A stretch of DNA of 64,000 nt from Klebsormidium nitens. Its lineage: Eukaryota; Plantae; Klebsormidiophyceae. The stretch spans positions 124,001 to 188,000 of the forward strand of contig DF236967.1 in the NCBI GenBank assembly GCA_000708835.1. The letters run 5' to 3'. The position numbers and the translations under genes are program-made. The notes under the pieces were generated by a model that was given only the letters and a program-made list of their open reading frames with translations, made no database searches and was not told the DNA's origin. Within the stretch, counting starts at the first letter, position 1, and every line of letters begins with the position of its first letter. Positions 1 through 64,000 of the stretch are shown here, one piece after another.

Positions 1-143
1 GTCGCTGGTCAAGGTAGGCATCACAATCAATCATGTTTACAAAACTGCAACAAAACCCTCCAATCAACTGACACCAAATCCAGCCGCAACCAGAGCACCA
101 AAACAATCTTTAGCCATGACAGAAGTCCCCGGTGCAGGCTTAC

Positions 144-3100
144 GTGTAGAGCATGGCGTTCTCCGCGTCTTCGAAGGGGTCGCTCTCGTCGCCCGGCTCG
201 AAGGCCTGCTCGAGCGCGCGGTAGCGCTCCTGCGGGTCGTCGATGGTAATCAGGTAGCGCAGGATGCGCACCTCCTTGGGCAGGTACATCTGCTGGCTCT
301 GCTGCGCCTTGAAGTACATGTGCGCCATGATGTCCTTCACCTGCGGGGAGGAGGCACACCACACTAGTTGGTCAGTACGGCCAGAAGCAACCGTCACTGT
401 CACCGTCAATGATTTGAAGTAATTTAGGACGTCATGTCTACTGGCATGCGCTATGATATTCTTCACCTGCAAGGCGAAACAACACCACACTAGTGGTTCA
501 CCGGGGGCCAGGAAGACACGACAGCCACTTGCTCTCAAGAGATTGGGTCGTCATGACCAAGAAGAGGGTAAGAGGGTGCGCGCGCGTTTTCAAGGAAGAC
601 GCGTTAGGACGGAGACAGTTCTTTGAATACAAACAAGTAGACCATCACGCCCTCAAAACGAGGAGGTAACCTAGGTTCAGAGAGATCCAGTGGCGCTCAG
701 CATGTTCTAAATTACGGCACTGCCTCTTCTGAGCAGTGTGATGAGGAGAGGTCGGTGTGAGAGGGGAACATGTCTGTGTTGACCCACTCCTGAAAGCGAA
801 ACCGCAATCTCTGGTAACAAACGGCGGAAAATAGTGTTGACGCCGGGCCTCGACCTAGCCACGTCCCCACATTGGCAGGAAACTGCCCGCAGGGGTTGAG
901 GTCGCCAAAGTGCTGGGTGCTATTTCCAAGCAAAGCTGCTCTCACAAGCCACGATAGCCCAGTGTCGCCACGACAAGACCTGCACTTTATTACATTGCGA
1001 CTCTAGCTCATGCGCTCACCATCTAAGAAAGGACGAAATCTTTGATATCCTGGCCTCCAGTTTGCTCCTGTCGGTGTTTGAAACCAAGTAAGACCACCTT
1101 CCGTCAAAAAGCGACCGCTGATTGACCTCCTACCCTCGCTACACCTCCCAGCTTCACACGACGAAAACGAGAGTCGTCAACACTAACCTCGTCCCTAACC
1201 AGGTTCGTGTCCTTGGCCGCGCAGTACGCCTTGGACATGGTTAGCAGGAGCGCGGGGTCTAACCCGCCGGTTTGCGCGAGCTGGTCGATTTTGCTGTCCA
1301 GCGTGGAAAGGTCGGGGGAGTCGAGCAGGCCCAGGAACTTTTCTTCCGCTTTGAGCATCAGCGCTTCGTCCTTCTGAATGTTGTCGTGTACCTGGATCGC
1401 TGTGACCAGCTTCGCCGACAGGTTCACGAGCTCTGCGCAGGTTAGCGGGAAAGTGGGTTAGAAGGGTTGGAAAACGCTAGCTTGACGAACTGGATAACAA
1501 AATCCGCCGAGGTTAGTCGAGAGTGGGTTAGCGGCAGTCGCAGCTTACGAAAGATAATGACGAGCTGTGCAAAGGGTAGCGGGAAAGTAAATCAAGAGGG
1601 GTTTAGTGACTACGCAGGGACACCTCGAAAGGATTAACTAGCAGACTTGCTGAAGTTCTTACTTTGCTGAGCGGCTCCGCAAATGACAGCGCAAAAAGGT
1701 TCTCAAGCTCACGAATGAGCGTCACCAACTTCGCCGACAACTTGGTGGGCTCTAGGATGTCAGGACTGGCGGCAATTGAGGAGGAAGACAGGGCGAAGAG
1801 AAGGTATGAAGGAATAAAGACACGTAAGGGTTTTTGCAAACATCGAATGGGACAGAACACCAGAAAGAGGTGGCAGAGTGACTGGATTTGAACGGGCTTA
1901 ACAAACCCAAGAAAGATGTACTTCCTAGTGTAGCATCAAATAACGAACGCTCCTTGAGAAAAGACACCACAGTTAAAGAGAATGAGCACCTCAAACGGCC
2001 CTTCAAATCAGCCGGACAGGTCTGTGCATCTGAACATGGTCGGCAGACAGAAGCGCAGCATTGTCCATGAGACTAACGTCACCAAGACATCGGAGGTAGC
2101 CAAGGAGAGACTCTCAAGACAAACCGAGACACGTCCATTTATCGTTAAAATCGTCAAAAACGACATCCGAGTATGACAGCAAGGAACGATCAAGCACAGG
2201 AGTGACCTGTTCCTGGGCTGAGAACAGCAACTGACAACGCAAGCATTACAGATTCTGTCAGCAGTTCCCTCATTCCGCATCATGGTTGGTCAGCACGGGT
2301 GACTCAGCTAGAGCTAATATTTTGTAATCATGGGGAACTGCGACGGTCCAAAATCAAAGGCATTCTGCGAAAATGCACGCTTTTCAAAGGAAACATGGTC
2401 GTAATCTGTTCATCCCTCACAGCACAGTCCACTTCTCCAGGGCAAACGAATGGGGACAAAAGCTCGAAAGAGGAAACAAAAGAAAACATGATTTCCGTAA
2501 ACAACCGGGTAAGAACAGACAACAGTCAATGCAAGCAATACAATTTTGCCAGCAGTTCCCTCATTCCGCATCATGGTTGGTCAGCACAGGTGACTCAGCT
2601 AGAGCTAATATTTTATAATCATGGGGAACTGCGACGGTCCAGAATCAACAGCATTTTCCAAAGTAGCACGCTCTTCAATGCGGACGTAATCGTCAACTCT
2701 TCATCCCTCACAGCACAGTCCACTTCTCCAGGGTTCTGAATAGGGACCAAAAGCTCAAAAGGAAAACTTGCTTCTCATTGGACAACCGGGTAAACTCAAG
2801 AAGGGCGCGGGCCAGGTCTTGACTCATCAAAGCGAATCTCGTGCACATACGCCAAGCCCACTGAAAACTCCTCGAAATCGCATTGCCGCACCTTACCCTG
2901 CTGCCCTCATTAGAGCAAGGCACGCCCTGCAGTACCAGTCTTGGGCTCCGACAATCACAGTCAAGTGGACAACAAACAGCCTAGAAGTGTAAACGCACCG
3001 TCCCGCCTGCCCAGCTCGTTGAACTGGCTGTCGGCCCGGATCCTGATGTGCTGGAAGAAGTCCTGCGTGAACTCCTCCCTCCGCCGCACGACCATGCTGT

Positions 3101-4839
3101 TCCAGTCTGTCTCGGCCTCCACCTCTGCCAACAGCTTATCGTGCGCAGCCATCTCGTCCTCCACCTAAAAGCACAACGGGAGTTCGTTTTGTTGTTTTTG
3201 CATGTTGCTGAAACTGCGCAGCTGACTTCATGCTTGAGCATGTTCAACATCCATGGAGGTATGAGCGTGTCCAGCTTGAGAGGCGAATCCAGCAGCAGTA
3301 AACAAGGCACCAGAAAGGTGGTAGTAGATGGTCGTGCAAGATCGTAAACCAGGAGAGCAGATCATGCACCAGTTGAAGGAAGAGACCTGCGAAGATCTCA
3401 CCAGGGTGTCCATGAATCAGGGCGAGAGAGAACCGCTCCCGAAACAGCCTAAAGTAGAAAGCCTCCACTGAAAGCCAAAGCTCCTTCACGCCCGTCACCC
3501 TCACCTTGTTGAGCCTCCTCTGCAGGCTGTACAGTTGCAGCGCGTACTCAGGGTTCCCGTCGTCCTCTGCTTCCTTGGCGCGCCGCTTGACGTGCGTGTA
3601 GAACTTGGGTCGGATGCTGGCCCACTCGCTGCTCAGCGCCAGCAGCCGCTTCCAGTCCGCCACCTCCGGCTTCTCCACCGTGAACACCGCAATCAGCTTG
3701 TCGCACACGTCGCGCAGCGTGCGCGACCCGTACATCGGCTCCCCTCCCTCGTCCCCGTCCAAAGGCTCGTCCGGAACTTCTTGTTCCGGTCTGACACTGT
3801 CCGAAGGCATCTGGTTGCTTCCTGATGGGCTTGACTGCTTAACCGAAGATGACTGGTTGCTTCCAGATGATTCCGGCGGCTCGTCCGAGAGCGTTTGGGC
3901 GTGCTGATCTTGCCCGCTGGGCCCCGCATGGGCGCCATTTGCGATGCGCTCCGCATTTTGCTGCTGTGTTGCTTCGTCTTGGGGCTGCTGGTGGTTGGAA
4001 GAAGAGGGGGTGGTGTGATTCTCAGGGGAGGTGGCAGATCCGGGGGTTGGCGGGGCAGACTGTGGAAGGGAGTTGACCTGAGGCGCTGATTCGCTGTGCT
4101 CAGCACTTTGCTGTGGAACTGCAGCAGCCAAAAAGCGTTGTCACGAAATTGATTTGTCCTTCTAAGCACTGGCGGTGTTATTGCCTGGCCGGCAACTTCT
4201 GACAGCGGAAAAGCCTAGCAAAGAGTCCGGGCGCCAGATCCCAAGGACTTACAGAAAAGCTCCAGTTCCCTCAGACTCCATTCTGAGGCGGAGTCTTCAC
4301 TGAAAAGGGAGAATATAACTCTAAGTGGAGTTGCCAAACTCTCCAAGAAAGAATCGAGCTCAATCTTGGCTTTTCTTGTAACGGAATGCTATCCAGCCGC
4401 TCAACCACCCATCCATCGCTGCATTGAAGGAAAGCGAGTCGCAGAACACTTTCTTTAGATGCCGCCTCCTCCAACATCACCACCCGCAACAGTGGAGTGC
4501 CTTCAAAACAGGAACCATTACCGCGCACTTAAGTAGGACAATCAAGAACTTGACAACATCAGCATCCCAAGAGACCACCACTGCCTCACCATTCAAAACG
4601 CCCAAATGCTCGCTCTCCGCACCAGCCCGCAAGCTTGCAGCACGTCCTTTCCTGAATGGTTGCAGGTCCGGCAATAAAGGCAGCGCCAGCCCGCCTTGCC
4701 ACTCTCTGCCGCTGTATAAAAGAGGCATTGGCACTGGAGGAAGTCTGAACCCTGCTGCATGACCAATCCGCTGCCGCTGCAACAGACCGCATGAGAAGGC
4801 CCCAACCTGGGCGCCACTGCACACCACCGCTGTCACCAT
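144..4839 (-). CDS. CDB1 / At4g37920-At1g36320 family chloroplast protein, 3' end runs off the window
   Basis: Phase-consistent exons 4623-4839 (transit-peptide-like), 3505-4118, 2999-3164, 1188-1432, 144-340, all GT-AG. Motifs CDKLIAVFTVEKP..DWKRLLALSSEWASIRPKFY, RRREEFTQDFF, LDPALLLTMSKAY, PKEVRILRYLITIDDPQE match my recollection of this plant family. Exon 144-340 ends at a GTAAG donor. Confidence 0.85.
1663..1751 (-). other. Candidate duplicated alternative/vestigial exon inside the CDB1-like intron
   Basis: CCTAG acceptor and GTAAG donor bound 89 nt reading (E)PTKLSAKLVTLIRELENLFALSFAEPLSK. It resembles the start of exon 1188-1432 (ELVNLSAKLVTAI) and has the same phases (1 in, 0 out). 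Confidence 0.45.
2222..2795. repeat. Two-copy ~291-bp direct tandem repeat in an intron
   Basis: cagcagttccctcattccgcatcatggttggtcagcac.. starts at 2259 and again at 2550; similarity continues to caaccgggtaa in both copies. Confidence 0.9.
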
Positions 4840-5367
4840 GTCTTCCGCAGATCGTCAATCTTCGGGGGTCTCGTCACAGTGCCTCTCAAAGGCTTCTGTC
4901 AAACGCGCTTCTGTAACCTCACGAGTCACCGCCCTAGGCTGAGCGCTCTCCTCATAAGTCTGAGCACTGGAGAAGGTGGCAACTTACGGTACGAACAAGG
5001 TTGACATCAGTGCTGCCACGTAGGTTGGTCGCGTTACATTTGTTGACTCTGAATCGTAGATCATTCGATCCGACGGTCACGAGGCCTTCAAGGCTCAAGG
5101 CGGTGTTTCCGAGTCCTTGGCAGCTTGGTCTGCTGCTGGTCGCTGCTGGTATGCACATGTTTGCAGGTTTCAATTATCTTTCGAGCGGCTTTGTATTCCC
5201 GAGATACACAACCTCGAGCTGACCGGGGTTGGATCAATCTCCATCAAGCTTATTTAGAGGATGTTCAAAACCCATGACGTGCGTTGCCACTGTGTACGTT
5301 AAGGGAATCATATCCTGGACCCGGACTTCAGCTATGAAGGTTCCATTTTGACAGAAGTAAATGTTGT

Positions 5368-5988
5368 TTAGAACAAGTAACCGCTTGAAAGATAAGTAGT
5401 CATGTTACGCCTGCAAACGCACCCATTGCTGACTCGCTTCATAATATCATGAGGCAAACGGTAAACTATCCTTCGTATCTTCCAAATATTATGATGTTGC
5501 TCATCAGTCAGTAGTATGTATGCCGTTCTGAGGTTCGCGACCCCAAACCAGGGACGGATGGCAAACAGTCCTACACTAAGCCCATCCGTCGAGCTCCTTT
5601 GGAGTTGGCGACCGGGTTCGCTCCGCGCACTCCCGCGGGCGAAAGAGCGGAAGATCTTCGGCAAAAGACCAAGTCGGATTGGGCTGACAATTGGCTCAAT
5701 AAAACCTAAACCGAAGCGGCGCCTAGTGCTTACACGTACTTCCTGCATACCCTGTAATCTGTTGAGAAGCTGGTTTGGAACGCCGTTAAAAGTAGATTGA
5801 TTTACGAGGCTCTCGTCCGGTTGCTGGTCTTGAGGAAGCGGCAGGGCATAAGCACGATGCATTAAGGTGCGTATATATGACCTTTGGTTTTCAAAGCCGA
5901 GACAAATACATTCGATTCGAGTCGTGACAAGACCGAGTTTTGGTCTTGTTACTCTACATCTTGTGCTATCTCTTCGTAATCTCTGCAT
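5368..5988 (-). CDS. Unassigned 206-aa ORF
   Basis: Long open frame between the CCCH-ART stop and the CDB1-like start; no motif recognised. Confidence 0.25.
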   Translation of the reverse strand: MQRLRRDSTRCRVTRPKLGLVTTRIECICLGFENQRSYIRTLMHRAYALPLPQDQQPDESLVNQSTFNGVPNQLLNRLQGMQEVRVSTRRRFGLGFIEPIVSPIRLGLLPKIFRSFARGSARSEPGRQLQRSSTDGLSVGLFAIRPWFGVANLRTAYILLTDEQHHNIWKIRRIVYRLPHDIMKRVSNGCVCRRNMTTYLSSGYLF

Positions 5989-6202
5989 AAGCGAACGCTT
6001 AATCTGTTGACCATCTCACCCTGATTGGGCGGTCCGACGTCGAATCTTATCAGTCCCTCTCATGGTCTTTGAAGGACAGATCCACTTGCACCGGCGTAGG
6101 AGCTGATCACCCCCTTCTGGCCGGTTCAGCATCCATCACCTAAGGTGTCTCGTTAGCGTCGCGGTGGAAGACCTTCTTATTTCCGAAGCGCGCCTGGCTT
6201 CT

Positions 6203-8606
6203 TTAGTTTGTTGCTTTGACGGCTGGCTGGTCGCTGCTCCCGACTGCAAGCCCCGAGCCTGCCGCTGCACTCCGAAACAAACCACGTGAATTCCCGAACG
6301 GCCGCTTGAACGCCCTTCGCCGGTGCCCTTCTTCCTTTGAACGTCCTGTTGGCCCAAAGCAGAACCACCGGTGAGGCACGGAAACTTTGGTCGATGCACC
6401 GCCCCCGTTGCTCGCCGCCGGAAAGGGGCTCCCGTCCGAAGACCCCCCCGCACCGTCCGCATCCGCAGTCCCTGCGCTCGAGCTCGCCACCGGATTGGTC
6501 AGCGAAGTTGTCGTGGTCGAAGGCTGCAGCGGGGCCGAACTCACGCTTTGGCTCGGGGCCCCGCTCTGGTTAGTACTCGGATAAGCACTTGGGTTAGCAT
6601 TGGAACTCGCACTCTTGTTAGAGGTCAGCTGGTTAGCGGTTGGGTTTGCGGTGCCGGCACGCTGCGGGTTGAGCGAGGGGGACCCCGGAGACAACACCGT
6701 GAACTCGATCAGATACGCGGGGTACGCTTGGTGATCCTGGAACACGACGAAGATGTCTGGGTTGAATTCACTATCCACCACGGAGTCAAACCGGGCATAC
6801 CCCGGCGCTCTTTCGGTCTTCACCACGGGGGGGGATCCCCCTCGGGGCGTCGACGTCCACGTGCCCACCAGGACCTGCGCCAGGAACATGCGCTGCACCC
6901 CGTCCTCGTCCGGATCGCAGTACTGGACGGAAACGGACGGAGTCCGCGCGAAGTAGCAGCCCGGGCCGAACGCGCAGCGGCGCGAGAAGGAGCGGTCGAA
7001 GCCGACGGCGGCGATGCGCTCGGCGGCGTCGGCGGAGGTGCCGTGGAAGAGCCAGCGCTCGCCGCCGACCTTGGCGCGCGTGAGCGCGTAGTAGTCGTAC
7101 TCGTCCGGGTTCTGGACGCGCAGGATGCGGCGGACGGCCGCCGGAAAGCCGGACGGGATGACGTCACCTGCAGGGAGCGGATGGAGAGGGAATCTTAATA
7201 GACTTCTAGGGTCGTGACTGGAAGCTCGACATCTTAACATTAGAGCGAGCATGGATCTGGAATGGCTGATTATAAAAGCGGGACAGAGTGAGTAAGGAGC
7301 CCAGAGATCGAAGTAGTCCTTGCCGTGTGTTTCCCACATGCGAAACATCAGTGGGCAAGACACTGAACATTTGACTCTACCACGGGCCTTTTGCATCTTC
7401 GGAAGCAATCGGCCGCACACAAAAACTCAGAGCACGTGGTCTGTTACTAAAGACAGAGCTCAATTGCAGTAATCCGCTCCCAGACGCGTACGTCATCCTT
7501 CGTTCGACAAGCATGAAAAACGAGACAGAACGCAAACGCGCACATAGCCAGCAGACTGAAGTACCGGTTTCAGTTGTTCGAAAGGCGGAATTATTCGTCA
7601 AAGCAGCACCTACCTTGACCAATGAATTGGCTGAAGACCAGGTTGTACTCCTCGCTACCTTCAGGCAGCGGCTTCGTGACTACCCGTTGAGTCCCGTTCA
7701 ATCCAAGCTCCCAGAATTTTGGGTACCTGAATTGAGTTCGAATCTGGTTTAGGAAATTTGTTCTGAACCAGCAAAATGACTTCTCAAGAAGCTCTCATAT
7801 TCGAACCTTCCTACTTTCGCAGCTTGCAATACAGCTGCCGGTCTTTAACAATTCCTGCCAGAGGAAGGTAGGGCGAGATCTAAGGTTCTGGCCAAGACAA
7901 GGTATGAGGCTGACAATTTCAACCCGGAGACATTGAAAGACATTGCACACGGAACGAGAACAGGTAGACCCGACGATCATGTTCGGCTGGGTTTTTTTAG
8001 GCGTTGAGGACGGCGCAGAAATAAGCTTTCAACACCAACTTTTGGTTTGCAATTGCTGTACAGAATTTTGCTCCGATTGAGGATTCAAAGGAACTTCGAA
8101 GCATGTGAAGCAAGGAATGCCATCTTCTCCTCAGTTTCTTACCCCTTTTGCTGCATCTGTTCGAAGCTCCGCTGCTCCTCTGCCGTCTCCGCCTCAGCCG
8201 CCTTTCCGCTCAGGAACGCCAGCTCGTATTCCGCCCGGCTGAGCGCCCGGCACTTCTCCGCTGAGCTGTGAGCCAGCGGACAGACTGCTCTCACCCGAAC
8301 GTCCTTCCTGCACGCGGCCTTCACGCAGAGAAACGTCCGGTACCGTACCGGATGGTACTCCTGCTCCGTCACAGTGTGGGCGTATTTACACTGTTCTCCT
8401 TGGGGGCAGCCTTCGAACTGCGCCGGGCATGCGACGGGCAGGTAAAAGTGTGAATACGGGTCGCGCCTCTGCTGAGCTGCGGTGTGGTAATCTGGACAAG
8501 CGCGGCCGCGGGGGCATTTCCCCTTGCGCTGCATGAAGGGGCAGGGCCGCGTGTAAAGTGCAGTGTAGTTGCTGTTGTGCTTCTGAGCCTTGTGACTCGC
8601 AGCCAT
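6203..8606 (-). CDS. Unkempt/TZF-type tandem CCCH zinc-finger + PARP12-like (H-Y-I) ADP-ribosyltransferase, ~513 aa
   Basis: Exons 8143-8606 (phase 2 GTAAG donor), 7614-7726 (YPKFWELG..LPEGSEEYNLVFSQF) and 6203-7167 join in frame (1542 nt). ART motifs: LFHGT, FGPGCYFA..S..Y, MFLAQVLVG, DSVVD..NPDIFVVF..QAYPAYLIEF. Three CCCH fingers with RRDP and EQEYHPVRYRT linkers. The C-terminal low-complexity tail end is less certain. Confidence 0.85.
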
Positions 8607-10594
8607 GCCCTCTCGTTTGGAGCTTGACTACGAGAGAGCGGAGGGTTTCACAGGAGATCCTAAATTTCTGACTTGAGCTACTTATGACCAACTATTCGAC
8701 TCTGTTGCATCCTCCATGAGGTCATGGGGCAGCTTAGCTTCGACCTGACAAATGGGACAAATGCACTTCCTTCTGCAATGACCATTGGTTCGAGGAAGAT
8801 TTACAATCTGTCAAAGATGTTGCACGTTTTCATGGTCTTTAATTAGCAGGGAAAAGGCAGCTCATTCCGCCGCGAGTCCTATGCAAAGCGGCATGCAGTT
8901 TGCGCCCCCAAACCGAATCAAGCTAAGACAATTTATCTAGAAACAACCACTACAGTTAGGCAGCCTGGCGAGATTGTGAGGATCATCGACGGCAGAAAGA
9001 AAGACGAGCATTCAATATGTACCTGGCTGAGGGTGGAACGTCAGAGAGCTCTCAAGAGATGCTGATTGCATGAGGTGATGCTGCGAAGTCTTCTGCTGGG
9101 CTTCGACGCTGCATGGGCGCTGCATGGCGTGTAGTGACCTCACCATGATCGATCCGCGTACATACTAGCCTTGGCACCATCGAAGAGCCGTGACAATCGG
9201 GTGCCATCGAAGTCGGCGCACTTGATCAAGACTCTGAGACGAACGGAAAGGTGAAAAGCGCTGCGCCTAGCATTTGCGATGGCGGGCGGTCGCGGGGTCG
9301 CCGGCGCGGCCGCCCGGGTCATCCGCTGCGCGCCTCGCGGACTACAATAGGTTAGCTTACCTGAACACGAGGTTAGAAAAGTTAGCTTCAACAGCTTGCC
9401 GCTGCTTGCAGCTCACAACTTTTCTGGCAGCAATTCCAGCATTGCGTTCTGGAGAGCTGGAGAGGAGACCAAACCTTTGATCTGGTACGCCCACATGCTA
9501 GCTTGTGGCCCTCATGAAGGTGTCAGATAGACGAGCTATTGATGGCCTTCTTGTTTGGGACTCTGCTTTCACCACGCTGAAAGCTGTACAAGGAACGTAT
9601 ATTGACTTAGAAGAAAGTAGCGGGCGTCAATCACTTTCACCCACAAAGCCGTGACCTTCGTCGCTTGCAAGGAGGGTTGCATTTGCAGCGCCCGCAAAGA
9701 CAGCGCGAGTCATTTAGCAGTGGTGCTGGCCTGCAGCTTTTGTATGTAGCTTCTCCCCTGCGTATTGCTTTCTCTCAAGTGGAGCTAGAGGAGCTGATTG
9801 CAGCAAAAGGCCAAGAGCAAAGCAGAAAGAAGCACACCAGGGGTACATACTGGCCGCAGATCAAAGCCCCAGTCAAGTCCCGATGCCTCTCCTACGATCA
9901 ACCACTAGTTTGGGGACAGACAATCAAGTGTGTTGGCTGGTTTGCAAAACTAGCAGGTGCACTTCATGTAAGTCCCAAGGGCCACATTGTGCTCTTGGGA
10001 AAGTGAAACACCAAAACGAAGGACAACGTGAACGAGACCACATCTTATTTGGTGGCGACAGAGTACGATGATTAGCTTTTCAATTGAGCTCCCTTTCATT
10101 CATTTATTGCAGCCTAGACCAGAACAAATCTGCGTCCTTGAGGACTTGAAGAGGAGTTGACCCTGCGCAGCCTTCTGAACTTTCAACATAAGATCTTCCA
10201 ATCACAAGAAACTAGCTCAAGTTGCAGCCACATGCCCAATAGACCTTTTCAAATCAACAAGGTGTAGATGCTGACCAGCTCAATGAAAGAGCTGGCTTGG
10301 AATTTCGACTAACAATAGTTGCCAGGAAATTCACCTTGTTCCTCTTTAGAAGCTTGCACACCCTAGCTAGTCATTCCTGATCAAGACCTTACACCAATGA
10401 TCACAGGTAAACTGATTCTGGGAGAATGCAAAGAAACATACTCTGTGTCCAAGGTGCGTCCTCAAGGGTGTCCTGCTTCTCAAACAACCACTTCTGCAAG
10501 GCCCCTTGGCAAGCTTCGACTATCAAGAGCAGACTTTCTTCGGATTATCTAGTGAGCTTTATTGTGAATACTTGTACACTTTTGTTTTATACAG

Positions 10595-12923
10595 AAGTCT
10601 TCAGAGATGGTGAAAAGGCCTACAGAGGGATCCCCCTCTGGGCCTCCAGTTGGGGGCTCCAGTCTGACAGTCAGTTGGAAGGCCCCTGAGTCAGAGCTTT
10701 GGCACGACTACGAGGATGACGTTGGCAGGAAAATCCTGGCAGCGGCCGCCTCTGGACAATCCGAGGTTGAGATTTGCCATGAAGAGATCAGTCCTGATAA
10801 GAAGCAGAGGAAGTCGTCAAGGCTGCGGCAGCTGCGGAAGATTCATAAGGGACAAAATGGTTGCAGGTAAGACATTGTTTATCTGATTTGGTGGAGACTA
10901 TGGGCGAGTTCTTTCAAACATCAGGGCTGAGTCAAATGGGAGGGATGATTCCTACAAGCCTCAGAACCTCTTCTGAGGCTTGTAGACTGTTGCAACTTGT
11001 CATCCCTGTATCATTGTTGTCCCGGCGGCAAAGCATTGTCTCTGGCCTTTCAAAGCATTCCAAAGGGCGGCAGAAACAGAATCGGTTCGTCCGGGAGCTT
11101 CCGAAATCACTGCCAGTCGTAACTTACTCCATGATGCTTCGTTTTCTGCTTTCAGCGAGGAGAACGGTACTGTGCACTTCGACAGTATGCAAGTGCGGGT
11201 TGCTGCTTCGAACACAAACCGGCTCATTCGCTGGCGTGTGTCGTCCACAAGCTGCTGCTTCTACCAACTGCCAACCAACGGGGCCGCTCTCGCAGCGCTG
11301 GTTGCGAAACAGAGGGAGTCGGAGAGAAGGCACGTGAGTTTGTGTGACACAGGTGGCTGATATTATCGGAAGAAGTCCAAACTGTGTGAGCCTTCACTTG
11401 GAAGGTCTCGTGATCCGTGCTTTACTTATGATTTTGTGTTCGTTTGATGACCTGCTCGAAGTGCTTTGGTCGACCTTCGCTTTCGTGATTACACAGTCGA
11501 GTGATGCTGGAAACAGATTCGAAAGAAAATGTGATGTGAGCTGCTATGCTTACGTGTTTCGATTGAGACTTACTCTCTGGTAACGTGTGTACGGATGCTA
11601 TGTCAATGGGTCGTTCCAACGGCACATAATTTGAAGGTACAAACGTTGTTATTACCAGACAAGTAAACCTCAGTCAAGTCCCCTCTGAGAACGATATGTG
11701 ACTCTTCTCGGGCGAAAGACAAGATATTCTCCGGCTGACTTCTGCAGTTTGAATCCTTCTCTCGACCTCCTGACACAAGCTTTTAATACCGTATCTCTCC
11801 TTTGATACGTCCTTGAAACTCTGAGCATCGAAAAAGAGTTAGGCAAACACAACCGAAGCAAAAAAGCCACCACTCCGTGTTACAGGTCTTGTCGGAGCTC
11901 CTCCAGTACCTGACGTCAGCCTCGCGGATCAGCGCCTTCCTCTCCACCGCCATGGTCCAGCGAGTGACCGCGCACGGTTTGCCCATGAACAGCGCGCGCG
12001 ACCTGCGGGTGGTGCGGACCGTTCCGAACGTGCACGCCACGCCGCACCGGACGCTCTATGAGCGCTTCCTAGATGCGATGGTGCAGAACGTGGGAAGCCT
12101 TGGAGGTGAGCGGCCGAAGTAACCCGCTCTCAGGCTACCCTGTGTTGGTACCCTGTGTACATTCTGGGGAGGCAGATAGTTCGAGACGCGAGGGGATTTT
12201 GCGTTCTGATTGCGCTTCCGTTTGGCTAGCGCGTCCAGTAGGACGGAGCACTTGTTTCCAGAGAGTTTGGAGTATGTGGTGAAAGAGCCAGAGGGTCGAG
12301 CCGTTGGAAACTGACATGGATTCGTTATCTTGATGGTCGTCTTCAGAGCACCACTTGAGGAGATGCGCGAGATTCTCGAGTAAGCATCTGTAAGATCTCC
12401 ACTCGATTGCGGACTTTCTAAGTTGCACAGAGGAGTCTATATGACATTCGAAAGGGTTCTGATAGGCCTCCATGCGAATACTACGGTTAGGAAAGATATC
12501 AGATGACTTCGCAAGGTACCTATCTGGGATTTCGGCGGCCAGAAAAGGAGATCTGCTCAACACAACTCTTTGTTGTCCGCAGATGCGCTCCAAGCGCTTC
12601 TGGGTTCGGAAGCCCAGTCGATCGCGCCCTTCAATTTTGCCTTCCACGGGACCGCCCGACGCAACCTTCCGTCCATTCTGGCGCACGGGATGTCGACGGA
12701 GAAGCGGCTTAGCCAGCGCAGCGGCGACTGGTTTGCGGCATCTCCGTACGTTGGTCTAGATTACTGTCGTTCTCGAGGTGGACCGCTGACGCGTTACCAG
12801 CTCCTACTATTTTTGCTGCTCCCCGTGCCGTCTGCGGTGCAGACACGGCTGTTGGACATTCTCGTGATCTCGGACAGGCACTTCGAGCTTCCTTTAGCCA
12901 TTGTCGAAGTTGAGTACAAGTGA
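10595..12923 (+). CDS. WWE-like domain + divergent PARP-type ART domain protein (5' end unresolved)
   Basis: Exons 10595-10866, 11156-11333, 11886-12105, 12583-12923 join with matching phases (2, 0, 1). WWE-like: VSWKAPESELWHDYEDDVGRKI..EVEI and GTVHFDSMQVRVAASNTNRLIRW. ART-like: FAFHGT..NLPSILAHG, GDWFAASPYVGLDYC, DILVI..ELPLAIV. Possible further exons near 9270-10550. Confidence 0.7.
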
Positions 12924-15241
12924 CATTCGATGGGCCCGCATGTGTAGCGGCCGTGAGGACAGGGACCGGAGCTGTCATCAAGCGGAGCAATTGCCTGATA
13001 ATAATAAAATCCGACAAACATAGGACTGTTGAGCTTTTCATGGCGGCCGCCGGAAGGATGAGAGAAAGGAACCCCGGGACTTTACATGATCGTGCATCCG
13101 ACAGAATTGCCTGCCTGGGGCGCCCGGCCTGCTGGCAGCTGAACAGTCAGCCGATGATATACAAACAATCAGTGGTACTGCTGAAATTTAACGGCTAATC
13201 ATTCTCTAGAAATAAGCGATACCAATCCAACTACAATGACGGTATGCAAAAGTTTGCACTCCTGTCAATCCGTCAGGTTGAGATACGTTTTGATTGTATA
13301 AGTCACTATAGCTAGTTTGCTGACGTGCGAGACAAACGAGGAGTTTACTGTACGATCGACTGTGTTGGAGGCGGGACCGGCTGATGCGCGTCCGCTTTGA
13401 TATGGCCTCGTTACTGAGAGTTAGATTAGGCCCGCGAAGCTCTGTCGACCGCGCAACGCCATGTGCACCCATGCGACATGTGATGTCTGCAGATGTTCCT
13501 TTGGATTGATGCCTGATGTGCATGCAGTAGGAGTGCATCAATTGAGATCTTGCGCTTAGAAGCTAGCGCATTCAAGCACTGAAACATAACATGGCGGCAC
13601 ATGCATGTGCACCCGCGCCTTCACATCAGTCGTTGAATTAAGGCCTTTTTGTGCCGGCCTGTAATCATGAAGTATCTGACAAGCCGGGTGTGTGTTTCAT
13701 TGACTCTCATGTGCATGTTCGTTTGGACAACAGGCACTAATGCTACTTGTTATTCAACAGCAGTAAGGCTTTGATTACAAATGTTTGAGCAGATGGCCTC
13801 AGTGCACATCTGGCTTTCAATGCGTCGGACCCTGGCAGTGTAGATACTACGGACGGCGCGGCCGGCTGGGCATGCACTTTACGGCCGGCTGGGCACGCAC
13901 TTTACATGCAAGACGGCTGCTACAATTTTGGCAACGTTGTCATGAAGCTTCCTTTACGAAACCGATGGAGGAGGTGCCGAAATCAAGCTGCTCGGCTGGA
14001 AGGAAACAAGCCAGTGGCCACAAAGCTTCCTCCCGTTCTTCAAGAACATGCAGATTGTCATTGACTCTGTGGATCGCCCATGGATTCTATTGTGTGTAAG
14101 ACGAAGTCTTGCAGGCTTACGTGGACGATCATTTCGAAGCTGTTTCTGGATGAACTTTCTACGTGTAGACTCACAGTCGACGCTTGAACGCCATGTAAAG
14201 ACCATCGAGGGCCACCTACTCAAGCACATCTGAAAATGATATCTGGGAGAACCATGCCACGGCTCCAAGTACGAGGGGAGCACCCACGAGCGGAAACAGC
14301 GTTACGAAAAACAGGACTTCGCCCAGCGTGACTATACTGGCCGTCATTGGCACGACGGTAAGCAGGTAGCGACGTCGAGAGAAATACCACTCTCCGACAT
14401 GGAAGGACGTCCCACTGGCCTGTGAGGGTTGGTGAGATTTTGTCAACATGTTGACAAAAGTCGTTGTGAATCAAACCGCCTGCTTTGGCAGCCTGGCAAG
14501 CTCACCCAAGAGCACCGTTTGCATCGGCTGTTATTGAGATTGATGGATGGGAAGTCACAAGCAGATTGTTTGCAGTTTTCCAAGCGAGTTGGACAGCAGA
14601 GGCCCTCCTTATACGAGATACGGGATTACAGAGTGCTATACCTGGACAAGCGTAGCCCATTTGATGCCGAACACGGAAACGCTTCTGTGTTTCTCGTAAG
14701 ATCCCGGTACGCCAAGGATGTCTGTCAAGGAAAGCAGAGGTGTCGATCGATCCTGAACTTTTTTTCTCCTCCTCCTTTCTTCTGTACGAAGTAGTGGGAC
14801 AAAGAGCTGCGTTTATTTCATCTTTGTACCTCACTTGCTAGCGCCGGTTTATGGACTGATCCTTGGCTTATATCCAGACGTACTTCGTTGAAGGACAGTC
14901 TCTTTGAATCACTCGTGCTGTCTTGAACTGGTATGGATCCATACCCCTGTCACAAATTGATGGCGAGAAGCTGAGTAGCTCGTCGCCTTCAACAATGGCA
15001 TACTACTGCCTCGGCGAGGTGAAGCGCTTGACACTAGACCCTTCCAGCGCTCAATTCAACTGCTTCACAACTTTCAAAAGTTGCATGGCTTTGTTCACAT
15101 CCATGTTGCCACCTTCTTGAGCCATTCAGTCCCGTCTAAGGTGAACAAGAGCAACTCTTAGATGCTCCTCTTAAGTGCACAACTCACCCGAGTAGAAAGC
15201 CGGTGCAGGAGTCTCCTGTTAGTTAAGGCGTTGACGAGTTT

Positions 15242-15724
15242 TCAGACGTCTGCAACCAGCATTGAAGAGTTTTGTTCACAAAGATGCAGGTCTGGTGGAT
15301 TGATTTGGACGGAAAGTGGATAATTGTTCTGCTCCTTACCTGCAAGATCTTCGTTCTGTATCCAGCTTCCTGGTTTATCTTCCCACACCAAAGCTCGATC
15401 CCCGAAGGAAATCTGTTCGCTCCAGGGCAGAGGAACGTCCCAGCTTGCACCAGAGCTGAGAATTAAGATAAGGCCGAGAAGGGAGGAAAGAAGGAGAATA
15501 ATGGTTGGCCACATCCACATCTTCAATCTCCAGAATTCAGGCGCCGGTTCAGTCAGTGGGCTGGGAGGTCCATCTTTGAGCTCTGCTTCATGCGCAGAGT
15601 CTTCCTCAACGTCCTCCAAGTCCCAGTCGGAGGAGGCTTCGTAGCAGCCACTTTCAAGCTGATCTGATGTTTTAGACAGCGCGCCAGCCATCTTACCTTC
15701 CTTTCCACTCCCTGAGCGAACCAC
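15242..15724 (-). CDS. Possible type II single-pass membrane protein exon/fragment
   Basis: Acidic N-terminal region, then hydrophobic WPTIILLLSSLLGLILILSSGA; GTAAG donor near 15338. Downstream frames contain stops. Confidence 0.4.
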   Translation of the reverse strand: MVRSGSGKEGKMAGALSKTSDQLESGCYEASSDWDLEDVEEDSAHEAELKDGPPSPLTEPAPEFWRLKMWMWPTIILLLSSLLGLILILSSGASWDVPLPWSEQISFGDRALVWEDKPGSWIQNEDLAGKEQNNYPLSVQINPPDLHLCEQNSSMLVADV

Positions 15725-17209
15725 TGTTTGCGATGAATGAAGGAAGGCATTGGTGCACCTTGCCGTGAGTTCACCGACCGGATTCCGTTTCCGTCGATCC
15801 GCTCAGACCGATGGGGCGGCCGCGGACTACGTCGCCTCTGGCTTTCGGTCCTGCTATTTTGATGGAGAATCTGATGGATTTTTGCAGCTTTGAAAGCCAT
15901 TGCTGAGCACTTTGTCATAGCTTCAGGAGCTTCGCTTCGCAATCGAGTCAATCGCAGGTAAGATCATGCGCATACGCCCGCTTCTTTTTGACGCTTCAGC
16001 TTTCCAAGCCGGATCATCCTTTCATCATGATGATCAGATCATCGTGAAGGTGTTCGAACGCACCTTGATGCTTGCATCGCTTCCAAGATTCTAGGTATAG
16101 GATCGTGAATTTCCGCTTTGATTTGGAAAGAGAAAGAAGAAGCAACGGACAGCACGTCCACACAGATTGCTCCCACTCGAGGGTGACGGCAAGTGGCTCT
16201 TAGTGGAATTACCTTTCAGAAGACATCGAGTAGACTTTTGATCGTCACTGTCGATATGATCATGCTCTTTGAGAAGAATTGCAGCTCCAAGGTACTAAAA
16301 TCTCTTTGAATCGTGCAGAACTACGTCAATTGGGGCTTTTAACTTTAAAGGTGAGATGCCGTTCAGCCGTCTTGATTAATCTACGCTCCTCAGTCGCTTT
16401 GAAAGATCGACAGTTACTACAATGGCTTTCAGAATCCGATTAAAATGTTCAGATAAGAGCTGCATTAGATACGTTAGTTCTTGATCCAACTGAAGCAGGC
16501 ACGACATCCTTTAAAGTGCAGTCTGCTTGAGGTCTCACAATCGTCTCCTGTGGCTTCGACTGCAGTAACATAAAGTCTCTTCGAATGAAATGATAATTCG
16601 TATTCCCTTCGTCCCTTCAAGTCTTCTTATTTCAACTCAAAGAACAATCAACTTCTTATAATCTAGGTTCGAATAACACCGCGAATAGACTCGAATTAGT
16701 TTCTTGTAGGCTTATTCTGAGCGAGTAGTGGCAGACGTGACGGAACGTTCAGGTCAAGGAGGGTAACGCTGAATGCTTTAAGAGCTCCTTCCGCACACAT
16801 AGAACCCGTATTTTTTCTGCCTTTCGTTGTTGTTCACCGTGCAAAATGCTGGAAAGCTGGCAGTACTTGCACTGTGAACGATCAAACGTGAAGCTCGGCA
16901 TTGAAGTGCCACCTTTGTACCTTACAGGTGAGCAAAGAACTTTCACGAATTCATTCTATCGATACGTTCTGCGGCTCCGAGCACCAACGGAGGGAATGGC
17001 TTCCTCCAATGTAAGCATCATCAGGATTACTTTCTTGCAACCTGTTCGTACGTGGTCCCTTTCAAGCCACCGCCATGTCACTCGAGTCAATTAGAGAGTG
17101 CTGTGCTTTGACCTTGGAAATGACAGAGGATGCTTGATTGAGTGGCATGATTGAGTTTTAGGGTCCAAGTAGAACCCTTTCGCAAGAGGATTCGGATCCC
17201 CTCTTTCAG

Positions 17210-17567
17210 GACTACCGATCTTTCGTTATTTTACGATGAGGAATCTGCAACTAAAGTCACATATGAAGGTGTTTTAAGCAGCCCTCAGTATTGCCTTTGC
17301 AAAGATCGTTTTGAAAACCTGGATGTCGTGTCCTGTTCAGTTCCAATATCTAACGGCTGCCCTTTTCTTGAGTTACAGAGCACCATTGGAATCAAAGCTG
17401 GTGAAGGCAAACCCGGGGGAGGCGGCATTTCCAAAAGCCTGCTGATTATTATAGGCTGCTGTATTGGGGCCGGCATATGCGTCGCAGGATACGTAGGGCT
17501 GGTCATTTCATGCACTAAACGCTTTAGAAAGAGGAAGCTCGACAAGACTGTCCACCCTACACTATAG
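17210..17567 (+). CDS. Possible terminal exon of a type I membrane protein
   Basis: ctctttcag acceptor; Cys-containing segment, hydrophobic LLIIIGCCIGAGICVAGYVGLVISC, basic stop-transfer-like KRFRKRK, then stop. Upstream exons not resolved. Confidence 0.45.
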
Positions 17568-20029
17568 AAGAAACTTTTAGAATCGATTACATAACGACAC
17601 TTTGCATCGACCGATTTGACGCTGGATAAATGATTTGTAAAGCTGTCTCGATTTTTTTCTGCCATTGTAGGTCTCTGCTTTGATCCACGTACGTTAAAGT
17701 GACTATCTGTGATGCCGTTTTCCAAGCGCATCATAGCCGTTATGATTAAGGGAAGCCCTGGCTGAGCAACGCTGTTTTGTAGCACGGTCTCTGAAAACAG
17801 ATACCTTACGTTATCGTTCCACTTGACCGTAATACCACAAGACGAAGCAACGGTTTATTGACCCCTTGAGACCCTACGTGGTTTTCACGAACAGGCTAAG
17901 ACACATGCGGCAACTCAGGATGTAATAGCGGCCATAAATGCAGCGAAGTATACCTTTTACTCTTGCGGTCTTGGTTGACTCGAAGCAGCTCCATGCAGCG
18001 CTGCCATGAGAGTAGCACGCGTCACCGTGCACGAAAAAATGTGACTTCTGCCTACTTGTCGCCATCCAATCTCTTCTATATCGTTATTGATTCCCCTACG
18101 AAAAAGAAACAGTCCAAGTTATGTTACAGTTCGAGGTGACCACCTCCATGCAGATGTGTTTATACACAGTAATGATAGTAATAATGTTGCACACGCAGAT
18201 TGAAGGTTTCACTCAAGAAGTGTTCGGGTATTTCATGTCACCATTGTCGTCTTTCGCTCCGAATCGAAACCAGTTAGAGAGCTATGTTATAATATGTTTC
18301 TTAAGTCAAGATTATTGAAAACCTTCGCCCGTTGGCTTACCTCAATCGTTTGGGCCCGTTTTCCACCATACGATTTTTATCTTTTACCATCCGTATATGC
18401 ATTCACTTAGGCGCATCCGCTCGACTTACGAGTCTGATCCACTTCCTGCACTCCAATCCATCACTTCCTCGGAAAGCGTTGGACAGTCTCAACTTCGATG
18501 AGCGCACCTCACCGCTTGGCCATGAGCTTGCACCTGCGCTTATGCTTTGGAAGTCGTTCTGTATTTATCGAAGAAAGACGGAACCGGACATGGTAAGCTT
18601 GTACAGCGGACACAGAGCGGACATCAGATTTACACTTTGCTTGGACGCTTGGTTCTTTGCCGCCGCTGCACCCCACTGAATTTTACGAGTCCAATGCATG
18701 CACGCGAGCGTGCACTCACGGGCGGACCAGCAGAATGTGACGAGCCATGCCAATGATATCAGTCAGATATGAATCGAAGATAGTTTTTCGTTTCAAACAC
18801 AGTCCGTTTATCTGAATGCCGTCTTTAACTGAAATTTGGCTCACTACCCTGTGCAGCAGGAACGCGTATCCAGTAGAGGTTGCTTCGAAACCTGGACAGA
18901 AGAAAGGAACTGGGAAGAGGATAGAGACTCTGACTCCAAGGGTCTGAGACGTGAAACAAATCCAGCCAGAACTTACCGTGCATGGGCAACTGCGCGTACC
19001 GCGTGAATGAACAGCGCTTTCGCTCGCGCGCAAGCGCACAGCTCCCCCCTTAGTGTGGGACCCTGCGCCTGGCATGATTTTAGTACTTCGAATGAAAAAT
19101 ATCGTGCCAAATCCTGTGCCACCTTTCTTGAGATGCTCGAGGTTTCTATCCGCGAAGGATATATTGATGCTTGACAGACATTTCGGAAGGCAGGACTGTG
19201 CAGATCATTGATCCGATCATGAACCCTGAGCATAAATGTGTTAGCTAGCGCTCTTAATGAGAAGTCTCTCCTACACTGTCAGAAAAGTACTTTGCCCCAA
19301 ACTTAGGTTTCAGGAGTATGATGATATGGCTTCCTCAACCCTCAATCCCGTCTGAAATGCCCTCTTCTTTACAAGGCGCTGCTTCTAACATAACATAGGC
19401 GCGCCGGAGGCGCGCTGGGCCCGTTTTGTTGACAACGACCTTGATCTCAGGACAATTCCCGGACAAATTTGCAAAGCTTGGCTTGAATTACGTCTCGGGA
19501 AACTGCTCAATATGACTTTATCACCATCTTCAAACCGTTTAGAAATACAGAAAGACAGAAAGAAAGAAAGACAGAAAGGTACGTCACGCGGTACACCCAA
19601 AGAACTTTCTGAGCCGGGGACAGATTCAGCGCGTCAGATACATGATGATTTAAGGGGGTGATCAGGGGAACTGATCTTTCCTGATCATTTTACACCGTCC
19701 CTCCAAAACTCGAACTGGCGGTGAACAGACACAATGAAATGGAAGAAATCGACGGTCAGCAGGCGCAACCGTCGACTTTTCAGGAGAATCCGCCAGCTTT
19801 GGTAATATCAGCTTCGGATCTGTCCGATGGAGGTGGTATTCAGTGCCAGCTCTAAGATTCATACTTGCGATACCTTACCTGCAGTAAACCTCGGCGGCAA
19901 CATTTGCCGAAAAAGTTTGCCGCCTCCGCAAACCGATTTGACACACGAAACCTCCCCAAACCGGGTTAACATCTGTGTCAAAGACCTGAACTTGGTGCGT
20001 ACCGCTGGCGACTGAGGTTTACGGTTGGT

Positions 20030-21360
20030 TTGAGTCAACTTAACCAGCCGCGCGTCAAACCGAGCGCGGATGTGCCCTTTTCGAAGTCGGCTCATCTCGA
20101 AGCCGAGAAAGCATCTGTTTGTATGATTGCAGTGGCGCTGCTTGAAACGCGCTTCCAAGCCATCATGGATCAGATACCGCATGCCAGGCAAAGCTTGCCA
20201 TTCGGTAAACGGTTTTATCTGAACACCGTTCTCAAAGGTCCCGCTCTATGGTTCTATGTGGCCCACAGTATCGTCTGCGGCCTTGGTATCCTCGTCTTCA
20301 CCATCTTGGCGCTGACAAGTCCAAGTGCCCTGCATTTTTCTGGTAAGCTGCGTTGCGCAAACTGCTGGGACATGCTAGCAATCTGATTTTGCAGAATAGA
20401 TATCCGGAAGTTTGCAGTCTCTTGCTATCAAGAAGATTCGTCAACCTTTCAAACGCCAAGGCAGAAGTACTCAACAGCCTGTACTTCGGTATCTCGGCTC
20501 TGCGAAGGTTTAGTTTGTTCAAAAGTCCTGTCATTCATTCAAGAGGCAGCGGCTCTTCTCTGCCGTAAAGACAGGTTTTGGTTCCACGGACACTTTGCGT
20601 ACTTCTTTCTCTCTTTCCAAATAAGACTTGAACAAAAGTTGAACAAAGAGACGTGTTTCTCTTGGGACGCTAATTGGCATCGCGCTTAGTAAACACCATT
20701 CTGTATTTGGCGCTTTTGCAGAAATCCAGGCCCCTTCCACGAATGCCATAATTATAGTCCATGACCTGCGCATTCATGGTCGCTGCTTCTCAACGCGCAA
20801 CTACCTGCCAGTGGTACGAAATCTGCTCAAAAGAGCCTTCCTGCAGAAGTTTTCTTTAAAGAGGCTCATGTCAACCCGGTTCCTTGCATGCAGAGCACCT
20901 TTGTTGAAGCTCGCGGCCTTACACGATGCAGCTTACAATGTCTCTTGCGATAGTCCAACATTGATTGCCAATTAAGGTGTCTGGACGGAGCCTTCGCTCG
21001 AGGACTGGGGTCTGATTTCTGACTCGTCGTTTTGTCAGGTCAACTCCAGCTCCGGCCAGAATGACGCATCTAGACACCTGACTAAGCAGTTCTACCTCCA
21101 GGGCGTCATGGTCTTTGTTTACTATTCTCTCTTGGGTCTGATGATCAAGATAATTGTGGCCGATGTTATACCAACTTTTTGGAACGGGACGGAATACGTG
21201 GTACAATGGTTTACAAAAGGCCTGCATCATCCTATCAGCAAAGAGTCTAGGTTTTGAGTCCGAAGGTACTTCCACATCCATCCATAAGCAAAGGTCTTGA
21301 AATTCGGTAGGATACGGGGCGGGTTGAAAGACAAGAAGAGGGATTTGATTAGAAATCATT
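20030..21360 (+). pseudogene. Possible decayed multi-pass membrane protein gene
   Basis: Hydrophobic segments LWFYVAHSIVCGLGILVFTILAL and FYLQGVMVFVYYSLLGLMIKIIVA lie in + frames; the 20895-21360 frame has 3 internal stops. Confidence 0.25.
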
Positions 21361-23108
21361 GGTTAGTGACAACGTGGTCAGGCGGATTCGTTTGAGGCAG
21401 GGTTCCGGCGCAAAGACGTGGCCTTTCTCGAGTTGTGAATTCTATCGATACATGGTTCAGAAGTGATAGAATCCACGATACAGCGTGAGGATTGGGCTGT
21501 ACTACGGACAAAGGCAGTCTCAACGTTGACGTGGTCCCCTCGATCTGGAAGTAAGGCGGTCGTGGGCATTGTTGTCGGGGGACTATACATGCCAGCAGGC
21601 GGTTTTGAATTTATTACATCGAGCCGGGCCTCTGTGCGACCTTCTGGCTCTTACATGAAGCCTCTGTACGACCTTATGGCTCTGACTTTATGATCATGAG
21701 GTGACCGAGGCGACTCCGCTGCACTCTCAGGCTAATTTCGATCTGAGTCTAAGAGTCAGCGACGTCTTCTGCTTCACTTCGGTACTCTACCAAAGCATGT
21801 TTGAGTCAGAGCTTTTGCATACAAGTTCCTCTCTACTCTCACACTGTCGGTCCAGGCGCGCTCTCATAAACCAGAGTCTTCTGAATAGAGGCTTCTGCCC
21901 GTCCTTTTACCGTTGGAAGTGGCCAGAAGCCACCTCAAGCCTTACACCGTAATCGGCATGAGTGCGGACAGTGAGTCATCTGGGCATTGCAAAGATGCAG
22001 GCCGTCTGATCTGCAGCTGCTTCTTGGAGTCGAATCCGCGCTTTCCCCTTTTCTTCTTGTACAGGCAGCACATTCGTCGGACCATCTCGGTTATCGTATT
22101 TCGGTCACTAGTGCTGCTTTCCGAGAGAATGGAGCTGTTGCGCCCACGTGGCTGCAGCTTGATCTCCAGCTCACGCATGTAAAAGGTGGCTTGCTGCTCC
22201 AATTCAAGTTCGGCTCTGGACTTTGCGTCCATACTTTAGCGGCGCGGGCCCCATAATCTATATATTTGCGTCCGACCCCAATTGCACCCGCACCACAATA
22301 TCGTTAACCTTCGGGCGCGTGCTTACGTATTAAGGGTGATCCAGAATGAGCCCGCAAATGGATGCCAGTGGCTCACATGAGCTTAGAACGCCAACACCAA
22401 TTAACAAGAATCATGCATCATGTATACGTACATCTTTCAAGCATGTCCGATTCTTTCTTAATGCCGCCATGACGAAAACGTATTCACCCGTCCTGCATGC
22501 GTGGTCTCGTCATCGAGTACATGGTCACGAAATCTGACATACTTAGCCCATGGTGCGCGGTTGGCAGGCGTACTGGTGGGCTGCGATCTCCAGCGCCGCA
22601 ACACTTTTACTGCCTGTTGATGCGCGGCTCAGCCGACCGTCAATGTCTACATATGCAGCCTTTTATCAAAGTTCACGATAGCTTGACCCAACGAATTTAT
22701 CTCAAAATCGTGTCGGATATTGTGCACTGAAGCCACTCAAATTGGCAGGTATGCAGATTGACAAATTGTCGGATCCGGTTCACGATGCCAGTTTCGCGTG
22801 TCTGATTGCGTTTTGTTTCATTCCTCCAGCATTTATAGATTTGATGCGAGCCAAGACGCGAAGCCTCCTTTGGATTATACCAAATATATTGTAAACCTGA
22901 TTAACCATGCACCACGAACCACGTTGTTTACGAGGAGTTCTGGGTCTGACTAAAGTTAGGACCACACAAAATTCTCAAGGGGCTCAAAGCCTATTTACTC
23001 CAGTCAGACACACGAGAGTCCGCTTGTGTGCGGTGGCATGATGACGTCAACATCTGATCGTTTCCGCCACATTCTGACCTGACGGACTGTGGCTTGCAGA
23101 CCCCAAGT

Positions 23109-26100
23109 CTACAACTTCCGAGTGATCTCTTTATCGATTCTGTCCCAATATGTCATCCGATGCACCCATTCGAGGGCTTGCTGCAGCTCTCCGGCTTGCA
23201 AAGCTGCGGCGAACGCAGCCCCGCTCTGGCGCATTTTCTCCGCATTCTGCGATATAAAATCGTATTGGCTTCAATCAGTCGGTGCTGATGTCAAATGACT
23301 GAAAAGCCCTCGGACGCTTTCCTCGTAGTACCTTCTCGCGTCCTTTCGTGTGAGTAAACACCTAATTCTATCATACCGTTCTCAAATACATCTACGTCGC
23401 AAGCCCTTCTCTGAGAAATGATGCTGATAAATCATCCGGACGACATTCCAGGCAGTCCGTTTCACTTGAGCTTCTGGCGCGACGGGCAAACCAATTCGCA
23501 CCTATCACACTGGTTATGATTCTCAAATGTTCGAGATTGGAGACGTGGACGTGGAGACGGCGTCAGACCGAAAGGGCAACAACGAAGTGTGAAACAAAGT
23601 GTTCGGCCGTCAAGTGCAACTCACCTCCTGGTGCAGCTTCTGCAGACCTCCTATGTCTTCCGCCTCCTCAATCGCCTCACGAATCTCCATTACCTGTTGA
23701 AGTAAAACGACAACTTCAAAGAACAGCACGAGACTCACGCACATGTCGTACCTTAAGACATGGACCGACTTCCAAATCTGCTCGATTTGCGAAGTAACTT
23801 CTAAGAAAGCAGGCTTTCGAGCGTCATCGCACAAGCGAGCAGATTCAGCCATCATTTCTTGCTTCCGTGTGGCGGCCACACTGCCTCTGCGAGTACTACT
23901 TCACAGCCACACTTTGCAGAGTCCGCGTCCTTCTTCATTCCAAAGTGCCGCTTACAATTCTTCCGAAGCGATTGCGTCTTGCAGGCCCGAAGTCCGTGGT
24001 CTCACCTCGCTCAGAAGCTCGAAGTCTGACATTGTCCCTTCTTCCCCGTCGCCCGCTTCGATGCCCCTTAGTCGGAGCTGCAAGTGTCGAATACAAACCG
24101 TGTCAACAAGTCCAGAAGCGCTGCAGAGCACAACAAAAACCTGAGGGCGGCAGTTGCAATTTGCTGTAGGATTTGACCTGTTGCGTGTGCAGCGTGCCTT
24201 TCGCAACATAGAAGAGCCCGTGCTGGAACAGGTGCAACGCCTAGAATCTGCAGCGCTGACCAGGAGGATGATTTAAGGCATCACTAAGATCTGCAGCAGT
24301 AAACATAACACAGAGGAGGCGGCGCGGGAACTGACCAGATAAATCGCTCTGGAAAGCGGATTGACCAGAGTAGCGTAGGCCTTGTTTACCAGCGAAGACT
24401 GGTCCGCTGAGAAGTCTTGCTCGACCTGCAAGAAGCAAAGGCACGTGGTTCGATGGGGCACCAGATTTTGTTGCCCTTCACAAATTGACGAAGTGAATAG
24501 TGGTAACCTCAGCGCAGATTATCTAATACAAATGTGGAGCCAGAAGTTCAGAAGATGACATAAGACAGCGCTCAGACCAGCTTAGAACCAGAGGCCACCA
24601 CCAGACGCCTCAAAACTGATACACCTGTCAAGGTGACCATTCCCTGCGGACATCGACTTTTCTGCGCTAACTTCTTGTGACAGAAATCGTCAGCTTCCAG
24701 AATTGCCGATAAGGAACGTCTATGAACCTGCATGCCTCCCAGCACTTCCACAAAACGTCAAAAGATCCCTATCACAGGCCCTTCTACATATCTTGATTCC
24801 CGGATGACAGACAAGGGATGCACAGACAGCTCAGAACTAGCTTACCACCGAATCCAGTCTTAGGTCAGACCTTTCTCTGCAAAACCAGTCTCTTTCAGAA
24901 TGCAGCAAGCCGCTTTCTGTAGGGCCACAAACAGTGAAACCAGTTGCAGGATCAATAGATTTACGATTATGATGCGTCAAACATCCAATTATCACACCCA
25001 CCTTTTGCTTCGTCGCATACATGTCTGGATGGAGCTTTCTTTGCAGGGCCTTGTACTTCCCCTCAATCACCGGAAGATTCACCATGAAAGTTGGCTCTCT
25101 GCATGAAAAGAAGATGTCCATAATCTTGCTTCGTCTTCATAAGACGACCAGGGTCAAAGGTGCGGGCACGCTTCAGCATTCAAATCAACGCAAGTTAATT
25201 ATGTGTGCGCTGTTGATGGATGCTATGATCGTGACCGCTAGAACACAGTCCAGTAGTTTTGTGTGACTCAAAGGAGCGCTGCAAAGTCACTTTGATTGTC
25301 TTGAGGTGTACCGTTGAAACAGCCGCGGGGCTCTACCTTAAACTTGTCATGACACGTCACTCCCTCTGAGTTGCAGAATCATATGGATTGGCCACCAAGG
25401 TCACACATTAGTAAAAGTGCCAAGCACCCCGACAGCAACTTGGAGATGAACAAGGTTTTTGGTGTGTGAGACAAGAACGGGCACAGCGCCCGAGGACTTT
25501 CTTCAAAATGATACGTGCTGATAATCAGCAGATTGAAACCAGATTGGATTGGCCCAAGGAGGTCTTCAATGGAGCAAGAGGGGGATGAGTGTAGATACAA
25601 AGGTAGTGAGTGGGACAAACTAGGTGCGTTCTGGCACCAGCTTACACGCCCAGCAGCTGGAAGTAATCAGCGGTGTCGCTTGCTGCCTGAATGGCCCCAC
25701 ATTGGTTGCAGAAGAACAAGGTGTCATCCCCGTGTGCGGACCCACAAGACCAGCATTCTGCACTGTGCTGAGACTCCTGTGCCTTGGATGACGAGAAACT
25801 TCGTCGACAGAGTGCAGCTGATCTTGCAATTGCATCGTATTGTCCCAGCTTTGCTATTGAGCTTGTCGCTGTTATGAGTGCGTGATGGGCATTTTGAACA
25901 TTTCTAAGTTGCTGTGTAGCAGGACCAGATTGAAAAGGCTTTACAGAAGAGGATACTAAAGGTATGCTCCTCAAAAGGTGGCACTTTTCTAATTGTCTAC
26001 CTGATTGACAGTAAGCCTCACCACCTGATGTATCGACATTTGCCGCGCTCCCTATATCTTTACCACTAGCACTGCAATCTAAATTCTTGTTAAAGTCACA

Positions 26101-26361
26101 AGGTGAAACCAAAAATCCGCAGTCTCCGGTTTCCTGTTGGAAGGATGCAGGCCATGTGCGCCAACGTTTTGCCAGCCCTGACAACGTTCTCCACCACCTA
26201 TCGTTCTGCTCTCCAAAAAGGACACCAGACCTGGACGCAGCAGAATCAAGTCCTAGGGCATGTGCCCGCCACAACATTTGCCAAGGTGTTGGCGGCATTG
26301 CTGATTCAGAGGCTACCCATAAACCATCGCGCAGTGCAAGCGGGCGTTGGCACAGCGGCAA
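23109..26361 (-). CDS. HSCB: Iron-sulfur cluster co-chaperone HscB/Hsc20 (J-domain), start codon unresolved
   Basis: CWSC..FFCNQC zinc motif, DYFQLLG, YKALQRKLHPD J-domain, SSLVNKAYATLVNPLSRAIYL, VMEIREAIEEA, YWDRID. Exons: first ends at 25646, then 25002-25098, 24336-24425, 24006-24077, 23625-23693, 23109-23246, all phase-consistent. Confidence 0.93.
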
Positions 26362-26486
26362 GCTTCTTACGGTAGAACCTCTCTCCTTCGATCACGGATT
26401 GCGCTTCCTGCTCTCTTCGACAGTCGCCTCGTCGGAGCTCCAGCTGTACATTGCGGCCGCACTGTTCCATCATGCAGGATCACAGT

Positions 26487-26586
26487 CGTGACGTCACGTT
26501 AGGAGTTGAAGGCCGTCGATAGAGAGTTGATGGAGTTGAAGGCCGTTCGATCAACATCGTGCTGCCAAGTGGCATGGTGACGTGGC
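26487..26586. promoter_or_regulatory. ACGT-core bZIP-type elements in the divergent HSCB/orphan intergenic region
   Basis: 12-bp palindrome CGTGACGTCACG at 26487-26498 and ABRE-like ACGTGGC at 26580-26586. Motif match only. Confidence 0.35.
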
Positions 26587-26833
26587 GTTCAAAAGCGACG
26601 TCTGCAATAGATTCTCGTGGCGCTGATTCATCAGCTCTGAATCTTAGAGTCTGAATCTTAGACTAGTGAGGTGACCCCAGCTTCAGAAGATGACCTTTTG
26701 TAGAAGTGCTGCTTTGCGTCTTCTTTGTTGAACAAGAAAGCAGAAGTCCGCTTTGAAATTGTGATCGTGGCGCTTGCACACCCCGCGCATCCTGTGTCTG
26801 CTTCATCTGGCTCTGATCCATCAAAGTACCGCA

Positions 26834-28253
26834 ATGGCTACTCAAGATGCAGGCACTGCTACGTCGCACCACAAACCCACAAACATTGCAAAGGATACTC
26901 CGCATCCTGAGCTAAAGGAGCACGGCAAGTCGCCTGGGAGCTTTCTGCATCAGCGGGGCCATGCAACAGGGTTCAACAGGTATTTCAGTGCCAGGGTAAG
27001 CGTCAAAGGGCTCCCCATCTTCGATGAAACGTTTTGCAGTTTCTATGCATGCACTGCAGGTGCTGTCCCTTTCAGGAACCTCCTATCCATTTTTCCTCTG
27101 CTGAGCTCCGTCAAGTTCGAATGCAAAGTGGAAGACACTCTGGCACATTAGCTGCTTCTGATCTACTCCATCTGGAATGCTGATTGTTGAAAGTCTTAAT
27201 GGGTTGGCCACGCTGTGTAGGATAGAGGAGCATAAGAGCTTCAGGAACATCGCAAAGCTTGAGAAGGAAATGAACATCATGTTTCTGATTTCCCATTTTT
27301 GATCTGCAGTTGCTGCCTATGTATCCCATGATAGCTGCTGTGGGGCTGGGAATAGGCTTGGCAGGGTACACGATGTATCATGCTCTCATTGTGAGCCCTG
27401 AAGTACAGTAAGTCACATCCTCTTTGGTGACGCTTTGATTTGGTGCTTGGCGGGTCATTCAGAGTTGTGGTCCTATCGCAGACCCCATTTTCCATTGTAG
27501 CCATTCCTGTGAGCCATAGATTGAGTGGACAGTTGAAAGCTTGTGAGTTTGAGTTTTAGGGGAGTCGCCAAGCATTATTCGAATTTTCAGACACAGCGCT
27601 GTTGGATTTGAGTAGGTGAGCACCATTGTTCACACCCTGGCAAAAGCAGTTGACTTCATGTCATTCTCATTCTCATTCACAGTGTTTTCAAGGACCGCCG
27701 GAGTGGTGTGCCTGAGCTGGAGGACGCTGAGGCGATGCACAAAAGGGGTGTGGCATACAAGCATGCTTATCCCTTGAGGAGCGGTGCCAAGGTATGAAAG
27801 TACTTGCCGATGTTGTAGTCAACCAGGAATAAGGGCCCAGGAAGCTGCGAATGCCGTGCAGTTCAGTCAGCTCATTCTCTATTTTTGCGATGTGGAACGC
27901 TCAGTCTGTGTCATTGCTGTTGCAGCAGACTTTTAACCATTCCATAGATGTCATACATTTCCTTTTGAGTTCACTCATCTCATTCATTTTCCTTGATAGT
28001 TGAAGACTACAGCACGCTAATGGATGTGACGAATTTGCAACCAAAAAGCCAGTGTTAACACATTGATTGTATGTACACGCAGGCTGACAACGCTGTGGTC
28101 CAGAACCTCCACGCTTTCAGCCTTCAGCCGCCCGTTCTGCCGGGAGATGATGCTCACCCCAGCCGTCTAGGCAACACTGACTTTGGTCCTGGGTCTAGCG
28201 CAACCAAGTCTTATGGTCCTGGAGCAGGGTCCAACCAGGCGACAAAGCACTGA
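26834..28253 (+). CDS. Small hydrophilic orphan protein, ~141 aa, 3 exons
   Basis: Exons 26834-26979, 27683-27791, 28083-28253 join in frame (phases 2, 0): MATQDAGTATSHHKPTNIAK..GFNSVFKDRRSGVPELED..PLRSGAKADNAVVQ..GPGAGSNQATKH*. Confidence 0.5.
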
Positions 28254-29894
28254 TTTCTCACGTCAATCAGTCTGGGCATTGCTGTGCTGCCTCAGCTTGA
28301 CGGTTTCGATTGTAAGCGTAGCAAGGAGGATGTATTCTAGGTGAGAGCTCATGTGCTATTAGGCGAAGTGTTGCTGGTCAAATACAGAAAGATGGAGTAG
28401 AACAATGTCCAAGTACGGCTTCGAGAATGTTGGAAGCATACGTCCAGATGCTGCCATTTTGTAACTTAGAACACTAACTGAGATCACGTCTGATGTAAAT
28501 TGCGGGTCGAAGGGTTGTACAAGGTTGTACGGTCGAACTTGGTGATCTAATGTCTCTTAAGCCGAACCAGATTGCAACGATTCGACAAGGGTTCTTGCAC
28601 ATCTCCTCCAAGGCAGTCCAAAAAGTTTTCCAAGTACAGCCTTATTGGGGGTGTTACAGGACTTGCCTGTTGATGTGGCCCCAAGCCATTTTCCAAGATG
28701 GTCATGCCAGCAAAGCACCTCATTGAGCGTGCATTTCACCCGACACTATAACATCGTCCACAGCTTGCACTTGCCACAGTTGGGTCGCATTGTATGAACT
28801 GGGTGTTTGGTCATGCCTGCAAAAGGATCACTGCACGGGGAAGTGCGGTGTTAAAATGTGCGTTTTGACTTGGCCGCGCGGGTCACTATACTTCAGATTA
28901 CAAGCAAGGGCTGGCTGCGCCACCCCTTAAGGCAGCCTGTGGTCCTTGTATATTGCAACATACGGGATTGAAACATGCAGCATGGCATGGGCAGCTGCAA
29001 GCCACCAAGGATTTTGATCACAAGAGGATTCAATGATTGAGGATTCAAAACCTTGAAACAGCTATGCAGCGTATGGTACTAGCTACATGTGCATGCCGGC
29101 AGGCAGCCGCGGTGCTCCCAAAGTTCCGCAGAGCTGTTGTGCATGTATGTCAAGCTGAACACAACGTGCATCATGATGTACGCACGTGTAGCTAAAGTGA
29201 CGGGCTGTGGGCCCCTGCGAAGTACTATTAGAGGGAGCGATATCGCTCCCTCTAGCTTTCAATAACGTCCGCATGATCATCTCAGCTGACCGTGGTGCAC
29301 CACGGTCAGCTTCATGAAGCGCGTCAGTTAAAGATGAAGGAGAAAGATGGAACATGTTGTAGCTACGTACACTGATGTGCTCTCGTTGCTCCGCGGGAAT
29401 TAGCGCATCCGCAATGACAAAAGCTTATGGAAATTAGGTCGATGCAATCAGTCGCCTCTAGCTCAATGAATAGAGGAGACACTAAAGTTCCTCAATCATT
29501 GAGATCTGGCTTCTGCAGGGCTCTTAAATCAAGCCGTTTAGCTAACATTTATGCATCATCCCTGCTAGGTCCACGTACTGAAGACGCCGGGTACGGGCCA
29601 AAGACGAAGACAACATGTGTCTGCATTGACAAAAGAATTGCGCATGCATTTGCTCGATGCGAGAGTCATTCTCTAGACGTAATGCCAAGAATATGAATGA
29701 GGAGAAGCAATTCGCCGCGTACAATCATGCATAATGGGAGGCCTCTACACCAAGTCAGTGAAGGGCAGGGTTGGTCTGTGTTTTGTAGAGTTCCAGTAAA
29801 AGCGGTATGTTTGCAGTCAGTCAAAACCGTTTCAATCTTATATCCTTTGGACCAGCCACACAGGTGATATCGTCAATCACTTAAGCCTCATCCT

Positions 29895-32800
29895 CTAAAC
29901 CCACTGCCGTCGAGCAGATTGCCGGGACGCAGCCCCAGACGGTGTGATTGCTGCCCCGGGTTGCTTCAGCCTGCTCGGAGGAGCAGGTATAGCTGAGGTG
30001 GGAACTGGGACTTGCAAGGCTTCTTCAATGGACGACGATCGGCGATGGATTGCGACTCGGCCCGGTGCAATTGGAATCGACGTGCCGGCCATAGTGAGGC
30101 GCCGGGGTGTGGGCAGTTTGGACGCGCTTTCACTGCTGCAATGAAAACAGTGGAAGGGTGGTCAGAGTTGTTTCATGATAGAATATGAGGGTGTGAAGGA
30201 AATGGCTACCCTGGAGCGTAAACGGTGCATAAGCTGAATAGAAGAATCTGCAGTTCCTTTCTCCGTGCATCGACCGATTGATCAGTCCACACGACCTAGA
30301 ACAGAGGGATACACGAAGTCAAGATGGTGAAACCGAGATTAGTTCTTTTCCAACTCATCATCAGAAGCAGCTGATCGAAGCCGGCAGAAAGGTACTCTCA
30401 AAAGCACACGGAGGTTTTCATTCTCACCTCAATGAGCCCATCCTCAGCCTCGACGCCCCGCTTTGCTTCTCGAACAAAGACCCCTTTCCGATCGGGGACG
30501 CGCCCCCGGGCAGCAGCGCCGGCGTGCTCCCCTCCTCATCGTTCTCCTTTTCAATCCTGGTGACGTTTCCCCGGCTCTCCCCCTTCTTCAGCCGCGAGTC
30601 CGGCCGCGCCGTTGGCAGCGGAAGATTGAAGTCCTCCGAGGACGCTCGCAGGGGGTCCTTTGCTCGGGGAGTGCGAGCGGGGGACACCGGGGGGGACTCC
30701 GAGACGGGGGCGCTGCCGACGGAGACTGTGCGTCGATGGGCAGGCTTCTCTGGGAACCCATTGCCTGGTTGAAGCAACTGGGAATCGTTTGGCTCTGGCA
30801 CCGAGGCGGATTGTTCCCTGGGCTGTTGCGGCTCGCCGATTGGGTGACCCACACCTAGTTCCTCGTCACCCGAGCCTTCACTTTGCAGCACCTCCCCTGA
30901 GCTGTCGCTCTCAGACCAAGCGCCCGCCAAGGGTTCCCTCGGTTGTGCGGGATGGCCGTTCGCGGCCGGCTCGCCGCCCTCAGCTTGCCAAGACGGTGCC
31001 AAAATCTCCAAACCCTCGCTCTGAGCGAACGCTCCGGGATCCCGCTCCGCTGCCGCTGCCGCGGCCGCCGCTCTTGTCAGGATGCCGGCCGACAGCGGGG
31101 TTTCCAGGCTGTGAGACGCTGGCTTTCCGGTGTTCCGCCGGGTGAGGATCTTCCGGACCCCCGGAATTGAGGGCGGCAGGCCGCGGCTGCGAGTGAAGCG
31201 CCCGGTGGACAGTCGACCCTGCGAATCCAGAAACCGGAAGCTGTGAGCATAAGCTATGAATCTGATACGATGCTACCATCTCTTCCGGTCAGTTGACACG
31301 GCAGAGCTGTCGGTAGCAGGGAGCGTTTCACCAATCGTACCGAACGTGAGTAGTCGATACAATCGTCCATTGAGGCGCTATTCAAAAGGTCTGACCATGG
31401 CGTCGTGGTTCAAGACGGAATGCGAGTAGCAAATCGAATGACATCAGAATACAAACCTTGCCGATCATCGAAACCAAGACAGCAACACCCTGGCCTCCTT
31501 GAGAAGCTGACCAACACTGGACATGCACCGCTAGCAACGAGAGATCATCCTACCCACCTCGCTGGGTGCGTCCCGCTCCTCCACAATGGCGCTCATCCCC
31601 TCCCCCAGGCGCTTTACCCGGGCATTCTTCTCGGGTTCCTTCTCGGGCGACAAAGCGCGCTTGGCCAGCCCGCCCTCGCTCAAGCGGCGGTCGGGCGCGA
31701 CGCGCGCGGGGGCGGCCGCGGCCGCGAGGGTGTTGGCTCGGTTGACTGCCTCCGCTTTGAGCTGCTGCAGCCGCTCAATCTCTGCCGCCTTGCGCTGCAG
31801 CTCGTCCTTTAGATTCGCGATCTGCGGGTGCGACACGTGGCAGAAGGTCATTGGCGGTCACCAGGAGGAGCTTGCGCGGTACGAGGGCGTGAGAAAGCCC
31901 TCCCTCTTGAGAACGATTCTCGAATGTCGAAGAGCCTACACAAAAACCTGGTTCGCAAAAGTCAAGCCGGCTGACCCAAGCGGACTGTGAAGAGACATTG
32001 TCTCCGCCAATTTAACGGTACTTTTGCAGAGGACCTTCCGTAGACGGGCTGAGTAAAAGCCAGTTGCTCAGCCCGATCTAGATACTCCTCTAAATCGGTA
32101 TCTCTCCTCTGGCAGCCTCCATATTTTGAACGGTCCACCCCACCTGCCATGTCACCGATCGGGCTGTCAACAAACATTCGACTGCTCGTCCATGATTAAA
32201 CCATAATCTCTTCTCCGCAGGCTGTTGTTTTGAAACAGTCAGGCGGGTTCCCACCCTCACCTTTTCCCGCGACTCCCGCAGCTCCGCGCTCTCCGCGTTC
32301 CTGCTGGACGCCCCCAGTTCGACGCTGGCCACGCGCTTGGCGAACGTGAGCGTGCTCACCGTCTCGTTGTACGACTCCTCGTCCGGGGACACGTGCACGA
32401 ACATCAGCGTCTTGGCCTGCTTGCCTGCAAACAAAAAGGCCAAAAAGCTTCGTACTTTCGAAAAGGCTGAGCCTTTCAATGAGGACGCCGGAGTTCTAGC
32501 CGCCGCGCGGCGATGGCATTCTGGCCGTCAGCGACAGAGTTGCGAGCTTGTAATAGAGTGTTACGCCTAGGACAATGAATCTGCAGCTGCGAACGTGCTT
32601 GGACACCTCCGGCTTCCCGATCGGAAATGTTCGGCTTCAGTTCTGACCAGACGGTGAACAACGATCTTTTTACTGTACACTTCTATCCACCGGCCGTTTC
32701 CTTCTTATCGGAACTACTAAAAGGAGAAGTGAGCTGACAAGTGGCGAGGCCTCGCCAAGAGCCGTTATTGTCTTCTTCACCCCTCACCCAGCGCGTCCTG

Positions 32801-35800
32801 CAGCAGCTGCGTCAACTTGCTGTTGCGGTAGGGCACGTGCGCGCTCTTGCTCGCGAGCGCCGCGATGACGTCACCCAGCGCGGACAGGCTCTTGTTGATG
32901 TGCTGCGCTTCGCGGAGTCGGTCCCCGGTCGCTTCGGACCGGTCCACCCGCTCGCTCCCGGCCAGGTCTACCAGGTGCAGGCAGCCGCGCAGGATGGCGC
33001 CCGAGAGCACCTCCTGGCCGTACACGTGGACGGTCAAGACGCTGCGAAGATAAAAGTGGGGCTGGTAAGCTTGCTGATCGGGGGCTTTGGTCGTTGAGTA
33101 CCTAGAGGGCCTCGATGAGAAAACGGGGTGGACCTAGATCGCAATGCACCACTGAAAACCCGTCTCACTCGCGGACCTGGTTCGTTGCGGCTTGGTAGTT
33201 TTGATGGAACCGGGGTCTCGTTTACGAGCAAAATCCACGATCGTCAGATGTGCTTGAGAGACGCGACCCAAGTGCGAGTGCAGGGATTCCGAAGTATCGA
33301 CGCCAAAGTTCAAGAGCATGGCACCCTTCCAGACTGCTCAAGGAGAAAAATACTGCGGGATTCCATGTTTGCATCTAAACGTGTCCCATAGACCGCATCT
33401 CCATGCTCTGTATTGATGTAACGGCTTTTTAGGCTGCCATTTGGGACTGCCAAAAGCTAAGCAGAGCGAGAGCTCGCCTGTGCGACCGGCTGCTGCGCTC
33501 GTTGAGCGAGGTGCACGCGACCGCGCGGTTGCGCATGCCCAGGTCCATGAGGCGCAGGACGTCCGCGGTGGAACAGACCGGCACCTTGGTGGCGTCCGGC
33601 ACGTTCAGGCCGTCCACCTGGCTGCTGTTGCGGATCTCCAGCGTGCGGAGGAAGTTCAGGTCAAGGATAAACAGAAAACCGCGACTTGAACTGTCACAAA
33701 CGTTGCCTTGAACTCCTCGCTTCCGCCTTAGATACCATCCTTTTGAGCTGTGAACACCTTGCTTCCTGGACCGAAAGACAGCGACGGTGCACGTTGTTCA
33801 ACCTTTGCTCTGCCTCTGCATGCGCGAAACTCCACGACAGGACAAGCAAGCAAGCTAGAAAAGGCGACCAACAGTCCACGTGTTGTTTCTCCACTGCGCG
33901 TTCCAGCTTTGCGACCAAACTCGAGCAAAATAGAGAGGAAACAGAAACCGGCGCGTGCGTGAAGGATATGATCGTGGCCCGTTGCCGGTGCTGTCGAGCA
34001 GGTCCCGCACTTGTTCGTTGTAGATCTCGACCATCTGCACGCCCACCTCGTACCGCATCGTCTGCGCGCGCTCGCTCCCGAGACCAAACAGGTCGTTCAG
34101 CGCGCGCACATTCACGCCCCAATCCGTCTGCGAGGGGTTGTTGGGGCCGGCCTGCGGAATAAGGCACTGCGCTTGTGGGGGACTGCTCAGTGTGGGGTCA
34201 AGATTTGAGAGCCATTGTGGTGAAGGGGTTGGAGGCCCCATTGCGTACGGAAGAGCGTGATTGCAGTGTACCTTGGTAATCATTGTTCAGCGAACGCATA
34301 CTCTTCTGATTGTTGAAAGATCAGCCAGAAATGTGTTTCAAACTTTCATGTGCAGACTTCTCAAGCGACGCGAACGGTTGACGTTGTACTTGTTGGATAT
34401 TTCCGGGTGTTTTCTTGAGATTGTGATCGCTACAAACCGTTTTGATTGGGCTGCCAAGCTTCCGAGTTCGCTGCATGACAGGGTCATCTCCCGTCCCAAG
34501 ATCTAGTGGCCGATCCCAAAGGTTGGACGTATTGAGGAAATTCCGGGACTTCAACATAGTACCAGAACTTTGACTGCCTAGTGACGTCACGTTAGACGAG
34601 TTTATTTTGGTTATAACAAACCAATATCCTCTACCAAACAAACCCCGGCTCACCATGGTAAACGTCTTCCCCGACCCAGTCTGCCCGTATGCGAAGATAC
34701 ACACGTTGTACCCGTCGAGCACCGACCGGATCAGCGGGCGCGTGTCAGCAAAGATCGCCTCCTGGCTCGTCCCAGGCCCAAAGACTTTGTCGAAGGAGAA
34801 GCCGCGGCGGCTGTTGGGCTTGACGGAGCTTCCGACCATGATGTCACCATTGGGACCGGTGAACTCAACGCAGCTGGGGCGTGTGCGCTCGTGGGAGTGC
34901 AAGGGCCGCACGCGACAGTACACGCGGATGTTGCCTGGCGGGAGAAAGAGCCGCTACGAGTTACTTCCTTTTAAGCGGTAAGCAATTTCAAGACTACTTC
35001 GTTCTATTGGGAATGTATCTTGTGATGACTTGGTCAAGACCCCTGGGGGTCAACTGCAAGCCGAAAGGACAACATGCACGATCGGATGATTTGTCAGTGG
35101 GATTGGGGTTCTCAGGCAACCTGCAAGATGGTCATTATGTCACTTCATTCTTTGCCCCAGGGCACGAGGCTTTGAAGCAGAATGGCAGGCAAAAACAAGT
35201 CGTGGAGCAGATTAAATCTGGATGGAAATGCCAGCGCCCGGCGTGCATCTTGGGACCAAGCAACGGGTTACGGGTTACCTAAGTTCACTGCGTTTCTAAG
35301 AAAGGCACGCCATCTTCGTAAAAGCGTTTCTTCAAGAAGAGATGCGCCAGACTCGATCACGAAAATTTCGATAATGTCTCGTCTAAGCAAGCTTCGCCCG
35401 TACCTTTGAGGTCCTGCACTTCGTTGTACAGCTTCCTGTTCTCGTCCAGCACCTTTTGGTAGCCCTGCGTCACGCGCGCCAGCTCGACCATCTGGCCCTC
35501 TGTACACCACGTAATGCCATACGAGTTAAGTGGTGACCGACAAAAAATTGCTATTTCGTATACTACGAAGAGCGAGCCAACGATACTAAAGATTGACGAT
35601 GGCTTGTAGATAAGGGGCTGACAGGGACTCGAGCAAAGTTGATGCGGTCAGGTGGCAAGAAGGAAGCAGGATCGATTGGTAGCGTGACATCTTACCTAAG
35701 CTTCTGAGATGGTCGCGCCAGTTTTCCTCACTCCGATGCACCTCTGTCTTTGTGTCAACCAGAGCTCGTTTTAAAGCCTGCAAAGAAAGGCAAGAAAGTT

Positions 35801-38738
35801 GGCAAGCAGGTACATTGTACCAAGTACCAGAATAGACAGAAAGCAGAAGCAGAATCCGAACGGTTTGCAAAGTCGTTCCAACCATTCCTGCCAAAAGCCA
35901 AATCTACTCTATGTGCGGTTTGTTCCTTCATGAATGGGCTTCAGTCGCTGTGCCACCATTCGGATAGCTCTGCTGAGACCCCCATGCCTTACCCACAGAC
36001 AGTCTAATATTCAAATTGCTGATCATTTGTTGGTATTATAGATCGTCACACCTGAAGCTCTCCAGCCGCCCTCAGCAGCTGCATGTGCGCTCTGGCCTCT
36101 CGCTCTTGGCAGGCGGCCGACTTGCGGGGCCCTTCTTCCTCTAGCTCTGCTATTCTCTGGTTTGCCAAGTCCAGCTCCCGACGCGTCCGTATGAGCTCCT
36201 CCTTGAACCGCCGCTTCTCGCGCGCCACGCGCATCTGCTCCTCCTGCGCCTGCTGCAGCTGCTCTGACACCACCTGGCAGGAGCGGTAGTGTTTAGTCTG
36301 CCCTGTTCGGTCTGGTGTCAACAAAGCGGACTCAAAACAACATAGATTGGCTTGGTGCTAGTCGGTAAAATATACAGGTGGCAAAGTTTTGAACCTCCCT
36401 CAGCAACTCAGTTCCATTGGCTCACGATGGCCTACTATGTTTCTTCACGGGTGCTCTTAGGTTTTAGTCTCAAGCATTGTTCCAGATCACTTTTTGACTG
36501 GAACCGCGGCTGTGAAGAGTCCGTTCAAAATTGGTACTGCTTCAAAACAACCCCGGAAAGAAGGCAGCATTCGGTGGAAGCCTTTGGAAGGATTCTCACC
36601 AGTACCTCCTCTCCCTGCCCCTCTATCAGCGCCTCCAGCATCCTGCCCCGTGACTGGTGCATCTCGTCGCTCTTCAGTGCATCCATTAGCGCTTCCTTCA
36701 GCTGCAACCCCAAAACCAATCCATCACATCAGCAACTGTTGCACAACAAGAGATTGAAGGATGGGGATTGGAGTCAAGGGTACACGATTTGCACACCGCA
36801 GGTCGAACAGGCAGTCAGCTGGCAAACTGCTGTCAGGCCCTCGCGCTGCTTTTGGTGATGAACGAGAGGCTGAGGTTTTGGCAGCCATGCCCCTTACCTT
36901 GAGCATCTGCTCCTCCTTGACGTACTTCAGATTGTCGAACTCCTGCTTGCACGTCTCCACAAAGATCTCCAGCCGCTGCAGCCAAGGCACACTTTGCATC
37001 ACAAGTTTGAAGAGACGGGAGTTGAGCACTCCAGCCACAACTGCGAATGGGGAGACTGGGAAGAAGGAAACGGGTTGCTCGCAGGAACTCATTCCAGCAC
37101 GAACACAACTTGATAGGGCAGTGCAAAATGCAGTAGCTAATGTGGAAGATGGAACCAGCCGCAGCAAACAAGTGCAAAGAACGACTCACTCTTGCAATTC
37201 CGTCAATGTCGATGCTGGTGGGGTTAGCGCTTCCGAGGACGTTTCCCACGACATCGCTGAAAGGAGAAGCGGGTGTCGCAGGCTGCACAATATCCAAAAG
37301 GTTGAGTTCATGCCTTTTTGCCGAAGGAGCGTCAAACATAGAGCGCGGGGATTGGCAAAGGAGAGTCCCTAAACTGATTGCAACGGTTGATCACTTTTGC
37401 AAACTTCATGTTTGGTTAGAGCCCAAACGCACCGTGACTTACGACTGAGATGTCCTGGGTACTCACAATTGCCTGTAGATGAGGTGCAAAGGGAGTCTTT
37501 GGCGACGGTAATGCGGCCGGACTGGTCAGCATCCGCCGGGCCAGCCCGCTGATCTCACTGCTGGCGGTCCTGGCATGCCCTGCAAGGACAGCGTGGATTC
37601 TACTCTCAAGAGTTTGGGGATCACAAGCATGCGTTCTTGAAGACACACGCAGGGTGAAATCAAATAAGGACTCCTGCAGCATGTATCTCCTGCTGCTGAG
37701 CAGCTATGTGCAGAAATGAAGTTGCGAGGAGTTGGCCTTCTTTGAAAAGTGGCTTGCCGTATTCACTGACCTGAGTTGGTTTCTAAATTGCTGGAGGCAG
37801 TTACATTGCCGTCCAGGACCAATGCAGGACGGGTCTGTGTGACAAGAGGGGATAGAGCGGGCAGGGCGGGGTTCTGCCGGCGCCAGCTAGTAGGCGACAG
37901 GGTTTGCCCGCGCTGCTGCTCTGAGTACCAGAGCTCCAGGTCCAGGATAGAGTCAACGATGCGAGCTGTGCGGCTGGGTCCATAGCCCTGAAGAGGGGAG
38001 AAAACCACTGTGACGATCCTGACCTGAACAATTGTCACTTTGAGTTCCTGTTCCACCAAAGCGCATACCTTCAGGCTGATGTGCAGGTTTTCAGGACGAT
38101 GAAATGACTGCTGGTAGCATCAAACCTTGTAGCATACAGAGTGCCTCTTAAGCAATTAGCTGTGACAACCTGATATTTTTGATCTGAGGCCTTGCCTTGC
38201 TGCACAGTTATTGCTTGAAGAAATGAAAAGCTAGTTCTAAAGGCATTCAGTTGGAAAGTTCCTCTGATGACTCCAAACATGATCACATGTTCAAATTACA
38301 GCCACTGGCTTGTGCACGCACCTTTTTCTCAAAGTCAGATGCCTCGAAGAGCTTCAGCTCGGGGTTCATGGCCTTTACCCTCCGCAGAAAGTTGCTGATA
38401 TTTTCCATGCTTTGGAATGCAGCATGCGCCTCTTGGTTGGAATCTGAATCAAATTGGACCACTTTGACTGTCTCCTGATGCGATTCAGCGAGGATTTTGT
38501 TCAGCATCTGTAGGAGAAGCACTCCATCGCTCAAGGACTCCTGAAACTGACCCTCAGACACGTCAGATGGAAGGCCCGCTCCCGACAGGTGGTTAATGAA
38601 TGCAACAGCTTGCTCGCGCCGCTGTGCAAAATCTGCAGCTTTGCGAGATGCCATTCGTGCGTCGCTGCTCATGCTCGCTTTGAGCGAGTTGCGCAGCGGA
38701 GACGGACACCAGGTCCTCGTGGACTTTGTGAAGACCAT
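29895..38738 (-). CDS. Kinesin-14 with N-terminal calponin-homology domain (KCH type)
   Basis: CH domain (..[30 protein letters not shown]), coiled coil, [24 protein letters not shown] neck, P-loop [35 protein letters not shown]; the tail ends RRQWV* at 29895. Confidence 0.95.
33042..33477 (-). other. GC-AG intron in kinesin-14
   Basis: Exon ends CAC AG|GCGAGC and the next exon starts ttcgcag|C GTC TTG ACC, restoring the conserved SRSHSVLTVHV. Confidence 0.85.
33643..33969 (-). other. U12-type AT-AC intron in kinesin-14
   Basis: 5' site ATATCCTTC at 33969-33961, branch TCCTTGAC at 33667-33660, 3' end ..ccgcAC at 33643; the join gives GPRS-LEIRN in frame. Confidence 0.92.
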
Positions 38739-39884
38739 GCTGACGGGGCAAACACGCGAAACTACTCTTCCAACATGTCACTTCCACAAGGAACACACTT
38801 TTTACAACTTGAGGTTGAGAAAACCTGTGTCTTCATAAGCGCAGGAAGGCGCCGGCACTTCGTCCCTGCAAATCATAAATACTGTTCGACAGGCCCACGA
38901 AGAGCATAAGCTGGCCTACAGTGTCATTAGGACAGGAGACTCCGCCTCTTTCCGGAGCATATTGTATTTTGACCGCCATTGCAGCTCTTCGCTCTCCGCT
39001 TCCCGCAGCATGGCCGCCCCAATTGGCAATTGCAGCTTGCATCAAAATCAAGCGTGTGCATTTTGAAGTTAGCCGCAGCTGACGTCAGTGTTTCTCAACT
39101 ACAGACCGCAGGATACACGCTCAAGGGTCATCCGGCGGCGTACAAGCGTCCCAAGAATCCGTTCACCCGATTTTCAAATTTTATGGAGAGGATGCCTCTG
39201 AGTCTGTCTGTTGACCCATGTTGAACTCGAAGCTTGGATCATCAACCGATCGCGCAGAAAACAGCGCGCGCAAATGGAATGTCTTGCGGCCTCCAATCAA
39301 AATCTAAATGAGACCGCAGTAAGTTAGAGACCGCAGAACAGCTGAACAGCAGAAGGCTGGGAAGCAGAGCTCTGTCAAAGTACATGGATCAAAATAGAGC
39401 CATTCTGATTTGTCGTAGCTAGCCGGAGTAGCGGCAGAATTTACAGGAGAGGCTCTACTTATCAGACTCAGTGTCAGTGCTTCAGCAAATTTCTACGAAC
39501 TGGCCAATTGGCAAACTTGGTATGGTAGATTCATGTCTTCTCGGGCATCGGGTAAAAAGCCTGCAGATTTGGAGCAGGCTGCAGGACCTGGTCAGTCAGG
39601 GCGAGGCATCTAAAGAGGATCTGAAGCCTCATCAGTATAGGCCGCTCATTAAGTCAGGAATAGTAAAATAGTCTGATGCTAGTGTCCCGAAACGTGGTTG
39701 TCACAACAGGGCATCCTTGATGACTCCGACCATTGTTTGTAAGGCCTCCGAACCTGCATCAAGATTCCAAAACGTACCTCGAGTCAGTTCGTATTGCTGT
39801 AGCGATTGGGGCCTATGTTGATTCTTGCTTCAGCTGCGCTTCGATACCGGGAGCTCTGGGGAGATCCAGAAAAAGGGGGGCACA

Positions 39885-42800
39885 ATGGGGGCTGGTGCCT
39901 CGGCTGCCAGAGGCAACGGAGCTGGCAGGCAGGGTCCCTGGGCAATTACGGTAAGACCAGAATATCAAGCTCTGAGACGCCTTTCTCAATACAAGCAGCA
40001 TTGAGCACCAGTTTACCAAGGAAAAGATTGGGGTAATGCTTGAAAGGATACTTTGGCTGGACGGGACACTCCTTCACGAATAGTCATAGAAGCCTTTGAC
40101 AAGGCTTAGGTGGGTCGAGTCGACTTCAATGTCCTGCTGCCCACTTAAAGTGGACGAATGCAGCAGAGACGCTCTGTGAGAGGCTAGAACAAGCTGCAGA
40201 AGTGGCATCAAGAGGAGCGTTCGCGGTGAAGCTGACTGATGCCTGCGGAGCTCTTCTCTGCGGTGCAATCAAACGTCACCTTTAATCGAGACCTCCTTCT
40301 TTCATCGCAGTTCAAAATGGTTGTGCAGCTCCTCTTCGAAAGCACTCGCTTCAGCAGAACCTTAAAGTCGATTCCCTTTGCAGGACAACAGCATAGCTGG
40401 CGACACGTTCGTCTTTGCTGTCAAGCAGCACGTTCAGTGCACTTTCGAGGGGCTGGGGTCCCTACATGGGTGCCGCCATGAGGATTACCGTCGGCAAGGG
40501 GGCAAGGGCGCCATCAATGGCCTCCACTCGGACTGGGTCACAGAGGACGTGCTGGCAATGGCCCGCCCGTCGGACCGCCTATTGCAGGAGTACGACATTG
40601 TGGGGCAGTTCGAGAAAGCGGGGATTGCAGGCATTATCAATCTGCAGGTGGGAGCGCAGCAGACTGAATGGTTCAGGGGCTGTGCAGCGCTTTCTTTAGG
40701 GTGGATAATGGCAAGGGAGCTGGCCGTTTTGAGAATGGAAGGACTGGAATAAGTGCGAGCTCGCTTCTCGGCCTCTTTGCAGTCAGGTCGGTGCAGAGGA
40801 ATCAGAGGTTAATTTCATGTTTTATGGGATAGCAAACCCACTGAAGCCGTCATGCTTGCTCTGGAGCTGGTCTCAAGAGCTTTCTTTCGTGAAAAGACAG
40901 CGGAGACACGTGGTGAAAGGTTTGCCAGCGAGGTATTGAAATGAACGATTCCGTATGTCAGTTAGGATATGTTGCGACCAAAACTCTTAAAGGCAGGACC
41001 ATCGAGCTTTCCTTTCAGCAAGTTGAACTATAACAGGGACGGCTCACGAGAACCAAAGCCTCGCACTCTGCAGAAAGAACAAACCTGCCGTCTCATTATC
41101 ACGTGCCCGAAGTCGTTTTCTGATTGGCAGCAAAAATGGGTTCTAACATAAGGAGCGCTTTCTGAATCGCAGGAGGTGGGTGAGCATGCCGGGTGTGGCG
41201 ACGGCATCCTCCCCGGAAGCGGCTTTTCATACACACCGGAAAAGTTCATGGCCCACGGAATATTTCATTACAACTTCTCCTGGCGGGACATGGGCTGCCC
41301 TGCGCTGGACTACACGCTCAACATCGTCCAAGTAGTTGCCTTCACGATCGATGCGGGACGCAAGATTGCGGTCCATTGCCATGCGGGCCTGGGTCGCACA
41401 GGGCTCGTGATTGCGTGCTACCTGGTGTTTACGGACAAGTTCTTGCCGGCGGAGGTGAGACTGGCGATCGGTCTACTGCTGACTCAGCGTGTTCGTGACG
41501 GTCCAGATACGTGTACTCTGTCAGTCACTGGAATGCCCCTGACATTCAAAGCTCAAGAACCTCGCTCCAGCATTCATGTTGGTGATCTTTTCGCTCACTT
41601 AAGAAAGTGAGCTGGCCTTTCGAAGTGGGTCTTCTTCACCAAACAATCGGTCTCGGAGAAAAGGAGTGATAGGAGTTCGATGTAATCAAAACGACTCAAT
41701 GGCTACAAAGTGTCATCCGACGAGGTTTAAGAGTACGAAGGTTGAATAGAGCAGAAAGGTCTTAGCGCTGCATCAAAGCTGAACGCCAAACAATTTTGTT
41801 TATAAAGGTGAGGGCGGTGGCACTTTCTTTGGACGCGAAGCAGTACTTTGTATCAAGAAGACTGACCTTTGGCAAACTTCCCCGCCACATTCGCTGCCAG
41901 CCACAATTGGCTAGAACACAGGGACCTGGCTTCGTCGAAGAAGCAAAGTACGATAGGAGTGAATCTTTAGCCGTCAATTTCGCTCTCATACCTCTGCAGG
42001 CCGTAGCTGAGGTGCGGAGGCGCCGCCCCGGCTCCCTCCAGACACGTGCCCAAGTTGAGCACGTGACCAAGTTCGCAAACTACCTCGCACTCCTGAGGAC
42101 CGTCTTTCCTCCTTCCAACCATAAGAAACACCCCGCGGCCTCGCTGCTAACCCTGATCGCTAATCAGCGCCGGTTACTGCACGGCGAGATCGGCGTTAGG
42201 CTTCGTTACGTGCCCCGGTTAGTAGACGAAGTTAGCCGGGAATTACGAGACCGAGCAAAGAGCGAAGACGGCTCACGAGCGGCGTCGAGTGTTCTGCAAG
42301 ATACGGAAGAAACAGGGTTAAGGGGTCGGTTAGGAGGCGAAGACCAGCGCCAAATAGAGGTGGTTAAGCAGCAGATTAATGGTGGGCAGTGGGCGGGTTT
42401 GGCGAGGTTGGGGCCTGCGGCGCTTGCACAATTGCTCCTGAACTGGCTGCGGACTCTGGAGGTAAGGACAGACGTTCACAAAAAACCCTACGATGGATGA
42501 AATACGATCCGTGACTCCCGTTGCTGCCTCGAGGATATGAAAAGGAAGGCGGTGGATGCGCGTCTTTCTGACCCGGGTAGTGCGTGCTATCATTCAAGGA
42601 AGTCGAAAAGAAAGCCTGCTCCGGACGCGGCAGAAGGCCGTCCAGGAAAAGAGATATGCTAGGCGCTTTCACTTTTCTCGCCAGTATCGTTACCTCGAGA
42701 TTGTAAGAAGCGCAACGAGATCCAAACGAAGATGTCTTAAAATGTTGCGTCCAACCCTTCCACACATCAGCGACTGAGAAAGATCGAAGCCTCGAAAGGT

Positions 42801-44146
42801 CTGCCGTTATCCTCGAATAAGACTACATCCTCCCAATCCTTCCTACCTCTCCGCAGGAGTGCATGATACCAACCGAAGTCCTGCACAACACTCTCGCAGC
42901 CAACTCCGTATCCGAAGCAGCATCCCGGTTGCAAGCTGCCGGCAAGGTGGCGTTCCGGACGCTCCGGACGCTCGCGCAGCTCATGCTGGACGTCTCTAGA
43001 GGCGACCGGACGCTGGAGACGCGGCTCGCGCAGCGGCTCGCCTGGGAGGTTCTGCGGCCGGTTCCTCCGGTGATTTCGGGTGAGGAAGGAGATCGGTCAC
43101 TCGTATGGAGTTAAGGACAGGTTGACAACTGTTAAGATGCAGCCTGTCCCATGTGCCGAATGTCAGAGGCTTTTGAGATGGTTTACAGCGTAGTAGAGTT
43201 TCATGCGATCGGTTCGTTTAAAGACGGAACGTGGGGCGATAAAGGGGCATACCTTTATCTGGTTAATATGGCGAAGAGGTGCGCTCGGCGGTGTTTGCTT
43301 GCTTTATCGTCTCGAGCAGTTGAGATCAATAAACGGCCTGCTTCAACGGCTTTGCCGTAAGCCTTGACGCGGACGTCCTGTGAGTTCGGGCCGCCTGCCG
43401 CCAGTACTTCAACTCGGAAGCACCGTTAGATGTGGTTTCTAGATAGCCGCAGATCTCATGTTGCTCCAAGTCACGTGCTTGGCAGACCCATCGGCTTGGC
43501 GCAAACTTCGAGGTGAAAAGTGTTTCATGTAACACAACGAGGGTTCTCCTGTTTGGGGCCGTTTTCGACGTAAATGTTTGGAGCAAACTGCGCTACCGAT
43601 TTGAATCATCTGTGTCATTATTGGCCCCAGCCAATTCAAATCCCCTCCGTTTCCGCAGGCGACGGTCCATCTGCGGATCCCCTGGAGTGGTCGCCCCAGT
43701 TGGGTCGCATCCTAGTCGCCACTCTTGAAGTTGAGCAACCCTTCTCGCCGGCGGCCAGCACCCCTTTCGGAACAGCCTACATGTCGCCGTTTCTCCAAGA
43801 CACGTCTTCCAGGGGGTCAGAAAGCCGTGTAGAACAGTCTACCGTCAAGGCCAGATCGGCCCCCGAGAGGACAGCAGACATCCAGCCGGGTTGTGTTAAC
43901 ACAGGTACTCCTCCAGAAGCAGGTTTAGCGTCTAAAGGTTATCCGTTAGATGGGGCCAGTGGCGGATCAGCGGGAAACGATCGTGGGTATAACGGAGCTC
44001 CGGGGGGACTGCACGTGAGCGGAGGGCGCGGATTGGACGGAAAGCAAGCAGGGCACGTGGAAAGCCATCCGCGCGCCCAAAAAGGGGAGGTCGTTTTGAA
44101 CGGTGGTGCTGCGTTGCCCATGATTCGGACACAGCAGCGGACCTGA
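39885..44146 (+). CDS. PTPDC1: PTPDC1-like protein tyrosine/dual-specificity phosphatase, ~594 aa
   Basis: Exons 39885-39950, 40384-40647, 41173-41454, 42000-42461, 42857-43079, 43659-44146 in frame. Motifs AINGLHSDWVTEDVLAMARPS, INLQ-EVGEHAGCG, FSWRDMG, catalytic HCHAGLGRT (41374-41400), RRRPGSLQT. Confidence 0.9.
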
Positions 44147-45178
44147 TCGACATGCTCCAAAGTATTTGTAAAATTCTAACATTATAACATTCTACATGGT
44201 AAGATTTTAACAGCGCAGCACTCTCTAACGCTGACCGGCAATCGGAATTGCAAGGGGGATGATCTGCGATCAGCAAATGTACAGAAGGCATCTGGTTTTT
44301 GAACACGAGCTTAGGCAGTTGCCGCTCTGATCAAAACGGCGCGGTGAAACTTAGTATTATCGATCGTGTTGGAGCCAATCTGAGAAAGAATCCTGCCAAA
44401 CGGTTCTATGATGATTTTTCTGTCATTTTGCCGCTCCTTTTTGCCTCATTGGTAGCCAGTCCAATGCACAATTTGTCAGAGGGCTCCGATGAGTACCATT
44501 CCGTCCTGATTCCGTTCCTGTGCATACACCGCAATTGAATCGGCACTTGAACATGCATGCTTGGATTGAGAAGTCGAACCGGAGTCACCTTGTTTGTGAT
44601 TCTGTCCCTACATAATTGCCAATCAATGTTATTCCGCATTCGAATCGACCGGCCTAGAGAACACATAAAATTCTTCCCTTCTGATTTGGCAGTGATGAAA
44701 TATATAAAGACTTCTCATGCGCGCAATCCTCCGTCGAGTGCCGACGACAGCTTCAATGATGCGTTGAGACGTCGATGAATAAAGCGCATATCTTAAATTT
44801 AGGTATTCGGTTTCGAAGAGGAGCGCTTCAGACTCAATTGCTGCGCATCGTTGACTAGAACCGTGAGGAATCTATCCTGTGCACTCTTTAAGCTGTAGAA
44901 CTATATTCTTTCTTCCGAGGGTCGCTGATTGTAGAACTGCGGAGCTTTCACAGAGCTGTCCTTAAGCTATTCCGTACACTTGGAGCTGGCTAATGAAGAC
45001 GAGGCTGTTGGTTTTCATGAAGACGGATTGCAACGAGAGAAGCAACGGGGGCCGGTACTTTTCGACCAACTCAGACCCAGGATGAGGTCAAGCTGAATTG
45101 AAATGCTAAACATGGAGGACCTTCCGGGTCAGAACAAGCATCGATCACCACTGCGCGTGGCATTCGGGAACATAAAAC

Positions 45179-45345
45179 TTCAGGTAAAGTAATTTGCAGG
45201 TAAAGTAAGCCAAGCAGCCTCAGTGGGACGGGTGGAGTTAGTCTGGGGGTTAGGGTGGGTTCGGGTGCGGAGCGGGTGATTTTGAGGTTCAGGATATTAG
45301 TGTCAGGCTGGGGGCTTACTTTACCGGGGGCTTACTTTACCTGAA
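45179..45345. mobile_element. MITE-like element with terminal inverted repeats
   Basis: ttcaggtaaagtaa (45179-45192) and its perfect reverse complement (45332-45345); the GGTAAAGTAA motif occurs twice at 16-nt spacing at each end. No target-site duplication identified. Confidence 0.5.
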
Positions 45346-47519
45346 TTGAAAAGACATTTCAGGAACGGCGACTTCGTGCTGATCCCATGCATGCCTCTGG
45401 GCATTCATGATAACGTCGATATCAAAAACTCTGATACGAATCAAAGCGTGTGAAGATTCGGGGCGGAGCGGACAAAGCTGAAAGGCGAGGGAGCCTGCAC
45501 GTGCGTTTAAGCTTTGCAAAGATTAGTTTTCAGCATTTACCTCCTACTTCGAGCAGCACGCATACGCATACGCTAACGATGTCAAGAAGAAGTCGAGAGC
45601 TGTGTCTGTGCATTTGGTGTTCCGACGAGCAGTGGGCTGCGTCTGAAGCCCCTTCTCGGCACGTTCTGCATCCCTGCTTAGCTTACCAATTCTACGCGAA
45701 CACCTTCAGGCTGGTCCGACGTGCTTTTCCCCGCAGGGTCAGTTCTGTGTCTGCCTTGGAAGAACACCACGAGACTCCTGAAATCTTTCTGAAGCAGAAC
45801 AAGTATCCTCAGACTCTTCAATAGCCAACGGTGGATGATTTTACTTCACTCACGTCGTGGAAGAGTGCGTCCGAATGCGTTCCCCTTTCTCCTCTACATG
45901 TTTAGTCCTGGCCCACTCCGGCCGACTCTTTACCATCAAACCACCCTTTTGATTTGTTGATCCCCTTGTCAGGCTGTCACAGTGCAGAACGCGCGCTTGA
46001 CGTCAATTTGCTCGTCACCTGCAGGAGTTATGAGGCAGTCCTACTGTACCTAGGCATCCTCACAACGACTCGGCGCGGCTCGGTGGCGCCAGCGGGGTTA
46101 AACGCATCAGACGTCGCAATAAAAGTGTAGATAAACCACAGAAAGATGCGTAACTTGAGTTGCGGACTATATCATAACTTCTCTGGACTAAGCAAGCAAG
46201 CTCAAGTCGAATATCGAATACAGGAGTCAGAAGCCTGTACCTGGGCCTTGCAAGATCGTTTTTGAACGCTCGTCCATGCAAAGGCTGTTCCTTTTGAGGA
46301 CGTATCATGATAAAGCTGATGCATCATCATGATGAGGTAAAGGGAGTTCTGACGTACGTAACAAGCGGGCTGCAAGGGAGAATTGGAGTGATCGTCCCCA
46401 AGTGGTGATTTGTGATTGTGGGGGCTTGTCTCATGTGAAGTCGCTTTCAGATGGCGATTGCTCTGCATGTAAAAGACTCCTGCGAATTGCACGATTTCTT
46501 GTCGAGAAGGAATAGCCTTGGAGCCTTGAGACTGCTGCGAAATGGTCGCCCTGCGATGCTGTAGTACCGTGACATCACGAGATTGCCAACATCAGACATT
46601 TCTTTGTTTTGTAGCGACCTTGTCTCTGGGTCGTATGAACGTGCCACGGAGCTGCACCCTTCATTGCAGGCATTCCTGATTTTGGGCAAACGTAAGTCAC
46701 GATTGGCAGAGCCCGATAAGGAGCCATTCCGCCAGAAGAACAGCGTATAACCTGGTGATTGGACTTTTGAACTTGCTTCATCACTACATGATCATTCAAA
46801 TCGCACAGTCGTGACGTGGTCGTGACGATCTCATGACCGAGATCATCAACAACTCAGCCTCATGTATAAATACGTTGACATTAGGACGTCCCATAAACGT
46901 GCCCGACTTGAGGTCACCTCAACTCGACTTGAAAAGGTTCCGGCTGCTCTCAATCGAAACACAGAGCTTTCAGTCGCTGGCAATGTCTGATGTCACGGGG
47001 GCGCCAAGTCACGATCGGAGCCGACCGTAGCGGCTTGAGGAGGTTTGGGCCATGCCCGGAAGGCGGCGGCTACGCAAATACTGGATAAGGTAATCGACAA
47101 CGTCACGGTACGTTCGCAAAAGTTTACGGCGATCCTGACTTGCAGGGAGTGCTTTTGTAGCCTGGCACGTGGCATGGAACCAGGTGTGGCTGAGGATTGT
47201 CGAGCGAGCAGGTCGTCGAGGCGCCAACTAGGTAGTAACTTCCCTGAACTCCACCCGCTTTTAGCCAGCCTGGCAATGATTGTGGTGATGCAATAAGGTA
47301 CGGCTCTGTCACCTCAGTCGATCGTGAACGTACTGAAGTCCGACTGCTTTATACCTGTGCTGGTGACCCTGAAGCCCGATTCCAAATGTGCCGGAGCTAG
47401 CCTGGGGCCGTCTCCCGGGGTCTCTATCTAGACCTTCCTGCGTATGTATACTGCCCGGTTACCTCCCGTATTCCCTCTGGGAGTCCGCCCGCCTAGCTTC
47501 GAATTCACAGAATTGTAGA

Positions 47520-47940
47520 CTGCGTAGTACGTACCGTACCCCAGTATTAGGTATAAGTGTGGCTACGTACTGTGGGGCCTGGGCCTGTGTATTAGGTACC
47601 GGTACCTATAAAGAGTTCCAGCTGTCTGGGGGTGAATCATTATCGTACGAAAGCCGGCGGCGGGAGTTTGCAGGTGCATGGACAAATTAAATTCAGCTCT
47701 GGAGCTGAAATTCGGTACGTACAGGACCCAAGGTCGTGCAGGTACCGTCCGGACATTCATCATGCACGTACCTAGTCCTAGATCGGTACGTGCGGCCGGT
47801 ACTCATGAAGCGCGCTTGACGGTTGTGCCAGCTAGAAAGAGCGTAAGTACCTACCTAGACTAGCTGAGGCTAGACCTGTACTTTGAGTATTGAGCTCCAG
47901 CAACCAGCCTCCAGCCTACGGTAACTTGACACCGTACCAG
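47520..47940. repeat. GTAC/CTAG-rich block with short palindromes and hairpins
   Basis: 16 GTAC counted in about 410 bp; palindrome taggtaccggtaccta (47593-47608); stems ttcagctc..gagctgaa and gcacgtacc..ggtacgtgc. Confidence 0.6.
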
Positions 47941-48639
47941 TTTTGGACCGTCCCGACGGCACTTTGTTCGACGTAGTGAGCTATCGAATCTGTCGGCTCT
48001 TCTCCGGTCCGCGGGCTCAACCCTTTATTCGGTCGGCTTGTTCCACCCAATTGCACGCACCTCAACCAGTGTCGGATCAGCTTTTTGTCCGACGACCCTC
48101 GGTTGAGGCGGCCGGGTGGCAACACCGTCGTCCCGTCGGCTGACGTTTGCCTGGTGCGTTGCTCGTGTCGAAGGCTGAGTCCGTGCACGCGCACGGTGCA
48201 CCGACTCAAATGTACGCGGTACAATCGAGAACCAAGCATGTCAGCTAGCGGCTGACCTGCATTGTAGGTAGCATGAGTCATGACAACTGATCCAAAATGG
48301 GTGGTCGGTTCCTGCCAGACTGTCAGACACGAATTAGAAGTTGACAATGACTGAGTCATGATGGGTACGTACTTGTCGTTTGCCGAGTCTAGCCAGCTGC
48401 ATTGCTGCATTGCCCCTGCATTGCACACCTCGCAGAAGGTCCATTGCATTCCCACTGTCTCGACTGGCGCTCCCTGTATAAAGTGTTGCTTTCGTTTGCG
48501 ACAGAAACCAAAAGCGCTCTTCAAACCGCAGCGATCAGATAAGAGTGAGCCGAAACTCTCCTGCCTTCTGCGCTTTGCAAGCCTTTGAAGCTGCACAGGA
48601 GTGAGCGCTAGCTTCTTCTCTGGGTGGAACAGCAGGAGC

Positions 48640-50639
48640 ATGGCGGCGAGGAAGGACACAGGGGTGGTTGCGGGCCTGGCCGTGTTGAACGCGCTCATCA
48701 TCTTGACCAATGTGGGCATTATCTCGTGCATTGTCGACAACATCCTGAGCGACAACATCCACAAAAGTGAGTCATCGGCACATTGGGCCGGACATGAGTT
48801 CAGAAGGATTGCATTATTTCTCTGGTGGTGTTCTTTGCTTTCTGTAATGAATCGTCTTGGTGAGCAAAGGAGTAAGTCCAGCTACTAACGTTCTTCTGCA
48901 CCAAAAATTGACTTCAGGGAACCAAGGGAAATGATAGCACTAGGCTCTCTTGTCAACATTAAAGAAGTGGAGTGGTTTGCAACCACGAACTGACGTTCTA
49001 TTGGACTGCTCGGAAGAGCGTAATATCATGGGCTCTTCTGTTCTTGAAAGGCCATGAAAAGCCCAGTTGAAAGGAGGGAACTACATAATGCTGCCAGCTG
49101 CCAGAACACGTTTGCTTAGCTAAGAGAGGGTTCACAGATTGCAGTAGTCTCCCACTGCTTTCCTCTTTTGATTGTACTCATAGCTGTGCTGTTAGGCAAT
49201 GTCCAGCAGTTGGCAGGTCATGCTATCCACCCACATCTCACCAAAACGAGTGTTCTACCGATGCAGACTCCACACCCAATGCGGCAACCACATTCTTGCT
49301 CATCTTCAGCGTCAGTGGGGTGTTAATTGGCGCCACCAGCGCATTCCTGGGGCTTATTCACAGCGTCCAGAGGGACCACGCTCTGCGGGCGGTCGCTTTC
49401 GGTCTCTCCTTTGCCGCCACCATCTTCTACGTTTTGTCACTAGGGTGAGTTTCTTGCCAACTAGGTTCGGGGTCAAATTGCTTTTGGCTGAACAATTGGA
49501 AGCTTTAATCGGAGTATGTGAGCTTCCACTCACTACAAAGCTGTTTGGAACTTTCTGGCAATGCAGTCTTTCAACTGCGGCTTGCTCATTCTTAGTTGGG
49601 GCAGCTAATATTGAAGAGCTGGCTTTGCGACATCAGACTGTTCATTTCGAGATACATTTCGAAAAACCTAAGAACAGCCTTCCGGTTCTTGATCGCGCAG
49701 TTCGATCAAAGTTCTGAGATACATTGTTCGAAAAGAGTAAGAACAGCCTATCCTTCCCAATCACGCAGTTCGATCAGAGAAACTCACCCTGCACAATTTG
49801 GATAAGCCGAAGCATACCGTAAATGGAATTCACCTTTTTGAGAAGCCACAAGCAGTATTATTGACCATCATTTAAGCATGGCGACTTCAAACAGAATTCC
49901 ATACATTTGGGCACGGGTCAAAATACTCATACAAGTTTGACCCGTGTGCAGCTTCGGGGCGAAGCAGACAAACCTAAAAGGCGAAGGGAGCCTTGAGGTA
50001 CGTACTCTTTTGGGGATGGTGAACAGTACTTTGCCTTGCCGTCTTTTGCTGTCGTCTTTGATGAACATCGATAGGTCAAAGCCAATGCTCGTACGCTGTG
50101 ATGTGGAAAGTGGTTGGAAGAGTCGCCCGTGCTCTTGACAGTATCAACGAGCAGTGCACCGTATTCTTAATGGCACCCTTTTGATATGAACCCGTTACTC
50201 GTACAACAGCGTATGAGTCGTTCTACACGGCCAGATGGCCCCTGTCCTGTCTTGGGAGACACTACTCCGCTCTTGTATCCTGCGTAAATCACTGCAAGCA
50301 CTCTTTTTGAAAGACATCGTAAGCGACCGTACCTCTGACCGTTTTCTACTTTATCCGCTTCGCAAAGCAGGCCGTCCAAAGGCAGTCCTCCTTCCGTCCC
50401 TGTGCGTGACAATTTCCGCTCATATCGGTAGCCTTTCGGCATCTGATCCGCTCTTGCTGAATCTTGCCTTTTTCGTCACGGTGCAGAAAGCCGTCTTTGC
50501 GCTTGACGTCATCCTGGTCGTCACCGGGAGTCTTTACACCATCCTGCTGTTCCTGGGACTCACCCACGACGACTCGGCCGGCCTCGGTGGCGCTCCCGCT
50601 GGGATGAAGGCGACACAATTCGACGCCGTGAAAGTGTAA
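48640..50639 (+). CDS. AWPM-19-like membrane protein, copy 1, ~167 aa
   Basis: Exons 48640-48766, 49267-49444, 49952-49997, 50487-50639 in frame; four hydrophobic segments. NAATTFLLIFSVSGVLIG, LSLGFGAKQ and VFALDVILVVTGSLYTILL resemble AWPM-19 motifs (GNGATFYF, AFGLACKE, LEAFVIIL) as I recall them. Confidence 0.7.
49649..49776. repeat. Two-copy ~65-bp degenerate tandem repeat in an intron
   Basis: gagatacatt..cgaaaa..taagaacagcct..cgcagttcgatca occurs at 49649 and 49716. Confidence 0.8.
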
Positions 50640-52651
50640 AGTATAGGCGACAGAAGGAGTTGGGGAGCTCACCTTTGTGACAGTACCGTGTTGGAAGTTG
50701 ACTGTAGAAGATTGTGTAGGAAGTTGTCTTTGGACGGAAGGGCCATCAGCTCAGAGCGTTGAAAGAGCTTGAACGTTGGATTATCCATTTTTCTCGAGGA
50801 ACAGGACTAATCAAAGCCACGAATCTGTGCTTTAGCAGAGGTACATAACGAGCGAATCAGAAAGGATTCTGCAATTTTCGTCCGCACAAGAGTAGCTTTT
50901 CATGAATTGTGGAAGTTTAATCAGCCCCGTTTTCAACAAGTGAAACGTTGCTTTCACGAAGCGGTCACTGTCAAGCTCTCCTGACACATGGAAAAAGATG
51001 GAGAAGCGAACCTCCTCATGACTGCCCGCAAACGCTGGCACCTTGACATCACGATGCCACATCAAACATCTCTTTGTAGCGACCCTGGCTTTGGCCAATG
51101 CGAGCCTTACGCGTGGCACGACTGCACCTCTTTGACAAACGATTGTTGATTGTGATCGGGCAGCAGTGAGGATGCCTCACCAGAAAGTTTCACGCTTTTG
51201 CTCTGGTGGAATGACGCCTGCATCCAATTGTCCATAGCGAAAGTTTTTGCGTGTCCCGCACTTGGGCCTATGAATTATACCCGATCAGGTTAGAGCGCTC
51301 GTGAGTAGTCAAGTAACTCCTGACGTTCGGACGCCCTTTGGGTCGGCCCATGGCGAAATGTACCATGCCAATTAATATCGGAAACGTCACGTGCGCTTCA
51401 GGAGTCATGCAGGCCTCTGGAAAATAAAGCGACCTGGAGACCGCGACGCGGGGCGTCAGCAGCGTTGGGTCCTCGAGTTCATCACATGCGCTACAAATCC
51501 CTCGATCGAAAGCGAATGAGGCGTGAAAAAAGGGCCTTTGACAACGACACGTGCATGTGCATCGAACCGAAAGACGAATCAAGTGTGCCGAGGCGAAGCA
51601 AACAGAGTGCTGCCGGCCTCTTCTCGGTGGGACACTTTCGCTCGTTGACCAGACGTTTTCCAAGAGCTTTATCAACAATTTGCTGACGTTTTTAAAAGGA
51701 CCTCTACACTCTTACCCCTCTCTGCAACCATTCCTCTTTACAGTCAATAATTTTGAGTCAAGAACGACGCTACTGAAGGCAAGCAATTCTCGCGGAGGAA
51801 TTGCTGAAAAGGCGAAGTGGATATGTATACGGAGCATGTGACACTCGTTGGGACTTTGGTCGTAGAGTTCGTCTTCCAGAAAAGTGAGCATCGAACCAAC
51901 TCTTGGGATCTGCTCTGTATTGCCAGCGGTGCGGCTTTCAAAGCTGGCATCCACCCGTAACTTTCTGCAATGCTTTTGAATCCTTCACGAGCGCAATTAA
52001 CGCCAGGTACAGTTTTGGGTTCGAAACAGCCCGGAATCTGAACGGCTGCTGTTGAGGGCTTTCTCGAAGTGGTTACTTCAGGATGTACTATCAAAGCTGT
52101 GAGTAGCTCAAGAGGTTTTTCTATCCAGGCGTCTTAAAGCTGATGACCTTTCGTAACGACCCTGGGCGGACTCAAACTCCGGGCAAGTTGACAGGCTTTG
52201 CAAGAGCTTTTCGGAGCTGACGCGCGCCCGGCTATTCGTTTGGACTTTCCTTGAAGTGGCAGGTATTACTGCCTGAAGCTATGATGCGGGTTAAGGTCTT
52301 GCAAGATCTGGGGAATGAAGTGGAATTGCAAGGAAGATCCCAGACAGAGCCTTGGAAGAGAATGTAGCAGATTTCATTTTCACCACCTGGATTGCAAACC
52401 TGACTCTGATTCCTATTCCAGAATGAAAGCAGATTGGAGGCCCGAGTGGTCTTGAAAGCGTGCGATTCAGTCCCGCCAGGAATCCAGGTCCAGAACACCG
52501 GTTTTTAAAAACCTTGAAGCAGTAGCTCATATGCGGTTGCAAACGGGGCCCTCTTTCACACTGGTACTGTCCAAGCGAGCAAGCCTCTTCACAACCAAAC
52601 CCTGCAAGACTACTCACAGTTTTCTAACGAGCTTTCTTTTAGTTGTTTCAG

Positions 52652-53983
52652 ATGCCCCCCTTGACGCCATGCGGGTGTGTTGGCTCATCTCCAGCGTTAG
52701 TGGGGCGTTCACTGGCGCGACCGCGGTGTTCCTGGCGCTTATTCACACCGTCCGCAGGGACCGCGCGCGGTGGGCGGTCGTCGTGGGCCTTTCCTTCGCG
52801 TCCAACGTCTTCTACATCCTCTCGCTGAGGTCAGCCGTAATATTTCTTCGTTCTGGGGAAGTTATAAATACGGCGGTTTCAGTATCACCATCTCCAGGGC
52901 AGGCCACAAACTCTGAGGAGACTTCCGCAGTCGATTTCAACGAACCTCTGAATGGTTTTGGTGGGCCCCTGATGGGTCTGATGGGCATCTCTGCTAGCGT
53001 CCTGATTTTGAGGATCTTGATTCCAGTAGAATTCCCCTTAAATTCCTCCGCTCTACATGTCTGAGACGTGCTTTGCACCCAGTGTATTGACACCTGCTGT
53101 CAGGAACTCAACCCTTTCTCGGGCCCGTATTAAGGACACTATTCTAGCCCAAACGTTGTCCGATGTGGCCGTCACTGTCTTTACCTCGTCGAACGATTGG
53201 AGTGAGAGGATAAAGGTAAAGCTCGCTCCATAAGCGGTTGAAATGTTGAGGTCATACGCACCAGATAATGGTTTCAAACACTTTTGGCCAATAGTGGCAA
53301 AGTTTTGAGTCGCCGCATCTTGGAGAAGAGAACGTCGATTCGATGCTATCCGAATCAGGTAACGGGAACAGGTCTCGTCACGTGATCCATCTTGATGCCC
53401 TAGGACCTCCACTCTTTGCAGCTTCGGCGCACAAAGGACCGAAATCATGGTGGCCAAGAGCATGGAGGTACGTCCTTTCTGCACAAACTCTCGAAGTAAG
53501 CTACGACGTGCCCTTCGTTCTTGTCTTTCACATCTCAGCTACTGGCGGGCTGATACGTTTCCTAAACGGCTTCTGGGTACGGGAGCCCTGCTACGGTCAA
53601 CTTTCCAGGAACTTTGTTACGTTCTCGGTAAGGCCCCCTCCGGCCCCATAAGTGCCTCGGAACACCTCAAGTGCCACCTCGAGTTTGCGAGCTCCTCCGA
53701 ATCACCTCGCAGTCAAATAGGTCTCGACTTTTCTTCTGTGCACATCTTGCGAGGAGATGTCTTCTGAAAGCTACCTGATTGTAGCCACCCAATTGGGTCA
53801 TTCCTTGGCTGCCGCTGCTCGCAGAACGCCCTGTTTGCGCTCAACATCGTCCTTTTCGTCGTCGGGAGTATTTACACCACCTTGCTGTACCTCCGTCTTC
53901 CCGACGATGATCGGAGCGGAAGAGGCGTCGTGGCGACCCAAATCATACGCCCCAGGAAACGCTTCCGTTCCGTTGGAGTGTGA
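52652..53983 (+). CDS. AWPM-19-like membrane protein, copy 2 (first exon unresolved)
   Basis: Exons 52652-52829 (178 nt), 53422-53467 (46 nt), 53825-53983 match copy 1 exons 2-4 in phase, sequence and, for the first two, exact size. Weak candidate first exon 51823-51883. Confidence 0.65.
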
Positions 53984-54839
53984 AATCGAATCTAGGGTAC
54001 TGCTTGTCGTGATTCGTGATGGGCCTGACCATGAGAAATCTATCCTGCCGGCCATTGAGGTGTAAGTTTTGAATGTCATTACCCAAACTAAGCTTACAAC
54101 CCTTAGTGTGCGGCGGCGCATGTGGGCCTCCAACTAAGCATTGGACTGGGCGGTCTGCCCTTCCATGTCAGTCAGTGGGGCGGCGGGCCAGGGCCGACGA
54201 TTGCATGACCAGCTCACATGCAACCATACTGTGAGCATTTACCAGACTATAGTAAAACCTGAAGTTAAATCTCTGAATTAATTGGGTGACGGTTCTCTTG
54301 AGTTCCGATTAGAGTTCATCAGTTTAAGTTAGTACACCTTATTTTGCCGCCTCGCTTGATGCACTTACGTAAGTAAATCGTTCCCATTGTAAGTTGGGTG
54401 CAGAGAGCTGCGGAAATTGTTGGCGGCCAAGACTGAGAGCTTTGATCAATATCATGCAAGATGCGACAGTGCGCAATCGTACACCGCCGCCAGCTAGATT
54501 GCAGACGAGTGCAGCTAAAGTCGTCGTGCGGGGTGTAAAGTACTGAATTCAAGTTCGCGATTTGTTGTAGTTGTAAATACAACTCCGTACCCGCCCGGCC
54601 ATCGCCAGGGCATCATGAAAGCAGGCCCGCAATCAGTCTGAATCAGTTGCACATGGCGGCAGGCACCACATATGACATGCACGATGCACTACATAGGCAC
54701 TGCATAATGCACCCATGACGCAAGTGCTGGCCGCGGAGGAAACAGGAATGCATGTCAATCTGCTTCCAAGCGCAATGCGCAACTATGGAGCAATACACTG
54801 ACTCTGCATTTACAACGTGGATTGGCAGCGAGACCCAGT

Positions 54840-57800
54840 TCAATCATCTGCCACGTCAGCCTCACTGTCGCTGACGTCGCTCGTGTCCGCCATTTTGGAT
54901 ATTCTCCGTGCATCTAGACCAGACATGTACTTTTGGGCTACTTGCACAGCCGAGTCCGAACCTGCACAACACATCCGCCAAACGGTCAATATGACAATCA
55001 CCAGTGGTAGTTGGATTAGTACGGTCTAGTTCAACCAGAATACACCGCAATCTGCATAATGTTCAAGTTCCTCATAAACAGCCACAATAGCTGTGAGGAT
55101 GTACCGGAAGCAAGTCATGACTCAAAACGACAGAAATCTCCACTTTTTAGGTCTACAATCCAAGCTGCAAAGAAATAGCGTCCAGAACAGCTGCCTTTTT
55201 CGGAGGCCTGTGGATATGATAGCTGGCCCGGCCTTCAGACTTGCAATCGAAAAATGTAAAATTCCCCCCATCAATGTGCCCCAAGGTTTCGGCACGTAGA
55301 CCAGCCACTGAAATCAGCTCGACAGTACATAACCCAGCAGCAGATGAGCAAGCTATCTCACCTTTCGTCAGTTGCAGCACATGGAGCGCGCATCGCTCCG
55401 CCGCCATCCTGACCGGGGTGTTGCCGTCCTGGATGCACTTGGCCATCGGCGGAACGACCAGGGCAGTGAAGGGAGCCAGGGAAGTCACGTTCGCCTGCGG
55501 GCCACGCAAGTCCTTTCTTTAAGGGCACACTTTGGAACCCAAGCTTACGAATTCTACGAAGTCTTGACCCAGCTGAGGATGACCAAAAAAGGGAACACAA
55601 GCTACTTCCAACACCGATGCACGCGTTTGGAACCGCAATGCGCATTCTCGCAGAGGACCTGCAAATGCGTACGGGAGCGAAGGGTATCTGCGTCCGTCGG
55701 AGTTGCCCATACGTGTTTAGCTGTACAACATACGAAGCGACGACGAAGGGAACAAGCTTGCCCAAACTAGCGTTTGATACACAATTGCAACTTCGCAAAC
55801 AGCGCGAGTCTAGTTATCCTTCAGCGCAAATCGGACGGCAGTCGAGGCCTGACCTTGGCGATGGTCTTGAGACTGGCCAGCGCTTGTTTCCGCACGTCGC
55901 TGGCCTCGTCCGTCAGCAGCGTGGCGACCACTGGCAGCAACTCCTGCAGAGAGGTCGCCCCCCCGGCCTGCACTTGGTGCGCCAGCAGCCGCCCCGCGCA
56001 CTTGCCTGCCGCCACCTTGACGGGGACCTGGCGGAAAGACAGAACGGAGTTGATACTTGAGAGCAATATTTTATTACTTGATCAACGAGGACTGAAAAGT
56101 AGAACCCTCTTACCCTTGGAAGGCAGAAATGTGTCTAGCAAACGGTCGAAGGTCGGGATCCAGCTTTCTTCGTATTGGCTGACTCGAGGTACGAGCGGGG
56201 GTGTCGTTTGCGGGGTCATCTCGGATGTAAAGCCCAGCGCCGAGATGCTTTTGTCTTGAAAGATATCAAGTCACGATAGAGCAGGCCAGTCTCACAACAA
56301 CGATCCGATTGAACCCAACCCCTCGAAATCTCCCCTAACTGCTCAATGTCCGACCGCGGCCCCACCTTATCGTCGGCGGCCCTCCGCTTGACGGTCGCCA
56401 GAACCGCCTGTAACCGCGCAGGCGCAGCGGCGACCCGCGCCGCTGAGTGGCGCAGCAAGGATGCGAGAGCGAGGGTGGTTCCGTGTCGCAGCGTCCAGGG
56501 TTGCGATGACGCGGCCGCTGACGTGGCAGAGAGGCTTTGGAGCAGGTCTTCGTATTCGGAGTCCGGGCAGTGCTGCGAGGGGCGAACGGGGACGCGCTGT
56601 TACTTGGCAAGGGGTGATAAGGAGTCCCAGCTTTGCTGTAGATTAGGGAGGAGGAATGCAAGCAAGTCTCTGAAAGTGACAGCTGGTTTTCAAGCGGCAA
56701 GGGGCACACAGACCATCACAACGGAAAGACTTAGGAAGCAGGAACAAACAAGAAGGTTTTTGCTCTCAAAGCTCGTAACCAATGCAACAGGCAGAGGGAC
56801 TCAAAGTCTTCCGACTTTCTGAACCAAGGCAACCTGCTCTGCAAAAGTTCACTCTATACAAACGTCGGCCCCGAATCCGAAGCACGCTGTTCCGCTCACG
56901 TCGGAGAGCGCCCCTAGCGTCCTCGCGGCCAGCCCCCGGAACTCGTCCTCCTCCGCTCCCAGCAGCTCTCGCAGGGGGGGCACCACTTTCGCGTACGCCC
57001 CCGCAGACACAGACTTGCCCGCGTGCTTGAGCACCCCCCGGAGCGCGGAGAGCGTCGCCTCCTTTACCCCCCCCTCGCTGGCCTGGACGCTCGAGATGAG
57101 GTCGATAACCAGAGGGTCCACCTTGGGATTCATGCCCATGAGTCGGCCCAAGGCGCGTGCGGCACGCGAGCGGACGGTCCTGCAAAACGAAGGAAGTGTA
57201 TCGGCAAGAGTCCAGAAGAACGAATTTGCCGCCAGGCTTCCGGAAAGTGATCTTGTGCAGGTTGACGTGCAGAGGGTAAGCAAACAAGGTAAGGATAGAA
57301 TGGAAGACGTTCGATGCCGAAAAGTGTGCTGGCTGGGAGCTTCCTTCGTCGGCAGAGAATCCTTTATGGACTACGTCTGCCGAATAACCGCCAAGTGTGT
57401 AACGCCGATCCTGCAAAGATCATTTCCGTTAAGTCATCTCCGAGACGCAGACCTCCATAAGCAAGCCCGTCACCAATCACACCCATCATGACGTCATCCT
57501 GACCCCGCACCTCCCGCCCCCTTACCTGGCTCCGTCGTTGAGGCACTTGACGAACGTGGTCTGCAGCTGCGGCAGGAACGGCTTGAGGCTGACCCCCCCC
57601 TTTGTGATCACAATGTCTAGCGTGCCCAGAATCGCGCTCTTGACCTGCCACGGGAAGCGGTCCCCGATGATCCGGATGAGCGGGCCCGTGATGGGCACCA
57701 CAAACGGCTTCAGCGCCGCGTCGCTCGTGACGTCAATCAGCTCGCCCAGCCCGTCGGCGGCCTGCTCGCGCAGCTCTGCGGAGCCGCTCATGAGGCCCTG

Positions 57801-60800
57801 AAGAAAAGGGGTTTAAATATCTTCGGGTTCCGAGTGCTTCAAGATTTGCTTTTGGGAATGCTTGAGAGGAGTATGGTTTCTGAAAGGGTCGGACAACGGA
57901 CATGTGATTCAATTCTGGTAGCAAGTCTGGGACAAGAATGAAGAAACGAGGTCCTTTCCGGATGCGGGCTGCAGTGAACTTGCGTTCATTGTCCGAAAAC
58001 TAACGCATAGGGAGCAAATGTCTTGAAAGCAAGCAAATAACAGGGCGAGGTCCTTCTGGATCAAGCGAGCTACGAGTATGACGAGCTAGGAACAACTCTC
58101 GGGCTTGCTTTCCTGACTTTCAAGACTAAGAGCAACTCAGCAGACATCAAGGAGGAGGAGCAACCAGGAAAACGAAGCAGCGAGAACTGGACAAAACGCC
58201 TGACCTCATGATCGCTTCGTGCCTCTTCATTAAAGCGCTATCGAACCTTCCATTCACGATCGAACTCCCTTGAATTTCAACAACTTGAAACCGCTGTCAG
58301 CCGCTCACCTGAAGGAAGACTTGCAGCACGGGCGTGAGCGCCTTGGGCAGGCAGAACCCGGGCACCAAAATCGGCCCGCCCTTCCCCTTCAGTTTCCGCC
58401 GCTCCACCGTCCGCGCGCTGTCGACCGCATCCCTCACTATCTTGATGTACGTCGGCATCGACTCCTTCGGAACCGTCCCGGTAACAGCCCCCAGCGCTTC
58501 CCAGGCCGCTTTCACGGTCGCCTCGTCGGGGTCCGTCAGCATGACGATGAGGGTCGTCAGCAGCGCGTCCGTGTGGTCCTCCAAGTCGAGCTTGGTATTC
58601 TTCGCGAAGAACGCCAGGAGCCCGCACGCGCCCCGCCGCACCGCCGCCGAGGGATCCCCCAGCAGCCGCAGGACTTCGGACATCAGCGCATCGAGCCCGT
58701 CGGCGTCCACTGAAAGCGCGACAGTCTGCGCGGCTTTCGACGTGGCCGATGCCAGCTCAGCGTCCTCGATCGCGCCCATCCCTTCGACCAGCGACGGGAG
58801 GATGGTTCCGAGGTGGTTAGCCAAACCCGGCCCCGCAACCTCCGCCAGCGCCCCTAGCGCGTGTGCGTTGAATGCGGTCATTGGCGGCTTGACCAGCTTC
58901 GGCAACACGTGCGGCAGAACGACAGCTGTCCGCACGCTCAGGATCTGTTTCAGCCCGCCGAGCGCGCTGGCCGACCCGCTCTCTTCTTCCAAGTCTTTCA
59001 GCAGCGCGGGGACAATCTCGTCGACGACCAACATGCCCGCGTTCTTATACAGAGCGCTGAAAGCCTGCCCGGCTGCCTCTTGCACCTCGGGGGACGAATC
59101 GCACAGCGCAATTCGGACGGCCGGGACGAGTTCGGACATGTGGGCGGTCAGCTGATGGCGTCCGGCGGAAGCGACGACTTCGCTCAGGCCCATACACACG
59201 CCCTGCCGCGTGACCCAGTTGTCGTCTTCCAAACCCTTCCGCAGAATTGGAATAATCGACGGCAGAACCCGCTCGCCCAATTTCCGCACCAGCTCCCCGA
59301 GCGACCGCCCGGCCACCTGGCGCCGCTCGGACGACGCGGACGCAAGGGAGAGGATGAGCGTCCGCATGAGGAGCGGCATGATCTCTTTCAGCGTGCGCGG
59401 CGTGTTGACCACGACCGTCTTCCACACGTGCAGCGCCGCTTGCCGCACGCTCAGGCTGACGTCAGACCGCACCATGTACACCGCCGCCAGAACCTCATTC
59501 CGCTTTTCCCGCCCGAGCACCTCGATGATCGCGCGCCCGTGCGCCTCCGTGCTCGCGCCCTCGTCGTCGCTGCCCCCGGACAGCTGCACCTTGCCGGACG
59601 TCCCCGCGACCTTGAACAGCAAATCGCCCAGTAGCTCCACCGAGCTCTGCCGGATCCGCCAGCTGTCGTTGAAAATGCCCTCCTCGATCGCGGGCAGCAG
59701 CAGCGGCAGCGACGTCTTCGCAAACGAGTCCACGAGCACACGCCCTGCCGACATCGCCGCGTCGCGCACCGTCTCGTTTTCATCGGCCAACCCGTCCAGG
59801 ATCGCGGGCAACACTTTCCCGAGGTGGTTCTCGAACTTGGCCCCGATTGCGCCGGGGAGGAACTTGAATAGCGTGATGTACCCGTCTCGGACGTACGGAC
59901 GCGCGTGCGAGCAGTTGGTGATGATGTCCGGGAGGAGTCGCTCGAAGTAGTCGGTGCCGAGTGCGGCCAAAACCTCGCTTAAACCCTGGGCGCCGCCGGA
60001 GCGCTCGACGGAGCTGTTCTCGGACTTGAGCGTTTCGAGGAGCCAGGGGACCAGGTCGCGGAACCTGTCCTCGCCCATGCCGCGGATGAGCGAGCCGAGC
60101 GCGCGCGCGGCCACAGTGCGCACCTCGGGAATGGGGTCCAACAGCACCTGGAGGACACGAGACAAGATGTTAAGGAGATACAACGAGAAGCTGAAGCGAA
60201 GAGGAGTACGGTTTAGCTCGATCGCGACCTTTTCAAGATAAGGTGCAACTTGTAGCACATGCTAGTTCCTTCAAGGGTGCGAGCAACCAGTTCGCTCCTT
60301 GCATGAGACTGCGGTGTACTGCGGTGTGAGAGCGGAACGGGGGGTAAAATTGTATCTCCCCCAGCTTAGTTTGCGGAGAGAATACCGAAACGGAGCTTGG
60401 CGGTTTTGCTCGCCAAGCGCTCGTCGAAACTTTCGGAGAGGCGAGAGGCTGCGATAAAAGCAACAAGATCTCATCACAGCACTCAACTTCAATCAGTTTC
60501 TGTCTACATCCAGGCAGGCCCAGAGGCTCACCTTTTTGAGCTCTGGCAGGAGAAGCTCGAGGTAGGGGATCATGTCCTTCTGCTCGTTGACGAGGCTGCA
60601 CATGTTGCCCACGATCTGCGCCGCCTTCTTCTTGGTGTCCGTGCTCCGCTCGCGCAGTCCCCGGTGCACGATGGGCACCAGCAGCGCCAGCGACGGCGCG
60701 TCCACGCTGTTCACGAACGTCGTCTGCGAAGGAACCGGCAAAATGCGTCAGCGGTGCCGGGGGATGACGTCACCCAGTGAACCAGCAAATACAGGAAGCT

Positions 60801-63800
60801 GTGTGCGCTTTGCTGAATACTAGGATGTCAACAGCAGGGACAACTTCCTCAGAGCTGCAGACGATCAATTTTGCATCTTATTGAAGGCTCAAGGTGCTTC
60901 CATAGAAAGACCCCGGTACTTACCCATGTCGTGACCACAGCTGCTGCACTACCACGTACCTGACAAGCACAACGATACTTCGAGCCTAGATCAGAATCAA
61001 AACAACGTCCGGTAAAGGGCTAACCCCCTCTTACCTGCAGCAGGATCTCCAGCGCCGTCTTGGTATGCTCGTTCGGGTCCGCGACCGCAACCAGGATCGT
61101 GGGCACCAGCGCGGCGATCTCGGGGTTCTTGATGACGCTGCCCACTTCCTGCAGCGCGCGCTGCGCGGCCGCCTGGACTTTCGGGTGCGTGTCGGTCAGC
61201 ACTTCGCTCAGCTTGGGGACGACCGTGGGCAGGCACGACGACAGCTGCTTCGGCGCGCAGTAGGCCATGGCGCCCAGCAGCTGCACGCTGCCCTGCTTCG
61301 TGCGCCACGCCTTGTCGTCCAGGCCCTGGGAACAGCGAGGAACGCCGATGAGAAGAGTGCCAATCGGTTCTTCTCTCTGACCCGACGCTTGCGGTAGCTT
61401 TAGCAGCGGACAAGTAGCCACGTTAGGGAGCAGGACACGGATAGCATGCGTGATCCAAGTGTAGTCTATTCTCTACATGATGGAGCGAACGCTTCAGGTG
61501 TACAACTTGCTGGCCTGGAAGTATGCTGCACCAAACGCACAAACATTTTCAGAGAACGGCACTTCGGAGGTCCTGAGACTAAAACGCCTTAGCACGAAAC
61601 ACATTCGAGCAAGGCCCTTACCTTCATGAGCGCGGGCAGCACCAGCTTGACCCCCTGCCCGCTGAGTTGCCCCATGATCGCACGCGCCGCATTGTCCGTC
61701 GCCTCGCGCACCGCCACGATCGGATCCGAGAAGCACACCAGCAGCAGCGGCAGAATGTGGATCACGTACGGTTCGAACAGCCGCCCCAGCTTCTCGCACA
61801 GCGCCTCGAAGCCGAAGAGCGCGCCCTCGCGCGTGCGTGGGCTCTTGTCCTCGACGCCGGCCTTGAGGGTGTCCATGATAGCATATTGGCGGAGGGAGGA
61901 AATGCCGAGGCCTTTGACGAGCCCCGCGAGGCCGAAGGCGGCGCCGCGGCGCTCCGCGTACTTGTCGCTCTTGAGGAGGCGGTCGAGCAACCGGGTGACA
62001 AGCGCGGGGGCGTTGGCCTGAGGAGAAAGGAGGGGACGGGTGAGGCAACCAGAAAGCGGTCGTTGGCCTCAGGTTACAACGAAGTTGGCGTCGATTCAGG
62101 AGAGAAGCTCTTCACAATGGTGGAAAGTCCGTTGCGGCCAGAGTACTGAAAAGCCGTCCTAAGTTCTGCCCCATCATGTTTGGTTTGGATGAGTCACAAA
62201 GAGAAGCCCGCAACACAATCCAGAAAGCCACTCTACAGCGTCGATGTCTCAGCCTGAAGCATCACAACTCGGGCTAGGAAACGAAAAAGCCCCAAAAGCC
62301 CACCTGCTGGCTCTTCATGAGCGGCGCCAGGCAGTTGGAGACCGCCCGCTGTACGGCCTCAGACGGCGTGTTGAGCACCTCTAGCATCCGCTCCACGATG
62401 TCCGAGATCTTAGGACTGTCCGGCGACAGATGCTTCGCGAGCGCGCCCATGAAGATGACCACTCCCTCGCGCACCAGGTCGTAGCGTTCTTCGTCGGCGG
62501 ACTTTCGGTCGAGGTAGTTTTCGAAGATGGGAAGGAGAAGAGCCACGTTATCCGCGCCGTGTTCGTTGATGATGGCGCACCCGGCGTCGACCATGCGGTC
62601 GCGGACGTCCGGGTTGGGGTCCGCCTGGGGAAGAGCAGCGTCCAAAAATGGTTCAGATAGTAAAGAAAGGTTACGGTCCGCTGTCTTGCGTATTGATCGA
62701 GTGATTGCACGGGAGTCAAGCAGGTGGTGCCCAAACGATGTGGGTCTCTGGAGGCTCAACACGGAGTGAGCGCAAACTGTGGAGTAGCGGTACTCGTCTG
62801 CCTTTGGCGACCCTTTCATATGCATACCCCGTTATTGATTGAGGCACACCGGAATTTGGATCATCATGGACCAACCGAGCCGCTACAAAATCGTTTCAAC
62901 TTTCCGTCTAAACCAACTTACCAGCGCCCGAGAAATCAAGAAAGTCGCCACCACCGGCAGGTCCCGGTTCGTGAGCACGTCCGCCCCCTCCTTCAGCGTC
63001 AGCGCCACTCCCTCCCTCCCGTACCATCGCGTATCCCCCCCTGGTGCAACTCTCCCCACCGGACTCTCCCTTATGAACAGCGCAAACAGGCTCGAGAGCG
63101 TTTCCGGAACCGTCGCCTGGTACTCGTCCATCGCCCCCGCGACCGCGCTCGCCGCAGCTTGCCGCACGCTTCCGTGGGGGCTGGTTAAGTGGGCGGTTAG
63201 CTTGGGCGCGTACCCCCCCCCAAGGTCGTGATTGTACAAGTCCCATACGTCTTCTGCGGCTTTGGCGTTGGCTTCCACTGGGTCGTGCATGGCGAGCCAG
63301 AGCGTGCAGGCGATGTCGTCGGAGGGGGGAACGGAACTAGAGGCGAGGGACGGGATAGAGGCGAGGGAGTCCAGGCACGCGTGGCGCACGTGGGCGTGCT
63401 GACTGGTGATCCCAGTCAGTGCCTGGAGAAGGAAAATAGGGATAAATGAGAAGCGATAAAGGATCGAGGTGCGACGTAATCAACCGCCGGTGCCACCGTG
63501 AGGCTTGGTCATTCCATTCAACAGGATGGGTATGGACTTTCAATGAAAGCTTTTAACACCTTGCATGTCAGTCGTTTGTAAGAACCCATGCTCGAAGCTG
63601 GGGACACATCGGTCGAGATTGTCGAAAGTGGTCCGCTTCGTCTGTTGTTACTGTTCAAGGAAGCATCGCAAGGCAGCCTCCCAAATCAGATATCGCAAGA
63701 GTCAGAAACATGTCGTAGCCGTGTTCACGTCAATTAACGCCCGCCACCACAATGGTGAGAAGCTTCAGCTACGAAAGAAAAAGGAAGTGCTGCACCGTAC

Positions 63801-64000
63801 CCCGAACACTTCGTCTTCTTCGAGGCCTTGGCAGAGCTGCCGCAGGAGGGGCACCACCTTATCATGGTAGACTGGCACGCAGCCCAGGACCTGGTACAGG
63901 GCCTGCGCAAGAAACAAGATAAATCAGGCTCGCGCTCTTTGCACGCACAGCGCGCCTCGTTCAAAACCAAGTGCCCACCATCCTCCAGATGCTGCGGTGA
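54840..64000 (-). CDS. GCN1: GCN1 / ILITYHIA HEAT-repeat activator of GCN2, 3' portion (5' part off-window)
   Basis: Motifs YAERRGAAFGLAGLVKGLG, REGALFGFEALCEKLGRLFEPYV, WRTKQGSVQLLGAMAYCAP, WRIRQSSVELLGDLLFKVAG, LKPFVVPITGPLIRIIGDRF. All inspected introns are GT-AG; last exon GSDSAVQVAQKYMSGLDARRISK..DD* ends at 54840. Confidence 0.97.

Follow-up and report, generated by a model that had tools for sequence, protein, structure and literature searches.

Head-to-head genes for a CCCH-finger PARP and a diverged WWE-PARP in the alga Klebsormidium nitens: probably two neighbours and not a writer-reader module

Two adjoining genes of the streptophyte alga Klebsormidium nitens, KFL_000180250 (gene 1, minus strand) and KFL_000180260 (gene 2, plus strand), lie head to head on contig DF236967.1, and the question they raise is whether a CCCH-finger ADP-ribosyltransferase (ART) and a WWE-containing ART form one functional unit or are simply two members of the PARP superfamily found side by side. 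The original prediction for this window (the whole stretch of 64,000 nucleotides analysed, to which all positions refer) was of a split PARP12/ZAP-like module; of this the domain content, the divergent orientation and a likeness of gene 1 to the animal group stand, while the split and the co-regulation are not supported. It seems probable that the pair consists of two separate PARP-superfamily members that lie together because local gene order has been conserved in the Klebsormidium lineage, and that they do not make up a dedicated writer-reader module.

Exact gene models bear out that two non-identical ART genes diverge from each other within about 2 kb, and that CCCH fingers plus an ART lie on one strand and a WWE plus an ART on the other, as had been claimed. 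The distance from ATG to ATG is 2,001 bp, and the outer limits of the pair are exact, 6203 being the final base of the gene 1 stop codon and 12923 the final base of that of gene 2. The gene 2 transcript has its 5' end about 780 bp from the gene 1 ATG (RNA contigs begin at 9389-9430), and the DNA in between is a candidate shared promoter region for both genes. No repeats of note were found in it, and blastn of positions 8612-9500 against the close relative L002 gave no match while both flanks align. All exons of both genes show purifying selection (dN/dS 0.10-0.33). The features are as follows.

6203..7167, minus strand: gene 1 exon 3, PARP catalytic core (Pfam PF00644), low-complexity tail and stop codon
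7614..7726, minus strand: gene 1 exon 2, N-terminal portion of the catalytic PARP domain; exon limits reproduce P0001
8143..8606, minus strand: gene 1 exon 1, carrying the start codon, the triple CCCH cluster of Unkempt type and a helical linker; the three-exon join equals P0001
8607..9388, no strand: intergenic stretch from the gene 1 ATG to the 5' end of the gene 2 RNA contigs
9389..9967, plus strand: gene 2 exon 1, most likely 5' UTR; joined 9967>10595 by contiguous RNA contigs in four runs
10595..10863, plus strand: gene 2 exon 2, with the ATG (10607), the opening half of the WWE fold and a basic insert; RNA joints in four runs
11153..11333, plus strand: gene 2 exon 3, remaining half of the WWE fold, which reaches about 11261, then the first part of the helical linker; RNA joints
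11886..12103, plus strand: gene 2 exon 4, helical linker followed by the N-terminal portion of the PARP-like fold; RNA joints, dN/dS 0.22
12581..12923, plus strand: coding part of gene 2 exon 5, ART core and stop codon; dN/dS 0.14, family alignment

The three exons of gene 1 encode 513 residues, identical in translation to the public protein P0001 (KFL_000180250). The CCCH cluster occupies residues 22-113 (window 8268-8543), with units at 22-41, 60-77 and 94-113 spaced C-x8-C-x5-C-x3-H, C-x6-C-x5-C-x3-H and C-x4-C-x9-C-x3-H, and its best match by phmmer is to Unkempt ZnF4-6 (5elk, E 6.3e-9), a structure crystallised with RNA. Residues 19-94 align with residues 16-97 of the 5elk chain with all ligands in register and the inter-finger linkers conserved; every finger Cys and His is retained in the relatives L002 and L009, and exon 1 has a dN/dS of 0.24 against L002. 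The cluster may also resemble that of plant RR-TZF (arginine-rich tandem zinc-finger) proteins. In Pfam no match to the PARP12/ZAP finger family PF25261 was found, nor any WWE at E<=10, and only about 40 helical residues separate finger 3 from the ART.

The PARP domain of gene 1 matches PF00644 with E 6.5e-22 (78.5 bits, cut-off 26.7) over profile positions 1-198 of 199; its core runs to about 6698 and is followed by a poorly conserved tail of about 160 residues, with an in-frame stop in L002. Exon 2 is conserved at 82% in L002 and 56% in L003, and exon 3 gives a dN/dS of 0.18 against L002 and 0.31 against L003. The triad H234-Y264-I331 (H234 at 7043-7045) aligns with the triad positions of PARP10 and PARP15 and is retained as H-Y-I or H-Y-V in L002, L003 and L009. 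The third triad position is Glu in polymerases and Ile, Leu, Val or Tyr in mono-transferases, and by analogy with the H-Y-I triad of PARP10/12/14/15 gene 1 would add single ADP-ribose units. The nearest solved chains to this ART are PARP10/15/14/12/ZAP (E about 1e-22 to 1e-14); RCD1 (2e-5), PARP4 (about 1e-4) and tankyrase (about 7e-4) are weaker matches, and PARP1 and PARP16 do not reach E 0.001. Judged by these E-values the domain belongs to Clade 3 in a broad sense, nearer PARP7/9-15 than other clades; the AF2 prediction of the protein has a pLDDT of only 31. Gene 1 is a candidate RNA-guided mono-ADP-ribosyltransferase, in which a three-finger cluster of Unkempt/plant-TZF type would bind RNA and would bring a Clade-3-type ART to RNA or to RNA-bound proteins.

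For gene 2 the exon structure comes from spliced RNA contigs of four runs, one from each of four studies; all introns are GT..AG and the last exon continues as 3' UTR beyond 12950. Because no in-frame ATG occurs before 10607, exon 1 is read as 5' UTR, and the RNA-supported ORF encodes 332 residues (P0071:95-426 of KFL_000180260), the public model having 94 extra N-terminal residues that are not conserved in L002. WWE domains follow the order beta-beta-alpha-beta-beta-beta, and domains of this type bind ADP-ribose in some animal proteins and in Arabidopsis RCD1. The AF2 model of gene 2 (pLDDT 77) places strands and a helix at residues 20-56, within exon 2. Pfam alone fails to recognise a WWE (sub-threshold, E 0.17), but the family profile matches the Deltex WWE (E 0.0045), the exon 2 region matches the WWE of a Closterium homologue (hhalign E 2.3e-4), and VIA, run on model residues 16-121, finds structural matches to nothing but WWE domains, at Z 5.5-6.4, covering 61-70 residues of domains of 69-85 residues (66 of 73 for the TRIP12 WWE). 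Together these indicate that gene 2, as modelled, carries a WWE fold.

The ART of gene 2 is likewise sub-threshold in Pfam (E 0.07) but clear in structure: its model finds PARP10 by Foldseek (E 8e-8), residues 157-332 matching PARP catalytic domains with VIA Z 13.3-13.6 (PARP10, tankyrase). The triad reads H241-W269-I312 (H241 at 12645-12647; Y280 also lies in exon 5), with the His present, Trp at the Tyr position and Ile third. Trp stands there in every close family member that covers the column, two partial rows ending short of it, and we know of no characterised precedent. Many distant family members have in the alignment a Tyr (...DYVVV...) at the I312 column, the third triad position in PARP16. 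Gene 2 is part of a free-standing WWE-ART family, with 62 relatives at E<=0.001 among 1.84 billion representatives, at least eight loci in K. nitens and the Closterium member, in which the same ART is accompanied by a genuine WWE by Pfam (E 6.4e-10) and no RST domain was found. Gene 2 is a well-expressed member of this streptophyte-algal family joining a WWE to a much-diverged PARP fold, and most likely serves as an ADP-ribose reader or scaffold, with weak transferase activity possible.

Whether the two proteins act together is the point at which readings diverge. A co-regulated antiviral or stress module, in which gene 1 is RNA sensor and ADP-ribose writer and gene 2, through its WWE, reads the mark and amplifies or relays the signal, both expressed from a shared bidirectional promoter, seems rather unlikely. 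The spacing would suit it, with at most about 780 bp from the gene 1 ATG to the gene 2 RNA start, as would the recurrence of the head-to-head pair in two further Klebsormidium-like genomes, the close L002 and a more distant one from a metagenome (L007/L009). Between K. nitens and L007/L009 both products diverge more than most neighbours (gene 1 58-66% identity, gene 2 38-55%, many neighbours 70-88%), and the gene 2 family is expanded and tandemly duplicated (as in L007/L009, with a product about 50% identical), both of which are common in defence genes. However the L007/L009 pair sits within a block collinear with K. nitens over more than 30 kb, and because that is the expectation of background synteny the pairing there is no sign of selection for pairing; the conserved pairing may be plain synteny. 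A CCCH-PARP neighbour is absent at all four other family loci checked (K. nitens L004, L005 and L006, and Closterium), so that synteny, offered at the outset as a check, returns the pair in two genomes but not beyond background, and not at the paralogous loci or in Closterium. The core intergenic DNA is unconserved even in L002, as noted above, and no other defence-type genes were found beside the pair. As an observation in its own right, the pair is retained in three of three Klebsormidium-like genomes, K. nitens included, which a functional module would show too. Nor was the proposed co-regulation seen: gene 2 contigs are assembled at depth 23-81 in the four runs, in which gene 1 has no RNA contig (none over 7000-9388), under growth conditions that are unknown and with contigs dropping rare transcripts. 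A silent gene 1 would suit an inducible gene, and a lineage-specific system can be drawn from this, in which virus, foreign RNA or stress would switch on an otherwise silent gene 1, whose fingers would pick out RNA ends or RNA-bound proteins for mono-ADP-ribosylation, and a constitutive gene 2 would recognise the mark through its WWE and relay or extend it via the H-W-I ART. We consider this quite unlikely; if true, it would be an equivalent of the animal PARP12/ZAP antiviral arm, evolved independently in the plant lineage and made up of two genes. The idea of one animal architecture split over two genes is not supported, since the fingers are of Unkempt type, each gene has an ART of its own, with only 36% identity over 44 residues between them, and the gene 2 family is independent, its other K. 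nitens and Closterium members checked occurring without a CCCH-PARP neighbour.

Other readings uncouple the genes altogether. In one of these the gene 2 family represents the algal precursor of SRO/RCD1, or its sister, dating from before the RST domain was acquired, a purely non-catalytic ADP-ribose reader or scaffold whose adjacency to gene 1 is incidental. A WWE plus PARP-like plan in two classes of streptophyte algae is consistent with this, as is the listing of a Streptophyta WWE_5/WWE/PARP cluster at 0.88 in the feature search; the presence of such proteins in streptophyte algae was left open by two surveys from 2010 (PMC2848248, PMC2964712), and the WWE-containing RCD1 is a PAR reader (PMC10115779). 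But gene 2 retains the triad His, no RST was found in it by Pfam, the protein stopping two residues past the last ART strand, and its ART shows no particular closeness to RCD1 (Z 11.6) or wheat SRO1 (Z 11.0), both scoring lower than PARP10 and tankyrase and neither appearing in the family-profile searches or the structure-atlas list; as a full account of gene 2 this is rather unlikely. That gene 1 is dying or was never expressed, leaving only gene 2 functional, is highly improbable: the absence of contigs, with the word shares of the runs fully explained by the gene 2 region, and the poorly conserved tail interrupted in L002 would suit decay, yet the ORF runs intact through its three exons, every zinc ligand and the H-Y-I/V triad persist in three genomes and dN/dS is 0.18-0.31. 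Two separate, constrained PARP-superfamily genes kept together by local gene order remain the preferred explanation.

The locus is of value for each of its two genes, and their proposed coupling is so far unsupported. In PARP surveys land plants are listed with only PARP1/2/3-type and SRO/RCD1 proteins, and streptophyte algae were not yet sampled in either survey (PMC2964712, PMC2848248). To that inventory a streptophyte alga now adds a Clade-3-like mono-ART, as its sequence suggests, joined to putative RNA-binding fingers whose origin differs from that of the fingers in the animal proteins, a convergent domain fusion, and an expanded and fast-diverging WWE-ART family found in Closterium too, in which the His is kept and Trp stands at the Tyr position. 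Both genes are new architectures within known kinds of PARP, and their products give concrete material on whether RNA-linked mono-ADP-ribosylation occurs in the plant lineage and on the origin of the WWE-PARP plan of RCD1.

Set against known systems, gene 1 comes closest in plan to animal PARP12, PARP7 (TIPARP) and PARP13 (ZAP) of Clade 3E, since it too joins CCCH fingers to a C-terminal H-Y-I PARP domain. In contrast to that clade it lacks a WWE between fingers and ART, its fingers are not of the PARP12 family, E-values against PDB chains put its ART a little closer to PARP10/15/14 than to PARP12, and it is a plant-lineage protein, whereas the CCCH-WWE-PARP arrangement has been described as confined to animals (PMC2964712). 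Gene 1 is a convergent look-alike of PARP12/PARP7/ZAP and not an orthologue. With Unkempt it shares the order and spacing of the three CCCH units and the RRDP and HP..YRT linkers, but where Unkempt and the RR-TZF proteins have RING or ankyrin parts gene 1 has an ART.

Gene 2 has the two-domain plan and size of PARP11, and PARP11-like clusters come first (0.92) in the language-model feature search. It differs in an H-W-I in place of an H-Y-I triad, in an insert of about 35 residues in the WWE and in a helical linker of about 40 residues ahead of the ART, and its likeness to any Clade-3 ART is marginal in Pfam. Like land-plant SRO/RCD1 proteins (Clade 2) it has a WWE followed by a diverged PARP-like domain in the streptophyte lineage, but it departs from them in its triad His and in having no RST. 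The wider family profile finds PARP16 (Clade 6) as its best PARP match, E 1.5e-7, although gene 2 lacks the transmembrane tail of PARP16. The family motif FHGT-RRNLPSIL-G---KR matches the NAD-binding motif of Tpt1/KptA (E 5e-5 to 6e-8), whereas the overall fold of gene 2 is PARP-like (Z 13) and not Tpt1-like (Z 5.2).

Two divergently transcribed genes with PARP or PARP-like domains (ARTs) do lie at this Klebsormidium nitens locus on DF236967.1 of GCA_000708835.1 as had been predicted, and their models match KFL_000180250 (gene 1) and KFL_000180260 (gene 2), the limits 6203 and 12923 being the stop codons of gene 1 and gene 2 respectively. The genes stand head to head with 2,001 bp from ATG to ATG, in keeping with the gap of at most about 2 kb first proposed, and about 780 bp separate the gene 1 ATG from the start of the gene 2 RNA. 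The ART exon of the minus-strand reading frame is 100% identical to KFL_000180250 (P0001, 513 aa).

Features of the two genes
8606-8143, 7726-7614 and 7167-6203, minus strand: coding exons of gene 1, which when joined equal P0001 exactly
9967>10595, 10863>11153, 11333>11886 and 12103>12581, plus strand: GT..AG splice joints of gene 2, common to 4/4 runs
Residues 22-41, 60-77 and 94-113 of gene 1, N-terminal: CCCH units

The splicing of gene 2 was defined with contigs from four runs of four studies, mapped over 7000-12950 of the window, and these runs hold RNA since their contigs show the spliced GT..AG joints. The contigs have their 5' ends at 9389-9430, the first in-frame ATG of the transcript is at 10607 and the reading frame ends at 12923, giving 332 aa that coincide exactly with the public model KFL_000180260 (P0071) from residue 95 to 426. 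That model, of 426 aa, begins at an ATG around 9279 and gains 94 residues at its N-terminus by way of an intron, but the intron is contradicted by contiguous contigs (9389/9430-9967) and the 94 residues are unconserved in the contig of a close relative (L002), and so 9389-9967 is read as the 5' UTR of gene 2. The annotated start of KFL_000180260 is probably wrong, with the true start at 10607. Minor GT..AG joints at 10062>10595 (depth 14) and 11348>11882 (depth 2) come from a single run (X1), and low-depth contig coverage of introns 1, 3 and 4 suggests retained introns or precursors not yet spliced. Exons were joined locally only, to find the reading frame and to confirm identity with P0001 and P0071:95-426; the spliced models were searched per exon or as these public proteins. 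An Rfam scan of the whole window gave no match, and a repeat scan found no noteworthy repeats in the region between the genes.

The tandem CCCH fingers and ART expected within one gene are present in gene 1, which has three CCCH units and a PARP catalytic domain that is full-length by Pfam (E 6.5e-22). Among solved structures this ART matches PARP10, 15, 14, 12 and ZAP best (E 9e-22 to 1e-14), with RCD1 (2e-5), PARP4 and tankyrase far weaker, and PARP1 and PARP16 are absent from the match list. By alignment its triad is H234, Y264 and I331, and H-Y-I is the mono-transferase pattern seen for example in PARP10 (PMC2964712). The three-finger block, inter-finger linkers included, matches zinc fingers 4-6 of Unkempt (5elk, E 6.3e-9), and the Pfam search of gene 1 matched neither the PARP12-type finger family nor a WWE domain. 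In the ESM Atlas model of the protein, residues ~125-355 align with PARP12-, TIPARP- and PARP10-like clusters (TM about 0.5), and the tail beyond residue 355 is low-complexity and weakly conserved. The AF2 model of residues 1-355 is unusable (pLDDT 31) because its 9-row alignment was too shallow. A word-based protein search, constrained by length and word limits, returned four relatives of the ART region only and none of the finger region.

None of the single exons of gene 2 scored above threshold in Pfam, and with the whole reading frame the matches were E 0.07 for PARP and E 0.17 for WWE. Its AF2 model (39-row alignment) has a pLDDT of 77 overall and >90 across most of the ART, and residues 157-332 match PARP catalytic domains both by Foldseek (E 8e-8, PARP10) and by VIA (Z 13.6 for tankyrase, 13.3 for PARP10). 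For residues 16-121 WWE domains are the sole VIA matches, TRIP12 being best (Z 6.4, 66/73 residues), followed by RNF146 (6.1), Deltex (5.8), HUWE1 (5.5) and DTX1 (5.5). The family profile matches the Deltex WWE (E 0.0045), and the first WWE half of gene 2, whose WWE carries an insert of about 35 residues, aligns with the WWE of a Closterium homologue in which Pfam finds WWE (E 6.4e-10) and then the same ART type. The structure matches, the profile match and the Closterium WWE together justify the description of gene 2 as WWE-like made in the original prediction. Neither Pfam nor the AF2 model gives gene 2 an RST domain. Its pocket is formed by H241, W269 and I312, and Trp takes the Tyr position in all close family members covering that site (two partial rows lack it), with Tyr in the distant members.

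Residues 238-264 of gene 2 (window 12636-12716), around the pocket His, hold a motif, FAFHGTARRNLPSILAHGMSTEKR, that almost equals YHGTPRRNLPSILKEGLKPMKR, the NAD-lobe motif of the archaeal RNA 2'-phosphotransferase Tpt1, and its final Arg is probably part of the Tpt1 catalytic set. This short Tpt1-like motif was all that a single-sequence PDB search of gene 2 returned, and a Tpt1-type enzyme is ruled out by the fold (Z 5.2 for Tpt1 versus 13 for PARP).

Gene 2 belongs to a streptophyte-algal WWE-ART family. An exhaustive HMMER search with its last exon gave 62 relatives, of which the K. nitens paralogues KFL_004040150, KFL_001310210, KFL_001610050, KFL_001880230, KFL_009860010, KFL_001410230 and KFL_000060320 are closest, and P0019 of Closterium sp. 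NIES-68 is also among them. The 16.5-kb model of KFL_001610050 (P0006; L006, a paralogue locus, 10001-26576) encodes 1,042 aa with three consecutive WWE-ART modules, one with a truncated ART, and is probably three tandem genes fused by annotation. In more distant relatives, the metagenome eukaryote proteins P0037, P0013 and P0026, the gene 2-type ART is joined to Deltex C-terminal, UBA and WRKY19-type zinc-finger domains, and these fusions tie it to ubiquitin-related partners.

Downstream of gene 1 is a DUF8246 gene (window 1-4728, minus strand; 507 aa in the public annotation), a neighbour kept in L002 and in L009, a metagenome contig. Some 10 kb downstream of gene 2 (about 13000-23000, set against 10350-12100 of L007) are not matched by anything in L007, the collinear metagenome contig, which instead has a second tandem gene 2-type copy at 7565-10318. 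The PARP exons of L003 (Logan, SRR14092358) and L009 (JGI, 3300060285) are nearly identical, and the two samples seem to contain one Klebsormidium-like alga or two very closely related ones.

Whether the two genes work together as a two-gene module is a separate matter, and this minority reading we hold to be unlikely. The pair is kept in L002, a Logan contig of genomic DNA from a close relative (73-93% protein identity), and in a more distant relative in JGI metagenomes (L007/L009; gene 1 58-70%, gene 2 38-55% identical), in which gene 2 is tandemly duplicated. Both genes have diverged more between K. nitens and this distant relative than most neighbouring genes, and every exon of both is under purifying selection (dN/dS 0.10-0.33). 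However, gene order in the metagenome contig follows that of the window over positions of about 140 to 30,800, a stretch that takes in the DUF8246 gene to one side of the pair and several genes to the other, so that adjacency there is background synteny at most; and no CCCH-PARP lies within 10 kb of the gene 2 relatives at three other K. nitens loci and the Closterium locus. The core intergenic DNA (8612-9500) is unalignable even in L002.

Nor do the RNA data favour the proposed co-expression, gene 2 being assembled at depth 23-81 in four data sets in which 7000-9388 is without any contig. The remainder of gene 1 (6203-6999) also lacks coverage in these runs, since the gene 2 region by itself accounts for all of their word shares (0.36-0.47). 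The two ARTs resemble each other only distantly (36% identity, confined to 44 aa), so the pair is not a recent inverted duplication, nor is it a single ancestral protein divided in two; with the Unkempt-type fingers of gene 1 as well, the idea of an animal architecture split across two genes is not supported.

Citarelli et al. confined Clade 3E (CCCH/WWE/PARP) to animals and had no plant members in Clade 3 (PMC2964712), with streptophyte algae unsampled there and by Jaspers et al. (PMC2848248); Perina et al. later placed Clade 3 in all supergroups and reported PARP16-like proteins in green algae (PMC4245714). A literature search for Klebsormidium with PARP, WWE or SRO found no paper on its PARP-like genes. 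On paper gene 1 is like PARP12/ZAP in joining CCCH fingers to an ART, but two of that group's defining features are missing, and it is therefore read as a convergent variant of PARP12/ZAP.
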